Origin: Candidatus Dormiibacterota bacterium | GTDB lineage: Bacteria > Patescibacteriota > Saccharimonadia > Saccharimonadales > UBA4665 | Direction: 5' to 3' | DNA: 38,049 nucleotides | Assembly: GCA_035648575.1 (NCBI GenBank) | Contig: DASRLG010000041.1 | Coordinates: 1-38,049 of the forward strand | In this document: positions 1-38,049 of the stretch, one piece after another | Layout: each line of letters begins with the position of its first letter | Numbering within the stretch: position 1 is the first letter of the stretch | Notes under the pieces: model-generated | Seen by the model: the letters and a program-made list of their open reading frames with translations, nothing else | Told to the model about the DNA's origin: nothing | The model's database searches: none | Position numbers and translations under genes: made by a program

Positions 1-815
1 GTTCTGCCCAATCTAGTCTTAGCCTCATTAAATTTTAAGATGTTATTATCTTGGAAATTCGATATCACCTTGCCGGGCCGATAATTATCAAAACTCGACC
101 ACAGATCCTTGGCCTTACCAGTGACCGCCGTGGCCTTGGCCTGGATCTTGTCCAGCAATTGCTGCGCCAGGTTCCGGTCGGTAGCGGAGGCTGCCGAGTC
201 TTCGCTTTCGGCCGCCAGTGAGTCGATGCCGAGCTTCTCGTCATTGATGCTGGTGGCATTCTCGGCCATCGTGGCGGTGTTACGGGCAAACTGGTAGGCT
301 GCCACATGCTCGGCGAAATCAACCGCTTTGTAGCCGCCAATGATAAGGGCTACCAGGATAATCATGCCTATGACTATGACGTTGCTGCCGATCGCGACGC
401 CGACCAGCCACTTTTTTTTCATAGCGCGGGCCTGGATGTTCTGGGCTTTGGCGCGCGCCCGGCGCAAGGGCGCTAAACGGCCATCGTCATCATCCGGGTT
501 ATAGAGACCATCGCCCTCGCCATCTGAGTCTTTAGGGCTTCTTCTACCAGCCGATTGCTCGGAGTCTCGAAGGCTGCCGGGGCTAGCTGATTTGTCCCTG
601 CCCCTATCACCGCCCTGTCGCCCGCCTTGCCTGCCGTCCTCGCCGGATCCGGCGCCGTCTTCGTCCTCCGGGTTATAAAGGCCGCCCTCTTCGGCGTCGC
701 GCAAATCATCGCGCGGAACACCGCCCTCACCGCCACTATGAACGCCGCCCATATCAGGACGAATATCTGAGCGGTTTGGATCTCCTTCCGGAAGTTGGTC
801 TGGTGGCTCTGCCAT
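1..815 (-). CDS. Membrane-anchored protein, 3' end outside the window (partial); last visible gene of the T4SS-like operon
   Basis: Read by hand. It is absent from the ORF track because there is no stop inside the window. ATG at 815 (MAEPPDQLPEGDPNRSD...) with an in-frame stop just upstream. Acidic Gly/Asp-rich N-terminus with two LYNP[ED]D[ED]DG repeats, then a basic stretch RRARAKAQNIQARAMKKKW. One hydrophobic helix follows (LVGVAIGSNVIVIGMIILVALIIGG), then a polar domain running off the left edge. It starts 36 nt after the virB4-like stop. Confidence 0.6.
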   Translation of the reverse strand, partial: MAEPPDQLPEGDPNRSDIRPDMGGVHSGGEGGVPRDDLRDAEEGGLYNPEDEDGAGSGEDGRQGGRQGGDRGRDKSASPGSLRDSEQSAGRRSPKDSDGEGDGLYNPDDDDGRLAPLRRARAKAQNIQARAMKKKWLVGVAIGSNVIVIGMIILVALIIGGYKAVDFAEHVAAYQFARNTATMAENATSINDEKLGIDSLAAESEDSAASATDRNLAQQLLDKIQAKATAVTGKAKDLWSSFDNYRPGKVISNFQDNNILKFNEAKTRLGR

Positions 816-850
816 GTCTGTTTTGCCCGGCTAAGTCTTACTTATGTTTA

Positions 851-2800
851 TTATACGCTATCACCGCTGCCACTGCCCGGGTACAGCCGATTGCCGAGAT
901 CAATAGTCCCCTGCGGCTGGCTGAAGTCGCCGCCCTCTTCGTTAGCCGCGGCCTCGATGGCCCGCACCTGGTCCGGGTTAGTAGTAATCAGGCCGGTTTC
1001 GGTCGGACTGGCCACGACCTGGATGTGGACGTGGTTCTGTCCGGCGAAGAAAAGGCCCTGTCCGACCGGGAACTGGCTGAGGCGTTTACGCTCCTCGCTG
1101 GTCAGTTTGAAAACATCAGTCAACACGTCGACGGCGGTCGGCGATTGCTTCAGCAGGAACTGCATCGAAGCGTTGGCCACGATGGCCCGGCCCATGCGCG
1201 ACCCCATGAAATCTTCCACGTCTTGGCTGATAGTGGTAATGCCCAGGTTATATTTGCGGGCACGCTTAGCCAGGCTGAACAGGAAGCTGGCTGAATCCTC
1301 GTATTTCATAAGCTGCCAGGCCTCGTCGACGATCAGGATGCGGCGTTTCTGGTCGGTCTTGGTTTTGTTCCAGATGTAGTTGAGCACGATGTACATGGCG
1401 ACCGGCCGCAGCTCGTCTTCCAGGTCGCGCAGGTTGAAAACCACCAAGGGGTTGTTGATATCAACATTACTCTGCTGGGAAAATATCCCGGCGAACGTTC
1501 CGGTAGTGTACTTGCGCAACCGCTGCGCCAGTTGCGGCCCGGTGCCGCCCATGTGCAGCAACGTATCATACAGGTCGACAATCGCCGGCGGCACACCCGT
1601 ATGAGTCAACGGATCATTGGTTATCCCGGCCTTGGCATAAGTCTCGATCAGCGCCGCGTCCAGGTCGGCTTCCTCAGAAGGCGCCAGCGGCGGCCCCATC
1701 GCGGCGGCGTTAGCCCCGGCCATCTGGATCTGGGCGCCGCCCATCATCAGCCTCAGCAGGCCGTGCAGGGTTATAAGGTTGCTCCTCAGGGCGTTGTCGG
1801 CCTCCTCGGAATCAACGACTTTTGGCAGGTCAAACGGGTTGATACGGGTCGAGGAACTCAGGCTGAGCCGCACGTAAGCGCCGCCGACGGCATCGCACAT
1901 CCGCTCGTATTCATTCTCGGGGTCAATGATAAATATTTCAGTACCGAACATCATGCTACGCAAAGCTTCCAGCTTAACCGTGAAGCTCTTACCGGCACCG
2001 GACTTGGCAAAAACCACCGAATTACCGTTTTCCAGAGAGAAACGGTCGAAGATAACCAAACCGGAGTTATGCATGTTGATGCCATACAAAATGCCGGTAT
2101 CCTGACTCAAATCGGCGCTCGTAAACGGAAAGCTGGTACTCAAAGCCCCGGTGCTCATGTTGCGCCGGATCAGCAGCTGGTCGACCAGTTGCGGCACCGT
2201 GCTGTTCAGCCCCTGTTCCTGCTGCGAAGTCGCGGCCTTGCTGTAAACCAGTTGCTGGCCGAGCATCGACTCCACCTTATGGGCAACGAATTCCAGCTCT
2301 TCCATACTGCCGGCGTAGAGCGTGAAATACAGCCCGAACCGGAAGAATCGCTCCTCGCCGACCTGCAGCTTGTCGCGCATTTCTTCGGCGTCCTGGATGG
2401 CCACTTCCTTGCCGGGGTCGCGGACCCGCCCTTTCTCGGCTTCGATCTGGATGCCGGCCTCCAGCTGGGTGACTTTCTTGCGCAGATTCTCCAGCACCAC
2501 CTGGCTCTCGACAGGATAAATATACATGCTCGTATCAATGACCTCGTCGAGGTTAATCATGCTGCTCAGCCAACCGGTATAAAGCTGCCGAGGGTAGCCA
2601 TAAACGTAGTAAGTCCGAGCGTAGCGCGTGCCAAGCTGGAAGTGCGTGTTGCTGAACTCCAGCGAGCTGGGAGCTACGAAATCGCGCAGCGCCGTGATGC
2701 CTTTTTGGAATGCCGCCTGGACTTCCTGCTCTTCGCGGGCGCGCTGGGCCTGGGCCACGGCCACGGGATCCATTGGCGGCTGTTTCTTCCTGCCAAGCAT
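851..2800 (-). CDS. virB4: VirB4/TrbE-family type IV secretion ATPase
   Basis: 649-aa ORF with ATG start. Walker A FAKSGAGKS and Walker B-like RRILIVDEAW are present. The N-terminal block YARTYYVYGYPRQLYTGWL...IDTSMYIYP is typical of Gram-positive-type VirB4 proteins. Antisense ORFs on the plus strand are low-complexity. Confidence 0.9.
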   Translation of the reverse strand: MLGRKKQPPMDPVAVAQAQRAREEQEVQAAFQKGITALRDFVAPSSLEFSNTHFQLGTRYARTYYVYGYPRQLYTGWLSSMINLDEVIDTSMYIYPVESQVVLENLRKKVTQLEAGIQIEAEKGRVRDPGKEVAIQDAEEMRDKLQVGEERFFRFGLYFTLYAGSMEELEFVAHKVESMLGQQLVYSKAATSQQEQGLNSTVPQLVDQLLIRRNMSTGALSTSFPFTSADLSQDTGILYGINMHNSGLVIFDRFSLENGNSVVFAKSGAGKSFTVKLEALRSMMFGTEIFIIDPENEYERMCDAVGGAYVRLSLSSSTRINPFDLPKVVDSEEADNALRSNLITLHGLLRLMMGGAQIQMAGANAAAMGPPLAPSEEADLDAALIETYAKAGITNDPLTHTGVPPAIVDLYDTLLHMGGTGPQLAQRLRKYTTGTFAGIFSQQSNVDINNPLVVFNLRDLEDELRPVAMYIVLNYIWNKTKTDQKRRILIVDEAWQLMKYEDSASFLFSLAKRARKYNLGITTISQDVEDFMGSRMGRAIVANASMQFLLKQSPTAVDVLTDVFKLTSEERKRLSQFPVGQGLFFAGQNHVHIQVVASPTETGLITTNPDQVRAIEAAANEEGGDFSQPQGTIDLGNRLYPGSGSGDSV

Positions 2801-2837
2801 GATCAGCTACTGCCCCCGTTTATCCACCCGAGCCGTC

Positions 2838-3785
2838 TCATTGCAATTCCCTCTGCAAGTGCGCCTGCGGCGCGTTGCCCTCGCCCTTGGTAATGATATC
2901 GGCCGTCAAGTTATTGAAATCCTTAAGCTGCTGCCGGGTGGCGGTATCCGGATTATAGGTATCGTAGTACAGCTCGATCAGTTCCTGGGTATCAAGCGGC
3001 AACCCCTGGATGCTGCACTGCATCAGGCCTGACAAAACTGCCTGCACCCGGTTGCGCAGCTCGGTCTTGGCGTTTTCCAGGTCCGGCTCGTTGATGACGA
3101 CATGCTGGTCTTTTTTGTTAAATAAACCGCCTATGCCCCCCAGGAAGTTTTTGCTCTGGGTCAGTGCCTTTTGGGTATCAACAACCGGGAAAAACGGAAC
3201 CACGACGTAGAATTTTTTATCCATGATGTTAGTCTGCTGGCTAAGGTCACCGATATAGCTGATGTAGTCTTCCATGAGCAGCGCCAACAGCATGTTGTCG
3301 TGCTCGGTACGGATCTTGTCGAGTTTGTTGATGTAAGGCACCAGATCAACTTTCTGCGAGCGCATGAAGATCTGAATCGGAAAATAAAGCGAGTTCAGGA
3401 ACCCCTGGTAGCTATATTCGACAGCTTCCTGCTCCTGGCTGCTCATCAGGTCGAAGTTAATACTTTTGACCATAACTACCGAACGGAAAGAGCCGTCGTT
3501 CATGATAACGATACCGTCGCGAACCTCGGCGATTTGCAAGGAGTTCTGGGTGCTGTTGGGGTGCGGGGCTGGCTTGGGGGCCTTGTCCGCGCCGACCGTA
3601 GGCATATTGAGAGGTGCCGCCGCGTTGGCGCCACCGGGTGCCGTTACGGGGGCGATTGATTGACCTGGTATCAGAGGTGATGGCAAAGGGACGGCATTCG
3701 TCATGTCCGGTACGGGAACAGGAACGGCCGCGGCCGGCTGAGAGGGATTAGGCTGGTTTGGTGTCGTTTGTGTTGACGGATCCAT
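2838..3785 (-). CDS. T4SS-associated protein with a Pro-rich N-terminus and a VirB4-N-terminal-domain-like body, no P-loop
   Basis: ORF 2838..3821; the track start at 3821 is TTG and the first ATG is at 3785 (MDPSTQTT...). The body IAEVRDGIVIMNDGSFRSVVMVKSINFDLMSSQEQEAVEYSYQGFLNSLYFPIQIFMRSQKVDL resembles N-terminal non-ATPase domains of VirB4/TraC-type proteins as I recall them. No Walker A motif is seen. Confidence 0.7.
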   Translation of the reverse strand: MDPSTQTTPNQPNPSQPAAAVPVPVPDMTNAVPLPSPLIPGQSIAPVTAPGGANAAAPLNMPTVGADKAPKPAPHPNSTQNSLQIAEVRDGIVIMNDGSFRSVVMVKSINFDLMSSQEQEAVEYSYQGFLNSLYFPIQIFMRSQKVDLVPYINKLDKIRTEHDNMLLALLMEDYISYIGDLSQQTNIMDKKFYVVVPFFPVVDTQKALTQSKNFLGGIGGLFNKKDQHVVINEPDLENAKTELRNRVQAVLSGLMQCSIQGLPLDTQELIELYYDTYNPDTATRQQLKDFNNLTADIITKGEGNAPQAHLQRELQ

Positions 3786-3843
3786 GGTACGTTCGTTTGC
3801 CCCACCTTTATCTGTGATCAAGTATCACTCTTGCAATAACGAA

Positions 3844-5007
3844 TCAGTGTAATGAAATCATGACCTCGTTGCGCGGCTGGTTTTCGTCACCCCTGTTTTT
3901 GCGGGCCTCGCGAGCCAAAGTCGCCACATCGAAATCATCGTTCTTGGCCAAGGATAGTATAGCAGGATCACTGGTCGCTGTCACCGTATCGTTACTGGCA
4001 GCCGCCGCTGTTTGAGGGTTCGTACCGTCGCTTGGAGCCGGCATCGGAATGTCGGCTGGCGGCGCGGCCGGTTGGCTCCCCAGAGGCTGCAAGGTGCGCA
4101 AATTACCAAACGACACCTGCCGCGAACTGGCCTGCGCCGACAAGCGGGCCGCCAACGCGGCTTCATCCGGTGTTGTCTCACCGGCCACCGGCGCCGGAAT
4201 CGTCGCGCTGGTGACCATCGGTTCCGGTGGGCGCGCCATGGCCGCGGCACCCGTCCCGGCTGGCATTGCCATGGCTGGCGCGGCTGCTGCCTGCCCGTTA
4301 TTCATGAACCAGCTGTCACTTGCCGCTGCCGGCTGCTTAGCCTTAGCCGCCTCGTCCTGCCGGACATCATTAAGCTGGTCGAGCAATTGCTGCCGGCGGT
4401 TCCGGCTGGAACGGTCGATCATAGTATCAAACTGCTGGGCAATAGGGTTATTGGTCTCGTCAAGCATGTCGTCAGCCGCCGGCATATCGTCAGCGGGTAC
4501 GTCCTGGGGCATGCTGCTGATATCGATTAAACGGTCGGAGTTCATGTCGGCTACCACCGGGGAATAAACGCCGCTGCTGGCGTTTTTGGTCGCCCAACCG
4601 CGGCTGTCGATAGTATCGGCCAACGCCCGCAAGCGACTTGTGACTTCCGTCTGGCTAAGCCCGTTGGTCAGTACCCGCTCGACTTTTTTAGGCACGGTTA
4701 TGGTTACCAGTTCCTTAACGCCGCTCTGGTTCCAGATCCGCTGCCGCGGCTTAAACCAGAACCTTAACTTAGCCAACGCCCAGGTCTCCGTCGGCTGGTC
4801 CCGCCCGAACGGAAAGGCAAAAAACGCGCAGAACAACGCCGGCGGCAAAAACAGCACCAGCAAAAACGCGGCGTTCTTAGTCACCAAAATAAAACATATA
4901 TAGAACAGGAACACGGCCACCAAGGCGAAAATAAACTGCCTCAACGTCAACGGCCCCAGGATTTTGTCCTCGGCCTCGATATCCTGAATCAGTTTGTATG
5001 TTGCCAC
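3844..5007 (-). CDS. PrgI/TcpE/VirB3-like small-membrane-domain T4SS protein with a long disordered Ala/Pro-rich C-terminus
   Basis: The N-terminus YKLIQDIEAEDKILGPLTLRQFIFALVAVFLFYICFILV...LLVLFLPPALFCAFFAF has the LT.RQ motif followed by two TM helices, as in the PrgI family. It lies immediately upstream of the VirB4-type genes. Confidence 0.65.
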   Translation of the reverse strand: MATYKLIQDIEAEDKILGPLTLRQFIFALVAVFLFYICFILVTKNAAFLLVLFLPPALFCAFFAFPFGRDQPTETWALAKLRFWFKPRQRIWNQSGVKELVTITVPKKVERVLTNGLSQTEVTSRLRALADTIDSRGWATKNASSGVYSPVVADMNSDRLIDISSMPQDVPADDMPAADDMLDETNNPIAQQFDTMIDRSSRNRRQQLLDQLNDVRQDEAAKAKQPAAASDSWFMNNGQAAAAPAMAMPAGTGAAAMARPPEPMVTSATIPAPVAGETTPDEAALAARLSAQASSRQVSFGNLRTLQPLGSQPAAPPADIPMPAPSDGTNPQTAAAASNDTVTATSDPAILSLAKNDDFDVATLAREARKNRGDENQPRNEVMISLH

Positions 5008-5051
5008 AATACCTTAAGTATAACAAACCACAACCGGATAAGGCACAGGTC

Positions 5052-6812
5052 TTACGGGCCTGTCGAACGAGCACGCTGGAGGTTCAGGCCGATGGCCACG
5101 AAGTCCTTCTTACCAAGCTGGTGTCCTGGCGTACCGGCAGTAACGGTTTGCAGGATATCCACGATCTCTTTCTTAGCAAAATCCGGTACGTTTAGGGCGT
5201 TGAAAGCGTCCCAATCAAACGAGTATGTATCCGGTGTCTCCTGAACGATGTCATTGCCCTTTTTATCATGGCCCAGGATCTTTCCACCGGGTTTAGTGAT
5301 CACCAGCACCGTATCAGCTGTTCGGCGACCGAGCAGGTCGTTAACAATCATAGCTTGAACACGCCGTGCTTCCACATGGTCATTGTCGAAAGGATTACCG
5401 ACTTTGACACCGAAATCATCATATCGCTGGAAATCATCGGCCAATTCACTAGGGTGCTTAGCTAAGTAGCGCTGTTCTGCTAATTGCCAAAGTATCAGGC
5501 CGAGGCTCGCGTCTTCTACATCCTGCCTAAGGCCAAAGCCCTTCAAAGCCTCGGTGTATTCGTAGGTCATACGGCTAGCCATGTCAATTACGGCGGTTTT
5601 GCCTAACTCGGCAACCATTTCCTGTAAGGATGCCACGTACTTTTCCAGGAATTGTTCGCCCTGGAGCCTGATCCGGTCGGCAACTACCTGATGGTCCCTG
5701 TAAATATCGTCGAGCGTGAATATATCCTCATAAGCCAGGAGAGCAACAGCCTCTTCCCTAGACAGTGAATTTTCAGTGGGGTCATGTTCCTCGCCGACAG
5801 TGTCCGGTCCGGCGGTCCAGCCTTCACGGCCCGGGGCCGGTGCCAGCATGAAGCTGGTACTGACCCGGCCGATGCTTGATAACACGGCTGGGTCAGGCTG
5901 TTCATCTGGCATTTCCAGGTGCAGGTCGCTCAACGCCTTGCCCATAGTATTAAGGTGCTTCTTCAGGCCGTCATCCCTATAGACGCGCTGGTGAGTGGCA
6001 TCGCCAGCGGCATTGTAGGTCTTGACTACGAAAGTTCGCACCGGGTGCTTATCGCCTTCAGGGCCTTCCATCAGTAGGACTTCTTCGGTCACGCGCTGGA
6101 CGCTGCCGTTAACTTTCCACGTAACGCCTTTCAGACCCAGGCCCAATCGTTCCTGGTGTTCCATGACAGTATCGAAGACTGACTTGTCGGGGTCGACACG
6201 TTCGATAGGCCTTACGTTGGGGTTGTTCCGTCTAATCCGTTCCGGAGCGTCCTGCCAACCGAAATCGGTGAACCACTCAAAGGGCGTGAATTCGTCACTC
6301 GGATGGTCAAGCCAGCCTGCCAGCGCGTCATCTTCATAACCTATAACGTCAGCCAACTCTCCATCTGGAGGAGTTACTTTGACTGTCCAGCGCCGTCCCG
6401 TGCCAGGTGTTAGAACGGTTTCCTTTTGCTCTGCGCGGCCTACGTAAGGGCCACCTCTTAATGTACTTCTAGCTCGGGGGCGCCACTTACCGGTCGGCTT
6501 GTCTTCCCTATTCGTTACGTGGTAGGCATCGTAATCGGTAAATTCATATAATTGGCCGTTGCGGTCGCGTAGCCAGAAGCCCCTTAGGTCAGGCCGGTTG
6601 TGGGCTTCGCCGTTCTCCATGACCTGTTCGGAGATTAATCTCAAGGGGTCAAATTCCCGGCGCAGCATCGAGGGCCCTATTTCCATACCCATGGTCGCGG
6701 TGGCCGGTGCTGCGGCACCGAGCTCCACTGTCGGAGGCAGGCCAACAGGTACGACTGCCGTGGTCGGGTCGGCGGCTGGTTCTGGTCGGAGTGCTAGTTC
6801 TTCTGAGGCCAT
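5052..6812 (-). CDS. Hypothetical soluble acidic protein (586 aa) embedded in the T4SS-like operon
   Basis: Long ORF with ATG start and natural amino-acid composition. I recognise no signal peptide, TM segment, P-loop or HExxH motif. It is preceded by a 156-bp AT-rich spacer carrying a consensus promoter. Confidence 0.8.
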   Translation of the reverse strand: MASEELALRPEPAADPTTAVVPVGLPPTVELGAAAPATATMGMEIGPSMLRREFDPLRLISEQVMENGEAHNRPDLRGFWLRDRNGQLYEFTDYDAYHVTNREDKPTGKWRPRARSTLRGGPYVGRAEQKETVLTPGTGRRWTVKVTPPDGELADVIGYEDDALAGWLDHPSDEFTPFEWFTDFGWQDAPERIRRNNPNVRPIERVDPDKSVFDTVMEHQERLGLGLKGVTWKVNGSVQRVTEEVLLMEGPEGDKHPVRTFVVKTYNAAGDATHQRVYRDDGLKKHLNTMGKALSDLHLEMPDEQPDPAVLSSIGRVSTSFMLAPAPGREGWTAGPDTVGEEHDPTENSLSREEAVALLAYEDIFTLDDIYRDHQVVADRIRLQGEQFLEKYVASLQEMVAELGKTAVIDMASRMTYEYTEALKGFGLRQDVEDASLGLILWQLAEQRYLAKHPSELADDFQRYDDFGVKVGNPFDNDHVEARRVQAMIVNDLLGRRTADTVLVITKPGGKILGHDKKGNDIVQETPDTYSFDWDAFNALNVPDFAKKEIVDILQTVTAGTPGHQLGKKDFVAIGLNLQRARSTGP

Positions 6813-6846
6813 GATAAGAGTTTTTGTTTATTTGTTATCAATATAG

Positions 6847-6875
6847 ATTATAGCTGATAATTCTAATATTGTCAA
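6847..6875 (-). promoter_or_regulatory. Sigma-70-type promoter, perfect consensus TTGACA-17-TATAAT (minus strand)
   Basis: The minus strand reads TTGACA (complement of 6870-6875), a 17-nt spacer, then TATAAT (complement of 6847-6852). It lies 34 nt upstream of the ATG at 6812. Confidence 0.55.
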
Positions 6876-6968
6876 CTATGTAGCTTGATAATTAAACAGG
6901 AGAGAAGAAGAACAGGTAGTTTATTCCGTGGGAGTGTCGAATTCGATAACTTATAGGTTTAGTTAGGT

Positions 6969-9900
6969 TTAGTGATTACGGGCGGCTTCGTCGGCGGCTT
7001 TCTGCGCTTCCGCGGCATCTTGCTGCTGCCTGGCCTGTTCGCGCGGGTCGTAATCTCTTGGTTTAGGCAGGGGTACGCCTTCTTTGCGGAGCTCTTCGGA
7101 CATGTCGCTCCATTCGGCCTTGGCGCCAGTGTCGTTGTAGCCGTAAGGACCGGCCTGGTTGACGATAAGGTCCTGCATGGCGCGGGCTGCGCCGGTGTAG
7201 TTGCCTTGATCGTCTTTCTCTCTGGCGATATCCATGTTGGTGAGACGGGCCGACTGTACGGCTTCGGCCTTGGCACCGGTCCAGTCGGAGGCCTTGATGC
7301 TCATAGCGTTGGACCTCGCGGCTCCCTTGCGCTTCTGGCGCTGGGCCGCGGTTAGATTAGAATTGTCGTCAAAGACAGAGTAGAACTTGCCCTTGGTGCC
7401 GGTGGCCGATCCGTCTTTGTCCACCATGACGCCATGTCCCCACCTGGTTTCCGGCCGCAGGCGGGCGCCGGCGTCGGAAGCTTTCTTGACGACGCTCTGG
7501 GCGTAGGAGGCGCCGCCGCCCTTGCCCTTGCGCGCGGTTATGGAGTTGCCGATTTCCGCCAGGTCCTGTTGTTCGGCGCGGCCGGCGTTGGCTAGGCCGA
7601 GGGCACCCATCGTCTGGACGTCGGCCCGGAACAGCTCGGGGTTGTTGCTTATATTGGCCAGGGTACCGCGAGCGGTGTGAAGGCCGGCGGCGGCCAGTTG
7701 CTCTTTTTCCCTGCCGCTGCTGCCGAGGATCTCGGTTATCTTATCGATGTCTTTCAGGGACCTTGGCGCTCTTGATACGCCTGTCTCTCTGTCTATGAAG
7801 CCTTCGTCCATAAGTTGCTTCTGGGTCTCCTCGCTGAAGCCGCGGTATGAACCGGATAACGCGCGCCAGCCTTCGTAATGCATGCCGCCCTTGGATTCTA
7901 TTTCTTGCCAGCCCTTGGTGCTGTGGTCGATCATGGCGTCGTCGATTTTGTTTTCTATGCCGGCCGCGAAACGCTTGAAGCCGGGCGTGCCCTTTTGGCC
8001 AAGCTTGCCCGGAACCATTTCGTCGGCGTCGAAGGCCCATTCAGCCAGCCGGCTGCCCATTCGGCCGACACTCCTGCCATTCTTGCCGAAGCGGCCGAAC
8101 TCGGGGTTCCAAAGGTAGCCGGCGCGGGCGCGCTGGACGCGGCCGGCAGTGTGCTCTTTGCGCTTCTTGCTCAGGTAGCCATAACCGCCTTGGGCGCGGC
8201 TATTGACCAGGTTGGCCATACCGCCCAGCGCCCCGCCGGCAAACTTGAAAGTCATAGGAATCATTAAATAGGGCGCGAAGTAGGCGATGAAGCCGATTAT
8301 TTGGCTCAGTATGTCGGAACTCTGGTTGACGGCGATAGCCGAAAATACGCGGCCAATGGCTATGAAGCCGGCGATCAGGGGGAACATGAACAAGGCTTTG
8401 CTGAAATTTTCCCACCAGAACTTAAAAGCCCTTTGGAAATAAGGATTAGGCAATATGTAAGCGGCAATCCCTAGGGGCGACAGTATGGTCAGGCCAATGA
8501 CGACGAGAGCTCTCAAGATCAGTGTCGCGAAGCCGACTACAACCGCCAGGGCGGCCATACCGACGAAAGTCAATAAGCCGAACACCCCCATGGCAACCCC
8601 GACGATCGAGGGGATTAGTACCGCGGCGCTTTGGGAGAGGCTAAGGTGGATGCTGGTATTGATACCGATGAAGGGCGCTTCTATCAGGCGCCTTATGCCA
8701 AACCCCAGGTCGTTTGTAAGCGTTATGAAAAACCTCATTAACTGCCAGGACATAGCTATAGCAATCGATGCTATCAGAAGTCGCGGCAGGACTTTACGAA
8801 TAGTATAAGCGTCCAGCATTTCCAGGCCCAAAGCCTGGGCTATCAGGACTAATATGGTTGCCAGTGCTATCAGGCCGAGTGCTATATCCCGGAAATACCC
8901 CCAAGCCGTATGGTAAGCGTCACATTGGCCGCCGGTACCGCAAGAGCCGTCAGGATTGGCAAAGATCTGGTCGGGATTATCAGAATTACCGTTGGTACCC
9001 ACCGACAATTCGCTGTTAATCGCGCCGTCCAGGGCGCTGACTATGCCTACGAGTCCCTTTACGATGCCGCAGACCAGCCAATTAAGCGGGTTAAGCCCGG
9101 CATGACAGTTTAATGACAGGTCTTGGCTAGAGCTGCCGCCCCCGCCACCGCCAACACCGCTACTGCCTGCCGCCTCGTCACTGGCCAGCTTGCCGTCGGC
9201 ACCTTTGGTGTCAGCCAGTTGAATCAGTATGCCGTCGCTCTCATAACAACCCTGCCCGTCACTATGGAGCGAAGCGCCGGTAATAATGGACGGGAAGCCG
9301 GTTGATAAGGGGTTGTCGCTTGAACTGTTCTTTATGACCAGCGTCCCGCTGGTGGGCCAGCCCGAAGCGCCGCTAATTTGGCTTTGGCAGGTTTTGTTAT
9401 AGCTTCTGCCTTTGGCAGCCATATAGGGGCCGCTGCCAGCGGTGTTTTGCGTAAAGACAATAGCCGTCTGGTCCGAAGTACTTATAGTGCCGCTATCCTG
9501 CCAGACGAAGTAATAATTGAATCCGGCCGGGTCGGAATTAGGACTCAGGGTTATTGGATCATCGGTTTCTACGCAATTATTATTGCCGCCGCCCGGCGTG
9601 GTGAATAGATGGATAGTAGCCGAAGCCGTAGCGTTTTGGTAATTGGAGCCGTCGGAGTTAGGGAAGCCGTTTATATAGTTCTTCGCCGAGCAGCTATCGC
9701 TGGAGTTTTGAAGCACGAAGCTCAGGTTATTGTCTTCCTTATTATCATAATAAACGCTACTGCCGACGCTGATGTGGCTATGGTCGATCCACTGGCCTAT
9801 CTGGGGGGACTGCTTGCCGGTTATGGTTATAGAGCCGTAATCTTTTGAGATCCCGCCGATATCGCTGCCGCAATCCGACTTTATGTCCGCGCTGGAGGAG

Positions 9901-10202
9901 CCGTCTTGGCCGTCACTCGTGAAGATGTATATGTCCGGGCAAAGGTTGCCGTTAGGTCCGTTGGTACCGTTACCGCTGAAATACACGCCCGTCGGATACT
10001 TCTTGAGGTCCACCCCGTTTTTGGTGAAGGTCAGGGTACTGTTTTGGTCGGCCGGGTCGGGGCCGACAACCGATTTGTTGCCGTTCGTGTAACGGTAAGT
10101 TCCATTGTCGGCTGAAGTTTTGCCGGGCAGCAGTGACAAGAACAGGACCATCACCAAGGGCAGAGCCATCCACCATATTTTTTTGCCGCTTAAATATTTC
10201 AT
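6969..10202 (-). CDS. VirB6/TrbL-like polytopic T4SS channel protein with a large extracellular N-domain and a large cytoplasmic C-domain (1077 aa)
   Basis: Signal peptide MKYLSGKKIWWMALPLVMVLFLSLLPGKTSA. About 400 aa of Ser/Gly/Asn/Asp-rich sequence with scattered Cys and a poly-Gly linker follows. Then come multiple TM helices (LIALATILVLIAQALG, LLIASIAIAMSWQLMRFFITL, AAVLIPSIVGVAMGVFGLLTFVGMAALAVVVGFATLIL and others). The C-terminus is a roughly 430-aa charged tail. Confidence 0.7.
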   Translation of the reverse strand: MKYLSGKKIWWMALPLVMVLFLSLLPGKTSADNGTYRYTNGNKSVVGPDPADQNSTLTFTKNGVDLKKYPTGVYFSGNGTNGPNGNLCPDIYIFTSDGQDGSSSADIKSDCGSDIGGISKDYGSITITGKQSPQIGQWIDHSHISVGSSVYYDNKEDNNLSFVLQNSSDSCSAKNYINGFPNSDGSNYQNATASATIHLFTTPGGGNNNCVETDDPITLSPNSDPAGFNYYFVWQDSGTISTSDQTAIVFTQNTAGSGPYMAAKGRSYNKTCQSQISGASGWPTSGTLVIKNSSSDNPLSTGFPSIITGASLHSDGQGCYESDGILIQLADTKGADGKLASDEAAGSSGVGGGGGGSSSQDLSLNCHAGLNPLNWLVCGIVKGLVGIVSALDGAINSELSVGTNGNSDNPDQIFANPDGSCGTGGQCDAYHTAWGYFRDIALGLIALATILVLIAQALGLEMLDAYTIRKVLPRLLIASIAIAMSWQLMRFFITLTNDLGFGIRRLIEAPFIGINTSIHLSLSQSAAVLIPSIVGVAMGVFGLLTFVGMAALAVVVGFATLILRALVVIGLTILSPLGIAAYILPNPYFQRAFKFWWENFSKALFMFPLIAGFIAIGRVFSAIAVNQSSDILSQIIGFIAYFAPYLMIPMTFKFAGGALGGMANLVNSRAQGGYGYLSKKRKEHTAGRVQRARAGYLWNPEFGRFGKNGRSVGRMGSRLAEWAFDADEMVPGKLGQKGTPGFKRFAAGIENKIDDAMIDHSTKGWQEIESKGGMHYEGWRALSGSYRGFSEETQKQLMDEGFIDRETGVSRAPRSLKDIDKITEILGSSGREKEQLAAAGLHTARGTLANISNNPELFRADVQTMGALGLANAGRAEQQDLAEIGNSITARKGKGGGASYAQSVVKKASDAGARLRPETRWGHGVMVDKDGSATGTKGKFYSVFDDNSNLTAAQRQKRKGAARSNAMSIKASDWTGAKAEAVQSARLTNMDIAREKDDQGNYTGAARAMQDLIVNQAGPYGYNDTGAKAEWSDMSEELRKEGVPLPKPRDYDPREQARQQQDAAEAQKAADEAARNH

Positions 10203-10352
10203 AGTCTAGCGGGGAGCAGCTCTATGTATTTTTGTAAACCACCGGGAACGTTTTTGTAGTCAGGCATAGTACGCTTGAAGTTATATTGCTTTAAATATAG
10301 CACATATAAAGGATTAGCGTTATCAAGAAGCCTGCCCATCCCTATCGCATGC

Positions 10353-10381
10353 TTGTCAATAGGTAACTTAAGCACTATAGT
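10353..10381 (+). promoter_or_regulatory. Candidate promoter TTGTCA-17-TATAGT for the pilin array
   Basis: TTGTCA at 10353-10358, a 17-nt spacer, TATAGT at 10376-10381. The ATG at 10391 is only 9 nt downstream and no SD is visible. Confidence 0.4.
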
Positions 10382-10390
10382 TATATAAAA

Positions 10391-11191
10391 ATGAACATTA
10401 CAACACACAAAGCTAAAAAGATAACTAAGAGGATCAGCCGATTTCTGTTCTGTTTCCTGACGGCGGCATTTGTTTTAGCGCCATCGGTAGCCTTGGCCGC
10501 GTCACAGGTTTACGGCATAGCCTGTGCCACCAGCGATGTTAAGGTCAGTAAACATTCAGCGGACTGTTCGGCCGCAGCAGATACCTTAAGACTGTATGAG
10601 ATAGGAAACAAAAGCCCACGCAAGCCCTATCCCACAGGCTATGGCATAACCGTGGTAACGGTAGACTGCGGTAAAAGCAGTCCGACTACACCCCTGTTAA
10701 ACGGGCCGGTTAAGTTTGCCTGCAAGAAATCATCAATAAAACCCACGCTCAAAGGCGCCACCATAATCCAACATGCCGCCGCGGTATCAGGCTCGGGCAG
10801 CCTGGGCGGCCAGGTTACCTGTGATCCGACGACCGATGCCACCTGCCCGGTCTGCCAAAGCAGCAACCCGCCGGCCGGTTGTGTCGATTGCGGCAGCGGT
10901 ACCTGTTCGGACCCCGCGGCTAACCCCAATACTCCTTGCGACACTAACGGCTGCGATTTAATCGGCAAGTATATCGACCCGTTCATTAATTTGTTCTCGG
11001 TGACTTTCGGTTTTATAGCCGTAGCCTCTATTATTATGGGAGGGATACAATACGCGTCCTCGACTGGCGACCCGCAAAAAGTCACGGCGGCCAAACAACG
11101 AATTACCAATACTCTGATTGCCCTGGTAGCTTACTTCTTCCTTTATGGTTTCCTGCAATTCCTGATACCGGGGGGAGCATTTAACGGATGA
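10391..11191 (+). CDS. VirB2/TrbC-like T4SS pilin paralog 1 with a long Cys-rich N-terminal extension (266 aa)
   Basis: N-terminal signal/TM segment. About 14 Cys lie in the mature region. The C-terminal pilin module is FGFIAVASIIMGGIQYASSTGDPQKVTAAKQRITNTLIALVAYFFLYGF, i.e. two TM helices flanking a G..Y.S.GD loop. Confidence 0.8.
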   Translation: MNITTHKAKKITKRISRFLFCFLTAAFVLAPSVALAASQVYGIACATSDVKVSKHSADCSAAADTLRLYEIGNKSPRKPYPTGYGITVVTVDCGKSSPTTPLLNGPVKFACKKSSIKPTLKGATIIQHAAAVSGSGSLGGQVTCDPTTDATCPVCQSSNPPAGCVDCGSGTCSDPAANPNTPCDTNGCDLIGKYIDPFINLFSVTFGFIAVASIIMGGIQYASSTGDPQKVTAAKQRITNTLIALVAYFFLYGFLQFLIPGGAFNG

Positions 11192-11198
11192 AAAACCT

Positions 11199-11585
11199 AT
11201 GTTAAGCGCACTACTATCAATAATGGCGACCGACACCTGTGACAAGTCAGGTGATTTCTTCGGCCTGCGTCCCTGGTATCATTATCTGCCGTCAACAGAC
11301 TTCTCGGGTTGCGATCTGAGTAACTTCACCTTCCTGCCAAGCTCTACCCAGGCCAGCGACGTGCCGCTGGTAATGTTGGCCGTTATCGATGACCTGTTGC
11401 GCATAGCCGGGATCGTGGCCGTGGCTTTTGTCGTCGTGGGCGCCGTCAGGTATATAACCAGCCAGGGCAATCCCGAACAGACAGCCCAGGCCCAATCAAC
11501 CGTCATTAACGCTTTAATAGGTACGGCCATCGCCGTCGCGGCCGCCACTTTCGTCGGCTTTGTCGGCAGTCGGTTGGGGGGCTAA
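11199..11585 (+). CDS. VirB2/TrbC-like T4SS pilin paralog 2
   Basis: C-terminal module IAGIVAVAFVVVGAVRYITSQGNPEQTAQAQSTVINALIGTAIAVAAATF. Upstream CDKSGDFFGLRPWYHYL...GCD region with a Cys pair. Starts 8 nt after paralog 1. Confidence 0.8.
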   Translation: MLSALLSIMATDTCDKSGDFFGLRPWYHYLPSTDFSGCDLSNFTFLPSSTQASDVPLVMLAVIDDLLRIAGIVAVAFVVVGAVRYITSQGNPEQTAQAQSTVINALIGTAIAVAAATFVGFVGSRLGG

Positions 11586-11586
11586 T

Positions 11587-11901
11587 ATGAATATGATATT
11601 GCGAATTTTGGCAGAGTCGATAAGCCCTGGTAACCTGCCTGGCGCGCCGACACCGGCGAACCCCACTCCTAACAGCCTGACCAGCGTGGCTGCTTTGCAA
11701 ACTATCCTGGGCGTGGTGTTTGGTATAATCGGTGCCCTAGCGTTGTTGATCATAACGGTATCCGGACTTCGCTATATAACCTCGGCCGGTGACCCGGAGA
11801 AAACGACCAGGGCCAGAAATGGCATCATCTACGCGCTCGTAGGATTGATTTTGGCCATATCGGCTGAAGCGATAGTAGCCTTCGGAGTCAAAAGATTATG
11901 A
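11587..11901 (+). CDS. VirB2/TrbC-like T4SS pilin paralog 3
   Basis: The track ORF starts at 11560, but the in-frame ATG at 11587 (MNMILRIL...) begins 2 nt after the previous stop. Module VFGIIGALALLIITVSGLRYITSAGDPEKTTRARNGIIYALVGLILAISAEAIV. Confidence 0.75.
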   Translation: MNMILRILAESISPGNLPGAPTPANPTPNSLTSVAALQTILGVVFGIIGALALLIITVSGLRYITSAGDPEKTTRARNGIIYALVGLILAISAEAIVAFGVKRL

Positions 11902-12329
11902 TAAAAAGACTGCTTATGGCCGTAGCCCTGCTTGTCCTGTGCCTGTTCGCGACTCCGCGCGTAGCCTCGGCTTACGATATTTTCGGCGGCGTGGACTGCA
12001 CAAGCGCTACGAATTCAAGCTCCGCGGTCTGTAAAGGCCAGCCGGCCACCGACCCGACTACCGGCAAAGCTGCCGACCCCATAGGCGGCCCCAACGGCCT
12101 GCTGGCCAAGATCACGAATATCGTGGCTTACGCCGGCGGTGCCGCCGCAGTTATCATAGTGATTGTCAGCGCCTTGCGCTTCGTTACTTCCGGCAGTGAT
12201 GTCAGTACCAATTCCCGCACCGACGCCGATGTCGAAAACGCCCGGCGCAGCCTTGGCGGCGCCTTAATCGGCCTAGCCATCATAGTCCTGGCCCGCGCGT
12301 TCATATTATTTGTATTGAATAAAGTGTGA
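11898..12329 (+). CDS. VirB2/TrbC-like T4SS pilin paralog 4
   Basis: ATGA 4-nt overlap with paralog 3. Signal peptide MIKRLLMAVALLVLCLFATPRVASA and a Cys pair. Module AAAVIIVIVSALRFVTSGSDVSTNSRTDADVENARRSLGGALIGLAIIVLA. Confidence 0.8.
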   Translation: MIKRLLMAVALLVLCLFATPRVASAYDIFGGVDCTSATNSSSAVCKGQPATDPTTGKAADPIGGPNGLLAKITNIVAYAGGAAAVIIVIVSALRFVTSGSDVSTNSRTDADVENARRSLGGALIGLAIIVLARAFILFVLNKV

Positions 12330-12339
12330 AGGAGAAACC

Positions 12340-12786
12340 GTGAAACGAACCTTATTAAGCATAGTAGCTTCGCTGGCAATAGTCATGATGCCGCTACCGG
12401 TGTTGGCGGTAGGAGCTTCCTCGTCGTCCACGGGTTGCGGCACTGCTTCTACCCCGAAGACCCAGGTACTGAACGGCTTGGGTGAAACCGGCAGTAATTG
12501 TAGTGATACCGGCGTCGGTAATGCCATCGCCGCTGGCGTAAATATCTTGAGCCTGGTAGTCGGCGTGGCCGCGGTCGTAATGGTCATCCTGGGCGGCTTC
12601 AAATATATAACTTCCGGGGGCGAAGCCAGTAAGGTCTCCAACGCCAAGAACAGCCTGGTTTACGCCTTGGTCGGTTTGTTTATCGCGGCTTTGGCACAAC
12701 TCTTAGTGCATTTCGTACTTGTCCAGTCGAGCCAGGCGGCCTGTCCGCCCGGCAGCAAAGATGCCGCTTGCAAGCCGGCCCACTAG
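12340..12786 (+). CDS. VirB2/TrbC-like T4SS pilin paralog 5
   Basis: GTG start preceded by GAAGGAG with a 5-nt spacing. Signal peptide present. Module VVGVAAVVMVILGGFKYITSGGEASKVSNAKNSLVYALVGLFIAALAQLLVHFVL, plus a C-terminal Cys pair. Confidence 0.8.
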   Translation: MKRTLLSIVASLAIVMMPLPVLAVGASSSSTGCGTASTPKTQVLNGLGETGSNCSDTGVGNAIAAGVNILSLVVGVAAVVMVILGGFKYITSGGEASKVSNAKNSLVYALVGLFIAALAQLLVHFVLVQSSQAACPPGSKDAACKPAH

Positions 12787-12812
12787 CCCTAACCGATAAG
12801 ATGAAAGGCGAC

Positions 12813-12841
12813 TTGATTCCGCTAACGCCTTGTAGTATAAG
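12813..12841 (+). promoter_or_regulatory. Candidate internal promoter TTGATT-17-TATAAG ahead of pilin paralog 6
   Basis: TTGATT at 12813-12818, a 17-nt spacer, TATAAG at 12836-12841, inside the 86-nt gap between paralogs 5 and 6. Confidence 0.35.
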
Positions 12842-12872
12842 TTAAGTAGACGTAAAGAAAGGTATACATAAC

Positions 12873-13337
12873 ATGATCCAAAAAATTAAAAGATATATGT
12901 ACATGCTCGCCGGGACCATAATGCTGGCTTTGCCCGGAGTGGTATCAACCGCGGTCGCGACCGCGACACCGTCCTCAACCTGTAACCAGATCAGTACTGG
13001 CATTGCCAACGGCATTAACCAAGCGACCGGCACAAGCAGCAGCGGCGCTAACGCCGTTGACTGTTCGTCAAGCAGCGTTAACGGCAATACGATCGGTAAA
13101 GCCGCCAAAGGCCTAGTTAACGTTTTCTCCATAATAGTCGGTGTCGTAGCCGTGGTCATGATTATCTACGGCGGCTTCCGCTACATCACCTCCGGTGGCG
13201 ATAGCGGCCGGGTCGGTAATGCCAAGAACAGCCTGATTTACGCTATTGTCGGACTGGTCATAGTGGCGCTGGCACAGCTTATCGTGCACTTCGTCCTTGG
13301 GCAGACCACCAGTATCCAGTCCAATGTTACTGGGTGA
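12873..13337 (+). CDS. VirB2/TrbC-like T4SS pilin paralog 6
   Basis: Signal peptide and a Cys pair. Module IVGVVAVVMIIYGGFRYITSGGDSGRVGNAKNSLIYAIVGLVIVALAQLIVHFVL is nearly identical in pattern to paralog 5. Confidence 0.8.
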   Translation: MIQKIKRYMYMLAGTIMLALPGVVSTAVATATPSSTCNQISTGIANGINQATGTSSSGANAVDCSSSSVNGNTIGKAAKGLVNVFSIIVGVVAVVMIIYGGFRYITSGGDSGRVGNAKNSLIYAIVGLVIVALAQLIVHFVLGQTTSIQSNVTG

Positions 13338-13381
13338 TAAACCCGCGTACGTTTAGTAATTCTGAGACTTTCAGGTACATG

Positions 13382-13410
13382 AAAAAACTTCCCGGTAACG
13401 GGAAGTTTTT
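13382..13410. terminator. Bidirectional intrinsic terminator hairpin between the pilin array and hsp20
   Basis: AAAAAACTTCCCG-GTAA-CGGGAAGTTTTT: a perfect stem with an A-run on one side and a T-run on the other, between convergent genes. Confidence 0.75.
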
Positions 13411-13426
13411 CGTAACCAGGCCCTGT

Positions 13427-13906
13427 CTATAGAACTTGGATTTTCTTGACTGTGTCCTGCTGGACTTTGCCGAAGCTGATGGTTAGAACTCCATCCTTGA
13501 GAACGGCTTCGATTTCTTCTTCTTTGACCGGTACCGGCAAAGCGATGGTGCGGCTGAATTCGCCCCAGTAGCATTCCTGCAAGAAGTAGTTCTCTACGCC
13601 GTCTTCGCTGCCGGAACTCAGGGTTCCGCGGATTGTCAGCTGGTTGTCGGAAATACTGACGTCAAGGTCGTTCTTATTAACACCGGCGGTGCGGGCTTTG
13701 ACAACCAGCTTTTCACGGGTTTCATAAACGTCAACTGCCAGTTGGCCGGGCACGGAATCATCTTCGTCCCATTCGTCTTCGCCGATTGGCGAGTTGGCCG
13801 GTTCGGCTACGGCGTCGGTTGGCTCAGCCGTGTCATCACCCAAAAAGGCTGCGGTTAGTTCGTCTTCTTCGAGCAGGAGATCGTCGTCGCGGTTGCGTCG
13901 CGCCAT
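13427..13906 (-). CDS. Hsp20/alpha-crystallin family small heat-shock protein
   Basis: Alpha-crystallin domain pattern: LAVDVYETREKLVVKARTAGVNKNDLDVSISDNQLTIRG...FSRTIALPVPVKEEEIEAVLKDGVLTISF. The track start at 13924 is GTG. I prefer the ATG at 13906, which has GGAGGG 10 nt upstream. Confidence 0.85.
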   Translation of the reverse strand: MARRNRDDDLLLEEDELTAAFLGDDTAEPTDAVAEPANSPIGEDEWDEDDSVPGQLAVDVYETREKLVVKARTAGVNKNDLDVSISDNQLTIRGTLSSGSEDGVENYFLQECYWGEFSRTIALPVPVKEEEIEAVLKDGVLTISFGKVQQDTVKKIQVL

Positions 13907-14082
13907 AGTAGTGTTACCCTCCACTAAATTAATTGCCGTACTGGCTGCCCTTTTACTTCTATAAAGTCCGGGGCGTCGAGAAAGATTAAAAATCTTGCAT
14001 TTTTGTATTAGTAGCAGTATAGCTTAGGCGATGAAGCCTGCGCAACGTGCCGAACACATATTTACAACACATTAAACACAAC

Positions 14083-14748
14083 ATGAGCCTTTTTGATACC
14101 CTTACCAGTAAAATCGCGCCCTATGACTGCCTGGCCTGCGGAGCCGAGGGCCAGTTACTATGCGCCCCTTGTGCCGGCAAGATGACCCCTGTACCGGAAC
14201 GTTGCTACGGTTGCCGTGAACTTTCACAGGGCTGGCTAATTTGTCCGGCTTGCCGTCCTGCCAGTCGGCTTAGGAGCGTGCGAATAGGCACAACCTATAC
14301 TGGCAGCTCCAAAACCCTGATCTGGAAACTTAAACTATCCGGCGCTCGGGCAGCAGCCAGGATTATGGCCCAACACCTGGTATCCCTAACCATAACCGAC
14401 GATGTGATAATAATCATGCCGGTACCCACGGCGACCAGCCGGGCGCGCCGCCGCGGCTATGACCAGGCGAAACTCCTGGCCCGCGAGCTATCCAGGCAAA
14501 CGCGCCTGCCCTACCGCGATTACCTGGCACGCCGGGGCCAGACACACCAGCACGGCTTAACGCGCCGGGAGCGCCTGACCCAACTGTCGGCTGCTTTCCG
14601 CGTGACTAACCCAAAAGCCATCAAGGGAGCTAATATCATGCTGGTGGACGACGTAGTAACTACTGGTGCTACCCTGGAAGCCGCGGCCGAGGTTCTCCGG
14701 GCCGCCGGTGCCGCCCGGATCGACGCGGTGGTTTTCGCCCAGCCCTAA
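14083..14748 (+). CDS. comFC: ComF-family protein (ComFC-like phosphoribosyltransferase-domain competence protein)
   Basis: N-terminal Cys4 zinc-finger pattern CLACG...CAPC...CYGC...CPAC. C-terminal PRTase motif IMLVDDVVTTGATLEAA. ATG at 14083; the track start at 14047 is GTG. Confidence 0.8.
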   Translation: MSLFDTLTSKIAPYDCLACGAEGQLLCAPCAGKMTPVPERCYGCRELSQGWLICPACRPASRLRSVRIGTTYTGSSKTLIWKLKLSGARAAARIMAQHLVSLTITDDVIIIMPVPTATSRARRRGYDQAKLLARELSRQTRLPYRDYLARRGQTHQHGLTRRERLTQLSAAFRVTNPKAIKGANIMLVDDVVTTGATLEAAAEVLRAAGAARIDAVVFAQP

Positions 14749-14792
14749 AACTTGACTACCCTATTAGCATAAGTAATGATTTAAGAGATTCT

Positions 14793-16256
14793 ATGGAAGA
14801 GGTAACACGAAAAATCGTAAAACTTATCAGTTCGGGCTGGGTATTCGTATTGGCCTTGCTGATCTTCGTGGCTGAAACGGCCTATCTGGCACTGACGAGC
14901 CGTTTCCCCATGGCTTTCGACGAGTCTTACCACTTCAGTTTGATAAAGTTTTTCAGCCATCGTCTTAATCCGATAGTCACCAGCCAGGCCAGCGGCACTT
15001 ACGGTCTCGGGGCGATCGTCCAAAATCCGTCTTTCCTATATCACTACCTGTTGAGCTTTCCCTATCGGTTCATAGCTTTATTCACCAATAGTCCTGAAGT
15101 AGAGGCCACCAGCCTGCGTTTCGTGAATATCGCTTTGGCCTTGGCCAGTTTGATCATTATGCGTAAGCTCTTGCGGCTGATGAATTTATCGGATGCCTTG
15201 GTCAATATAGTAATGCTGGTTTTCGCGCTAACGCCGATGGTCGTGCTGCTGTCGGCGCAGATTAATTATGACAATTTGCTGATTCTGGCAGTCACCTTGT
15301 GTCTCTACGAGACGGTCACGTTCAGCAAGAAACTCGACCGGAAAATCTTTGACGCGAAAGGCTTGCTGACGCTGGCGTGCTTATGTTTGTTCACTAGCGT
15401 GGTGAAGTTCGTTTTCCTGCCGATCTTCTTGGCCATAACGGCTTTCGTGGGCTTCAAGCTGGCTTTGTACCGGCCGCCCGGAGGGACCGGCCTAATAGCC
15501 GTCGCCAAGAAAAGCTTTGCCGATATCAGCAAATCCACCAAGCTGTTCTTGCTGGCAGCCGGCCTCCTGGGCAGCTTCTTTTTCGTCAGGCTTTACGGCG
15601 TCAACCTGGTGAAATATCACAATCCGGCACCCCAATGCAACCAGGTCCTGAACATCCAGGACTGCACGAGGTACTATGCCTGGGACAGCAACTATAACAC
15701 CCGGCAACAGGAGCTGGCCCACCCGACGACCAACATGATGAACGTGCCGCAATATAACGGCTACTGGCTACTGGTAAACGGCTTCGGCCTTTTTGGGGCC
15801 ATCATGCCGTTGCTGGGTCCTTATTATATCTCCCCTACCTTTTGCCTGATCGTTATAATCCTCTGGGCCGCGGCAATCGCCTGCACCATAGTGAACTTCA
15901 AAAAAGTTCGGAAGGGGAATAAAAACCTATTAACGGTAATTGGGATAAGCCTGGTTTACGTATTAGCCATCTGGGGAAGAAACTACCACGATTACTTGCA
16001 GCTGGGCAAACCGGTAGCTATAGATGGCCGGTATTTAGTTCCGGTACTCATATATTTTTACGCTTTGTTGGGGCTGGGCACCCAGTACGCGCTGGCGGAC
16101 AGGCGGCCGCGTCAATTAATTATTAAGCTGGCTTTGGTAGCGCTAACGGTTTTTTCATTCATATATTACGGCGGATTCGTGCAGTACATCAGCCACATCA
16201 GCCCGTCTTACGGCCGGATAAGCCCGTCCAACAACTTCTTCATAGGCAAAGAATAA
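14793..16256 (+). CDS. Polytopic membrane protein, GT-C-fold glycosyltransferase-like (ArnT/PMT-like)
   Basis: 487 aa with about 12 predicted hydrophobic helices. The FDESYHF motif after TM1 resembles the first-loop DE motif of GT-C enzymes. The assignment is by pattern only. Confidence 0.55.
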   Translation: MEEVTRKIVKLISSGWVFVLALLIFVAETAYLALTSRFPMAFDESYHFSLIKFFSHRLNPIVTSQASGTYGLGAIVQNPSFLYHYLLSFPYRFIALFTNSPEVEATSLRFVNIALALASLIIMRKLLRLMNLSDALVNIVMLVFALTPMVVLLSAQINYDNLLILAVTLCLYETVTFSKKLDRKIFDAKGLLTLACLCLFTSVVKFVFLPIFLAITAFVGFKLALYRPPGGTGLIAVAKKSFADISKSTKLFLLAAGLLGSFFFVRLYGVNLVKYHNPAPQCNQVLNIQDCTRYYAWDSNYNTRQQELAHPTTNMMNVPQYNGYWLLVNGFGLFGAIMPLLGPYYISPTFCLIVIILWAAAIACTIVNFKKVRKGNKNLLTVIGISLVYVLAIWGRNYHDYLQLGKPVAIDGRYLVPVLIYFYALLGLGTQYALADRRPRQLIIKLALVALTVFSFIYYGGFVQYISHISPSYGRISPSNNFFIGKE

Positions 16257-16259
16257 TCT

Positions 16260-16352
16260 TGGCGGAGAGAGAGGGATTCGAACCCTCGCGGGGGATTGCT
16301 CCCCCCTATCGATTTAGCAAACCGACCCCTTCAGCCTCTTGGGTACCTCTCC
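16260..16352 (-). tRNA. tRNA-Ser (anticodon GCU), class II long variable arm, CCA encoded
   Basis: The reverse complement folds as GGAGAGG/TCTCTCC acceptor, a 3-bp D stem, anticodon stem TCGGT/ATCGA with loop TTGCTAA, a long variable arm GGGGGGAGCAATCCCCC, and T arm GAGGG-TTCGAAT-CCCTC, ending GCCA. Confidence 0.9.
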
Positions 16353-16384
16353 AGACCGATGTATTATAGCTGATCTGCCTGACA

Positions 16385-16474
16385 TGGCGGAAGGGGTGGG
16401 ATTCGAACCCACGGTACCATTGCTGGCACGCTGGTTTTCAAGACCAGTTCCTTAAACCGCTCGGACACCCTTCC
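16385..16474 (-). tRNA. tRNA-Ser (anticodon UGA), CCA encoded
   Basis: The reverse complement is GGAAGGG...CTGGT-CTTGAAA-ACCAG, a long variable arm, GTGGG-TTCGAAT-CCCAC, CCCTTCC-G-CCA. Confidence 0.9.
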
Positions 16475-16532
16475 TTAACGGCGCTCTAAACAAAACGAGG
16501 CGGTTTTGCTTGAAGACCCGGTAACAGAGGTG

Positions 16533-16560
16533 ATTATAGCAGCGGAGCCGGATTTTTCAA
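16533..16560 (-). promoter_or_regulatory. Candidate promoter TTGAAA-16-TATAAT driving the two tRNA-Ser genes
   Basis: The minus strand reads TTGAAA (complement of 16555-16560), a 16-nt spacer, TATAAT (complement of 16533-16538). It lies about 58 nt upstream of the tRNA-Ser(UGA) 5' end. Confidence 0.5.
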
Positions 16561-16591
16561 AACTGTCAGGCTTGAGTTTCAGGCGTCGACT

Positions 16592-16620
16592 TTGTCCTGT
16601 CGTCAGCACTGCGTTACAAT
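16592..16620 (+). promoter_or_regulatory. Candidate promoter TTGTCC-17-TACAAT ending 7 nt before the ATG at 16628
   Basis: Hexamers at 16592-16597 and 16615-16620. No SD between the -10 and the ATG. Confidence 0.4.
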
Positions 16621-16627
16621 AACGCTT

Positions 16628-17320
16628 ATGGCAGAAACTAAGAATCCACCTGGCACTGTGCCCCAAGCGGGAACGGTAGTCGCGCCCAGCGCGTCGGCTT
16701 CGGCCCAACCCATACAAGCTGCTGCCGTGCCGCCGACTCCGTTGCCAGCCGCCCCTGTCGCACCCGCGACGTCCGCTGCTCCTGCCCCCACTCCGCCCGC
16801 ACCCCCCGAAGAACCACCGGCTTCAGATCCTGAAACCGGTCCCGAACCTAACGATGAGGACCATGAAACCATTACCTGGACGGCCTCGGAGTTCGTAACC
16901 CGGGACAAATCGCCCAACTGGTATCTTCTATTAGCTGTCGGTACAGTGGCAGCCGCGGCCCTAGTATTTCTTATTGCCGGAGGCATAATATCGGTCGTGG
17001 TAGTAATATTCGCGGGCATTTTGCTCGGTATTTATGGCAGGCACCAGCCCAAGCAACAGCAATATCGGCTTGACCAGAACGGCATCGGCATCAGTGATAA
17101 GTACTACGGCTATGATGATTTCAGGTCGTTCACCATCGCTCCCGAAGAAGCCTTCGCCGGCATCGTACTCATGCCCCTAAAACGCTTCGGGGTCCCCATA
17201 ACCATCTATTACGCGCCGGATGACGAGGAAAAGATACTGACTATATTGTCGGATCACATGCCTTTTGAAGAATATCGCGGCGACCCGGTCGAAGACCTGA
17301 TGCGCCACATTCGTTTCTAG
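16628..17320 (+). CDS. Membrane protein with a Pro/Ala-rich N-terminus, two TM helices and a small C-terminal domain
   Basis: ATG at 16628 (MAETKNPPG...); the track start at 16592 is TTG. TM pair WYLLLAVGTVAAAALVFLIAGGIISVVVVIFAGILLGIY. No family assigned. Confidence 0.7.
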   Translation: MAETKNPPGTVPQAGTVVAPSASASAQPIQAAAVPPTPLPAAPVAPATSAAPAPTPPAPPEEPPASDPETGPEPNDEDHETITWTASEFVTRDKSPNWYLLLAVGTVAAAALVFLIAGGIISVVVVIFAGILLGIYGRHQPKQQQYRLDQNGIGISDKYYGYDDFRSFTIAPEEAFAGIVLMPLKRFGVPITIYYAPDDEEKILTILSDHMPFEEYRGDPVEDLMRHIRF

Positions 17321-17332
17321 GCACCGGGGAAT

Positions 17333-17461
17333 TTATTGACTGCCTAGCTTTTCCTTGCGGCTTAATTTGCGTTCCATGCGGTGGATGAAATCGTGCTTAG
17401 CGTGTTTGCTATCCCATTTATCGAATTGTTCCATTAAGGCTTCGGCTTCTTCGCTAGACAT
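17333..17461 (-). CDS. Small ORF, 42 aa, charged helical peptide
   Basis: Below the ORF-track cutoff. ATG at 17461 is preceded by AAGGAG with 7-nt spacing. Translation: MSSEEAEALMEQFDKWDSKHAKHDFIHRMERKLSRKEKLGSQ. Confidence 0.45.
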   Translation of the reverse strand: MSSEEAEALMEQFDKWDSKHAKHDFIHRMERKLSRKEKLGSQ

Positions 17462-17596
17462 GGCTAAACTCCTTTATCTTTATATTGTGATAGTAATTAT
17501 CAGGCTTATGGCTTAAATAATGCTGTAAACTTTTTCACTGGCGTTTGGTTAAAAAGGGCCGGGTATGCTGTAATAAGGCGATAACCACTCTGCAAA

Positions 17597-18472
17597 ATGA
17601 AAATTCTGAACAAGACCATAAATAAACTAGACAAATGGCAGCAACGGCACGGCTGGTCGGCGCTGACTTTCGCCGTCATCAAAAAATATAGCGATGACGA
17701 ATCTGGCAGACAGGCCGCTCTCCTGACTTACTACGGCTTTTTATCCCTGTTCCCGGTACTTTTGGTGCTGACGACGGTGACCAGCGTGATCGCCAGTAAG
17801 CATCCGGGCCTGCACGACGAAGTCATACGCAGCACTACCTCTTACTTCCCGGTGCTCGGCAACCAGCTGGCGAACCATATCAACACCTTGCACAAAAACG
17901 GCTGGGCGCTGGTAGTGGGTATTATGTTTACGCTCTACGGCACGCGCGGCGTGGCTGACGCTTTCCGGCGCGGCGTGCAACATATATGGCAGGTTCCCAA
18001 GAGCCAGCGCCTGACTTTCCCTAGGACGATTACGAATAGCTTGGCTATCATCGTGGTTGGCGGCACTGGCTTCGTAATTGCTTCTATCAGTACGGGGTTG
18101 GCGGCGGCTGCGGGTCATGGTCCGGCTTTTCGGCTGCTTTCGGTGGCCGTCAACCTGTTCATACTCTTCTGGCTGTTTACTTTCCTGCTTAACGCCTGCC
18201 TGCCCCGCCACGTACCGGTCAAAGATACCAGGTCCGGCGCGCTGGCGGCCGCTATCGGATTAGTAATCCTGCAGGCCTTGGGCGGCTACCTGCTGAAAAC
18301 CGAACTTAAAAGGCTTGACGCCCTGTACAGCTATTTCGCTATCGCGCTGGGACTCCTGTTCTGGATCTATTTCCAGGCCAGGTTGCTCTATTACGCCGTG
18401 ACGCTGTCTGCCGTCCGTGCCCAGCACCTCTGGCCGCGCAGCTTCAATGATAAGAATGACGAATCAGGCTAA
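17597..18472 (+). CDS. YihY/BrkB (virulence factor BrkB / former RNase BN) family membrane protein
   Basis: AALLTYYGFLSLFPVLLVLTTV near the N-terminus and six hydrophobic segments are typical of the YihY family. Confidence 0.8.
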   Translation: MKILNKTINKLDKWQQRHGWSALTFAVIKKYSDDESGRQAALLTYYGFLSLFPVLLVLTTVTSVIASKHPGLHDEVIRSTTSYFPVLGNQLANHINTLHKNGWALVVGIMFTLYGTRGVADAFRRGVQHIWQVPKSQRLTFPRTITNSLAIIVVGGTGFVIASISTGLAAAAGHGPAFRLLSVAVNLFILFWLFTFLLNACLPRHVPVKDTRSGALAAAIGLVILQALGGYLLKTELKRLDALYSYFAIALGLLFWIYFQARLLYYAVTLSAVRAQHLWPRSFNDKNDESG

Positions 18473-18667
18473 ATAATTACGCCACCATACCCGGGGCTTG
18501 CCGGCCGCTCGTGTACGGGTTGTCTGTGTACTGCTCATAATGCCACCTCCTATCTCTTTTCCGAACTCACTTTTCCATCGTAAACCCCCTGCCCCAGGAG
18601 CGCTGTTAATTTTCCTACAATCAAACTCCCAGTCTTGCGGGACTCGTTTTGGTGCTATTGTTGTAAT

Positions 18668-19132
18668 ATGTTTCTAACAAAAATCTTTGGCCAGATCAAA
18701 GAAGTTCAGCAACTACGTGAAGTTGGCCAAGTCATTAAATCTATTCCTCCTGATACGAAATACGTTACAGTCATCACCGCTATACCAGTCGTCGACCCTT
18801 CGTCTTTAAAAGAGAGGATAGTGCCATCTTCAAAAAACGCTACAGTCGGCTACCTATCACATAACGGCGTTAGCCTAACGTTATCAAATGAAACAGGAGC
18901 TATTTTCAGCGTGCCGCTCTCGCAAATAGTAAATGTTACCCCATTCGTAGTGCAGGGCGACTATTTTTTCGTAACCTTACAGACTGGCGGGTGGTATTTA
19001 GGCCAAGCTGTAGGCGTAAAACGGGACGAGCGTACTAATTACCAAACCTTTGATTCAGCGGGCGGGCCTACAGATGCCAGCGGCGGTTGGTTGCGTGAAT
19101 TTTCTAATTTCGGTGTAACTTCTCAGAATTGA
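18668..19132 (+). CDS. Hypothetical protein, visibly lower GC than its neighbours
   Basis: ATG at 18668 (MFLTKIFGQIKE...); the track start at 18635 is TTG. No motif recognised. It abuts the 3' end of tRNA-Arg. Confidence 0.55.
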   Translation: MFLTKIFGQIKEVQQLREVGQVIKSIPPDTKYVTVITAIPVVDPSSLKERIVPSSKNATVGYLSHNGVSLTLSNETGAIFSVPLSQIVNVTPFVVQGDYFFVTLQTGGWYLGQAVGVKRDERTNYQTFDSAGGPTDASGGWLREFSNFGVTSQN

Positions 19133-19140
19133 AATCTGCT

Positions 19141-19217
19141 TGGTACACCCGGCAGGATTCGAACCTACGACCTTTGGCTCCGCAAGCCAACGCTCTATCC
19201 AGCTGAGCTACGGGTGC
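19141..19217 (-). tRNA. tRNA-Arg (anticodon GCG), CCA encoded
   Basis: The reverse complement is GCACCCG-TA-GCTC-AGCTGGATA-GAGC-G-TTGGC-TTGCGGA-GCCAA-AGGTC-GTAGG-TTCGAAT-CCTGC-CGGGTGT-A-CCA. It closely parallels the E. coli tRNA-Arg scaffold but has G34 instead of A34. Confidence 0.85.
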
Positions 19218-19381
19218 GTATACAACAGGGGTAATTCTAACACGTTATCTCCGTAAAAGCCAGTGCGATTATGCGGGCGGACCGCTAAAATCCATTTGGG
19301 CTTATCACGCCATGAGCAGTATTATTACAGGTGTACTCCCTATGCTAACATTTAAGCATTAGTACAAATGATACGGACCCC

Positions 19382-20683
19382 ATGCTAAAGACGTTTAAAC
19401 ACTACTACTTGAAAAGATCAAAACCATTCCAATACGCAAGTGCCGGCCTAACCATTCTATTAGTGGCTGCCCTGGGGACTTTGATATTAAATATCTCCCG
19501 CGCCGCCAGCCCCAATGTCGCCGTTAGTGCCACCAGCGGGACGCTAGCTAACGGCACTAACGTTAACCAATCCTGTTCCGGAGCCAGCGGCAGTAGCTGC
19601 GTGGTCTTTGGGCAGCCGCCGCCAATGGACGGTAATGTCGCTCTTTCGTTAATGAGCGCGGGCACGCCTTTTGCGCCAACCAGTTTTTGGAACACTATTT
19701 TGCCCAATAATACCCCCGTGAACCCGAACAACGCGGCCTATCTTAACGTCATTGCCTATAATCTATGCGGCGACCAGACAGCAGTACCCGAAACGCCGCC
19801 AACTCCCTGCCCGACATCGACACACTATGGTTTTTTGAATAGTTCGGCGTATAGCGCTCCGCTTTACGTCGTGCCGGCCAACCAGCCCTATGTACCGGTG
19901 ACGGACTATTGCGGTAACAATGCCACCTTTGTCAACGCGCTGGCCGGCGGCGTGCCTGTACCCACCGATGCTCATGGTGCTACCGGCAGTGACAGCGAAG
20001 TTGAGATCTATCAGCCCTCGACCGACAAATACTGGGATTTCTGGCGGTTTTCAAACGTCAATGGCAACTGGCAGGCCTGTTGGGGCGGTGTGATCAACAA
20101 TGTCTCGACCAGCAACGGTGTTTTTCCTAACAACCTAGGCGCGACGGCCACTAGCTTACCGTTAATTGGCGCTGATCCTAGAATTGAGGAGCTGCAAGCC
20201 GGACAAATTAACCATGTAATAGGCCTAACGATCGGCGACGCGTTCACTGCTGATTTAGCAAAGAACGTTATTCCAGCTAATGCCCCCGGGGCAACTGTCG
20301 GGTTTTCTTCACCGGCTACGCGGACGGATGGCGGCAGTACCGATCCTTTGGCAATACCCGAGGGGCTCCGTTTCAGGCTGCCCGCCAGTTTCGACCTAGC
20401 CGGCTATGCTTCCACGCACCCTCTCACTCCTGTTGCTATGGCCATTGCCGTAGCCGCCCAAAAGTACGGGTTTGTCGTAAACGACTCTTGCCCCCAGTCC
20501 TGCATAGGGATGCGTGTCGGTGATCCGACTGCTTATACTACGGCCGGCTTGCCCGACCCATACAGTAACGGACCGGGGGTAGGAGGAGTTGGTAATACTG
20601 GTCTGTTTGCGGGCGTTAACCCCGGCCAGATTATGAAGAACTTTCCGTGGGACCAATTAGAAGCATTGCCGTTCAATTATTAA
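19382..20683 (+). CDS. Secreted or membrane-anchored hypothetical protein (433 aa)
   Basis: N-terminal anchor/signal [29 protein letters not shown]. The remainder is Asn/Gly/Pro-rich. No catalytic motif recognised. Confidence 0.75.
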   Translation: MLKTFKHYYLKRSKPFQYASAGLTILLVAALGTLILNISRAASPNVAVSATSGTLANGTNVNQSCSGASGSSCVVFGQPPPMDGNVALSLMSAGTPFAPTSFWNTILPNNTPVNPNNAAYLNVIAYNLCGDQTAVPETPPTPCPTSTHYGFLNSSAYSAPLYVVPANQPYVPVTDYCGNNATFVNALAGGVPVPTDAHGATGSDSEVEIYQPSTDKYWDFWRFSNVNGNWQACWGGVINNVSTSNGVFPNNLGATATSLPLIGADPRIEELQAGQINHVIGLTIGDAFTADLAKNVIPANAPGATVGFSSPATRTDGGSTDPLAIPEGLRFRLPASFDLAGYASTHPLTPVAMAIAVAAQKYGFVVNDSCPQSCIGMRVGDPTAYTTAGLPDPYSNGPGVGGVGNTGLFAGVNPGQIMKNFPWDQLEALPFNY

Positions 20684-20719
20684 GGCGGCTGGCCTCCCTG
20701 CTATAATTTCACTGGCCGG

Positions 20720-20809
20720 GGAGAGATGACCGAGTGGTTGAAGGTGCTGCTCTCGAAAAGCAGTGTACCGGCAACGGTACCGTGGGTTCGAATCCCACTC
20801 TCTCCGCCA
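20720..20809 (+). tRNA. tRNA-Ser (anticodon CGA), CCA encoded
   Basis: GGAGAGA...CTGCT-CTCGAAA-AGCAG, a long variable arm, GTGGG-TTCGAAT-CCCAC, TCTCTCC-G-CCA. TATAAT at 20703-20708 lies 11 nt upstream. Confidence 0.9.
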
Positions 20810-20823
20810 CTTATCACGCGCAG

Positions 20824-22155
20824 TTATTGTATTAGTCGGGGCGGCTTAGGGCGCGGCGGGTTTTTGCCGATTGGCGGCAAAGGCTTTGACGTTGTCGATG
20901 ACGGACTTCCGTCCGGACCAGAAATCTCAGGAGCTGAAGTAGGCGGCTCTCGGTGTGGCGCCAGCCGTAAATTACCAGTGTCCGCTGGCGAATCACCGGG
21001 TTTAGAGCCGGTCTCCTTAGGTGTTTTGCCTCGAGCTGATGGCTTATCATTACGTTGACGGCTCTTGAAGAGCACGATGAAAATCACTACCGCGGCCACT
21101 ATGAAAGCTATGCCGAACGGCAAATAATCCCGCACCAGTTGGGGTTCAAGCCGACGCATGAAATCACTGATCGGCTGTTTGAAATCACTGCCCAAAGCCC
21201 CTTTGACAGATATATTAGCAAACTTGTTCACCGAAGCGTCAGCCACAGCCTTAAGGACCACCAAAATCACTCCGGCAACCAGCAAAACAGCTCCGATTCG
21301 ACGCACGCCGCGCCGCCGTTCAGGTGCGATGAAGAAGATGCCTAGAGCGCTCAGCAAGGCCACACCGCTAAATATCAAAGGCAGCTTGAGGCCGAACTGG
21401 TAAGCCTTAGGCGCCCACGACAGTTTCTGGTAATAAGGCTGGCCCTGGCTGGTGCTGCTCGCCTGCCCCAACTGGTTCTGGTTCAGCGAGCTGGCCGTAA
21501 TAACCGGATTGCTCAGGAAGTCACTGCTATCGTTAACTTCCTGGGTGACCTGGGTGCCTTCGGTTTTGGGATCAACCGTCGATGGCCGGCAATTTACCGA
21601 CATCAAGTCAACCGGTATCGACAACTGGGCTAATTGCTGGGGGGAGCACACCGGCAGGGTCGCTAAACGAGTCTGGGCTGCCTGCCCCACCTGCTGGGCG
21701 AAACTTTGTTTGGCCGAGCTTAGGTCTATCTTGAAATCAGGGGTGGCCTTCTTGCCGGCCAGCCAGTCGTAGTTGCTGTTAATAAAGATGTTGACGCTCT
21801 GCCGGACCAGGTCGGGTGAAAAAGCGGCTTCAGCTGCCTGCTGGACAGTCGGGTCGCTCAGCGAAACCGAACCCGAGTTGCCGCCATCAGAGCTGGATTT
21901 CTCAGCCTGTTGGAGTACGGAAGCAGTCACATGATCATAAATCTTGCTGTTGGCCAGCAAACCTTCAAGCTTAGCCGGTGCCAACGCGTGATTAAGGTCT
22001 AAAACTCCAACGCCTCCTACGAGAGACACGAGCAACAAAAAAGCCAGAAAATGCACGAACCCCTTACGCAACCAAATCATTACCCCATTGTAGTCGAAAC
22101 CACCGATTTTGGGTACAGTTTCCCTGCCCGACAAAGTATTAAATGTAGACATCAT
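20824..22155 (-). CDS. Membrane protein with a Pro/Lys-rich C-terminal tail, co-operonic with the SGNH hydrolase
   Basis: Track ORF 20824..22170 starts at TTG. The ATG-ATG at 22155/22152 overlaps the upstream gene's end by 17 nt. N-terminal TM FVHFLAFLLLVSLVGGVGVL and three later TM segments. The tail is ...KPGDSPADTGNLRLAPHREPPTSAPE...PPRPKPPRLIQ. Confidence 0.7.
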   Translation of the reverse strand: MMSTFNTLSGRETVPKIGGFDYNGVMIWLRKGFVHFLAFLLLVSLVGGVGVLDLNHALAPAKLEGLLANSKIYDHVTASVLQQAEKSSSDGGNSGSVSLSDPTVQQAAEAAFSPDLVRQSVNIFINSNYDWLAGKKATPDFKIDLSSAKQSFAQQVGQAAQTRLATLPVCSPQQLAQLSIPVDLMSVNCRPSTVDPKTEGTQVTQEVNDSSDFLSNPVITASSLNQNQLGQASSTSQGQPYYQKLSWAPKAYQFGLKLPLIFSGVALLSALGIFFIAPERRRGVRRIGAVLLVAGVILVVLKAVADASVNKFANISVKGALGSDFKQPISDFMRRLEPQLVRDYLPFGIAFIVAAVVIFIVLFKSRQRNDKPSARGKTPKETGSKPGDSPADTGNLRLAPHREPPTSAPEISGPDGSPSSTTSKPLPPIGKNPPRPKPPRLIQ

Positions 22156-25030
22156 GAACTCGGCGGCCAATTAATTGGTTCATATAGAGGCCAAACATGA
22201 CCAGCGGCCAGAGCGCCAGCGGTACCACAATCCAAGGCAGCCAATTTATAACTCGTAACCGTGTGAGTGTTTTCGTGGTTGGCACGGCGCTCCGGGTAGG
22301 ATTAGCTATCGCGCCGCCGGGAACATATCCCGTTCCAAGAATATTATTATTCGGATTTTGTACGGCTGGCTGGACGGTTACCATAGGATTTTTAGCATTA
22401 ATAACAGATACAAAACTCGTAACGACGGTAGACAATTGTCCGCCCAAGCTGTTGCCGCCATTGCTGCTAGACCCCGTTCCGGCGCTTGGCAAATTACTGG
22501 ATCCGCCTGTGCCGTTTGAATCACCCTGCCCTACTGTCAGCGGTGGATTGATTGAACCGTCACAGGTATCATCAATGCCGTCATGATCACTATCCTGGAC
22601 GCTGTTAATGGCTCCCGGGCAGCTATCAACGGTATCGGCTATACCATCGCCGTCACTATCGTCATTACCAGCTGGTACATAAACGGGCTGTATGACGTCT
22701 ACCGGTTCGCCGGCTTGGCCTGCTCCAGTGATATTAATAGTGTGGCCGCCTGCGGGCGTATCCACTGGCAACGTAATGGCAGCCAAGATATCACCCGTAT
22801 TGCTGCTGATTACCGTTGCTAGTACCCGGCCATTAGCACCGTCTAACTTTACGGCGTAGGTAGTATTGGCCTTTAGGCCGTCCCGAGTGCCCGAAGCTTG
22901 AACCGACATACTTTCCCCAATCCGTATCACCCCTGTTGTTAAGCTGTCATCCGGCATCAAGGCATTAACTTGCCGACCCGACTTCGGGGCGTCCAAGAGG
23001 AGATGGCCGTCCGTACTGCTTGCCGCAGCCGGCGTCACCGCCAAATTATGCGTTTGCTCAAGAATCGCCTGCTCTATTAATTCCTGCCCCAGAGCGTTCG
23101 GATGGTAGCTTTCTTTGCCGAAGATACGGATTCCCAGAACACTGCCGTCATTCCCGGCCGTCAGTCCGTTGACCGCCACGTCATAACCGGCGGCTTCGCA
23201 CAGCCGATGACCGACCAGCGCCTGGCCGATGTCAACATAAGTCACGCCTGCCTTGGCGCTGGCCTGCCGAGTAGCATTATTAAGGTAATCTATCAGCTGT
23301 TCGGCAAATGCCAGCTCACTCTTATTCAAATGGACGTTCAATCCGCAATTGCCACCGGCTGCAGCGATTTGAGGATAACCTATGGCGAACATCCGTGTAC
23401 CGGGATCTTCGCTGGCCAGTTGTTTATATAAAGCCGCCCAGCGTGGCACCGTGCGGTCAATCAGCTGCGTTAGTTCCAAACGGTCCTCATAAGTGCCGTA
23501 GCAGGTATTATCGTTGCCGTGGAGGCTCACGTGGGGCGCCACGCAGTTTCTAACGATGTCCCCGAAACCGACATCATCGCCGCCGACCGAGATGGTCATA
23601 ATAGCCGGCTGGTATTGCCGCACGAACCATTGTTGCGACACGTAGCCGGGCAGGTACCCGGCCATAATTGAATTCAATAGCGCAGGTTGTGCCTGCTGCA
23701 GCTGGTTGAAGCTTGCCACTCCTCCCACCTGCCCCCGGTAATTCGAGCTGGTGCTACCAACATCGTTAATAACCGCGCCCGAACAGGCCACCGAATGGCC
23801 GCCATTGCTGCTGAAGAGAGCCCGAGTCAGCAGTAACGGGTAAGAGTTAATCGATAAATGGCACATATCGTCAGCCGTATCCGTCCCGGACAGGTAATCA
23901 AAAGCGCCCTCGCCGGAAGTGTACGAATCCCCCAGCCCCAAATAATCAATTAGCGATCCGATACTATCTCTGGGGGCTAGTTCATATGTACCGCCACCAG
24001 AACCGTTAATCCGGGCATCAAAACTCAACAAACCTTCATCAACGAACCGTAAATGCCGCAAAGCGTGAAAGCCGGCGATATGCTGCTGCACAAACGGCAT
24101 ATAGTCATGCATGGCGCACTTCTGGGGCTGCAGACCGACCACCACGCCGTCACAAGTCGAGAGATCATAAACCCGCAAAACCGAGGCGTCATCATTGTCA
24201 ATTGCCGCGTAACGTCCGTTATCACTGAGAGCTACCTGTGATTTAAGCAGCGCGGGGCTGCCAGTCATGCCGAAAGAAGGCGCGAAGGCCACCACGTCAA
24301 GCGTTGCCAGGTTAATCCGCACGAAAGACCCGTTCAGCGTTTCCACGACCAGCCAGCTCCCACCGTCCGAAAACGCCATTGTTTGAGGGTTGACCACCAG
24401 CAACTTACCAGCAGCGTCCTTGAATAACAGATCGGGCGGCGCCGTCAATTTCTTGCCGGTCAGCGTAAGAGAAGCATCGCGTTGGTCTTGCATGGAGGCC
24501 ACGGGGTTTCTATACAAACCAATATACGTTCCGCCGGTGCTAACCGGCTCAAGCACCACTAAACCTGACCCTTGGGGCCAGGGCACTGAACCTTGTTGGG
24601 GCGAATAAGGCAGCAGAGGTAAACCCTCGTCCGTACCGTTAAACACCGCCACGCCCCTATCGACATCCACTAACCCGAAAGCCGTCGCCCCGAAACAGCC
24701 AGTTTGCATGGTCGTGTTGCCCGGTAGTCGGTATTCCATTAGGCTGCAGTCAAGATTGCTCAAGAAATTCGGCTCGCGCTGGGCGCTATCGACGTCACCC
24801 ACCCTTTTTAAAGCCATACTGTTAGGCGAGGCCCAGCCGGTCACCGTATCGGCGCTGCCGGCTGCCTGGTTTAAGACCACGCAAAGCAGGCAGGTGAACA
24901 GCCAGGCCGCCGCTAACAGATACGCCAGTTGCCGCGCCAGCCATCGCCATTCTGATTTTGCTTGTCTCATAGACGCATAGACTATTGCCCGGAACACGTC
25001 CGCCGCAAGCATAAGCGGCCGCGAAATCAC
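22139..25030 (-). CDS. Surface-anchored SGNH/GDSL-family hydrolase with an N-terminal TM, a repeat-like beta domain, thrombospondin-type-3-like Ca-binding repeats and a C-terminal TM anchor (963 aa)
   Basis: Block I YLGLGDSYTSGEGA, block III-like ISVGGDDVGF, block V-like SYHPNALGQ. Asp-rich DDSDGDGIADTVDSCP...DSDHDGIDDTCD. Gly/Ser-rich linker. C-terminal helix WLPWIVVPLALWPLVMFGLYM followed by RR. The start is uncertain: GTG 25030, ATG 25012 or ATG 24970. Confidence 0.8.
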   Translation of the reverse strand: MISRPLMLAADVFRAIVYASMRQAKSEWRWLARQLAYLLAAAWLFTCLLCVVLNQAAGSADTVTGWASPNSMALKRVGDVDSAQREPNFLSNLDCSLMEYRLPGNTTMQTGCFGATAFGLVDVDRGVAVFNGTDEGLPLLPYSPQQGSVPWPQGSGLVVLEPVSTGGTYIGLYRNPVASMQDQRDASLTLTGKKLTAPPDLLFKDAAGKLLVVNPQTMAFSDGGSWLVVETLNGSFVRINLATLDVVAFAPSFGMTGSPALLKSQVALSDNGRYAAIDNDDASVLRVYDLSTCDGVVVGLQPQKCAMHDYMPFVQQHIAGFHALRHLRFVDEGLLSFDARINGSGGGTYELAPRDSIGSLIDYLGLGDSYTSGEGAFDYLSGTDTADDMCHLSINSYPLLLTRALFSSNGGHSVACSGAVINDVGSTSSNYRGQVGGVASFNQLQQAQPALLNSIMAGYLPGYVSQQWFVRQYQPAIMTISVGGDDVGFGDIVRNCVAPHVSLHGNDNTCYGTYEDRLELTQLIDRTVPRWAALYKQLASEDPGTRMFAIGYPQIAAAGGNCGLNVHLNKSELAFAEQLIDYLNNATRQASAKAGVTYVDIGQALVGHRLCEAAGYDVAVNGLTAGNDGSVLGIRIFGKESYHPNALGQELIEQAILEQTHNLAVTPAAASSTDGHLLLDAPKSGRQVNALMPDDSLTTGVIRIGESMSVQASGTRDGLKANTTYAVKLDGANGRVLATVISSNTGDILAAITLPVDTPAGGHTINITGAGQAGEPVDVIQPVYVPAGNDDSDGDGIADTVDSCPGAINSVQDSDHDGIDDTCDGSINPPLTVGQGDSNGTGGSSNLPSAGTGSSSNGGNSLGGQLSTVVTSFVSVINAKNPMVTVQPAVQNPNNNILGTGYVPGGAIANPTRSAVPTTKTLTRLRVINWLPWIVVPLALWPLVMFGLYMNQLIGRRVHDVYI

Positions 25031-25086
25031 CGAAGTTAAGGATTATTTAATCTGCCCTGATCCGCGCCGAGCTATATAATGGGGGT

Positions 25087-25479
25087 ATGGAAGATAGTAT
25101 TTTTACTAAGATCGTTAAGGGGGAGATTCCTTGTCATAAGATTTATGAGGATGATACGATCCTGGCCTTTCTGGATATTCATCCTAAGACGCCGGGGCAT
25201 ACGCTGGTGATACCTAAGAAGCAGGTAGAGTTCATCTGGGATCTGGAGGACAAAGATTATCAGATGCTGATGGCGGTGGCCAAAAAGGTGGCCTTGCGAA
25301 TTCGCGACGTCTTAGGCAGTTCTTATGTCGGCGAACTGGTCGTCGGAATTGACGTGCCGCATGCCCATATCCACGTTTACCCCTTTGAAACGATCGAAGA
25401 ATCCCGGTTCATACCCGACCCTAACGGCGAACCGGACCATGCGGCGCTGGCGGCGATGGCCCAAAAACTTGCCTTTTAG
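25087..25479 (+). CDS. HIT (histidine triad) family nucleotide hydrolase/transferase
   Basis: Histidine triad HAHIHVYP, N-terminal IFTKIVKGEIPCHKIYEDD, and PKTPGHTLVIPK. Confidence 0.9.
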   Translation: MEDSIFTKIVKGEIPCHKIYEDDTILAFLDIHPKTPGHTLVIPKKQVEFIWDLEDKDYQMLMAVAKKVALRIRDVLGSSYVGELVVGIDVPHAHIHVYPFETIEESRFIPDPNGEPDHAALAAMAQKLAF

Positions 25480-25496
25480 GCTACAATAGAACTGAT

Positions 25497-25673
25497 ATGG
25501 ATTTTCTCTATTCTCTTTTCTTCGGGGCTGGCGTGGCGGCTTTTTCGTACACCAGGATGGGTCGGCGGGTCGGCTATGGCAATAGCCAGAACGTCATAGT
25601 CGTCATCGGGGTTATATTTGTCCTGACCACGATTGTTTTCTTCACTATCCTGAGATTTATCCTCAACGTTTAA
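25497..25673 (+). CDS. Small two-TM membrane protein (58 aa)
   Basis: Below the track cutoff. Translation: MDFLYSLFFGAGVAAFSYTRMGRRVGYGNSQNVIVVIGVIFVLTTIVFFTILRFILNV. The hydrophobic-basic-hydrophobic layout is more convincing than the overlapping minus-strand ORF 25476..25814. No clear SD. Confidence 0.45.
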   Translation: MDFLYSLFFGAGVAAFSYTRMGRRVGYGNSQNVIVVIGVIFVLTTIVFFTILRFILNV

Positions 25674-25698
25674 ATAGCCGTTTAATACTAATTCGGGC

Positions 25699-25727
25699 TT
25701 GGATTTAGATCTGTTAGCTGATATTAT
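25699..25727 (+). promoter_or_regulatory. Candidate promoter TTGGAT-17-TATTAT ending 6 nt before the ATG at 25734
   Basis: Hexamers at 25699-25704 and 25722-25727. No SD in the 6-nt gap. Confidence 0.45.
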
Positions 25728-25733
25728 CAGGCT

Positions 25734-26582
25734 ATGGATGAGAAGGATTTGGGCAAACGGCTGCAGGCGGCGCGCCAAACTGCCGGTTTGACGCAGCAAA
25801 AACTGTGCCAGCACGCCAACCTGAGCTTCTCCACCCTTACCAAGATCGAACGTGGTGCCATCAAGTCGCCGTCAATTTTCACTATCCAGTCCATAGCTAC
25901 AGCTCTAGGGGTCAGCCTTGACGAGCTGGTCGGCCAAGCCAGCCTGAGCAGCAGCCGCCGCCAGCTGAGCAAGACCAAGACCGGTGTCAGCTTCATCTAC
26001 TTCGATGTTAACGGCTGTCTTATTAACTCGCCGCAGCGGGCCATGGCCAGGTTGTCGCAGGCCACCGGAGCGCCTTCCGACATCGTAGAAATGGCCTTCT
26101 GGCACTACAACGACGAAGTTTGCCGCGGCACCATGAGCACCAGCGACTTTAACGCCAAACTGGCCAAGCGTTTGGATATCGACGAAGTCAAATGGCAGGA
26201 CTACTACCTGGAAATGGTCGAGCCGATAACCCAGATGCAGGAATTGCTGAAGTGGGCCGCCGAGAACTACAAAGTTGGGCTGATGACCAACATCATGCCC
26301 GGCTTCCTGAGCTCCCTGCGGCGCAACGGCCAGGTGCCGGAAATGCCCTACGACGCCGTTGTCGACTCTTCAGAGGTGGCGACCATCAAGCCGGAAGTCA
26401 AAATGTATGAAATCGCCCAGGAACGGGCCGGCTGCCCGCCCTCGGAAATCCTGCTGGTCGATGATTCAAAAGTTAACTTGATGGCCGCCGAGAAGCTTGG
26501 CTGGCACGTGCTCTGGTTCGACGAAGTCCACCCCGAGGAATCGGTTGAACGGGTTCGCGCCGCGCTTGAACCGGCCGCTTAA
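25734..26582 (+). CDS. XRE-family helix-turn-helix domain fused to a HAD-superfamily hydrolase-like domain
   Basis: N-terminus LGKRLQAARQTAGLTQQKLCQHANLSFSTLTKIERG (Cro/C1 HTH). C-terminal HAD-like motifs FIYFDVNGCLI (motif I variant), GLMTN (II), K...LLVDDSKVNLMAA (III/IV). Confidence 0.8.
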   Translation: MDEKDLGKRLQAARQTAGLTQQKLCQHANLSFSTLTKIERGAIKSPSIFTIQSIATALGVSLDELVGQASLSSSRRQLSKTKTGVSFIYFDVNGCLINSPQRAMARLSQATGAPSDIVEMAFWHYNDEVCRGTMSTSDFNAKLAKRLDIDEVKWQDYYLEMVEPITQMQELLKWAAENYKVGLMTNIMPGFLSSLRRNGQVPEMPYDAVVDSSEVATIKPEVKMYEIAQERAGCPPSEILLVDDSKVNLMAAEKLGWHVLWFDEVHPEESVERVRAALEPAA

Positions 26583-26588
26583 AGAGCT

Positions 26589-29228
26589 TCAGGAAACGTC
26601 GAAACGTTTTTGCTCCTGGTCGATGGAGGCTAGCAGGTCTTTGGCCTCGGCCATCTGTTGTTTGGTCTGGGCAACGACCTCGTGAGGGGCGTTTTTGACG
26701 TAATTCTTATTAGCCAACCGGGCTTCCAGTTGTTTGATGACGGCTGACTGCGCGGACCGCTTCCCTTCCAGCTCGTTCAAATAGTTCCGGGCCGTGGCCT
26801 TATCGATATCCAGCCAGCAGCGGTGCTTGGTACTGATTAGGTAAAGGCCGGTGCCGTCTTTGACTTCGGTGACGGCTTGGAGGCGGCTGAGGCGTTTGAT
26901 GATCTCGGCGTTGTCGCGCAGGAATGGGACGTCGGTGTAGTAGAGTGTGACGCCGGCAACCTTGAGGGCGTTGAGGATTAGGCGTGTCTCCTTGACGATA
27001 GCTTGGATTTCGGCGAAATCGGCGGCCTGGTGTTTATCGCTCTTCGGTACGGGTCGCAATGTCCGGGTAGCCAGGATGGAGTCGGCTTCCCAGGCCAGCG
27101 TTTGCCAGACGGTCTCGGTCACGAACGGGGCGAACGGATGGGCCAGGGTCAGCACGGCCTCCAGCAAATAGGCCAGGACAGGCTTGTTCGGCGCCGCCTT
27201 GCTGGCTTCAATGTACCAGTCGGCCAGGTCATCCCAGACGAAGTGATAAAGCCGCTCATAGGCCTCGCTGAAACGGTAATTATCCAGGTCGGCCGCGGTC
27301 TTCTCCTGAAACTGTTGTAATTTACTCAATATCCAGTGGTCAGCCGCGGAGATAGGCTTTACCTCTTCCCTGCCCGTCTCGTCGCCGACGATGTCCTCGA
27401 TGTAACGGGCGATGTTCCAGAGCTTGTTGCAGAAGTTGCGGTTGGCTTCGAGCTTGCCGCCGCCCCAGCTCTGGTCGTTGCCCGGAGATACGCCCATGAT
27501 CAGGGCCATGCGCAAGGCGTCGGCACCGTATTTGGGGATGATATCCAAGGGGTCAATTATGGAAGCGGGCCGGCTTTTGCTCATTTTTTTGCCGTCCTCT
27601 GCACGTACTAAGCCATGCAGGTAAACGTCCTTGAACGGTACCTGGCCGGTAACGTAAGTAGTTGCCAGGATCATGCGAGCCACCCAGAAAAATATAATAT
27701 CCCAGCCAGTTTCCATGACGTTGGTCGGGTGGTAGGCCTGGAAATCCGGGCTCTGGTTGAGCAGGTCATCAAGTGACAAACCGTAATCCCGCGCCAGCTC
27801 AGGATCGATCAGGGTGCTCCAGGTCCAGAGGGCCGAGCTGAACCAGGTATCAAGCGTGTCCGGGTCCTGCTCCCACTCGTGCCAGCCCTCGCTGCTGTCA
27901 GTCGGCGGCTGGACGCCGGCGTAAGTCTCTTCCCTGCCGTCGGTGTCGGTACGGTACCAGACCGGGATCCGGTGTCCCCACCAGATTTGGCGGCTGACGC
28001 ACCAGTCGCGCAGATTATCGATCCAATGGAAGTAAATTTTCTCGAAGCGCTTAGGAATAATGCTGATGTCGCCGTCGCGGACCGTGGCCTGCAGAACCTC
28101 CTTGAGGCTGTGCTGCTTCCCTTTCCAGTGGACGGCCGGCTTGTTGACGTCGACGAACCATTGTAGCCGGATCTGGGGCTCGATAACGCCCTTGCCGCGC
28201 TCGTTTATGGCTATGTTGTGGATGTAGTTCTCATCCGTTTTGACCAGTAGACCCTTTTTAGCCAGTTTTTCTACGATCTTCGGCCGGGCTTCGGCGATTG
28301 GCAGGCCGGCGAATTCACCGGCGATCGGCAAAAGTTTCCCGTGAAAATCGATGATCTGCTCCTTGTCGAGGCCATGGCGCTCGGCGATTTCGAAGTCGGT
28401 GTGGTCGTGCCACGGCGTGATAGTCATGACCCCTGTTCCGAACTTCGGATCGACGGCCTCGTCCTTGATGACGGTGGCTGTTACTTTGCCGTTAATCCAT
28501 TCGGCTTCGAAGGTGTCGCCCTGCTTGTATTTGGCGTAGCGTTTGTCGTCGGGGTGCATGACGACGTACTTGTCGCCGAATTTGGTTTCCGGCCGGGCGG
28601 TGCCGATCTCGAACGGACCGTACTTCAACGTATAAAACTTTCCCTGCTCTTCCTGGTAGGTGACTTCGTCATCCGAGACATTGGTTTCGAGGTTCGGGTC
28701 CCAGTTAACGATGCGATGACCCCTGTAAATCAGGCCGTCGTCATACATACGGACGAAAGTCTCGTTAACGCAGCGGTTTAAGGCTTCGTCCAAAGTGTAG
28801 CGCAGTCGCGTCCAGTCGGCGCTGGCCCCGATAGCTCGCATTTGTGTCAGCATGGTGTCACGGCTGGTACCGACGAACTCGCGGGTACGCTCCAGGAAAG
28901 CCTCGCGGCCTATCTGGTGCTTATCAGTTCCCTCTTCTACCAGTTTGTTTTCGATAATGGCGTTGACGGCCAGCGCGGCGTGGTCGGTTCCGGGCAGCCA
29001 AAGCACGTCTTTCCCCTGTTGGCGGGCGTGCCTGGCCATAATGTCTTGAAGGGTCAGGAACAAGGCGTGGCCGATGCTAAGCGTGCCGGTCTCATTAGGC
29101 GGTGGCATGCTGATTGAGAAGTGTTCTTTGCTGCTCCGAGGATCGGCTGTGAAGGCGCCGCTTTTCTCCCAGAGGGCGTAAATATCACTCTCGTACTGTC
29201 CCGGCTCATAAACCTTAGGCAACTTCAT
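26589..29228 (-). CDS. valS: Valine--tRNA ligase
   Basis: 879 aa. PPPNETGTLSIGHAL (HIGH region), KMSKS present, a CP1 editing-domain-sized insert, and a C-terminal coiled coil typical of ValRS. Confidence 0.9.
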   Translation of the reverse strand: MKLPKVYEPGQYESDIYALWEKSGAFTADPRSSKEHFSISMPPPNETGTLSIGHALFLTLQDIMARHARQQGKDVLWLPGTDHAALAVNAIIENKLVEEGTDKHQIGREAFLERTREFVGTSRDTMLTQMRAIGASADWTRLRYTLDEALNRCVNETFVRMYDDGLIYRGHRIVNWDPNLETNVSDDEVTYQEEQGKFYTLKYGPFEIGTARPETKFGDKYVVMHPDDKRYAKYKQGDTFEAEWINGKVTATVIKDEAVDPKFGTGVMTITPWHDHTDFEIAERHGLDKEQIIDFHGKLLPIAGEFAGLPIAEARPKIVEKLAKKGLLVKTDENYIHNIAINERGKGVIEPQIRLQWFVDVNKPAVHWKGKQHSLKEVLQATVRDGDISIIPKRFEKIYFHWIDNLRDWCVSRQIWWGHRIPVWYRTDTDGREETYAGVQPPTDSSEGWHEWEQDPDTLDTWFSSALWTWSTLIDPELARDYGLSLDDLLNQSPDFQAYHPTNVMETGWDIIFFWVARMILATTYVTGQVPFKDVYLHGLVRAEDGKKMSKSRPASIIDPLDIIPKYGADALRMALIMGVSPGNDQSWGGGKLEANRNFCNKLWNIARYIEDIVGDETGREEVKPISAADHWILSKLQQFQEKTAADLDNYRFSEAYERLYHFVWDDLADWYIEASKAAPNKPVLAYLLEAVLTLAHPFAPFVTETVWQTLAWEADSILATRTLRPVPKSDKHQAADFAEIQAIVKETRLILNALKVAGVTLYYTDVPFLRDNAEIIKRLSRLQAVTEVKDGTGLYLISTKHRCWLDIDKATARNYLNELEGKRSAQSAVIKQLEARLANKNYVKNAPHEVVAQTKQQMAEAKDLLASIDQEQKRFDVS

Positions 29229-29302
29229 GCCCTACATCATACCACCTCTGTAATAATTAAAGAAATCGGGTCTGGCCATCGATATGAAGATGGATCCTAA
29301 CA

Positions 29303-29331
29303 TTGACAAAAAGCACATAAACTAGTATGAT
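29303..29331 (+). promoter_or_regulatory. Candidate promoter TTGACA-17-TATGAT for the 29369 gene
   Basis: TTGACA at 29303-29308, a 17-nt spacer, TATGAT at 29326-29331. GAGGAA lies 9 nt upstream of the TTG start. Confidence 0.5.
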
Positions 29332-29368
29332 TAATCTTTGAGTTTAAGGGATTGAGGAATATAAAGTT

Positions 29369-30025
29369 TTGATTACCGCCGGAGACATTCTGGCTGGCGT
29401 ACAGCTACAGGACCGTTATCGATACGTACTTGAGGATGCCTCGGTCGACGAGAAGCTAGGCTTCTTGACCATGCAAGCGCCGTTTACCAGTCCGCGGCAG
29501 GAAATATTAGTCGGTTTCGGCGTGCCGGGCTGGCAAACGGGTACCAGTGCGCTGCCGGACAGCACGACCTCTATAACTGAGTTTAGCGACCTGCCGGCAT
29601 CCCGGCGAAAACTGGCTGATGTGAATATGGGTATAGGGGTAAGGCTCTACAACACCTGGCAAGGGGTCACCTTAGCACCTGAAAATTTCCAGCATATAGG
29701 TGCCTATATCGTGGGGTGCGAGATAGGCAAGGGGCGTATTCCCATCAACCGTGGAGGCCAAGGCCAACGGTTTGATCGGGTATTACAAGAGGGAATTGTT
29801 AGAACGTTAGGCATGGAAAGATTGATAAGAAGCATCAATTGGTGGCAGGAAGACCCTGACGTATCAATTCACAACCAAATCGCTTTGGTCACCGAAGAAC
29901 AGAGGCAGCGCCGCCAAGCGCCGCTGCCGGAACTGGACGAAAGGATAGCGGTTGTCCGGAACCCTCATCTGGTTATAACTAAGATCGGTGAGGTCGACCT
30001 GCAGCGGGTTACATCGACAAGTTAG
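29369..30025 (+). CDS. Hypothetical protein (218 aa)
   Basis: TTG start with a GAGGAA SD; the first ATG is 34 codons in. No motif recognised. The 3' end overlaps the convergent tsaD by 17 nt. Confidence 0.6.
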   Translation: MITAGDILAGVQLQDRYRYVLEDASVDEKLGFLTMQAPFTSPRQEILVGFGVPGWQTGTSALPDSTTSITEFSDLPASRRKLADVNMGIGVRLYNTWQGVTLAPENFQHIGAYIVGCEIGKGRIPINRGGQGQRFDRVLQEGIVRTLGMERLIRSINWWQEDPDVSIHNQIALVTEEQRQRRQAPLPELDERIAVVRNPHLVITKIGEVDLQRVTSTS

Positions 30026-31067
30026 GTTCGATTGCCAGGGTATAAGGATCGGCCGCGGGCTGGTCGTGCGCGGCCTTGAAACAAGCGAGGGCGGCAACCA
30101 TGGCGGCATTATCGGTACAAAGGGCAGGGTCGGGGTAACTCAAGGGCAGGGGAATAGCAGCTGACAACTGGCGGCGCAGCTCCTGGTTGGCAGCGACACC
30201 GCCGGCTATGACTACGCTCTGCGGGCTGAATTCTTCATAGGCCAGCTTGGCCTTGTCGACGATGGTTTCGATGGCGACGCGTTGGAAGCTGGCAGCAATA
30301 TTGGCTTTCTGGGCCGCGGAGAGGCGTCCAGGCAGCTTGGTAGAGGGGAAATCGTGACTTTCCCCGATTTGAGCTTGGGCGAGGCGTAGAACGGCTGTTT
30401 TTGGGCCTGAGAAGCTGAAATCGTATTTACCCATCCTGGCTTTTGGCAGCTCGAAGGCGTTGGGATCGCCTTCGGCGGCAGCTTCGGCTACGGACGGCCC
30501 GCCGGGGTAGGGGAGACCGAGCATTTTGGCTACCTTGTCGAAAGCTTCGCCGATGGCGTCATCCTGGGTCTGTCCCAGCAAGATGTAATCGAAGTGTCCG
30601 CGGAACAATACCAACTGGCTATGGCCGCCGGAAACGATTATGGCCAGCATCGGGAATTTCGGCTGGGCGGCCGGCATCTTGTAGCTGGGCAGGGCAGTCT
30701 CGGTCAGGAAGTTGGCGTAAACGTGGGCCTCGACGTGGTTGATGCCATATAGAGGTTTGGCTTGCGCGATGGCCAGGGTGCGAGCCGTCATGACGCCGAT
30801 CAACAGGCTGCCGCCCAGGCCGGCGCCGTACGTGACGCCGATCGCGTCAATATCATTCCAGGTACAGTCGGCCTCGGCCAGGGCCTCTTGGATTATCGGC
30901 AGTATGGACTCGATATGGCTGCGGGCGGCGATTTCCGGTACGACGCCGCCATATTTGGCATGGAGGTCCATGCTTGAGGCTACGGCGCTGCTTAACAGGC
31001 GCTTGCCGTCTTCGACGACGGCCGCCGCCGTCTCGTCGCAACTGGTTTCGATGCCTAAAATTTTCAT
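30009..31067 (-). CDS. tsaD: tRNA N6-adenosine threonylcarbamoyltransferase TsaD (Kae1/Gcp family)
   Basis: MKILGIETSCDETAAAVV..., a His-containing metal site GINHVEAH, and VSGGHSQL; these are canonical TsaD blocks. Confidence 0.9.
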   Translation of the reverse strand: MKILGIETSCDETAAAVVEDGKRLLSSAVASSMDLHAKYGGVVPEIAARSHIESILPIIQEALAEADCTWNDIDAIGVTYGAGLGGSLLIGVMTARTLAIAQAKPLYGINHVEAHVYANFLTETALPSYKMPAAQPKFPMLAIIVSGGHSQLVLFRGHFDYILLGQTQDDAIGEAFDKVAKMLGLPYPGGPSVAEAAAEGDPNAFELPKARMGKYDFSFSGPKTAVLRLAQAQIGESHDFPSTKLPGRLSAAQKANIAASFQRVAIETIVDKAKLAYEEFSPQSVVIAGGVAANQELRRQLSAAIPLPLSYPDPALCTDNAAMVAALACFKAAHDQPAADPYTLAIEPNLSM

Positions 31068-31075
31068 CAGGTTAC

Positions 31076-31083
31076 AGTATACT
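31076..31083. promoter_or_regulatory. Palindromic -10 element AGTATACT in the 23-bp tsaD/murE divergent spacer
   Basis: It reads TATACT on both strands. That places it 7 nt before the murE ATG (31091) and 8 nt before the tsaD ATG (31067). Confidence 0.35.
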
Positions 31084-31090
31084 TAGAGGC

Positions 31091-32392
31091 ATGAATATTC
31101 GGAAAATCGTGAAGAAGTTTATCCCGTCGGGATTGTTCGCGGCCATCGAGCCTTACGGGCATTTAACAGAGGCGGTATTGCTGAATACCCTAAATGGCTT
31201 TCCATCGCGGGGGATGAAAGTTATCGGGGTCACGGGAACGAACGGCAAGACCACGACCTCGTTTCTGGTCCATCGGATGCTGCACGAAGCAGGCTACAAA
31301 GTCGGGCTTATGAGTACCGTCGGCTACGGGGTAGGGCTGGATATCAAACCCCAGGTCCATCATATGACCAATGTCAGCGTGCCGGAACTGATGCAGCGGC
31401 TGAAATGGATGAAAGCCCAGGATATCGACTGGCTGGTGCTGGAAACGACCTCCCACGGCTTGGCGCAGCACCGGGTCTGGGGCGTGCCTTATTCGGTGGC
31501 AGTGATGACCAACGTGACGCATGAGCACCTGGCTTACCACCGGACATTCGAGCGTTACCGAGACGCCAAACGGATGATGTTCAAGATGACCAACCGTAAC
31601 CGCAAGGGGCTGAGGACCGGGATTATTAATGCCGAAGACCCTAGCGCTGAGCTGTTTGCCCGCGATATTAAGAATCCTGTGCTTTATGGGATAGGCAAGG
31701 GCGATATCAAGGCGGTCAAAGTCGAGCTTTCGCCCAAGGGCGTGAGTTACCAGGCCGAGACCGGTGGCGAGACCTATGATATCCATTGCCAGATACCAGG
31801 CAGTTTCAATGTGTCTAATTCGTTGGCGGCTGTTGGTGTAGGCCGAGCGCTGGGGCTTAGCCAACAACAGATAGAGAAGGGGATCGCGGCCCTGGAGGGC
31901 GTCGAAGGGCGAATGACTACCATTGAGGCCGGGCAGGACTTCACGGTTATCGTAGATTACGCGCACGCGCCGGATAGCTTCGAGAAGCTGTTCAAGGATT
32001 TCAAGCCGGTAGTGAAGGGCAAACTGATCGTCATGTTCGGCTCGCTGGGCGAGGGCGATAAAGGCAAGCGGCCATTGCAAGGTAAACTGGCTGGCCAATA
32101 CGCCGACGAAGTCATCGTTTGCGAGGAAGACGACCGCCAGGAAGACGGCCTGTCTATTATGGAGGACATCGCGAAAGGCGTCGAAGCCGCCGGAAAAGTA
32201 CGCGATAAAGACCTTTTTCTGGTGCACGACCGCACCGAGGCCATGAATTTCACTTTCCGCCGAGCCAAAAAGGGCGATACCGTGTTGTTACTCGGCAAGG
32301 GCCACGAAAAAACGATGGAAAAAGCCGACGGCGAGCATCCTTGGAACGAACCGGTCATGGCTCATGACGCGCTCAAGCGACTTACTTCTTAA
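31091..32392 (+). CDS. murE: Mur ligase family protein, MurE-like (UDP-MurNAc-tripeptide synthetase)
   Basis: ATG at 31091; the track ORF begins upstream inside tsaD. GVTGTNGKTTT P-loop, ETTSHGL, NVTHEHLAYH, DAKRMMF, VDYAHAPDS, GKGHE. The N-terminal domain is short. Confidence 0.75.
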   Translation: MNIRKIVKKFIPSGLFAAIEPYGHLTEAVLLNTLNGFPSRGMKVIGVTGTNGKTTTSFLVHRMLHEAGYKVGLMSTVGYGVGLDIKPQVHHMTNVSVPELMQRLKWMKAQDIDWLVLETTSHGLAQHRVWGVPYSVAVMTNVTHEHLAYHRTFERYRDAKRMMFKMTNRNRKGLRTGIINAEDPSAELFARDIKNPVLYGIGKGDIKAVKVELSPKGVSYQAETGGETYDIHCQIPGSFNVSNSLAAVGVGRALGLSQQQIEKGIAALEGVEGRMTTIEAGQDFTVIVDYAHAPDSFEKLFKDFKPVVKGKLIVMFGSLGEGDKGKRPLQGKLAGQYADEVIVCEEDDRQEDGLSIMEDIAKGVEAAGKVRDKDLFLVHDRTEAMNFTFRRAKKGDTVLLLGKGHEKTMEKADGEHPWNEPVMAHDALKRLTS

Positions 32393-32410
32393 TGAAAAAT
32401 CAATGACTGC

Positions 32411-32439
32411 TTGACCAGATTCTGGCACTCGGGTATGAT
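32411..32439 (+). promoter_or_regulatory. groESL promoter TTGACC-17-TATGAT
   Basis: Hexamers at 32411-32416 and 32434-32439, about 65 nt upstream of the groES ATG. Confidence 0.55.
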
Positions 32440-32448
32440 GAGTGCTAG
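32422..32448. promoter_or_regulatory. CIRCE-like HrcA operator (CTGGCACTC-N9-GAGTGCTAG)
   Basis: The GCACTC-N9-GAGTGC core is perfect. The consensus is TTAGCACTC-N9-GAGTGCTAA. The element overlaps the -10 hexamer of the groESL promoter. Confidence 0.7.
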
Positions 32449-32504
32449 AAGCAGGTGTTCTTTGCGAGGCTACATCTGTTAAGTGTAATTTAATGGAGGT
32501 TTAT

Positions 32505-32771
32505 ATGAGTGCACCATTGCAACCCTTGAGTGATTATATTGTCGCCCAGGCTGAGGAAGCTGAGAGCAAGACCGCCAGCGGTTTGTATCTGCCGGACAAA
32601 GCCCAGGAAAAACCCAAAACTGCCAAAGTCGTAGCTGCCGGCCCGAACGCCAGGCAGGTGAAAGTCGGTGACCGGATCGTTTATAAAAGTTACAGCACGA
32701 CCGAGGTAAAAGTCGACGGTGAAGAGTTTATTTTAGTTAAAGAAGAAGACGTCCTAGCGACGGTTAAATAA
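32505..32771 (+). CDS. groES: Co-chaperonin GroES
   Basis: ATG at 32505 with a GGAGG SD. LQPLSDYIVAQ...ASGLYLPD...AKVVAAGP...VGDRIVY are typical Cpn10 blocks. Confidence 0.9.
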   Translation: MSAPLQPLSDYIVAQAEEAESKTASGLYLPDKAQEKPKTAKVVAAGPNARQVKVGDRIVYKSYSTTEVKVDGEEFILVKEEDVLATVK

Positions 32772-32798
32772 CGGTATAAACAGGGGAGATTGATCAAT

Positions 32799-34448
32799 AT
32801 GGCGAAGAAAGTATTTTATGACGCTGATGCCCGCGGGCGGGTTCTGGCCGGTGCCGAAGTTCTATATAACGCGGTCAAAACGACCATGGGGCCCAAGGGT
32901 CGCAACGTGGTTATCAGTAAATCATTCGGCGCGCCGACCGTTACGCATGACGGCGTGACCGTTGCCAAAGGCGTGGAACTGGCTGACGTCGATGACGAAA
33001 CTCTGGGCTACAAAGTCGGCGCTGAACTTATTAAGCAAGCCGCTTCCAAGATGAACGACGTAGCCGGTGACGGCACTACGACCGTGACCGTCCTGACCTA
33101 CCACATCCTGAACGAGGCCAACAAGCTGATCGCGGCCGGCCATAATCCGATGCTGCTGCGCAAAGGCCTGGAGGCTGCCGGGCAGGAAGCTATTTCTAAG
33201 CTGGCGGCTTTGTCCGAGGATATCCAGGGCAAGAAATCGCGCGTAGCCGAGGTCGCAACGATTTCGGCCGGCGACGCCCAGATCGGCGACCTGATTTCCG
33301 AGGTAATCGACAAAGTCGGCAAAGACGGCGTCGTGACCGTTGAAGAAGGGCAGGGACTTGAGATGGAATCGGAAGTCGTCGAAGGCTTCACGTTCGATCG
33401 CGGTTTTGTCAGTCCCTACATGGTGACTGATACGGCACGCATGGAAGCCGTTTATGACAAGGCGGCCGTCGTGATTACCGACATGAAGATTGCCAGCGTG
33501 CAGGAATTTTTGCCATTACTAGAGAAACTGGCGCAATCCGGCAAGAAAGACCTCGTCCTGATCGCCGAAGACGTCGAGGGCGAAGCGCTTGGCACATTGA
33601 TTCTTAACCGTTTGAAAGGTGTTTTCAACACAGTGGCTATCAAGGCACCGGCCTTTGGCGACCGCCGCAAAGACGTTTTGAATGACATCGCTATTCTGAC
33701 CGGTGCCCAAGTGGTGACCGAAGACCGCGGCATGACATTCGAGAATGTTGATATCGACGTGGTCGGTTCGGCTCGCCGAGTGATCGTTAACAAGGACGAG
33801 ACGACTATCATCGAGGGCGGCGGTTCGCCGGCCGAGGTCGCGGCCCGCATCAAGCAGATCAACGCCCAAACCGATGCCGCTACCAGCGAGTACGACAAAG
33901 AAAACCTCGAGAAGCGCCGCGCTGCCTTGAGCGGCAAAGTTGCCGTGATCAAAGTCGGCGGTGCCACCGAAACCGAAATCGAAGAGAAGAAATTCCGGGT
34001 TGATGACGCCGTCCACGCCGTTAAAGCGGCTCTGGACGAAGGCATCGTGCCCGGCGGCGGCGTGACACTGATCAACCTGATCGGCACAGTCAGCAGTAGC
34101 AGTAGTGATGACACTTCCGTAGCCGCGGGCAAATTGTTGCTGATTCGCGCGCTTGAACAGCCTTTCCGGATCCTGCTGGCCAACGCCGGCTTGAACGCCG
34201 ACGAATGGCTGCCCCAGGTCAAGGCCGGCAAGCCTGGCTTCGGTGTCAACCTCAACGAACCGAGCAAGCTGGTCGACTTGAAGACTGCTGGCATCATTGA
34301 CCCGGCCCGTGTTACCAAGGAAGCATTGCAAAATGCCATTTCGATCGCCGGCACCGCCATGACTATGGGCGCGCTGGTAGTTGACGTGCCTCAGGAAGAA
34401 AAAGCTGACCCTACCGCCGGAATGGGCGGTATGGGCGGCATGATGTAG
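32799..34448 (+). CDS. groEL: Chaperonin GroEL
   Basis: ATG at 32799 with a [20 protein letters not shown]...GPKGRNVV...[11 protein letters not shown]...; C-terminal GMGGMGGMM. Confidence 0.95.
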
Positions 34449-34454
34449 CAGCCG

Positions 34455-34490
34455 CAAACGGGACTTGGCTTACGGGGCCTGGTCCGTTTG
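34455..34490. terminator. Stem-loop between convergent groEL and the 34501 gene (possible terminator)
   Basis: CAAACGG(G)AC ... GTCCGTTTG: 9 bp with one bulge plus an inner GGC/GCC extension. No clear T-run. Confidence 0.35.
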
Positions 34491-34500
34491 GTATTAGTTT

Positions 34501-35139
34501 CTATTCGTCGGCCGCGGGTTGGTCGCCGGGCGGGTTGGTGAAGTAGTTTACTTCGTTGATTATGTCTAGCAGGGCTTGGGCGCGGGCAGTTTCGTCTTCT
34601 ATGGAATGGGCGGCGACGTAGGCGGATTTGACCAGATTCTGGTTGTCGCTGGACTGGATCATCATCATTATGGTGCGGAATTTCTCCTCAGGCGGCAAAT
34701 CCAGTTTGTCGATGATTGGGATTAGGTCATCGAGAGCTCTTTTCTTGACGTCGATTAATTCTTTTGTCGCGGGATCATCGTCGTCGTTCTTGGGGGCAGG
34801 GTTGTCGTTTGAAGCGATTGAAGGTATCGGGTACTGGTAGGTTGGCTTCTTGGGAAAGCCGCCGGCCGGCGAAATTATATCCTTGATCGGCTCCTTAGCG
34901 CTATCGATCGGGTTCCCCGGGTGCTGCCATGGCTGTTCGTCGGTCTGAGCTGGCGGTGAGCCCGAAGGCGTGTCCATTGAAACGGCTACGGGATCAGTGC
35001 TGGCGGCAGCCGCGGCGGCATCAGGCACGGTAACGGTCGCCTGGCCATCGCCATCGTTTAATACCTGTTGGACTGTTTCGTCAGGAATAGCGTTGCTGTC
35101 TTGATCTGCCGGCTTATCGTCGTCTTGGTGCCCAAACAT
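34501..35139 (-). CDS. Hypothetical acidic protein, disordered N-half and helical C-terminal domain
   Basis: 212 aa, ATG start. Asp/Pro/Ala-rich N-half. The C-terminus is LPPEEKFRTIMMMIQSSDNQNLVKSAYVAAHSIEDETARAQALLDIINEV. No family recognised. Confidence 0.65.
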   Translation of the reverse strand: MFGHQDDDKPADQDSNAIPDETVQQVLNDGDGQATVTVPDAAAAAASTDPVAVSMDTPSGSPPAQTDEQPWQHPGNPIDSAKEPIKDIISPAGGFPKKPTYQYPIPSIASNDNPAPKNDDDDPATKELIDVKKRALDDLIPIIDKLDLPPEEKFRTIMMMIQSSDNQNLVKSAYVAAHSIEDETARAQALLDIINEVNYFTNPPGDQPAADE

Positions 35140-35219
35140 TACTCCCCCTAAAAACGCTTTATCTTAGGCTATACTATATACAACCCAATACTAAAAGCAC
35201 AAGAGGTTTGAGGAGGGAT

Positions 35220-36248
35220 ATGCTGGACGACTTAAAAATGATCCATGAACGCGACGCCGCCGACACGCTGGGAATTGCCGAACGCCAGTGGCAGCAGATG
35301 GGCTACGAGTTCGAAACTTCACAACAACCGGTCGAGGCCGATAACATAATCTACGCCGGAATGGGCGGGTCGGCGTTGGCGGGGGTTTTAAGTACCAACT
35401 GGCCGGGCTACAGCATACCGTTCCAAGTAGTGCGGGATTATGACATTCCAGCTTATGTCTCTGACAAGACCTACTTCATAGCCTGCAGTTACTCCGGTAA
35501 TACTGAGGAGACTATCAGTGCCGTCGAGCAAGCCGCCGCCAAGGGCGCGCATATCGCGGTGATTGCCGGCGGCGGTAAACTGGCCGATTTGGCACGCGCC
35601 AAAGGCTATCCGCTGGCGATTCTGCCCAAGGCTGAGCAGCCTCGTTACGCGGTGTTTTATAACCTGAAAGCCTTGCTGGTCTTGCTGCAAAAAGCCGGTT
35701 TATCAGACGGTGCCGCTATAGAAGAACTAGAGCGTTCGGCGGAGTTCCTGAAGACGGCCGTCGCGCCCTGGATCGCCACCGTGCCAACCGCTAAGAACCA
35801 GGCTAAACAAATCGCCCAGGAAGTCATCGGCAAATCGGCCGTGATTTACGGCGGCCCCAAACTCGCGCCGGCAGCCTACAAATGGAAAATTAGCTTCAAC
35901 GAAAACGCCAAACAAGTAGCCTGGACCAACCAGTACCCGGAGTTCAACCACAACGAATTCATGGGCTGGACCAAGCAACCGGTGCAGAAGCCGTACGCCG
36001 TTATCGATCTGCGCAGCAGTCTGGAACATCCGCGCATCCAGAAGCGTTTCGAAGTCAGCGAGAGGTTGCTTTCCGGCATGCGACCAGCCCCAATCGTCGT
36101 TCAGGCCGAGGGCGAAACCCTGCTTGAGCAATTGCTCTGGACGATCGCGCTCGGCGATTTCGTGACTATTTATACGGCGCTATTGAACGGTTTGAATCCG
36201 GCGCCGGTGGATTTGATCGAGAAATTTAAAAAGGCCCTGGACGAATAA
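35220..36248 (+). CDS. SIS-domain bifunctional phosphoglucose/phosphomannose isomerase (archaeal-type PGI/PMI)
   Basis: IIYAGMGGSALAG, ACSYSGNTEET, FNENAKQVAW..EFNHNE are blocks of the PGI/PMI family. ATG at 35220; the track start at 35208 is TTG. Confidence 0.8.
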   Translation: MLDDLKMIHERDAADTLGIAERQWQQMGYEFETSQQPVEADNIIYAGMGGSALAGVLSTNWPGYSIPFQVVRDYDIPAYVSDKTYFIACSYSGNTEETISAVEQAAAKGAHIAVIAGGGKLADLARAKGYPLAILPKAEQPRYAVFYNLKALLVLLQKAGLSDGAAIEELERSAEFLKTAVAPWIATVPTAKNQAKQIAQEVIGKSAVIYGGPKLAPAAYKWKISFNENAKQVAWTNQYPEFNHNEFMGWTKQPVQKPYAVIDLRSSLEHPRIQKRFEVSERLLSGMRPAPIVVQAEGETLLEQLLWTIALGDFVTIYTALLNGLNPAPVDLIEKFKKALDE

Positions 36249-36250
36249 TC

Positions 36251-36694
36251 ATGAGTGACGGACAGCCGGTTCCGCAGTTCGATGCCAGCAGCTTCAGCAA
36301 CCAGCCATACGGTAAGCGAATCGAAAAACCCTGGGGCTACGAATTACACTGGGTGGCGGCGGACGCGCCCTACATGGGCAAGGTGCTTCACATTAACGAG
36401 GGCGCCCGACTCAGCCTGCAGCTCCATGACAAAAAACAGGAAAGCTGGCTGGTGATGAACGGCCAAGCCGCTGTTATCTGGGAAAACGATAAGGGTGAAC
36501 TGGTCCAAACCGAGTTGCAGCCGGGGCAGGGCTACAGCACCAAAATCGGCCAACGGCACCGGCTAATCGGCCTGACCGACTGCGATGTCGTGGAAGTCTC
36601 CACTCCCGAACTTGGCACGACCTGGCGTCTTGAAGACGATTATGCCCGCCCGCACGAAACGCCTGCCCAACGCGACCTCGAACGCGGCAACTAA
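36251..36694 (+). CDS. Cupin-domain protein, type II phosphomannose isomerase-like
   Basis: WGYELHW...LSLQLHDKKQESWLVMNGQA...GQRHRL resembles the C-terminal PMI cupin of ManC-type enzymes. It starts 3 nt after the PGI/PMI stop. Confidence 0.7.
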   Translation: MSDGQPVPQFDASSFSNQPYGKRIEKPWGYELHWVAADAPYMGKVLHINEGARLSLQLHDKKQESWLVMNGQAAVIWENDKGELVQTELQPGQGYSTKIGQRHRLIGLTDCDVVEVSTPELGTTWRLEDDYARPHETPAQRDLERGN

Positions 36695-36729
36695 CAACCA
36701 GAACCGGAAAAATACCAAAATGCCCATGC

Positions 36730-36758
36730 TTGCACGGGTGTAAACATACTGATATAAG
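36730..36758 (+). promoter_or_regulatory. Candidate promoter TTGCAC-17-TATAAG ending 6 nt before the ATG at 36765
   Basis: Hexamers at 36730-36735 and 36753-36758. Confidence 0.4.
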
Positions 36759-36764
36759 TGAGGC

Positions 36765-36914
36765 ATGAAACTGTTCCTGGTACTTGGAGTCATGGTGGCG
36801 GCGTACACTTACGTCCTAATGCATACCACCGACATGGTACTGGCCCAAACCCAGCATCTTAATGCCACATACCAGTACGTGGCCAAAAACGCCGACGCGA
36901 TAGCCGGCCAGTAA
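36765..36914 (+). CDS. Small ORF, 49 aa, one N-terminal TM helix
   Basis: Below the track cutoff. Translation: MKLFLVLGVMVAAYTYVLMHTTDMVLAQTQHLNATYQYVAKNADAIAGQ. A promoter-like element lies immediately upstream. Confidence 0.4.
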   Translation: MKLFLVLGVMVAAYTYVLMHTTDMVLAQTQHLNATYQYVAKNADAIAGQ

Positions 36915-36932
36915 TTGTATAATTAAACCGGT

Positions 36933-37604
36933 ATGAGTACCTGGCGGTTACCCCGCACACAGTTTATTCTCGCTTTGGGAGCTTCGACGCTGGTTAGCGT
37001 CGGTTTGTTCGGCTATGGAGCTTGGCGTAACAGCAGCCTGGATTATGATTATCTGGTTTGGAACCTGTTTCTGGCCTGGTTACCGCTGATTTTCGCTGTG
37101 CGCTTGGTCGCCCTGTTAAGGCGCAAACTCTGGTCCAGCTGGGAGGCGCTGGCAGTCAGCACGTTGTGGCTGGTCTTCCTGCCCAACAGTTTTTATATGA
37201 TTAGTGATTTCATTCATCTGCAAGAGGTGCAGAGGGTGGATATACTTTATGATGCCGTGATGTTCACGTCGTTTATATATACCGGCGTGGTGCTTGGTTT
37301 TAGCAGCCTGTACTTGATTCATATCCAGTTGAGGCGGCGTTTGTCAGTTACCGGAGCGACTTTCTGGATTGCCGCTACGCTCTTGGTTTGCAGCGCGGCG
37401 GTTTACGTCGGGCGTGACCTGCGCTGGAACAGCTGGGACCTGTTGACCAACCCGGGCGGCCTGCTGTTTGACGTATCGGACCGTTTGCAGCATCCGGCGG
37501 CCTATCCGCAAATGATATCCACGGTCGTCACTTTTTTCATCCTTTTGGCCAGCATGTACAGTCTGCTGTGGCGTGGTTCTCGGCTGCTCCGACAGGCGCA
37601 CTGA
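36933..37604 (+). CDS. DUF1361-family integral membrane protein
   Basis: WNLFLAWLPLIFA and LPNSFYMISDFIHL blocks with six hydrophobic helices. TATAAT at 36918-36923 lies 9 nt upstream of the ATG. Confidence 0.75.
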   Translation: MSTWRLPRTQFILALGASTLVSVGLFGYGAWRNSSLDYDYLVWNLFLAWLPLIFAVRLVALLRRKLWSSWEALAVSTLWLVFLPNSFYMISDFIHLQEVQRVDILYDAVMFTSFIYTGVVLGFSSLYLIHIQLRRRLSVTGATFWIAATLLVCSAAVYVGRDLRWNSWDLLTNPGGLLFDVSDRLQHPAAYPQMISTVVTFFILLASMYSLLWRGSRLLRQAH

Positions 37605-37642
37605 ATATTGCGCCAGGAGCGAAGTTATAGTATCGTATAGCT

Positions 37643-37717
37643 ATGTCTTCATTAGTTACATCGGTTGCAGCCATCCGCCGCCGCTCGCGTACCATCGGGA
37701 GTTGCCCTTGTAATTAG
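37643..37717 (+). CDS. Candidate arginine-codon leader peptide (24 aa)
   Basis: ATG TCT TCA TTA GTT ACA TCG GTT GCA GCC ATC CGC CGC CGC TCG CGT ACC ATC GGG AGT TGC CCT TGT AAT TAG translates to MSSLVTSVAAIRRRSRTIGSCPCN. Four Arg codons fall at 37676-37690. The ORF overlaps the 5' arm of an antiterminator helix. Confidence 0.45.
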   Translation: MSSLVTSVAAIRRRSRTIGSCPCN

Positions 37718-37747
37718 TGCGTAAAATAAGGTTCCACGGCAGCTCCC
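37697..37747 (+). promoter_or_regulatory. Candidate antiterminator helix (GGGAGUUGCC / GGCAGCUCCC)
   Basis: 37697-37706 pairs with 37738-37747 over 10 bp (one G-U). The 3' arm contains the 5' arm of the downstream terminator. Confidence 0.45.
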
Positions 37748-37762
37748 AACAGGGAGCTTTTT
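37741..37762 (+). terminator. Intrinsic terminator/attenuator directly upstream of argH
   Basis: AGCTCCC-AACA-GGGAGCT followed by TTTT. It lies 22 nt upstream of the argH ATG and before its SD (GAGAGGAA). Confidence 0.6.
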
Positions 37763-37784
37763 AATTAAATGAGAGGAATATGAG

Positions 37785-38049
37785 ATGAACAAATTATGGC
37801 AAGAAGATAACGCGGCAACATTGAATCCATTGGTCGAGGCCTACACGGTTGGCGATGACTACCGTCAGGACCAGCAACTGCTTGGTTACGACATTCGGGC
37901 CAGTAAGGCGCACGCTGCCATGCTGCAGTCCATCGGTGTTCTAAGCAGTGAGGAGCTAGTGGAGCTACAAACTGCCCTAGACGAACTTTTACAGATCTGG
38001 ACTGATGGTAAATTCGTGATTGAACAACACCAGGAAGACGGCCATACGG
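37785..38049 (+). CDS. argH: Argininosuccinate lyase-like (fumarate lyase superfamily), 5' part only
   Basis: MNKLWQEDNAATLNPLVEAYTVGDDYRQDQQLLGYDIRASKAHAAMLQSIGVLSSEELVELQTAL...EDGHT follows the ArgH N-terminal pattern: KLW..., D.rL..yDI.gS.AH..mL...G.l...E, then ED.H. It runs off the right edge. Confidence 0.7.
   Translation, partial: MNKLWQEDNAATLNPLVEAYTVGDDYRQDQQLLGYDIRASKAHAAMLQSIGVLSSEELVELQTALDELLQIWTDGKFVIEQHQEDGHT

What the first reader, a model, noticed from the sequence alone, without database searches (positions are those of the whole stretch)
1..10202. Type IV secretion-like operon with VirB4, PrgI-like and VirB6-like genes but no coupling protein, relaxase or integrase in view
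The minus-strand block encodes VirB4 with intact Walker A and B motifs, a PrgI/VirB3-like protein, a VirB6-like channel protein and three proteins of unknown role. It faces the pilin array across a 188-bp AT-rich spacer.

Within the 38 kb I see no VirD4/TraG-type second P-loop ATPase, no relaxase, no oriT-like repeat, no integrase and no att duplication. Housekeeping genes follow directly. This argues for a chromosomal, non-conjugative use of the machine, such as effector delivery, DNA uptake or host attachment, rather than an integrative conjugative element. The operon continues past the left edge, so missing parts could lie there.
Basis: partly seen in the sequence, partly recalled or inferred. 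Interest (0 to 1): 0.6.

Follow-up and report, generated by a model that had tools for sequence, protein, structure and literature searches.

The report
Known Saccharibacteria type IV secretion locus
This is the chromosomal type IV secretion machine that ultrasmall Saccharibacteria keep next to their replication origin and need in order to grow on host bacteria; it is real and not a mobile element, but it has already been published.

Summary
Window 1-10202 (minus strand) encodes VirB4 with intact Walker A and B motifs, a TrsD-like protein, PrgI/VirB3, a 586-aa soluble protein and an extended VirB6/TrbL-like protein. It faces six VirB2-like pilin genes across a 188-bp AT-rich spacer.

The organism is a Saccharimonadales bacterium (Saccharibacteria/TM7, Patescibacteria). 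In relatives with 98%-identical VirB4, the operon continues left with a ~1140-aa membrane protein, a multidomain peptidoglycan hydrolase and a small Ig-like protein. It then meets recF-dnaN-dnaA. No coupling protein, relaxase or integrase lies there.

The layout is conserved: recF follows VirB4 in 59 of 59 species with enough flank. The locus matches SEML1_0007-0022 of Southlakia epibionticum gene for gene. That system is essential for epibiotic growth by Tn-seq (Wang 2023). Its lack of relaxase and adjacent coupling protein, and its place near dnaA, are also published (McLean 2020; Quinonero-Coronel 2025).

One side observation may be new. The position between virB6 and prgI, held here by the 586-aa gene, is hypervariable. 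It tends to hold soluble proteins with basic C-terminal tails, which are candidate substrates.

The parts
1..815 (-). N-terminal 271 aa of a large membrane protein that runs off the left edge. It has an acidic, Gly-rich and probably disordered N-terminus, and one TM helix at about residue 135. It is the positional orthologue of SEML1_0007.
   Evidence: Translation and TM prediction. It is 77% identical to the N-terminus of the 1138-aa protein of L001. SEML1_0007 has a C-terminal Hedgehog/DD-peptidase fold in Wang 2023 Table S2. That C-terminus lies outside the window.
851..2800 (-). VirB4 ATPase of the MPF-FATA / CD1110 type, 649 aa. It lacks the canonical N-terminal ~180 residues.
   Evidence: Median identity is 86% across 83 related loci.
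2838..3821 (-). TrsD-like protein, equivalent to the split-off N-terminal domain of VirB4. It is 327 aa from the TTG start. The real start is probably the ATG at 3785, giving 315 aa as in relatives.
   Evidence: NCBIfam TrsD 9.2e-07. It also matches the N-terminal positions of two VirB4 models: VirB4_plasma 102-233 and CD1110 2-72. Orthologues carry a precomputed PF26593 TraC-like hit. It is 30% identical (2e-28) to the gene upstream of virB4 in Pontibacillus.
3844..5007 (-). PrgI/VirB3-like protein with two N-terminal TM helices and a long Ala/Pro-rich C-terminal extension.
   Evidence: PF12666 2.9e-11; TM helices at residues 16 and 35.
5052..6812 (-). 586-aa soluble protein with no signal peptide and no TM helix. 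It is an accessory gene in a hypervariable slot between virB6 and prgI. Its function is unknown; it is a candidate substrate or accessory factor.
   Evidence: - No Pfam or NCBIfam hit.
- Only 35 hits among 1.84 billion representative proteins.
- A 38%-identical relative also sits directly upstream of prgI.
- AF2 model pLDDT 72, with no significant fold match.
- Slot analysis.
6847..6875 (-). Perfect sigma-70 consensus, TTGACA-17-TATAAT, in the 156-bp, 70% AT gap upstream of the 586-aa gene.
   Evidence: 12 of 12 matches; sequence read. This is a consensus match only; function was not shown.
6969..10202 (-). Extended VirB6/TrbL-like protein of 1077 aa. It has a signal peptide, a beta-rich Cys-containing ectodomain (~36-331), a Gly-rich linker, a polytopic core (~374-690) and a helical cytoplasmic domain (~712-1075).
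   Evidence: Precomputed PF19590 hit; AF2 model; Foldseek top hits are TrwI/VirB6. Only the core is conserved, with invariant residues between 272 and 585.
10203..10390 (.). 188-bp AT-rich divergent intergenic region between virB6-like and the first pilin gene. It holds promoter-like sites on both strands.
   Evidence: 61.7% AT. Plus-strand site TTGTCA-17-TATAGT at 10353-10381; minus-strand site at 10403-10374.
10391..13337 (+). Array of six divergent VirB2-like pilin genes: 10391-11191, 11199-11585, 11587-11901, 11898-12329, 12340-12786 and 12873-13337. It belongs to the same system.
   Evidence: PF18895 T4SS_pilin in all six; five reach the curated cut-off and the fourth is just below it at 24.2 against 26.6 bits. 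Two of them match NCBIfam Mbov_0395 pilin-like at 35.8-35.9 bits, against a cut-off of 40. Each has two C-terminal TM helices. Pilin hits occur in 48 of 50 loci with enough upstream flank.

Best explanation
This is the core, origin-proximal type IV secretion system of Saccharimonadales (Saccharibacteria/TM7). It is the orthologue of SEML1_0004-0019 of Southlakia epibionticum and is not a mobile element.

Shown here:
- The locus descends from monoderm (MPF-FATA) conjugation machinery.
- It keeps only the channel and engine parts:
  - a VirB4 ATPase whose N-terminal domain is encoded separately (TrsD-like);
  - PrgI/VirB3;
  - an extended VirB6/TrbL-like polytopic protein.
- In close relatives, large cell-wall hydrolases are encoded just past the left edge.
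- Six VirB2-like pilins are transcribed divergently.
- No relaxase, coupling protein or integrase lies in or next to the locus.

Inferred mechanism:
- VirB4 alone powers assembly of a pilus or tube from the pilins, through a PrgI/VirB6 membrane platform.
- The adjacent hydrolases open the wall, either the cell's own or the host's.
- The structure contacts the host bacterium and moves macromolecules between epibiont and host, without conjugative DNA processing.

My split for the cargo or role:
- protein (effector or hydrolase) export into or onto the host: about 45%;
- uptake of host macromolecules or nutrients: about 25%;
- contact or adhesion only: about 20%;
- DNA transfer: under 10%.
For: Identity and taxonomy
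- More than 8000 VirB4 hits were found. The top 120 are 89-100% identical and, where named, are almost all labelled Saccharimonadales, Saccharibacteria or Patescibacteria.
- The best 80 GTDB species loci are almost all labelled the same way, at 83-90% identity; one is labelled Dormiibacterota and a few carry no lineage.

Components
- Supported.

Left extension and origin context
- VirB4 is followed by a 1138-aa protein, then a hydrolase with 3D, beta-lactamase-like and CHAP domains, then a Big_5 protein, then recF, dnaN and dnaA.
- recF follows in 59 of 59 loci.
- No conjugation or integration families occur among 74 downstream ORFs from 20 species.

Match to S. epibionticum
- Gene order matches one to one, including Hsp20, ComFC and tRNA-Ser on the pilin side.

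Published function
- SEML1_0006-0019, including the pilins, are essential for epibiotic growth by Tn-seq, and no coupling protein or relaxase was recognised (PMC10633639).
- Patescibacterial VirB4 forms a monophyletic clade nested in MPF-FATA. Relaxases are rare, and the locus sits near dnaA (PMC12102498).
- Cryo-EM tubular structures at a parasite-host interface, described as possible T4SS pili, were seen in another member of the phylum (bioRxiv 10.64898/2026.06.21.733656).

Conservation gradient consistent with a host-facing machine
- VirB4 86%, TrsD-like 71%, PrgI 46%, pilins about 45%.
- VirB6 31%, over its core only; the ectodomains cannot be aligned.

Comparison with a conjugative relative
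- The Embleya plasmid (VirB4 39% identical) has a T4CP and a replication-relaxation family protein directly after VirB4. The Saccharimonadales locus has hydrolases at that position.
Against: - The cargo and the direction of transport are unknown. Nothing computed here distinguishes export from import.
- The VirB6 assignment rests on a precomputed Pfam hit and non-significant Foldseek E-values (0.11-0.43). The local hmmscan was negative.
- The hydrolases and the recF-dnaN-dnaA context were seen in relatives, not in the window's own genome, whose contig ends at VirB4 + 815 nt.
- A VirD4-like gene may exist elsewhere in this genome (PMC12102498), so T4CP-independent operation is not proven.
- No VirB8-like component was identified.
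- Essentiality was shown only in one cultivated species.
Confidence: 0.85

Rival explanations
1. The block is the transfer module of an integrative conjugative element or degenerate plasmid, and the DNA-processing genes lie outside the window.
For: VirB4 belongs to a conjugation-derived family: conju_CD1110, above cut-off. The closest plasmid homologues are 35-39% identical. tRNA genes lie 3-8 kb beyond the pilin array.
Against: - Relatives show hydrolases and then recF-dnaN-dnaA to the left.
- No T4CP, relaxase or integrase domains occur in 74 downstream ORFs of 20 species, or in the window.
- No flanking repeats were found.
- There is no DNA match to any plasmid.
- Synteny is fixed across the 83 related loci examined, taken from at least 592 species with a VirB4 relative, and VirB4 is 83-97% identical among them.
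Confidence: 0.02
2. The machine is a DNA-uptake (competence) T4SS, like ComB of Helicobacter or the archaeal Ced system, and feeds DNA to ComFC/ComEC.
For: A ComFC/GntX-type gene (14047-14748) lies 0.7 kb beyond the pilin array. The same adjacency occurs in S. epibionticum and TM7x. VirB4 gives weak hits to the CedB and CedD models.
Against: - The CedB hit is 50.8 bits against a cut-off of 700 and covers only the ATPase core.
- In S. epibionticum, competence depends on type IV pili and ComEC.
- A comEC deletion in that species is viable, while the T4SS is essential. ComFC (SEML1_0021) is non-essential (PMC10633639; PMC12857230).
Confidence: 0.07
3. It is a Ptl-like toxin exporter. The six small Sec-signal proteins would be secreted effector subunits rather than pilins (the McLean 2020 proposal).
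For: The system has no adjacent T4CP, like Ptl, and it has an adjacent array of small signal-peptide proteins.
Against: - All six proteins hit the T4SS_pilin family; five reach the cut-off and the fourth falls just short.
- All six have the two-TM hairpin typical of VirB2.
- Identity to pertussis toxin S1 was 11% in the original paper.
- The later literature treats them as pilins.
Confidence: 0.05
4. It is an import conduit. The pilus or tube taps the host cell so that host macromolecules (RNA, nucleotides, lipids) can be acquired by an epibiont that cannot make them.
For: [quoted passage not shown]
- A 2026 preprint reports host RNA acquisition and possible T4SS pili at the interface.
- An endonuclease/exonuclease/phosphatase-family domain occurs in 4 of 74 ORFs next to virB4.
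Against: No characterised T4SS imports RNA or lipids. No receptor or nuclease is conserved across the loci. No direct evidence links the T4SS to uptake.
Confidence: 0.25

Closest known systems
Southlakia epibionticum ML1 T4SS (SEML1_0004-0019; Wang et al. 2023, PMC10633639)
   Same: Gene order is the same on both sides: recF side, hydrolases, large DD-peptidase protein, VirB4, ~300-aa TrsD-like protein, PrgI, VirB6/TrbL-like protein, then six divergent pilins, Hsp20, ComFC and tRNA-Ser. No relaxase or adjacent T4CP.
   Different: Between prgI and virB6, ML1 has SEML1_0011 (998 aa, essential) and SEML1_0012 (278 aa, NTF2-like, non-essential). This window has one unrelated 586-aa soluble protein with its own consensus promoter. 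The ectodomains and hydrolase domain sets also differ.
Patescibacteria-clade T4SS as surveyed by Quinonero-Coronel et al. 2025 (PMC12102498), and the TM7x locus (McLean 2020, PMC7427843)
   Same: A VirB4 clade nested in MPF-FATA; TrsD, PrgI and VirB6 next to virB4; VirB2 arrays of 2-11 genes; relaxase absent; T4CP not adjacent; proximity to dnaA/dnaN.
   Different: Nothing essential differs. This is one more member of the class Saccharimonadia.
Monoderm conjugative T4SS (MPF-FATA: pCF10 Prg, pGO1 Trs, C. difficile CTn CD1110 type); example Embleya sp. plasmid NZ_CP108778
   Same: VirB4 is 39% identical. PrgI sits upstream of VirB4, a polytopic VirB6-like protein is present, and an NlpC/P60 hydrolase is nearby.
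   Different: The Embleya cluster has a T4CP and a replication-relaxation family protein directly after VirB4, and no pilin-like gene was detected by BLASTP. The window's locus has neither DNA-processing gene, has six pilins, and sits at the chromosomal origin.
Pontibacillus sp. ALD_SL1 megaplasmid cluster (NZ_CP062975, 351-361 kb)
   Same: The cluster is colinear: two pilin-like genes (E down to 4.5e-13), a 779-aa polytopic protein, a 116-aa two-TM protein, a TrsD-like protein (30% identity, 2e-28), VirB4 (36%) and a 1050-aa peptidoglycan endopeptidase. No T4CP or relaxase is annotated within 12 kb on either side.
   Different: It belongs to a free-living Bacillota species and lies on a non-mobilizable 898-kb replicon next to flagellar genes. 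It has two pilins, not six. Its function is unknown.
Bordetella pertussis Ptl and Brucella VirB (T4SSs that work without a coupling protein)
   Same: They show that a T4SS can secrete without a T4CP (PMC12857230).
   Different: They are diderm MPF-T systems with a VirB7/9/10 outer-membrane core and VirB11. Nothing links them to this locus beyond the shared VirB4, VirB6 and VirB2 families.

Membership tests
Patescibacteria/Saccharimonadia chromosomal T4SS (S. epibionticum type) | VirB4 ATPase of the MPF-FATA lineage with intact Walker motifs | tested here: met
   conju_CD1110 scores 350.8 bits against a cut-off of 325. Walker A and B motifs are present. 4AG5 match at 3.5e-48. 89-100% identical to Saccharimonadales VirB4 proteins.
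Patescibacteria/Saccharimonadia chromosomal T4SS (S. epibionticum type) | TrsD-like gene and PrgI/VirB3 gene immediately upstream of virB4 | tested here: met
   TrsD 9.2e-07, plus matches to the N-terminal positions of VirB4 models. PrgI PF12666 2.9e-11. Present in 82 and 80 of 83 loci respectively.
Patescibacteria/Saccharimonadia chromosomal T4SS (S. epibionticum type) | Large VirB6/TrbL-like polytopic protein | tested here: met
   Precomputed PF19590 hit for this exact protein. About 8 TM helices. Foldseek top hits are TrwI/VirB6 at probability 0.84-0.89 but E = 0.11-0.43. Local hmmscan was negative. Support is moderate.
Patescibacteria/Saccharimonadia chromosomal T4SS (S. epibionticum type) | Divergently transcribed array of VirB2-like pilins | tested here: met
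   Six genes hit PF18895, five at or above the cut-off. Found in 48 of 50 loci.
Patescibacteria/Saccharimonadia chromosomal T4SS (S. epibionticum type) | Cell-wall hydrolases downstream of virB4, then recF-dnaN-dnaA | tested here: met
   Met in relatives only, because the window ends 815 nt past virB4. Seen in L001, L002 and L086 at 98% VirB4 identity. recF follows in 59 of 59 loci. Hydrolase domain census.
Patescibacteria/Saccharimonadia chromosomal T4SS (S. epibionticum type) | Essential for epibiotic growth on a host bacterium | not testable with these tools
   Shown by Tn-seq only for S. epibionticum ML1.
Integrative conjugative element / conjugative plasmid | Relaxase and type IV coupling protein linked to the mating-pair genes | tested here: not met
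   None in the window. None in the left extension of relatives. None in 74 downstream ORFs of 20 species.
Integrative conjugative element / conjugative plasmid | Integrase, flanking att repeats and patchy distribution | tested here: not met
   No integrase family hit. No flanking direct repeats of 16 nt or more that bracket the locus. Synteny is fixed next to the replication genes. No plasmid DNA match.
Ptl-type toxin secretion system | Adjacent Sec-dependent toxin subunits and a VirB7/9/10 outer-membrane core | tested here: not met
   The array proteins are T4SS pilins by Pfam. No VirB7, VirB9, VirB10 or VirB11 families were hit in the window.
DNA-import T4SS (archaeal Ced / Helicobacter ComB) | CedA/CedB-type or ComB-type components | tested here: not met
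   CedB 50.8 bits against 700 and CedD 22.4 bits against 600; only the ATPase core matches.

The most novel reading that the evidence does not exclude
The position between virB6 and prgI may be a cargo slot for lineage-specific, T4CP-independent substrates of the Saccharibacteria T4SS. Here it holds the 586-aa gene with its own consensus promoter.

- Across 58 species the slot is empty in 25. In the other 33 it holds 1-5 ORFs, 47 in all, which fall into 42 BLAST-unrelated groups. Nearly all are soluble and lack a signal peptide.
- I looked at the co-oriented gene directly upstream of prgI in 26 species. In 62% of them the last 25 residues carry a net charge of +3 or more, against 6.9% of 890 other ORFs from the same loci.
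- For a net charge of +5 or more the figures are 38% against 1.2% (Fisher p = 1.4e-11).
- When the slot is empty, the VirB6 tail in that position is not basic (mean charge -0.28). The bias is therefore not a property of the DNA upstream of prgI.
- From my own knowledge, basic C-terminal tails are the known translocation signal of VirB/D4 substrates.
- The 586-aa family ends in a conserved ...G(R/K)LLRR... motif.

If this reading is true, these would be the first candidate effectors of this essential machine.
Probability: 0.2. Interest if true: 0.6.

Novelty: already known. Interest (0 to 1): 0.3.

Why it matters
The system itself matters. It is the first T4SS reported to be essential for the growth of the bacterium that carries it. 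It is conserved across a huge uncultivated radiation, and its cargo is still unknown.

This window adds only another orthologue. Its value is confirmatory, in three ways:

- The locus is fixed next to recF-dnaN across the 83 related loci examined.
- The cytoplasmic engine is conserved at 71-86% identity, while every surface-exposed part diverges beyond alignment.
- The hydrolase set is reshuffled between species.

If the side observation of a hypervariable slot holding soluble proteins with basic tails holds up, it would give experimentalists concrete candidate substrates to test in the cultivable strains.

Tried and rejected
- Exact-sequence lookup of the window's VirB4 found no contig. I extended leftward through relatives with 98-99% identical VirB4 instead. 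L084 (99%) ends inside the large downstream gene.
- Local Pfam and NCBIfam scans of the VirB6-like, 586-aa and 1138-aa proteins gave nothing, even at E = 10. The VirB6 call therefore rests on precomputed hits and the fold search.
- PDB sequence searches with the 1138-aa protein and with the 586-aa family profile gave nothing credible.
- The Foldseek search of the 586-aa model gave no significant match. TcpC (3UB1, VirB8-like NTF2 fold) ranked 2-3 at probability about 0.1. I do not claim a VirB8-like fold.
- By eye I saw a LAS-type motif (HxxGxAxD ... HxH) at the C-terminus of the L001 1138-aa protein. My scans did not confirm it. It agrees with the published Hedgehog/DD-peptidase fold call for SEML1_0007 and with VanY hits in two orthologous positions.
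- No Rfam families other than four tRNAs were found in the window.
- No att-like repeats were found.
I rely on PMC12102498 for that point.

Full report
**What is in the window**

On the minus strand:
- 1-815 is the N-terminal 271 aa of a membrane protein that runs off the left edge.
- 851-2800 is VirB4. It hits Pfam P-loop_TraG, AAA_10 and DUF87. NCBIfam conju_CD1110 scores 350.8 bits, above the 325 cut-off. Walker A is AKSGAGKS and Walker B is ILIVDE. The match to the solved VirB4 C-terminal domain 4AG5 is 3.5e-48.
- 2838-3821 is a TrsD-like protein. It also aligns to the N-terminal positions of two VirB4 models. The VirB4 gene itself covers only positions 179-733 of the 752-position CD1110 model. 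VirB4 is therefore effectively split into two genes.
- 3844-5007 is PrgI/VirB3 (PF12666, 2.9e-11).
- 5052-6812 is a 586-aa soluble protein with no family match.
- 6969-10202 is a 1077-aa protein with a signal peptide, a beta-rich ectodomain, about eight membrane helices and a helical C-terminal domain.

The VirB6/TrbL assignment for the 1077-aa protein has three supports:
- It has a precomputed PF19590 hit, as do 68 of its 70 listed homologues.
- R388 TrwI/VirB6 chains are the top Foldseek hits, at probability 0.84-0.89. Their E-values are only 0.11-0.43.
- The local hmmscan reported nothing.

I call this support moderate.

The 188-bp spacer (10203-10390) is 61.7% AT, against 45.4% for the whole window. 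It separates this block from six PF18895 pilin genes.

Among ORFs of 150 aa or more, the P-loop motif occurs only in VirB4 and, by chance, in the PGI gene. No relaxase, coupling-protein or integrase family is hit anywhere in the 38 kb. No direct repeats bracket the locus. The rest of the window is housekeeping: Hsp20, ComFC, BrkB, ValRS, TsaD, GroES/EL, PGI, four tRNAs and the start of what looks by eye like an argH gene.

**Whose genome, and what lies to the left**

VirB4 has more than 8000 database relatives. The top 120 are 89-100% identical. Where they are named, almost all come from Candidatus Saccharimonadales, Saccharibacteria or the Patescibacteria group.

Contigs carrying VirB4 proteins 98% identical to the window's (L001, L002, L086) continue past VirB4 in this order:
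- a 1138-1144-aa membrane protein, whose N-terminus is the window's truncated ORF;
- an 855-859-aa hydrolase with 3D, beta-lactamase-like and CHAP domains and a weak SLT hit;
- a ~225-aa Ig-like (Big_5) protein;
- then, on the opposite strand, recF, dnaN, a small ORF and dnaA.

A 95%-identical relative on a 326-kb contig shows the same layout with a different hydrolase (GH3 + phage lysozyme + C39-like).

It is not met in any relative examined.

**Distribution and synteny**

A scan of one genome per GTDB species returned at least 592 species with a VirB4 relative. The best 80 are almost all labelled Saccharimonadales, Saccharibacteria or Patescibacteria, at 83-90% identity.

I ran tblastn with the window's proteins against the 83 loci then held. 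The order Hsp20 - pilins - VirB6 - (slot) - PrgI - TrsD - VirB4 - (5-9 kb) - recF - dnaN is fixed. All 59 loci with at least 9 kb downstream contain recF, 4.7-8.7 kb after VirB4. Pilins occur in 48 of 50 loci with at least 9 kb upstream.

The interval between VirB4 and recF always holds the same pattern: a ~800-1700-aa protein, then a ~400-1000-aa protein, then one or two smaller ones, nearly always co-oriented with virB4.

A Pfam census of 74 such ORFs from 20 species found these families:

| Family | ORFs |
|---|---|
| Phage_lysozyme2 | 13 |
| NlpC/P60 | 4 |
| Exo_endo_phos | 4 |
| CHAP | 3 |
| PEGA | 3 |
| Amidase_3 | 2 |
| VanY | 2 |

Single hits included M23, SLT_2, glucosaminidase and GH3. 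No conjugative DNA-processing or integration family appeared.

There is no nucleotide match to any of 72,556 plasmids.

The locus is therefore a core, origin-proximal chromosomal feature and not an ICE.

**Conservation gradient**

Median identities across the same loci are:

| Protein | Median identity |
|---|---|
| VirB4 | 86% |
| Hsp20 | 79% |
| TrsD-like | 71% |
| DnaN | 71% |
| RecF | 58% |
| PrgI | 46% |
| Pilins | 33-45% |
| VirB6 (membrane core only) | 31% |

The 586-aa protein is detectable in only two loci. VirB4 is thus more conserved than the replication clamp in the same genomes. One caveat applies: the loci were chosen by VirB4 similarity.

In the VirB6 alignment, all invariant residues lie between 272 and 585. 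The ectodomain and the C-terminal domain are not conserved. A conserved engine with fast-evolving exposed parts fits a machine that faces a host surface. This is an inference.

**Comparison with the literature**

The locus is already described.
- McLean et al. 2020 (PMC7427843) reported VirB4, VirB6 and 'PrgI' together with a 4-6-gene Sec-signal array and a GntX/ComF neighbour in TM7x and most Saccharibacteria.
- Wang et al. 2023 (PMC10633639) showed by Tn-seq that SEML1_0006-0019 of Southlakia epibionticum, including the pilins, are essential for epibiotic growth. They noted the lack of recognisable coupling and relaxase proteins.
- Their supplementary tables give this order: dnaA, dnaN, recF, 0004, 0005 (PEGA), 0006 (lysozyme), 0007 (1113 aa, C-terminal DD-peptidase fold), 0008 (VirB4), 0009, 0010 (PrgI), 0011, 0012 (NTF2-like, non-essential), 0013 (TrbL/VirB6), 0014-0019 (pilins), 0020 (Hsp20), 0021 (ComFC, non-essential), tRNA-Ser.
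- The window matches that order gene for gene, except between prgI and virB6.
- Quinonero-Coronel et al. 2025 (PMC12102498) surveyed 3,035 genomes. They found a monophyletic VirB4 clade nested in MPF-FATA; TrsD, PrgI and VirB6 next to virB4; VirB2 arrays of 2-11 genes; relaxases in only 103 genomes; T4CP homologues mostly far from virB4; and proximity to dnaA and dnaN.
- A 2025 FEMS review repeats these points.

**Closest systems outside the radiation**

A tblastn search of VirB4 against plasmids gives monoderm hits at 29-39% identity.
- The Embleya plasmid cluster runs: polytopic protein, PrgI (fused to a TrsD-like region), XF1762, VirB4, T4CP, replication-relaxation family protein, NlpC/P60. 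This is the conjugative arrangement. It shows what is missing here.
- A Pontibacillus megaplasmid carries a colinear cluster that lacks an annotated T4CP or relaxase within 12 kb. It has two pilin-like genes, a 779-aa polytopic protein, a 116-aa two-TM protein, a TrsD-like protein (30% identity, 2e-28), VirB4 (36%) and a 1050-aa peptidoglycan endopeptidase.
- The window's pilins also nearly reach the NCBIfam model for Mycoplasma ICE pilin-like proteins (35.9 bits against a cut-off of 40).

VirB2-like pilins are therefore not unique to Patescibacteria among monoderm-type systems.

**Mechanism**

The following parts are shown: an ATPase, its split N-terminal domain, a VirB3-like and a VirB6-like membrane component, pilins, neighbouring wall hydrolases, and no DNA-processing genes.

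I infer the following. VirB4 alone drives pilin extraction and polymerisation through the PrgI/VirB6 platform. The hydrolases breach peptidoglycan. The filament bridges to the host cell and passes macromolecules.

Published data argue against DNA uptake as the essential role. A comEC deletion is viable and ComFC is non-essential. Whether cargo is exported or imported cannot be decided here. A 2026 preprint reports host RNA acquisition and possible T4SS pili at the interface in another member of the phylum.

**A variable slot between virB6 and prgI**

The 586-aa gene sits in a 2-kb interval that is not conserved.
- Among 58 species loci, the gap between VirB6 and PrgI is under 150 bp in 25. In the other 33 it holds 1-5 ORFs of varied size and orientation, 47 in all.
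- These 47 ORFs fall into 42 BLAST-unrelated groups.
- Almost all lack TM helices and signal peptides. A few are plainly metabolic genes by their sequence, read by eye and not searched.
- The 586-aa family has only 35 relatives among 1.84 billion representative proteins. One relative, at 38% identity, also sits directly upstream of prgI.
- In the window the gene is preceded by a 156-bp, 70% AT gap with a perfect TTGACA-17-TATAAT match.
- Its AF2 model (pLDDT 72) has no significant structural neighbour.

The co-oriented gene immediately upstream of prgI is strongly enriched for basic C-terminal tails:

| Net charge of last 25 residues | Slot genes (26 species) | Other ORFs of the same loci (890) |
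|---|---|---|
| +3 or more | 62% | 6.9% |
| +5 or more | 38% | 1.2% |

The Fisher test on the second row gives p = 1.4e-11.

When the slot is empty, the VirB6 C-terminus in the same position is not basic (mean -0.28). The 586-aa family ends in a conserved G(R/K)LLRR motif.

This was a post-hoc test. The proteins could instead be one hyperdivergent accessory subunit. I record them as candidate substrates at about 20% probability.

**Verdict**

The system is already known, and the window adds an orthologue. Interest is low to moderate. It rests mainly on the unresolved cargo question and on the slot observation.

Noticed in passing
window 5008-6968; compare L001-L083 between the VirB6 and PrgI genes: The interval between virB6 and prgI is hypervariable. 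It is empty in 25 of 58 species. Elsewhere it holds 1-5 mostly soluble, mutually unrelated ORFs. The co-oriented gene next to prgI is strongly enriched for basic C-terminal tails: 38% have a net charge of +5 or more in the last 25 aa, against 1.2% of background ORFs.
   Followed up: partly
window 6847-6875 (-): A perfect 12/12 sigma-70 consensus (TTGACA-17-TATAAT) lies in a 70% AT gap upstream of the 586-aa gene. This suggests an internal promoter for the p586-prgI-trsD-virB4 unit in this strain. In species with an empty slot, virB6 and prgI are only 0-150 bp apart.
   Followed up: partly
window 10353-10391 (+): The promoter-like -10 element (TATAGT) ends 9 nt before the ATG of the first pilin gene. 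That mRNA would be leaderless or nearly so, or the true start codon lies further downstream.
   Followed up: no
L089 (Pontibacillus sp. ALD_SL1 megaplasmid NZ_CP062975) 6000-17100: A Bacillota megaplasmid carries a colinear cluster: pilin-like x2, polytopic protein, two-TM protein, TrsD-like, VirB4, large peptidoglycan endopeptidase. No T4CP or relaxase is annotated within 12 kb, and the cluster lies next to flagellar genes. This may be a non-CPR counterpart of the pilin-bearing, relaxase-less architecture.
   Followed up: partly
L003-L081, interval between virB4 and recF: The hydrolase genes after virB4 are modular and reshuffled between species. Domains seen include phage-tail lysozyme, NlpC/P60, CHAP, amidase_2/3, VanY, M23, SLT, GH3 and glucosaminidase. 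Four of 74 ORFs carry an endonuclease/exonuclease/phosphatase domain, and one carries an alginate lyase domain.
   Followed up: partly
window 13427-16474: Hsp20, a ComFC/GntX-type competence gene and tRNA-Ser follow the pilin array, in the same order as SEML1_0020-0022 of S. epibionticum. A 487-aa polytopic membrane protein (14793-16256) with no family match is inserted here. It has no tblastn hit in any of the 83 loci.
   Followed up: partly
window 19382-25030: A block flanked by tRNA-Arg and tRNA-Ser genes encodes proteins of 433 aa and 448 aa with no family match. It also encodes a 963-aa GDSL-lipase-domain protein. It was not examined further.
   Followed up: no
window 12557-12726 and 13135-13304: The C-terminal pilin-domain regions of the fifth and sixth pilin genes are 71% identical at the DNA level over 170 nt. 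This points to a relatively recent tandem duplication within the array.
   Followed up: no
window 25734-26582 (+): A single ORF fuses an N-terminal Cro/C1-type HTH domain to a HAD-family hydrolase domain.
   Followed up: no

Follow-up and report, generated by a model that had tools for sequence, protein, structure and literature searches.

The X gene and its operon

The stretch of DNA analyzed here (38,049 nucleotides, referred to below as the window) is chromosomal and comes from a genome of the Saccharimonadales (Saccharibacteria/Patescibacteria). Its T4SS is of the known monoderm type, in which a pilin array is followed by genes for a VirB6-like protein, the protein considered here (X), PrgI, a TrsD-like protein, and VirB4. 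The coding sequence of X lies on the minus strand (5052..6812) and, from ORF calling and translation, begins with an ATG and encodes 586 amino acids plus a stop codon. Upstream of X is an extended VirB6/TrbL_3-like gene (6969..10202; 1077 amino acids with nine predicted TM segments); downstream, also on the minus strand, are PrgI (VirB3-like; 3844..5007), which starts 44 nt past the X stop codon, the TrsD/TraC-like gene (2838-3821; 327 amino acids), and the VirB4 ATPase gene (851-2800). Neither a TM segment nor an ATPase domain was found in the TrsD/TraC-like protein, and a previous description of all flanking T4SS genes as encoding membrane proteins or ATPases is thus wrong on this point.

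The interval 5052-6875 comprises the X gene together with its promoter, whose -35 hexamer begins at position 6875. This sigma-70-type promoter (6847..6875, minus strand) consists of a -35 TTGACA (6875-6870), a 17-nt spacer, and a -10 TATAAT (6852-6847), with 34 nt separating the -10 hexamer from the ATG. It scores 12/12 against the consensus, no other exact match exists in the 38 kb of the window, and 100 shuffles yielded none. The orthologous loci L004, L003, and L001 keep both hexamers but not the surrounding intergenic sequence, and promoters of remoter family members match at 9-11 of the 12 positions (TTGACT-17-TATAAT in L085, TTGCAA-17-TGTATAAT in L018, TTGACA-17-TACAAT in L089, and TTGACA-17-TAAGCT in L090). 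The perfect consensus promoter reported in the earlier note, in a gap at 6813-6968 (156 nt), therefore holds up fully. By the quality of the promoter, X may be highly expressed. The 44-nt gap between X and PrgI contains no terminator, so PrgI is probably co-transcribed with X, and transcription from this promoter most likely extends into the TrsD-like and VirB4 genes and those downstream.

The leader from the -10 box to the ATG (6813..6846, minus strand), with a predicted start site, is A-rich in sequence and contains no match to a Shine-Dalgarno motif. Inverted hexamers (TGATAA/TTATCA) flank the -10 box and the X start codon and are kept only in the closest relatives. A 10-bp palindrome, TCGAATTCGA, is indeed present at 6937-6946 (strand-neutral; 0.03 expected per window) as had been noted, but the suggestion that it serves as an operator is without support because neither an orthologous locus of 91% identity nor the remaining orthologous loci compared contain it. 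It is not counted here as a functional part.

Values of dN/dS of 0.09-0.17 in four pairwise comparisons with orthologues mark X as a real gene that evolves under purifying selection. An M(A)SEEL start is conserved among the orthologues, and the start codon and promoter are kept in orthologues down to 25-37% identity; the open reading frame first picked out from the letters alone is thus genuine. At the same time, no other gene of the operon evolves as fast as X, whose dN is 15-25 times that of VirB4. Across 80 species VirB4 retains 83-90% identity, while in 56 of 58 no X could be detected. The GC content of the gene (52.7%) falls within the range of the window and neither repeats nor an integrase were found, so that insertion of X as a mobile element was rejected.

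Composition and domain structure of X

X is a TM-less two-domain protein of 65.5 kDa. It is acidic (pI 4.94; 97 D+E vs 67 K+R) and has no cysteine. All 19-residue hydrophobicity windows remain at or below KD 1.16, so no TM helix was found, and a search for a signal peptide and for Walker A, LPXTG, lipobox, and twin-arginine motifs gave none. These hydropathy and motif scans bear out the initial characterization of a soluble acidic protein lacking a signal peptide, TM helix, and P-loop.

The N-terminus (residues 1-49; 6666..6812) is variable, with indels, and is predicted to be disordered (pLDDT <50); it contains 8 Pro, 10 Ala, and 5 Thr. It is followed by a domain predicted to be beta-rich (residues 50-303; 5904..6665; pLDDT 75-90), with a long basic beta-hairpin at about residues 88-147 whose basic tip varies from member to member of the family. 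A predicted disordered linker (residues 304-345; 5778..5903; pLDDT 30-53) leads to the family-defining C-domain (residues 346-586; 5055..5777), which by alignment and model is helical with two beta-hairpins. All of these segments are encoded on the minus strand. The C-domain model is confident (pLDDT 86.1, pTM 0.83), and the family alignment shows the motifs LLSYxDV, S(I/L)SWxLWxLAxQRY..HPxE, DPF, and EARRKQxEIxD. An amphipathic basic helix closes the domain (residues 568-582; 5067..5111, minus strand), with ..FVAIGLNLQRAR.. in X and the family consensus hGRLLRR; almost every family member keeps it at the C-terminus or close by, and the last 20 residues of X have a net charge of +3. In the model, this helix is the last of the folded domain, and further sequence lies behind it in the family members P0022 and P0038, which means that it is not necessarily a free C-terminal signal.

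A rare orphan family

X founds a rare orphan family for which neither known families nor solved folds offer a detectable relative. Against Pfam, NCBIfam, PHROGs, and PADLOC, X and its relatives gave no match; in Pfam and NCBIfam this held for X and for 27 family members. The best hit of a profile search of PDB sequences with X had an E-value of 0.72. Foldseek searches of the full X model against PDB and BFVD returned nothing at E<=1e-3 (top TM <0.15), and the C-domain model had no PDB neighbor at that threshold. Remote-homology and structure searches had been proposed as a check on the protein; they tie it to no housekeeping enzyme and agree with its description as family-less. No enzymatic or toxin domain was found in X, nor an immunity-like gene adjacent to it.

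Several known component types were considered and rejected. X is not a VirB8-like/PrgL/TraM protein, as it has no TM segment and the NTF2-fold was not among its Foldseek PDB matches. A VirD4/TcpA coupling protein or VirB4/VirB11 ATPase would be expected to show Walker A and ATPase-family matches, which are absent, and there was no Pfam/NCBIfam or PDB sequence match to a conjugative relaxase (MOB families, with a relaxase/HUH or Rep_trans domain). A PrgB-like surface adhesin was rejected for want of both a Sec signal peptide and an LPXTG anchor, and a detached VirB6 C-terminal domain because similarity is nil and the VirB6 length shows no compensation. Weak Foldseek matches to lysenin, pneumolysin, and FlgH raised the idea of a pore-forming beta-hairpin, which was rejected because their probabilities were <0.13 and the hairpin of X is highly charged rather than amphipathic.

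The family comprises 35 clusters among 1.84 billion representatives, and its full-length members are, as far as seen, confined to Saccharimonadales T4SS loci; a metagenome scan with a narrower X alignment recovered three loci. In all 10 distinct lineages in which a full-length member has readable context, it lies directly downstream of the VirB6-like gene (the window, L004, L003, L001/L094, L085, L095, L090, L089, and L016, together with L018, in which the gene is directly upstream of PrgI); X is thus tightly linked to the T4SS, in whose operon the earlier note had placed it. Proteins encoded elsewhere, found in metagenomes, combine the C-domain and terminal basic helix with other N-terminal regions. 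Such domain-only paralogues lie apart from T4SS genes; some have a weak FHA-like N-domain (E about 0.007, under the Pfam cut-off), and these adjoin parAB or infB-rbfA.

The VirB6-PrgI junction is a variable slot

The junction between VirB6 and PrgI is empty in 27 of 58 other Saccharimonadales species, and only 2 of the 58 have an X homologue. Where the junction is filled, it mostly holds singleton orphan ORFs that are unrelated in sequence to each other; the X profile is likewise unrelated to all other slot proteins (HMMER jackhmmer and hhalign, probabilities <1%). Opposite-strand genes for AdoHcy hydrolase and a PfkB kinase occupy the junction in L006 and L016. X is also missing from the T4SS locus of S. 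epibionticum, which has been characterized genetically. The comparison of presence and absence across syntenic loci that had been suggested for X therefore excludes the general form of one earlier idea, a novel component of the machine; most of these loci lack the gene, an outcome that the earlier note had itself named as counting against its proposal. As the junction is empty or otherwise filled elsewhere, X is lineage-specific, an accessory that occupies a variable slot and is not part of the core.

Slot genes have promoters matching at least 10 of 12 consensus positions in 13 of 32 filled loci, compared with 3.5% of random 250-nt windows. Of the slot proteins, a subset of 22 that are otherwise unrelated was tested, and none has a TM segment. 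Measured against a background that is a greedy ORF set rather than curated genes, their first 40 residues contain 6.0 Pro (vs 3.05, p=2e-7) and their last 20 residues carry a net charge of +3.05 (vs -0.17, p=2e-7). Cysteine depletion (0.06-0.14% vs 0.85% in other proteins of the window) was counted in favor of export of X; VirB4, the TrsD-like protein, and GroEL of the window are likewise cysteine-poor.

Comparison with known systems

X-Tfes, the effectors of the interbacterial T4SS of Xanthomonas, share a C-terminal XVIPCD and differ in their N-terminal regions. Similarly, the X family joins a conserved C-terminal module to variable N-terminal regions, although this is a functional analogy only: X has no Pfam match, hence none to an XVIPCD model if the library includes one, and its locus lacks a VirD4 coupling protein, a recognizable toxin domain, and an immunity gene. 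The two systems also differ in type, that of X being monoderm and that of X-Tfes being VirB/D4 diderm. X-Tfes were reportedly the subject of work by Souza et al. 2015, as cited in PMC7427843. Agrobacterium VirE2, VirF, and VirE3 resemble X in being soluble, without a Sec signal, and with a positive C-terminal tail, but there is no homology, and the basic residues of X sit in a structured terminal helix. The C-terminal signal motif of VirB/D4 substrates is itself loosely defined.

The T4SS locus of Southlakia epibionticum ML1 is the only one in Saccharibacteria that has been genetically dissected. There, SEML1_0012 (278 amino acids, with a TAT signal and an NTF2-like fold, non-essential) is, like X, a non-core gene just downstream of the pilin-proximal VirB6-like gene. 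SEML1_0012 differs from X by its signal sequence and VirB8-like NTF2 fold, is not similar to X, and is separated from PrgI by a second VirB6-like gene. The class-specific accessory proteins of monoderm (Gram-positive-type) MPF_FATA systems (PrgF, TrsJ, Gbs1347, and others) are poorly conserved and encoded next to virB4, with some detected in Patescibacteria (PMC12102498); X, by contrast, matches none of the Pfam/NCBIfam conjugation models.

Possible functions of X

Saccharibacteria cannot grow epibiotically without their T4SS (Wang et al. 2023, PMC10633639). The system has no relaxase or linked coupling protein (PMC12102498), and its substrates have not yet been identified (PMC12102498, PMC12857230). 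The reading that we favor, with a confidence somewhat short of even, is that X is a lineage-specific T4SS accessory that docks on the machine through its C-domain and is then exported. X would be made in the cytoplasm alongside the translocon, and the C-domain with its basic amphipathic helix would dock it on the cytoplasmic face of the machine, the partner being perhaps VirB4/TrsD or, in VirB6, the hydrophilic C-terminal region. X would then leave the cell as a T4SS substrate or host-interaction factor, and its rapid turnover between lineages could reflect adaptation to different host bacteria. Export is our best guess, drawn from circumstantial features; basic C-terminal tails and low cysteine content are unspecific, which tells against it. 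The broader proposal that the junction is a dedicated cargo slot, whose rapidly replaced, promoter-equipped, Cys-free, and TM-less proteins with Pro-rich N-termini and basic C-termini are exported into or onto the host bacterium, is in our view unlikely.

Somewhat unlikely is that X never leaves the cytoplasm and acts there as an adaptor, assembly factor, or regulator binding VirB4/TrsD or the C-terminal region of VirB6, with other lineages using non-homologous analogues or none. X has no signal peptide or TM segment and is probably co-transcribed with a cytoplasmic ATPase module, its terminal helix is predicted to belong to a confidently folded domain, and the missing linked coupling protein (PMC12102498) leaves room for an alternative receptor or adaptor. 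The C-domain, moreover, recurs beside the weak FHA-like domain and in housekeeping neighborhoods, and a cytoplasmic role fits better with paralogues that adjoin parAB or infB-rbfA. One would expect an integral adaptor, however, to match its partners in conservation, while X evolves fastest in the operon and is absent from most syntenic loci, and the S. epibionticum system functions without it. We consider it quite improbable that X is a passenger unrelated to secretion, set in a permissive break point where the promoter mainly re-initiates transcription of PrgI-VirB4. The two opposite-strand enzyme genes at this junction, the mutually unrelated slot contents, and the paralogues away from T4SS genes would all suit a passenger; yet 10 independent full-length lineages keep exactly one position down to 25% identity, which makes pure chance insertion unlikely, and the same-strand slot proteins share a composition unlike the background. 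Least probable by far is a pilot or escort role in which an Arg/Lys-rich beta-hairpin binds DNA or RNA moved by the T4SS in place of a relaxase. The predicted hairpin of 25-28 residues has an Arg-rich tip (RPRARSTLRGGPYxGR) that is invariant in close relatives, the system lacks a relaxase, and uptake of host RNA by Patescibacteria has been proposed in a preprint, with T4SS pili at the interface (10.64898/2026.06.21.733656). However, the tip sequence is not conserved family-wide and its pLDDT is low, X is acidic overall, Foldseek recovered no nucleic-acid-binding fold, and most species with the same T4SS have no X gene.

Implications

If the slot proteins are cytoplasmic passengers, X is only a catalogue entry, a new orphan family. 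If instead the junction is a cargo slot, the first candidates for substrates of the Patescibacteria T4SS and for determinants of host range would be X and its positional analogues. X and the variable slot are concrete candidates for what this T4SS handles or for what tunes the match to the host, and they can be tested with the genetic tools that exist for cultivated Saccharibacteria.

Genomic context and properties of the orphan protein

The window locus is the Patescibacteria T4SS described previously, which is kin to monoderm MPF_FATA conjugation systems, has VirB2-like pilin arrays, lacks a relaxase, has no linked coupling protein, and is essential for the epibiotic growth of S. epibionticum (McLean 2020; Wang 2023; Quinonero-Coronel 2025). 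Six T4SS_pilin genes (10391–13337, plus strand) diverge from a block that encodes, in order, a VirB6/TrbL_3-like protein (1077 aa, 9 TM), the orphan protein (X), PrgI, a TrsD-like protein, VirB4, and a large protein leaving the window. The VirB4 shares 83–90% identity with that of 80 species-representative genomes, nearly all Candidatus Saccharibacteria or Saccharimonadales. Because the remaining genes encode ValRS, TsaD, a Mur ligase, GroEL, and four tRNAs, the window is chromosomal. It also encodes a 963-aa protein with a GDSL lipase/acylhydrolase domain interrupted by a large insertion (22139–25030, minus strand), an HTH_3-HAD hydrolase fusion protein (25734–26582, plus strand), and, among tRNA-Ser and tRNA-Arg genes, three ORFs of 433–487 aa with no Pfam match (14793–16256, 19382–20683, and 20824–22170).

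X is a 586-aa product of an ORF with an ATG start at 5052–6812 on the minus strand. It is acidic (pI 4.94; 97 D+E versus 67 K+R) and free of cysteine; no hydrophobic segment was found (maximum 19-residue Kyte-Doolittle mean of 1.16), and scans for Walker A, LPXTG, lipobox, and twin-arginine motifs gave no matches. Searches of Pfam and NCBIfam and a PDB sequence profile search were likewise empty, bearing out the earlier note's description of a soluble, acidic protein of no recognized family. Its statement that all flanking T4SS genes encode membrane proteins or ATPases did not hold: the TrsD/TraC-like neighbor (2838–3821) is soluble and not an ATPase.

A hypervariable slot between VirB6 and PrgI

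Every full-length X-family member with readable context (the window and relatives' loci L004, L003, L001/L094, L085/86, L095, L090, L089, L018, and the frameshift-fragmented L016) lies directly 3′ of a VirB6-like gene, with PrgI next where the contig continues. This VirB6–PrgI junction, or slot, was surveyed in 58 loci having both genes, from GTDB species loci retrieved via VirB4; in L005–L084 it lies roughly 2–4 kb upstream of each VirB4 match. The slot is empty in 27 of the 58 (VirB6–PrgI gap of 0–148 nt) and filled in 31, with one to several ORFs of 130–771 aa, and is hypervariable across these 58 Saccharimonadales species. HMMER, jackhmmer, and hhalign found X homologues only in L016, the sole one among the 58, and in L018, a locus without VirB6. 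Other occupants are nearly all singletons in an all-against-all BLASTP. None has a Pfam match except in L006 and L016, where the opposite strand of the slot encodes an AdoHcy hydrolase and a PfkB kinase. The corresponding stretch of S. epibionticum ML1 lacks X; it holds the gene of an NTF2-like protein that is not essential, along with a second VirB6-like gene. Since most syntenic loci and S. epibionticum ML1 lack X, it is not a core machine component; that role, one of those proposed earlier, is refuted by the note's own test of absence from otherwise syntenic T4SS loci.

Promoter and intergenic region

The 156-nt gap 5′ of X (6813–6968) contains, as had been claimed, a perfect TTGACA-17-TATAAT promoter on the coding (minus) strand (6875–6847). 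No other exact match occurs in the 38 kb window, and 100 dinucleotide-preserving shuffles gave none. In L004, L003, and L001, neither hexamer varies, nor does the GC preceding the −10, in contrast to the intergenic DNA around them. More distant members carry TTGACT-17-TATAAT (L085, 37% identity), TTGACA-17-TACAAT (L089, 25% identity), TTGACA-17-TAAGCT (L090), and TTGCAA-17-TGTATAAT (L018). The X leader is A-rich, with no Shine-Dalgarno match. Because PrgI begins 44 nt past X with no terminator in between, the promoter probably also drives the PrgI-TrsD-VirB4 module. In the intergenic stretch from which the pilin array and the VirB6-like gene diverge (10203–10390), promoter matches reach only 9–10 of 12 positions, TTGTCA-17-TATAGT on the plus strand and TTGTAA-18-TATAGT on the minus strand, and are weaker than the internal promoter ahead of X.

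The 10-bp palindrome TCGAATTCGA is present at 6937–6946, and its suggested role as an operator is undercut by its lack of conservation, even in the 91% orthologue. Three TGATAA/TTATCA hexamers (6812–6817, 6835–6840, and 6855–6860) flank the −10 box, the predicted start site, and the X start codon; they are kept in the closest relatives only, and L001 has in their place a CTAGTACTAG palindrome directly after the −10 box.

Family and evolution

A collection of 5.8 billion proteins held five close relatives (50–91% identity), and phmmer, run exhaustively against 1.84 billion representatives, gave 35 clusters at E≤1e-3, mostly 550–620 aa. The family is rare, as a JGI metagenome scan gave 3 loci only. 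Against four orthologues the dN/dS of X is 0.09–0.17, therefore indicating purifying selection, and the start M(A)SEEL is kept among orthologues. Its dN is 15–25 times the VirB4 value and, except at the shortest distance, also higher than the dN of VirB6 and PrgI. Evolutionary rate rises steeply across the operon, being lowest in the cytoplasmic ATPase and higher in membrane and accessory parts: VirB4, which is extremely conserved, has a dN/dS of about 0.01–0.02, and VirB6, PrgI, and X diverge 10–25 times faster. In L016 (3638–5620) the X-family gene is broken into four consecutive ORFs, reflecting either a pseudogene or long-read assembly frameshift errors.

Domain architecture

The AlphaFold2 model of full-length X (28-sequence alignment; pLDDT 71.8, pTM 0.51) predicts a disordered, variable, Pro/Ala/Thr-rich N-terminus (residues 1–49), a beta-rich domain with a very long basic hairpin at about 88–147 (50–303), a disordered linker (304–345), and a helical C-domain with two beta-hairpins (346–586). 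The C-domain alone, modeled from 21 diverse sequences, is predicted confidently (pLDDT 86.1, pTM 0.83). Its conserved motifs are LLSYxDV, S(I/L)SWxLWxLAxQRY..HPxE, DPF, and EARRKQxEIxD. The last element is a basic amphipathic helix, hGRLLRR, which in nearly all members forms the C-terminus or lies close to it. Neither model had a neighbor at E≤1e-3 in the PDB or BFVD; no solved relative of X was thus found, and its fold is not claimed as novel.

About 10 of the 35 clusters match the C-domain core only (residues about 345–500, then a variant RHLGWE motif). These paralogues have differing N-terminal regions, in most cases a related LxxLGxxLR helix, and genes outside T4SS loci: P0022 (993 aa) follows infB-rbfA, P0031 (705 aa) follows parA-parB, and P0015 lies among unknown genes. 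The C-domain proteins in these three settings, which are longer or shorter than X, map to L087 (8001–10982), L091 (7001–9118), and L092 (2699–3922). P0022 and P0038 continue beyond the basic helix, and three paralogues have a weak N-terminal FHA-like stretch, which at E about 0.007 misses the Pfam cut-off.

Features shared by slot proteins

From other species, 22 mutually unrelated slot proteins that are TM-less and encoded on the same strand were compared with 423 other TM-less ORFs of the same loci, a greedy ORF set rather than a curated annotation. Against this greedy background, net charge over the last 20 residues was +3.05 versus −0.17 (Mann-Whitney p=2e-7), and prolines in the first 40 residues numbered 6.0 versus 3.05 (p=2e-7); X has a C-terminal charge of +3 and 8 prolines among residues 1–49. 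In a wider sample, 28 slot proteins encoded on the same strand, 6 of 10,708 residues are cysteines, and the X family has 0.14% cysteine versus 0.85% in other window proteins, a weak feature because VirB4, TrsD-like, and GroEL are also Cys-poor. In 13 of 32 filled loci (including the four close X-family loci L001–L004), the slot gene has a promoter match of at least 10/12 just 5′ of it, versus 3.5% of random 250-nt windows, and empty-slot loci resemble this background.

Interpretation

The favored mechanism, tentative as a whole and judged somewhat short of even odds, is that the strong internal promoter would drive expression of X alongside the translocon, that X may use its C-domain and basic helix to dock onto the machine's cytoplasmic face, and that it would then be exported, either as a substrate or as a host-interaction factor. 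Its turnover between lineages may reflect host adaptation. A shared C-module on variable N-terminal regions recalls, by analogy, effector families with a common translocation domain; the FHA-like domains and housekeeping neighbors of the paralogues point instead to cytoplasmic roles. That X is an adaptor or regulator and is not exported is a rather less likely alternative. With XVIPCD-type and Agrobacterium-type substrates X is alike by analogy only (modular C-terminal region, basic tail, no Sec signal).

It is improbable that X is a passenger unrelated to secretion at a permissive operon junction. A nucleic-acid escort role is very improbable. X lacks the tested defining features of VirB8-like proteins, coupling proteins and ATPases, relaxases, and PrgB-type adhesins, the homologous C-terminal domain of XVIPCD effectors, and the near-universal occurrence in syntenic loci of a core component of the Saccharimonadales T4SS.

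The searchable literature covers the pilin array (formerly "effector cluster") and the core T4SS genes, with no mention of an X-like protein or the variable VirB6–PrgI slot, and the X family is undescribed. Firm support exists for X as a lineage-specific accessory gene that looks expressed, is under selection, is linked to the T4SS, and represents a new orphan family in a variable slot. By kind it would be a gene for a T4SS accessory or for candidate cargo.

Follow-up and report, generated by a model that had tools for sequence, protein, structure and literature searches.

Genes and features at the locus

The window, by which we mean the whole 38,049-nucleotide stretch of DNA that was analysed, contains a divergent monoderm-type type IV secretion system (T4SS) cluster on the chromosome of a soil Saccharimonadales species and, next to it, six small genes in tandem (p1 to p6). 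The features are the following:

851-2800, minus strand: VirB4-like ATPase (NF045971, CD1110-family VirB4, 350.8 bits, cutoff 325)
2838-3821, minus strand: TrsD/TraC-like protein, weak TrsD match
3844-5007, minus strand: PrgI (VirB3-like) fusion protein
5052-6812: unassigned 586-aa gene, next after the PrgI fusion gene
6969-10202, minus strand: extended VirB6-like protein, 1077 aa, divergent from the array
10353-10381, plus strand: promoter-like site of the p1-p5 operon, TTGTCA-17-TATAGT, 10/12 matches
10391-11191, plus strand: p1 (orthogroup 1), 266 aa, PF18895 29.5 bits
11199-11585, plus strand: p2 (orthogroup 2), 128 aa, PF18895 40.5 bits
11587-11901, plus strand: p3 (orthogroup 3), 104 aa, PF18895 47.8 bits
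11898-12329, plus strand: p4 (orthogroup 4), 143 aa, PF18895 24.2 bits
12340-12786, plus strand: p5 (orthogroup 5), 148 aa, PF18895 42.6 bits
12813-12862, plus strand: internal promoter and 5' UTR of p6, read from the sequence, conserved in relatives
12873-13337, plus strand: p6 (orthogroup 6), 154 aa, PF18895 57 bits, TrbC 19.6 bits
13382-13410, both directions: intrinsic-terminator hairpin by folding (A6-CTTCCCG-GTAA-CGGGAAG-T5), between p6 (plus) and hsp20 (minus)
13427-13924, minus strand: Hsp20, downstream synteny marker
14047-14748, plus strand: ComFC-like phosphoribosyltransferase, downstream synteny marker

The six consecutive plus-strand open reading frames that an earlier note on this DNA had placed at 10391-13337 were all found there, and each contains at its C-terminal end, as had been claimed, a common module of two hydrophobic helices with a polar loop between them. 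The spacing from p1 to p5 is -4 to +10 nt. The loop motif attributed to the whole array, G(G)x(R/K/Q)(Y/F)(I/A/V)(T/S)S.G(D/N/E), is matched by p1, p2, p3, p5 and p6, but not by p4, which has LRFVTSGSD and a longer loop. The N-terminal heads are as divergent as the note had described, with pairwise identities of 26-40%, p5/p6 being the exception at 49%. A signal peptide is present in p1, p4, p5 and p6, and is missing from p3 and, in canonical form, from p2, the heads of these two being minimal. The proteins contain 13 (p1), 2 (p2), 0 (p3), 3 (p4), 4 (p5) and 2 (p6) cysteines, one of those in p1 and one in p4 lying in the signal peptide. The number in the mature region is even in five of the six paralogs, in line with the pairing proposed earlier, and head cysteine numbers are even in almost every ortholog examined.

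The VirB4 is of the MPF_FATA type, above the cutoff of its model. The VirB6-like protein, whose polytopic membrane domain is preceded by a large extracellular N-terminal part, is encoded at the position of SEML1_0013 in Southlakia epibionticum; its orthologs in the relatives L001 and L003 have PF19590 (TrbL_3) on record, and the window copy itself gave no Pfam match. The Hsp20-ComFC order is the same in L001, L003 and S. epibionticum (SEML1_0020/0021). Neither a VirB5 tip protein nor VirB1 was found in the window, and there is no relaxase or coupling protein near the array, here or in S. epibionticum ML1.

The individual subunits

The largest protein, p1, is composed of a signal peptide (~1-36), a disulfide-rich β-domain head (38-127; AF2 pLDDT about 80), a cysteine-rich linker (131-188) and the pilin hairpin (190-258). 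The extension (residues ~37-189) has the length of ~150 aa reported before, but the cysteines previously counted as about 14 are 13, of which 12 are in the mature protein. Six of them are invariant in 18 orthologs, and the cysteine-rich middle of the head is present in some orthologs and absent in others. This protein is a candidate tip or adhesin-type minor subunit. In p2, the hairpin comes after a head with the conserved motif C..FFGL.PWY.YL..C. No other protein of the array is as short as p3, which begins 1 nt past the p2 stop; its longest open reading frame starts at TTG 11560, and the start given here, ATG 11587, agrees with that used by gene callers in the close relative L001, and also in L003. 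The start of p4 overlaps the end of p3 by 4 nt (ATGA), and the protein has a signal peptide, a two-cysteine head and the most divergent hairpin of the set; against an HMM of the family made for this analysis it reaches 61 bits, and its orthologs in L001 and L003 have PF18895 on record. A signal peptide, a two-cysteine head and the hairpin are likewise found in p5, which ends in a C-terminal tail carrying two further cysteines.

Two promoters and the distinct character of p6

With 9 nt between the -10 hexamer of the promoter-like site and the p1 ATG, and with no Shine-Dalgarno sequence, the p1-p5 mRNA probably has little or no leader. A similar layout (TTG..-17-TATAGT-N8-9-ATG) occurs in about 12 relatives. 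The promoter-like element formerly noticed ahead of p6 is borne out and strengthened by the comparison: a -35 TTGATT (12813-12818), a 17-nt spacer and a -10 TATAAG (12836-12841) precede a Shine-Dalgarno AAGAAAGG at ~12855-12862. Of 35 related loci, about 30 have promoter and AAGAAAGG conserved, with unchanged spacing to the start of p6. A simple consensus scan misses this promoter because the final base of the -10 hexamer is a G. In the p6 protein, a signal peptide precedes a small head, in which a single cysteine pair (C37, C64) is conserved, and a hairpin modelled by AF2 as H71-106/H114-152. Homologs of p6 number more than 3000. Its module is the most conserved, with a mean pairwise identity of 0.70 against 0.43-0.54 in the other five, and with 29 of 70 columns at least 90% conserved against 4-13. 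It is a candidate major subunit, the major and minor roles being inferred from promoters and conservation.

Family placement

All six proteins match the T4SS_pilin model PF18895 with E-values of 2e-15 to 4e-5, so the shared module is not due to chance; five of them pass the gathering score, p4 falling just short (24.2 against 26.6). The NCBIfam model NF045849, "pilin-like conjugal transfer protein", also matches all six (E 8e-10 to 5e-4); the best of these scores, 38.2, is short of the equivalog cutoff of 40. Together with the VirB6-, VirB3- and VirB4-like neighbours, these matches bear out the T4SS-pilin placement first suggested. The sequence link to VirB2/TrbC proper is weak: PF04956 aligns on the same hairpin, with one register common to four paralogs, but under its cutoff (best 19.6 against 27.9), and hhalign against five real VirB2/TrbC sequences gave P = 0.005 at a probability of 7%, a better result than was obtained with 20 shuffles, with the alignment reversed or with ATP synthase subunit c. 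The AF2 models of p1 and p6 are of moderate confidence only (pLDDT 65-69); Foldseek against the PDB gave no significant match for either, and a PDB sequence search found nothing. More than 3000 Saccharimonadales homologs carry the NCBI name "pilin", a name itself reached by inference, and some have the stray names "cytochrome bd subunit 2" or "permease".

Six orthogroups in a fixed order

Each gene of the array belongs to a separate orthogroup that diverged from the others long ago and keeps its place in the order, and each product joins the common membrane hairpin to an extracellular head of its own. All 64 species with a complete locus have the same orthogroups in the order 1-2-3-4-5-6, invariably adjoined by VirB6, VirB3 and VirB4, and every position carries its own conserved head motif. 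The only variants are additional type 6 genes (10 loci, with 2-4 tandem copies), a 2+3 fusion (6 loci) and a 1+2 fusion (1 locus). The per-position HMMs were trained on 49 canonical arrays and are an independent test for the 15 non-canonical loci only. A BLAST position test, which is independent of these HMMs, compared the window paralogs with 48 foreign arrays and returned the same position in 48/48 for positions 1, 2, 3 and 6, with lower agreement for positions 4 (30/48) and 5 (37/48). The 2+3 fusion, a single two-hairpin protein found in at least two lineages, has a compatible out-in-out-in-out topology.

The genes are under purifying selection, with dN/dS against L001 of 0.07-0.13 for each (modules 0.02-0.06, heads 0.08-0.19); none is decayed, and the relatives retain six intact genes. 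The suggestion that p5 and p6 are a recent duplication does not stand: they share 49% protein identity and 71% DNA identity over 170 nt, each has separate orthologs in 64/64 complete related loci, and the duplication is ancient. A six-gene arrangement is ordinary for this lineage and already in the literature (PMC10633639, PMC12102498, PMC12857230); added here are the fixed orthogroup set and order, its variants, the selection, the p6 promoter and the age of the p5/p6 duplication.

A proposed heteromeric tube and its alternatives

We consider it probable, at roughly 0.6, that the six genes encode the VirB2-like pilins of the Saccharimonadia T4SS in a chromosomal operon, and that their products form one heteromeric tube with p6 as the major subunit and p1-p5 as minor ones. 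The subunits, four of them (not p2 and p3) served by a Sec signal peptide, would be inserted in the membrane so that the N-terminal head and the C-terminus face out while the basic loop, RYITSGGD...AK, faces in. The VirB4/VirB3/VirB6 machine would then pull them out and stack the hairpins into a single tubular pilus-like conduit, its lumen lined by the loops and its disulfide-stabilised heads facing outwards, which would join the epibiont to its host bacterium. The homopolymerising subunit would be p6, which has a strong promoter and a ribosome-binding site to itself, the most conserved module and, in some loci, additional copies. The tightly coupled p1-p5 operon would provide minor subunits for priming, capping or anchoring the tube, the large cysteine-rich β-domain of p1 being the best candidate for the tip or host-contact element.

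Heteropolymeric pili, minor pilins and variation of the exposed surface had all been put forward in the earlier note; positional orthology, the gene fusions and the separate p6 promoter favour the first two over the last. Interchangeable alternative major pilins, whose differing heads serve adaptation to host strains or evasion of defences, have been proposed for the VirB2 paralogs of Rickettsiales, Anaplasma and Bartonella; for Patescibacteria the idea was raised in a 2025 survey of 441 arrays with 2-11 pilin genes and about 25% identity within arrays (Quinonero-Coronel et al., PMC12102498). The heads do evolve faster than the modules, their length varies widely among species (118 to 298 aa at position 1), the middle of the p1 head is gained or lost, and type 6 is amplified in some loci. 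We nevertheless regard this explanation as improbable here, since a fixed number and order with one-to-one orthology is unlike a birth-and-death variation family, selection is purifying without decay, p2 and p3 have minimal heads and no signal peptide, and the 2+3 fusions imply joint use instead of alternation. In addition, the six genes of S. epibionticum (SEML1_0014-0019) were each scored essential by Tn-seq, together with VirB6, VirB3 and VirB4 (Wang 2023, PMC10633639); the essentiality of the upstream genes could in part be due to polar effects.

Somewhat less doubtful, although still unlikely, is that no pilus is made and that the hairpins remain within the cytoplasmic membrane, or directly above it, as a pore or a short wall-spanning stalk. 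VirB2 has a pilus-independent role in substrate transfer; monoderm MPF_FATA-type T4SSs are not known to us to make pili, and we know of no T4SS pilus shown in any Patescibacterium. The core found here is of that monoderm type (PMC12102498), module relatives (NF045849) occur in integrative elements of wall-less Mycoplasma, the Saccharimonadia filaments that have been isolated and solved are type IV or Pam pili, not these six proteins, and fixed stoichiometric sets and fusions are no less expected of a defined complex than of a polymer. However, p6, with a promoter to itself, an extremely conserved module and amplified copies, has traits of an abundant homopolymer, the four predicted disulfide-bonded extracellular heads, with ~150 aa in p1, are hard to fit inside a channel, and a tube of conjugative-pilus calibre has been seen in the relative M. 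amalyticus. That the proteins are unrelated to pilins altogether (holin-like, transporter accessories or Sec-secreted cargo) appears very improbable. Helical hairpins are low in information, Foldseek gave no specific match, stray homolog names exist, and the TM7x genes were termed a "Sec secreted array" by McLean 2020, as reported in a citing paper; but two independently curated pilin-type models match all six, the TrbC register and the hhalign score against every control point the same way, and the adjacency to VirB6/VirB3/VirB4 is invariable and accompanied by co-essentiality.

Comparison with known systems

The closest counterpart is the array of Ca. Southlakia epibionticum ML1, which is also reviewed in PMC12857230 and to which the present one is orthologous as judged by synteny and gene sizes only. 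Both are chromosomal and have VirB6, six plus-strand PF18895 genes divergent from it, Hsp20 (minus) and ComFC (plus), a third gene of about 103-104 aa that overlaps or abuts the second, and a gap of about 85 nt ahead of the last. They differ in the first gene, SEML1_0014 encoding 132 aa against the 266 aa of p1 with its 12-cysteine head, and in species, the window coming from a soil member of the Saccharimonadales with a GC content of about 55% and OY970322.1 as its closest MAG. The Mycoplasma ICE family NF045849 (Mbov_0395/MMCAP2_0565) shares the two-helix module, which aligns over its full length of ~80 residues, and is encoded beside an MPF_FATA-type VirB4, but has no cysteine-bearing heads; to our knowledge it is single-copy.

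With VirB2/TrbC (PF04956; T-pilus, RP4, pKM101) the six proteins share a small hydrophobic hairpin, its two helices joined by a short basic loop, and the company of VirB3, VirB4 and VirB6; four of the six also have an N-terminal leader. Both the TrbC model and real VirB2 can be aligned over the full length of the hairpin, and the register is the one expected. The similarity is nonetheless under the family threshold, the disulfide heads of 30-150 aa have no VirB2 counterpart, and there are six genes in a monoderm envelope instead of one in a diderm. The VirB2 families of Rickettsiales, Anaplasma and Bartonella are, as cited in the 2025 survey, also divergent tandem genes of host-dependent organisms, but are read as variable or differentially expressed surface antigens, whereas here number, order and types are conserved in 64 species.

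The surveyed Patescibacteria arrays are likewise tandem PF18895/PF04956 genes near an MPF_FATA-like virB4, abundant in Saccharimonadia and of low internal identity (about 25% there, 26-49% here). They were read as amplification and variation, with host-range versatility suggested, in contrast with the six fixed orthogroups, fusions and internal promoter described here; we found no mention of between-array orthology or pilin-gene fusions in that paper (PMC12102498). The minor pilins of type IV pili and type II secretion (FimU-PilVWXE, GspHIJK) offer an analogy only: a common polymerisation module with differing heads, a fixed low-abundance set encoded together, a separately transcribed major subunit and one bulky-headed subunit with a proposed tip location. 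There is no homology, and the six proteins have neither a class III (prepilin peptidase) signal nor a single long N-terminal helix. Finally, cryo-ET of the Saccharimonadia parasite M. amalyticus revealed a tube or "lance", 8.6-9.0 nm wide and 61-70 nm long, with a barb at its tip, that extends into the host (PMC11880426); this structure would be compatible with the proposed tube, a connection that is ours and not that of its authors.

The six genes and their proteins

Six consecutive pilin-like open reading frames, p1 to p6, lie on the plus strand of the window, which has a G+C content of about 55%.

Pilin-like genes within 10391–13337 (plus strand), with protein length and number of cysteines in total, in the signal peptide and in the mature protein
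p1: 266 aa; 13, 1, 12
p2: 128 aa; 2, 0, 2
p3: 104 aa; 0, 0, 0
p4: 143 aa; 3, 1, 2
p5: 148 aa; 4, 0, 4
p6: 154 aa; 2, 0, 2

Read from an upstream TTG (11560), p3 has 113 aa; in the closely related locus L001 the gene callers chose the ATG equivalent to 11587. All six proteins have at their C-terminal end two long hydrophobic helices and a short polar loop, a hairpin referred to here as the module. The loop motif described in an earlier note matches p1, p2, p3, p5 and p6, and is looser in p4, where the loop is longer. Outside the module there is little alignment, with pairwise identities of 26–40% (49% for p5/p6), in line with the divergence reported in that note for the N-terminal regions. Its paired cysteines in five of the six paralogs agree with the counts, and its figure of about 14 cysteines for p1 was close, the exact number being 13.

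An N-terminal hydrophobic segment resembling a Sec signal peptide is present in p1, p4, p5 and p6 and absent from p2 and p3. At the N-terminus of p2 (11199–11240) and its orthologs, a hydrophobic stretch of about 10–15 residues ends in ...(F)AA..C, with an invariant cysteine; it is below the normal signal-peptide length and only loosely lipobox-like, and the head of p2 (the mature region before the module) has 50 aa and two cysteines. The AF2 model of p6, built with 25 orthologs, starts with the helix of the signal peptide, continues with a short helix in the head and ends in a long hairpin (residues 71–106 and 114–152; mean pLDDT 69). In the p1 model, a β-domain (residues 38–127, pLDDT of about 80) is followed by a Cys-rich linker of poor prediction quality and then by the hairpin. 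Six cysteines (C45, C59, C93, C111, C183 and C188) are invariant across the 18 p1 orthologs compared, only some of which have the middle six-Cys insert. The number of head cysteines is even at every position in nearly all orthologs, which fits extracellular disulfides. No VKOR or DsbA gene for disulfide formation was found in the window; L001 has a VKOR gene about 8 kb from its array.

Family placement

The T4SS pilin family named in the earlier note was recovered by profile search: with a gathering cutoff of 26.6 bits on the whole-protein score, Pfam PF18895 (T4SS_pilin) matches p1 (29.5 bits), p2 (40.5), p3 (47.8), p5 (42.6) and p6 (57.0). The score of p4, 24.2 bits, is just under the 26.6 required; this protein reaches 61 bits on the family HMM from this study, and PF18895 is on record for its orthologs. 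The TrbC/VirB2 model proposed alongside (PF04956, cutoff 27.9 bits) gave sub-cutoff scores, of which the best was p6 with 19.6 bits (E = 0.0011), followed by p2 (15.5), p5 (15.3) and p4 (10.7). In these four paralogs the alignment covers the same hairpin as PF18895, and among the matches listed a PF04956 match is on record for about a quarter of p6 orthologs. An hhalign comparison of 467 modules with five VirB2/TrbC proteins from plasmids aligned 61 columns, the entire hairpin, with a score of 19.8 (P = 0.005) and a probability of only 7%; all controls scored lower (no more than 13.9 for any of 20 column shuffles; reversed alignment, 13.4; AtpE, the ATP synthase subunit c, 7.6). Kinship of the modules with VirB2 is plausible on these alignments rather than demonstrated.

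All six proteins are matched by NCBIfam NF045849, the Mbov_0395 family of pilin-like conjugal transfer proteins of Mycoplasma ICEs (E-values from 8e-10 to 5e-4), with scores of 19.7–38.2 bits, all under the equivalog cutoff of 40 bits; by these scores p1–p6 are relatives of NF045849 proteins outside the equivalog. The more than 3000 homologs of p6 belong essentially all to Candidatus Saccharimonadales and carry the NCBI name “pilin”. Assignment of the array to the T4SS pilin family is supported by profile matches.

Foldseek with the AF2 models of p6 and p1 gave no significant match in the PDB; hairpins are too poor in information, and confidence in the two models is moderate. The best pilus match (8dfu, the Aeropyrum conjugation pilus; E = 3.9, target TM 0.59) does not count as evidence. 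A profile of p6 orthologs found no match among PDB sequences. Type IV pilins, which depend on a prepilin peptidase, were considered and rejected: the class III signal peptide motif (G|F/M-xxxE) is absent from all six sequences, none has a type IV pilin Pfam match, and the single long N-terminal helix is not found in them. As a separate observation, p3 (11560–11901) scores 24.8 bits on DUF6112 (PF19607, cutoff 25), a domain also matched by SEML1_0019 of Ca. Southlakia epibionticum ML1. DUF6112, for which a literature search found nothing, could represent a further branch of this hairpin superfamily that has so far gone unrecognised.

Genomic setting

The T4SS genes, divergent from the array, comprise an extended VirB6-like gene, an unassigned 586-aa gene, a PrgI fusion, a TrsD/TraC-like gene and VirB4.

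Features around the array
3844–5007, minus strand: PrgI (VirB3-like) fusion, 387 aa; PrgI domain at residues 8–91 only
6969–10202, minus strand: VirB6-like gene, 1077 aa; signal peptide, large Cys/Gly/Ser-rich N-terminal region and long charged C-terminal tail
13427–14748, downstream of the array: Hsp20 (minus) and ComFC-like gene with a double zinc ribbon (plus)
14793–16256, plus strand: 487-aa polytopic membrane protein, no family match
22139–25030, minus strand: 963-aa protein with a split GDSL lipase/acylhydrolase domain

The VirB6-like protein of the window had no Pfam or NCBIfam match in our scans, and PF19590 (TrbL_3) is on record for its orthologs in L001 and in a second related locus, L003. 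The remaining 300 or so residues of the PrgI fusion are without family assignment. VirB4 scores above the cutoff of the CD1110 family (monoderm, MPF_FATA type; CD1110/Mbov_0397). Because of this monoderm-type neighbour and the NF045849 matches, the hairpin module may have arrived together with the MPF_FATA machinery instead of being acquired from a diderm T4SS; its origin was left open in earlier work (PMC12102498).

Hsp20 and the ComFC-like gene also follow the array in L001, L003 and S. epibionticum (SEML1_0020/0021), a highly stable synteny; in ML1, ComFC was scored as non-essential (PMC10633639). Beyond them lie ordinary housekeeping genes (ValRS, TsaD, Mur ligase, GroEL, PGI), and the locus is therefore chromosomal. 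An origin in a mobile element (ICE or plasmid) was rejected in view of these flanks, the synteny kept across species and the lack of any relaxase or coupling protein seen in the window. A PHROGs scan returned nothing meaningful, and hence no phage link, and an Rfam scan of 9800–14100 found no RNA families. Of the genomes compared, OY970322.1, a soil MAG, is the closest (84–88% protein identity). The 963-aa GDSL protein and the 487-aa membrane protein are possible envelope or host-interaction factors.

Conservation of the array across Saccharimonadales

With each species represented by a single genome, the scan yielded 80 Saccharimonadales loci, in which ORFs were called and then searched with the module HMM. 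Exactly six single-domain genes were found in 49 non-redundant arrays (the window and 48 foreign ones). By BLAST against the six window proteins, positions 1, 2, 3 and 6 were assigned to the window paralog at the corresponding position in all 48 foreign arrays, position 4 in 30 and position 5 in 37. HMMs built for each position gave the order 1-2-3-4-5-6 in every one of the 64 loci whose upstream side is complete; the 49 canonical arrays had served to train them, and the other 15 loci alone form the independent test.

Composition of the 64 loci
Plain 1-2-3-4-5-6: 49 loci
One extra type 6 copy: 6 loci
Three type 6 copies: 1 locus
Four type 6 copies: 1 locus
2 and 3 fused: 4 loci
2 and 3 fused, with an extra type 6: 2 loci
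1 and 2 fused: 1 locus

Rearranged arrays (coordinates of each locus)
Fusion of 2 and 3: L069 8433–9113; L075 8467–9129; L080 8421–9107; L081 8372–9052; L082 8516–9091; L084 2522–3097
Fusion of 1 and 2: L070 7483–8649
Tandem amplification of type 6: L058 9743–11593; L065 10007–11327; L043; L060; L064; L071; L072; L083; L082; L084

The fusion of 2 and 3 produces a single protein with two hairpins; in the window, 1 nt separates the p2 stop from the p3 start. In the 64 complete loci, type 6 alone is amplified, to 2–4 copies that lie at the array's 3′ end; the other five types never are. This pattern does not fit a variable VirB2 paralog family of the Rickettsiales/Bartonella type, in which close relatives would differ in the number and identity of paralogs through lineage-specific gain, loss and turnover: the 64 loci keep all six orthogroups in one order, and only the copy number of type 6 varies.

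Each position has conserved features of its own, among them CxxxxCD ahead of the first helix and a FLIPGG tail in position 1, C..FFGL.PWY.YL..C in position 2, the absence of cysteines in position 3, and a MIQKIK start with one Cys pair in position 6. Against L001, dN/dS is 0.07–0.13 per gene, as under purifying selection, with 0.02–0.06 in the modules and 0.08–0.19 in the heads; by this measure the modules are under tighter constraint. The mean pairwise identity of modules among orthologs is 0.70 for p6 and 0.43–0.54 for the others, and columns conserved at 90% or more number 29 of 70 in p6 and 4–13 in the others. The recent duplication suggested earlier for p5 and p6 did not hold: they are the closest pair, yet their modules share 71% DNA identity over 170 nt and they have separate orthologs everywhere. 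Judged by these comparisons, the duplication is old.

Expression signals

The genes p1–p5 are separated by −4 to +10 nt, likewise in L001 and L003.

Predicted promoters
Within 10353–10393, plus strand: promoter-like site of p1, TTGTCA-17-TATAGT, with 9 nt between the hexamer and the ATG
86-nt gap before p6, plus strand: p6 promoter, TTGATT-17-TATAAG, with a AAGAAAGG ribosome-binding site

No Shine-Dalgarno sequence precedes p1, and about 12 relatives have the same promoter–ATG layout. Since TATAGT lies 9 nt from the ATG, this suggests a leaderless mRNA, with the first gene leaderless or weakly translated. In contrast, the ribosome-binding site of p6 is strong. The promoter-like element noted earlier ahead of p6 is borne out by the alignment: the motif is found at a constant distance from the p6 start codon in about 30 of 35 aligned loci; it is a conserved promoter and no chance match. 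Folding revealed an A6-stem-loop-T5 hairpin 3′ of p6, common to the convergent hsp20. Both this terminator and the p6 promoter were missed by consensus scan rules and recovered by folding and comparative alignment, respectively.

Proposed assembly and alternative explanations

To our knowledge, T4SSs of monoderms normally lack pilins, which makes the array the most unusual feature of the Saccharibacteria system. The six proteins are most likely non-redundant parts of one assembly made by VirB4, VirB3 and VirB6. By analogy with conjugative pilins, the hairpins would insert so that the basic loop lies inside and the two ends lie outside, and would stack into a tube with its lumen lined by the loops and the variable disulfide-bonded heads at its surface. 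The best candidate for the major subunit is p6: it has a separate, conserved promoter and ribosome-binding site, its module is the best conserved of the six, and in some lineages it is tandemly amplified. Proteins p1–p5, presumably co-translated in fixed order and in some lineages with 2 and 3 fused, look like minor subunits for starting, capping or anchoring the structure, the large head of p1 being a candidate tip.

The published suggestion that such paralogs are interchangeable surface variants is consistent with the divergence of heads between species, as expected from host adaptation of an exposed surface. It is opposed by the fixed structure of six orthogroups, uniform purifying selection, the gene fusions and the individual essentiality of the genes in ML1. 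A serious alternative to a tube is a complex in the membrane, or a stalk, that forms no extended pilus, as no pili are known from monoderm T4SSs or from Mycoplasma ICEs. That the genes encode unrelated small membrane proteins is unlikely, given the matches to two curated pilin-type models, the VirB2/TrbC hhalign score above all controls and the invariable T4SS neighbourhood.

In at least 64 species the six genes are fixed, non-interchangeable parts; neighbours are fused in some loci, and the sixth gene is driven separately. The published “amplification and variation” can therefore be recast as a testable structural model of one major and five minor subunits. This model points to the host-piercing tube of a cultivated relative. 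Cryo-ET of Mycosynbacter amalyticus revealed a tube or “lance” 8.6–9.0 nm wide and 61–70 nm long, with a barbed tip, forming a bridge to the host (PMC11880426). Its link with the array is our inference and not that of those authors. The Pam pili of this species were excluded: they belong to the Ig-like donor-strand type and have no relation to p1–p6. The calibre of the lance is near that of conjugative pili, whose layers have five-fold symmetry. A speculative proposal, improbable in its entirety, is that a hetero-pentameric start or cap layer of p1–p5, presumably co-transcribed and translationally coupled, matching by analogy that symmetry, and stacked p6 homo-pentamers form a tube of about 9 nm that is the M. 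amalyticus lance or conduit, the p1 β-domain being its barbed, host-engaging or piercing tip. If true, a T4SS pilus would be seen in a monoderm for the first time, and it would also be the first conjugative-type pilus in which dedicated pilin-derived minor subunits replace the VirB5 tip.

Comparison with known systems

Saccharibacteria cannot live on host bacteria without their T4SS, the function of which has been called “completely unknown” (PMC11665869). Arrays of this type were described by Quinonero-Coronel et al. 2025 (PMC12102498), who counted 441 with 2–11 pilin genes in 383 Patescibacteria assemblies, with a mean within-array identity of about 25%, and likened them to the variable VirB2 families of Bartonella and Anaplasma. 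A pilus conduit has also been speculated upon in published work on the array. In ML1, the tables of Wang et al. 2023 list six plus-strand PF18895 genes (SEML1_0014–0019) beside a VirB6-like gene, then Hsp20 and ComFC, and all six were scored growth-defective or essential by Tn-seq (PMC10633639). A requirement in epibiotic growth is known for ML1 from these data; for the window, the support for one is the purifying selection on its genes. The window has the same type of array, with tandem PF18895 genes beside VirB6/VirB3/VirB4 of a chromosomal T4SS and Hsp20 and ComFC downstream. Gene spacing is alike, the gap before the last gene being 84 nt in ML1 and 86 nt in the window; the comparison with ML1 covers gene sizes, spacing and synteny, and one-to-one sequence orthology refers to 48–64 other Saccharimonadales species.

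The fixed orthogroup order, the 2+3 fusions, the internal promoter, the highly conserved sixth module and the Mycoplasma ICE relatives may be of use to those working on the Saccharibacteria T4SS. What the earlier note observed is accurate; its interpretation is correct and already in the literature. The array of the window is a further ortholog of the published one and no new kind of system: array and family were known, and the comparison adds the fixed order, the fusions, the p6 promoter and the module conservation.

Follow-up and report, generated by a model that had tools for sequence, protein, structure and literature searches.

The window, i.e. the whole stretch of 38,049 nucleotides analysed here, ends within argH, the gene for argininosuccinate lyase, whose start ATG is at 37785 and which follows a DUF1361 gene. 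On the parent contig argH is followed by argF, and at locus L001 argH (398 aa) and argF are followed by carBA, which is on the opposite strand, and by argC-argJ-argD. The interval between DUF1361 and argH is occupied by a short open reading frame (ORF) on the same strand as argH, which lies 67 nt downstream of it, and by a series of RNA and promoter-like elements, listed here together with the distant tRNA-Arg gene and argH itself:

19141-19217, reverse strand: tRNA-Arg, anticodon GCG, anticodon loop UUGCGGA (ARAGORN)
37608-37613, forward strand: putative -35-like hexamer TTGCGC of the leader promoter, matching the sigma-70 consensus at 3/6 positions
37631-37636, forward strand: -10-like hexamer TATCGT, after a 17-nt spacer following TTGCGC and ending 6 nt before the leader ATG, matching the sigma-70 consensus at 4/6 positions
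37643-37717, forward strand: leader-peptide ORF of 24 codons plus TAG, read in the sequence, encoding MSSLVTSVAAIRRRSRTIGSCPCN
37676-37690, forward strand: putative regulatory Arg-codon cluster CGC CGC CGC TCG CGT, four Arg in five codons
37680-37689, forward strand: region 1 (GCCGCUCGCG), 5' arm of the anti-antiterminator helix 1:2 (RNAalifold consensus)
37696-37706, forward strand: region 2 (C-GGGAGUUGCC), partner of region 1 or region 3 and 5' arm of the antiterminator
37715-37717, forward strand: leader stop codon TAG, inside a conserved UAAUUAG motif
37738-37747, forward strand: region 3 (GGCAGCUCCC), 3' arm of the antiterminator and 5' arm of the terminator
37741-37762, forward strand: intrinsic terminator, AGCUCCC, loop AACA, GGGAGCU, then a U tract (terminator scan)
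37752-37758, forward strand: region 4, 3' arm of the terminator, GGGAGCU
37771-37778, forward strand: Shine-Dalgarno sequence of argH (GAGAGGAA), conserved in loci L083 and L086
37785-38049, forward strand: argH, the presumed regulated gene, cut by the window end

The initial annotation had described this interval as an arginine-codon leader peptide followed by mutually exclusive antiterminator and terminator helices, and the primary features on which it drew are all present: the 24-codon Arg-rich ORF at 37643-37717, the four Arg codons among five consecutive ones, the TTGCGC-17-TATCGT element ending 6 nt before the leader ATG, and the tRNA-Arg(GCG), whose anticodon loop can be read at 19141-19217 on the reverse strand. 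This tRNA would be the isoacceptor expected to read the CGC/CGU codons of the leader, and CGC is the commonest Arg codon in the window (34%). The described 10-bp complementarity between GGGAGTTGCC (37697-37706) and GGCAGCTCCC (37738-37747) also holds, with one of the pairs being a G-U, and the terminator AGCTCCC-AACA-GGGAGCT-TTTT was recovered independently by the terminator scan as a 7-bp G+C-rich stem with a predicted energy of -12.0 kcal/mol, the antiterminator 2:3 being predicted at -16.7 kcal/mol. Further analysis revealed a third helix that was absent from the initial annotation, namely an anti-antiterminator 1:2 (37680-37689 with 37696-37705; predicted -11.1 kcal/mol), which overlaps the Arg codons and thereby completes a four-region layout of the trp type (1:2 / 2:3 / 3:4). 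Hence, the locus combines an ORF, cognate codons, a terminator, an antiterminator and an anti-antiterminator, which together constitute the anatomy of a leader-peptide attenuator.

Taken singly, the sequence of the window is no more than chance expectation. Short ORFs with at least 4 Arg in 5 codons make up 10 of its 423 short ORFs, and the minimum free energy (MFE) of 37640-37790 is not unusually stable (z-score -0.80). A helix seen in the single-sequence MFE structure (37651-37661 with 37709-37720) was absent from the RNAalifold consensus and was dropped. It is the conservation and covariation in relatives that raise the element beyond chance.

Relatives were sought with the full-length ArgH from the parent contig, since the 88-aa ArgH fragment encoded in the window recovered a single match as a query. 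A contig profile search, with the full ArgH alignment and generic motifs, gave matches of which those listed were mostly from Bacteroidota, with at least four usable Saccharibacteria loci. The organisms carrying the compared leaders are all uncultured. Examination of gene orders showed the leader before argH and after DUF1361 in the window and in L083, L086, L090 and L091; before an argH that is divergent from carA and has no co-directional upstream gene in L088; and before argH in another context in L092. In L157, L109 and the L003/L095-L107 group it precedes argG-argH, in L158 it is followed by an ADI-family gene and then argG-argH, and in L013 by an ORF of roughly 500 bp and then argH (the two leader copies of L013 lie within an exact 2861-nt repeat and were counted once). 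No leader was found upstream of argH in two relatives at 74-75% ArgH identity, L160 and L161. The element thus appears to be conserved before the first arginine gene in several Saccharibacteria lineages, independently of synteny.

An equivalent ORF is present in all homologous leaders, and the Arg frame is open in each of the 19 leaders examined, with the two other frames almost always containing stops. The first ~33 nt are free to vary in sequence with the frame always open, and alignment gaps in this 5' stretch come in multiples of 3 nt. Every Saccharibacteria-type leader examined contains at least two adjacent Arg codons at nt 31-45 (nt 31-36 in L114). In most relatives the run takes the form R-R-x-S-R, i.e. 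two adjacent Arg codons and one more, rather than four Arg in five, and the divergent L103 group has four Arg codons in a row. Conservation extends to the first one or more Arg codons, although these fall outside helix 1:2. Within the main family the C-terminus of the peptide is an invariant GSCPC(N), and the nucleotide changes there are synonymous. In divergent families such as MTYRHNFVIVARRRRSDSEG the helix sequences are unrelated (e.g. CUCUGA/UCAGAG, GAGGGCU/AGCCCUC and AGAGCC/GGCUCU in the L103 group), as are the C-termini of the peptides (SDSEG; a stop directly after RRS; NNLSCGRRLV; STRMSGDCS). Even in these families the position of the Arg codons, the spacing and the architecture are kept: the in-frame runs are RRRR, RR or RR..RR, regions 1 and 2 begin at nt 35-42 and nt 51-56, respectively, each of the three helices is predicted at -7 to -19 kcal/mol, and the UAAUUAG motif at the leader stop is common to these families too.

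Comparison of the argH upstream regions, which the initial annotation had put forward as a check on its proposal, found both the Arg run and the helices retained. RNAalifold applied to nine homologues returned helix 1:2 and the terminator as the consensus, with the terminator stem being 100% paired in the nine relatives. The antiterminator 2:3 is 100% paired in the 9-sequence and 97.3% paired in the 11-sequence alignment, against 28-54% in slid-register controls. Compensatory double changes occur in 4 of its 10 pairs, a count reached by 0 of 500 shuffles, with the proviso that the 11 sequences are related and phylogenetically non-independent and that the shuffle control ignores kinship. The cells of helix 1:2 are 97.5% (9 sequences) and 94.9% (11 sequences) paired, with double changes in two pairs, which 10-15 of 500 shuffles also reached. 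The covariation thus supports the predicted antiterminator helix and, more weakly, helix 1:2. The covariance-model alignment A4 misaligned the most divergent families (the L103 group and L115), and for this reason no pair counts were made on it and these families were handled separately.

The region 5' of the leader ORF provides clues regarding the probable start of the transcript. The promoter scan did not report the TTGCGC and TATCGT hexamers, as their agreement with the sigma-70 consensus is limited to 3/6 and 4/6 positions; a TATAGT at 37626-37631 overlaps the TATCGT. This promoter-like element sits between the DUF1361 stop codon and the leader ORF, and a comparable arrangement is seen in relatives. 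In 10 of 13 Saccharibacteria-type leaders a -10-like box (variants TATCGT, TATCAT, TATGGT, TATAGT and TAGTAT) has its end 6-7 nt from the start codon, and TTGC-type hexamers are found in relatives 17 nt 5' of this box. In L092 the spacing is 10 nt; L114 and L115 lack a clear -10-like box at 6-7 nt, and the L088 homologue would require a 5' GUG start. No Shine-Dalgarno sequence precedes the leader ORF. The position-conserved -10-like box and the absence of a Shine-Dalgarno sequence favor the earlier suggestion of a leaderless transcript, and suggest that the leader mRNA may begin at the leader AUG itself. We know of no demonstration so far of leaderless translation in Saccharibacteria.

Given these observations, the element is most probably a ribosome-mediated transcription attenuator of the leader-peptide type, which senses arginyl-tRNA and controls the argH-argF operon. 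This reading, already advanced in the initial annotation, gains support from the conservation of all elements of the model in relatives, the covarying antiterminator and the fit of the ribosome-footprint folds (see below). The sequence features and their conservation are observed, as are the covariation of 2:3 (weaker for 1:2) and the in silico footprint geometry; the start of transcription, leader translation, stalling, termination and the response to arginine are inferences. Transcription would begin at or a few nt from the leader AUG, giving a leaderless mRNA, and a ribosome would read the 24-codon leader while RNA polymerase advances. When arginyl-tRNA is scarce, the ribosome would stall with an early CGC codon (37676-37684) in the A site and cover region 1, leaving region 2 (37696-37706) free to pair with region 3 (37738-37747); the resulting 10-bp helix would sequester the 5' arm of the terminator and allow the polymerase to read into argH. 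When arginyl-tRNA is plentiful, the ribosome would reach the UAG (37715-37717) and mask most of region 2, whereupon region 3 would pair with region 4 (37752-37758), with termination at the U tract (~37762). On RNA that is not translated, e.g. read-through transcripts from DUF1361, helix 1:2 would form first and the terminator next.

Folding with ribosome footprints is consistent with this geometry. In MFE folds of the nascent transcript, placing the second Arg codon in the A site gives the 2:3 helix in 13 of 13 leaders, and placing the stop codon there abolishes or shortens this helix in most of them; in the window a ribosome with the TAG in its A site covers about 37700-37729, i.e. most of region 2. 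Were the ribosome to stall at the last Arg codon instead (CGU, 37688), the first 4 nt of region 2 would be masked. With respect to the proposal that folding energies would favor two alternative structures, the nascent-transcript folds bear it out, but full-length equilibrium folding of the window sequence does not, as the terminator persists there although a ribosome occupies the Arg codons. At full-length equilibrium with a ribosome mask the switch is visible in L083, L086, L090, L157 and L115. For the window this implies that the switch must be kinetic; in classical attenuators the terminator likewise wins at full-length equilibrium. In most leaders 2:3 is favored over 1:2 in the MFE fold of the nascent transcript even when no ribosome is present, so that termination on untranslated RNA would depend on the order of folding.

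The conserved helices might alternatively belong to a real RNA switch whose ORF is untranslated, i.e. a ligand-, tRNA- or protein-dependent platform (a riboswitch, a T-box-like element or the target of an RNA-binding protein) in which the Arg codons are incidental to a G+C-rich helix. We regard this as unlikely. Part of the Arg-codon segment does lie inside helix 1:2, and pairing could explain some of its conservation, but the Arg codon or codons outside the helix are also conserved, and the in-frame run persists in families with unrelated helices. Upstream of helix 1:2 there is no conserved structured domain, but only the ~33 variable nt with an open frame and 3-nt indels, and the distance between the start codon and the -10-like box is fixed. 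A cmscan of 37400-38049 against Rfam found no match at E <= 10, with the leader families and the T-box (RF00230) included, and no leader family or T-box matched at the gathering score in 19 related loci. A possible weak T-box upstream of argH in L029, a Microgenomates MAG (21 bits versus a gathering score of 93), speaks for this alternative, as it indicates that arginine genes of CPR bacteria may be subject to sensing by RNA alone.

A very unlikely possibility is an arrest peptide comparable to the fungal arginine attenuator peptide (AAP), SpeFL or TnaC, with the nascent ..RRxSRxxGSCPC chain and free arginine together stalling the ribosome in place of hungry Arg codons. The invariant GSCPC(N) terminus with its synonymous changes would fit such a peptide, but the segment encoding GSC, GGGAGUUGCC, is region 2 itself, and changes in it are compensated in region 3, so that its conservation is explained by RNA pairing. 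Moreover, outside the Arg run the peptide is not conserved between leader families. An arginine-induced stall at the Arg run would have the wrong sign, turning a biosynthetic operon on at high arginine; the AAP stalls at the stop codon, and a stall of that kind would have the right sign, which leaves the argument from sign incomplete. That the locus is merely the ordinary terminator of DUF1361 beside a chance Arg-rich ORF, with no regulation, is highly improbable and appears largely refuted by the comparative data, for while Arg-dense short ORFs are not rare in the window and the fold z-score is unremarkable, the unit is kept without a co-directional upstream gene (L088) and before different first genes (argG, the ADI-family gene), the promoter-like element follows the DUF1361 stop, and 2:3 covaries.

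The predicted attenuator can be placed against several known systems. Classical leader-peptide attenuators (trpL, hisL, leuL, thrL, ilvL/ivbL, pheL) comprise a short ORF with codons for the end product and helices 1:2, 2:3 and 3:4; to our knowledge arginine is absent from their list. Like these enterobacterial elements the argH leader has a cognate codon cluster and four RNA regions, and in both cases the stop codon is placed after region 2 and before region 3, so that a terminating ribosome would mask region 2. It differs from them in its predicted specificity for arginine, in its CPR/Saccharibacteria host, in lacking a Shine-Dalgarno sequence with the ORF apparently at the 5' end of the transcript, and in having no sequence relation to any Rfam leader family. 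T-box leaders (RF00230) sense the aminoacylation of a specific tRNA through a terminator/antiterminator switch before amino-acid genes, and Arg-specific versions are predicted before arginine genes in some Firmicutes. The T-box binds the tRNA directly, whereas the argH leader, at ~120 nt as against ~220 nt, would sense it through the translating ribosome. Arginine biosynthesis is a textbook case of control by the ArgR repressor, and ArgR/AhrC at ARG boxes has the same role of feedback on the biosynthetic genes, but acts as a DNA-binding protein. Near argH no ARG box was found with WNTGAATWWWWATTCANW at up to 3 mismatches (the E. coli consensus), and the three matches elsewhere in the window equal chance expectation.

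In the full-text literature covered, which leaves aside the list of individual Deinococcus deserti leaders, no description of leader-peptide attenuation for arginine was found. For D. deserti, 14 leaderless leader-peptide attenuators are predicted (PMC4007540), and poly-Cys leaderless short ORFs of mycobacteria are described as attenuating operonic gene expression in response to cysteine (bioRxiv 10.1101/834739). As far as these accounts describe them, they resemble the argH leader, whose ORF also appears to start at the transcription start, lacks a Shine-Dalgarno sequence and has codons matching the amino acid of the downstream genes; both come from different phyla. In the Salmonella speF leader orf34, pausing at two consecutive Arg codons at low arginine selects alternative mRNA structures (PMC6386406). 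There, orf34 controls ornithine decarboxylase, i.e. polyamine synthesis, through Rho termination, access to the ribosome-binding site or RNase G decay, whereas the argH leader precedes arginine biosynthesis and would act through an intrinsic terminator/antiterminator pair.

The argH leader would thus constitute an arginine-specific CPR addition to the known leader-peptide attenuators, the kind of mechanism being one already known. Were a whole lineage of ultra-small CPR bacteria shown to rely on stalling at Arg codons instead of ArgR, a classical mechanism would gain a new amino-acid specificity. It would offer a first handle on gene regulation in organisms with very few transcription factors, and indirect evidence for leaderless translation and transcription-translation coupling in Saccharibacteria. 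Its small size (~120 nt) and self-contained nature would allow assays in vitro or in a heterologous host, despite the lack of cultures. The chances seem about even that Arg-codon leaders on leaderless transcripts form an unrecognised, widespread class, which provides the main arginine feedback in Saccharibacteria in place of ArgR-type repression and has repeatedly arisen in, or spread with different helices to, other uncultured lineages. If that holds, it would, as far as we could find, be the first cis-regulatory mechanism for sensing an amino acid to be defined in CPR bacteria. The covariance model from this work could offer a means of annotating arginine regulons in metagenomes. Candidate leaders before argG or argH also occur elsewhere, namely in L008 (an unclassified MAG), L018 (KSB1) and L021 (a MAG labelled Gammaproteobacteria).

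Between DUF1361 and argH the window carries the following elements:

37643-37717, + strand: leader ORF of 24 codons, ATG 37643 to TAG 37717, encoding MSSLVTSVAAIRRRSRTIGSCPCN
37676-37690, + strand: Arg-codon run CGC CGC CGC TCG CGT, inside the leader ORF
37680-37689 and 37696-37705: helix 1:2, GCxGCUCGCG (second Arg codon through the Ser-Arg codons) with CGGGAGUUGC, from RNAalifold
37697-37706 and 37738-37747, + strand: antiterminator helix 2:3, arms GGGAGTTGCC and GGCAGCTCCC, 10 bp with one G-U
37741-37762, + strand: terminator (helix 3:4), AGCTCCC-AACA-GGGAGCT followed by Ts
ending 6 nt before the leader ATG: promoter-like TTGCGC, 17 nt, TATCGT
37785, + strand: argH start, preceded by the SD sequence GAGAGGAA

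Apart from helix 1:2 and the argH start position, these had been put forward in the initial annotation, which proposed ribosome-mediated attenuation through an Arg-codon leader peptide. Sequence reading of 37300-38049, combined with an ORF listing, bore out the ORF, and the Arg-dense run and the 10-bp complementarity were likewise read in the sequence, as was the canonical terminator, independently reported by a consensus scan. The promoter-like element is also present, though its match to the sigma-70 consensus is weak (3/6 and 4/6), and it is therefore absent from the promoter-scan listing. Taken alone, the window leader sequence does not exceed chance: at least four Arg codons in five occur in 10 of the window's 423 short ORFs, the MFE of the 37640-37790 fold has a z-score of -0.80, and no Rfam family matched the leader even at E <= 10. 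A three-codon ORF, ATG AGA TGA (37780-37788; ATGAGATGAAC), overlaps the argH start codon, with the same sequence in the related locus L083 and GAGAGGAATGAGATATGAGT in its place in L086.

Related argH loci were gathered by exact-protein look-ups and by an unbiased metagenome scan with the ArgH N-terminus. Besides the window, the same leader was recovered in eight further distinct sequences, with the Arg run and the helices kept, as the attenuation reading had anticipated for the argH upstream regions of relatives. The leader peptides share the consensus [IVN]-R-R-x-S-R-[TI]-x-G-S-C-P-[CS], with one additional residue in L158 (RRRSYR), and conservation does not extend to the N-terminal 10 residues. 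The RNAalifold consensus of these nine sequences (alignment A3) contains two helices, the terminator and the 1:2 hairpin. The latter, an addition to the original description, overlaps the regulatory codons and completes a four-region layout of anti-antiterminator (1:2), antiterminator (2:3) and terminator (3:4).

Helix 2:3 is 100% paired in the nine sequences, with one C-G to U-A double change occurring in three of them. When the leaders of L013 and L109 are added (alignment A5, 11 sequences) it remains 97.3% paired, with compensatory double changes in four of its 10 pairs. These 11-sequence values were reached by 0/500 shuffles, counts that are not probabilities because the leader sequences are related; slid controls, which preserve relatedness, gave pairing far below that observed (28-54%, with 0-1 double changes). 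Helix 1:2 is 97.5% paired in nine sequences and 94.9% in 11, where its two double changes were reached by 10-15 of 500 shuffles. Helix 3:4 is 100% paired in the nine.

A covariance model built from A3 and searched against the collected loci recovered further copies, each immediately 5' of a first arginine gene, with leader peptides MKISNFTILQNRRSTRMSGDCS (L013), MNFFKLDTVVFRRS (L109) and MLYIKKLTNQVRRNNLSCGRRLV (L115 and also L114, the latter from a scan for Arg runs and terminators). Another family, MTYRHNFVIVARRRRSDSEG, with four consecutive Arg codons, lies upstream of argG in 'Candidatus Saccharibacteria' MAGs (L003-5, L095-L107). Its covariance-model matches are individually weak (E about 0.02-0.4), and its helices are of unrelated sequence: CUCUGA/UCAGAG for 1:2, GAGGGCU/AGCCCUC for 2:3, and a terminator AGAGCC..GGCUCU followed by Us. 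In every family the three helices are found, at -7 to -19 kcal/mol, and, counting from the start codon, region 1 begins at nt 35-42 and region 2 at nt 51-56. All 19 leaders examined have an open Arg frame, stops nearly always occurring in the other two frames, and alignment gaps within the coding part are of 3 nt. Thus the Arg run, frame and geometry are kept while the helix sequences and the remaining peptide change, which is the prediction of a codon-sensing attenuator. Neither a ligand-binding RNA nor an arrest peptide under conservation predicts this combination. A UAAUUAG motif, giving stops in two frames (UAA, UAG), is common to leader families with otherwise unrelated helices and lies at or just 3' of the leader stop (window 37709-37717; L103 1161-1170; L115 about 1150-1160); it may act as a back-up stop for hungry ribosomes that have frameshifted, or as a site where the polymerase pauses. 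In L013 argH lies between the copies of an exact 2861-nt direct repeat (72-2932 and 4310-7170), which reflects either a very recent duplication or an assembly artefact, and a c-di-GMP-II riboswitch match above the gathering score lies at 40-123 of this Saccharibacteria MAG.

The genes around the main-family leaders vary:

L083, L086, L090, L091: DUF1361, leader, argH
L092: leader, argH (upstream gene without assignment)
L088: divergent carA; leader, argH-argJ-argB-argD
L157: leader, argG-argH
L158: leader, ADI-family gene, argG-argH

In these loci the predicted leader tracks whichever gene comes first in the arginine operon, regardless of that gene's identity or its upstream neighbor, and a plain DUF1361 terminator is therefore largely ruled out. 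L001, a soil-metagenome contig from ENA found through the DUF1361 protein, extends the window with argH (398 aa) and argF, carB-carA on the opposite strand, and then argC, argJ and argD, placing the window leader at the head of an arginine-biosynthesis cluster. No leader was found upstream of argH in L160 (3380-3500) and L161 (3070-3300) despite 74-75% identical ArgH. In its place L160 carries several TTCTAGAAT-type palindromes that may form a protein operator, which suggests turnover of the regulatory mechanism. In some relatives the arginine operon, either the one under predicted leader control or a neighboring one, also includes an ADI/amidinotransferase-family gene (L158, 738-1727) or, directly 3' of argH, the arginyl-tRNA synthetase gene argS (L162, 4730-6403, and others).

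In line with ribosome footprints and toeprints in general, the footprint was assumed to run from -15 to +12, counted from the first nucleotide of the codon in the A site. A ribosome positioned on any of the first three CGC codons would then mask region 1 but not region 2, and one on the UAG would cover about 37700-37729, masking most of region 2 but not region 3. The nascent transcripts of 13 leaders were folded up to the terminator loop with the footprint masked. A footprint placed on the second Arg codon gives the 2:3 helix as the MFE structure in 13/13, and with one on the stop codon 2:3 is lost or cut to a few terminal pairs in most. The alternative structures initially proposed are thus supported by nascent folding, but not by full-length equilibrium folding of the window, in which the terminator wins and no switch appears; at equilibrium the switch is visible in L083, L086, L090, L157 and L115. 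The decision in the window would hence have to be kinetic, as in the trp operon.

Of the 13 Saccharibacteria-type leaders, 10 have a TAnnnT hexamer (TATCGT, TATCAT, TATGGT, TATAGT or TAGTAT) separated from the start codon by 6-7 nt, the exceptions being L092 (10 nt) and L114 and L115 (no clear box at this spacing), and in most a TTGnnn hexamer lies 17 nt upstream. No SD sequence precedes the leader ORF in those examined. Fixed spacing and missing SD support the earlier idea that the transcript is leaderless, which it probably is, with a start site that we infer. In RNA reading through from DUF1361 the leader would be untranslatable, and termination would follow. The usual bacterial Arg anticodon is ACG (inosine), whereas the tRNA-Arg that ARAGORN reports at 19141-19217 (- strand) has GCG, verified in the loop sequence as the initial annotation had it. 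Such a tRNA would read only CGC and CGU, the leader's codons; among the Arg codons of the window's genes CGC ranks first (34%), Arg making up 4.6% of all codons there. We infer that this isoacceptor is the one sensed.

Conservation, 2:3 covariation and footprint folding, with helix 1:2 added, support ribosome-mediated attenuation; in mechanism and by every testable structural feature the leader is likely a leader-peptide attenuator, one that would respond to arginine. It is not a sequence member of the Rfam leader families or of the T-box, and no ARG box was found near argH. The predicted system is an arginine-specific addition to a well-known regulatory kind, spread over several sequence families in Saccharibacteria (CPR). 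In a full-text literature search of incomplete coverage, arginine biosynthesis was nowhere described as controlled by a leader-peptide attenuator, an absence of evidence only. The nearest precedents found are pausing at Arg codons of orf34 in the Salmonella speF leader (PMC6386406), predicted leaderless leader peptides in Deinococcus deserti (PMC4007540) and mycobacterial leaderless poly-Cys attenuator ORFs (bioRxiv 10.1101/834739).

In the scan of all collected loci, a short ORF had to contain two or more adjacent Arg codons and have a terminator after it. Apart from the leaders already known, this gave four new candidates immediately 5' of argG or argH, to be taken as leads only:

L008, unclassified MAG, 1591-1730: MLNTRRNNRQERRRPNHLEGHR, convincing 2:3 helix
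L018, KSB1 genome, 1516-1680: ..NNRRRS.., weak antiterminator
L021, MAG labelled Gammaproteobacteria, 2866-2985 and 5683-5805: paralogous ..AARRTSGEG.. and ..SLRRTFGEG.., weak

A cobalamin riboswitch (100 bits; 507-690), unrelated to the leader, lies upstream in the KSB1 locus, and a Gracilibacteria MAG (L007, 1150-1400) has four irregularly spaced GGTGAGATTCCCCTTG copies upstream of argG. A Microgenomates MAG (L029, 2410-2593) has, immediately 5' of argH, a T-box match that is full-length but weak (21 bits, with a gathering score of 93; E = 0.012); this element may sense tRNA in place of a leader peptide. Naville and Gautheret described the same genes switching between T-box and leader-peptide sensing among lineages (PMC2965389), and the L029 element hints at such switching for arginine genes.

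The source-named closest ArgH proteins are labelled mostly Saccharimonadia, Saccharibacteria or Patescibacteria, and a 100% identical partial entry (P0039) Candidatus Dormibacteraeota. The ArgH of the window clade is a short form of ~398 aa, whose next-closest relatives, among the genome-collection matches listed, are from other CPR bacteria, archaea and mostly Bacteroidota. The remainder of the window encodes T4SS-like genes, ValRS, TsaD, a Mur ligase, GroEL and PGI/PMI. Several large ORFs without a Pfam match sit within the type IV secretion-like cluster at 851-11191, alongside a TraG P-loop ATPase, a PrgI-family protein and a T4SS pilin.
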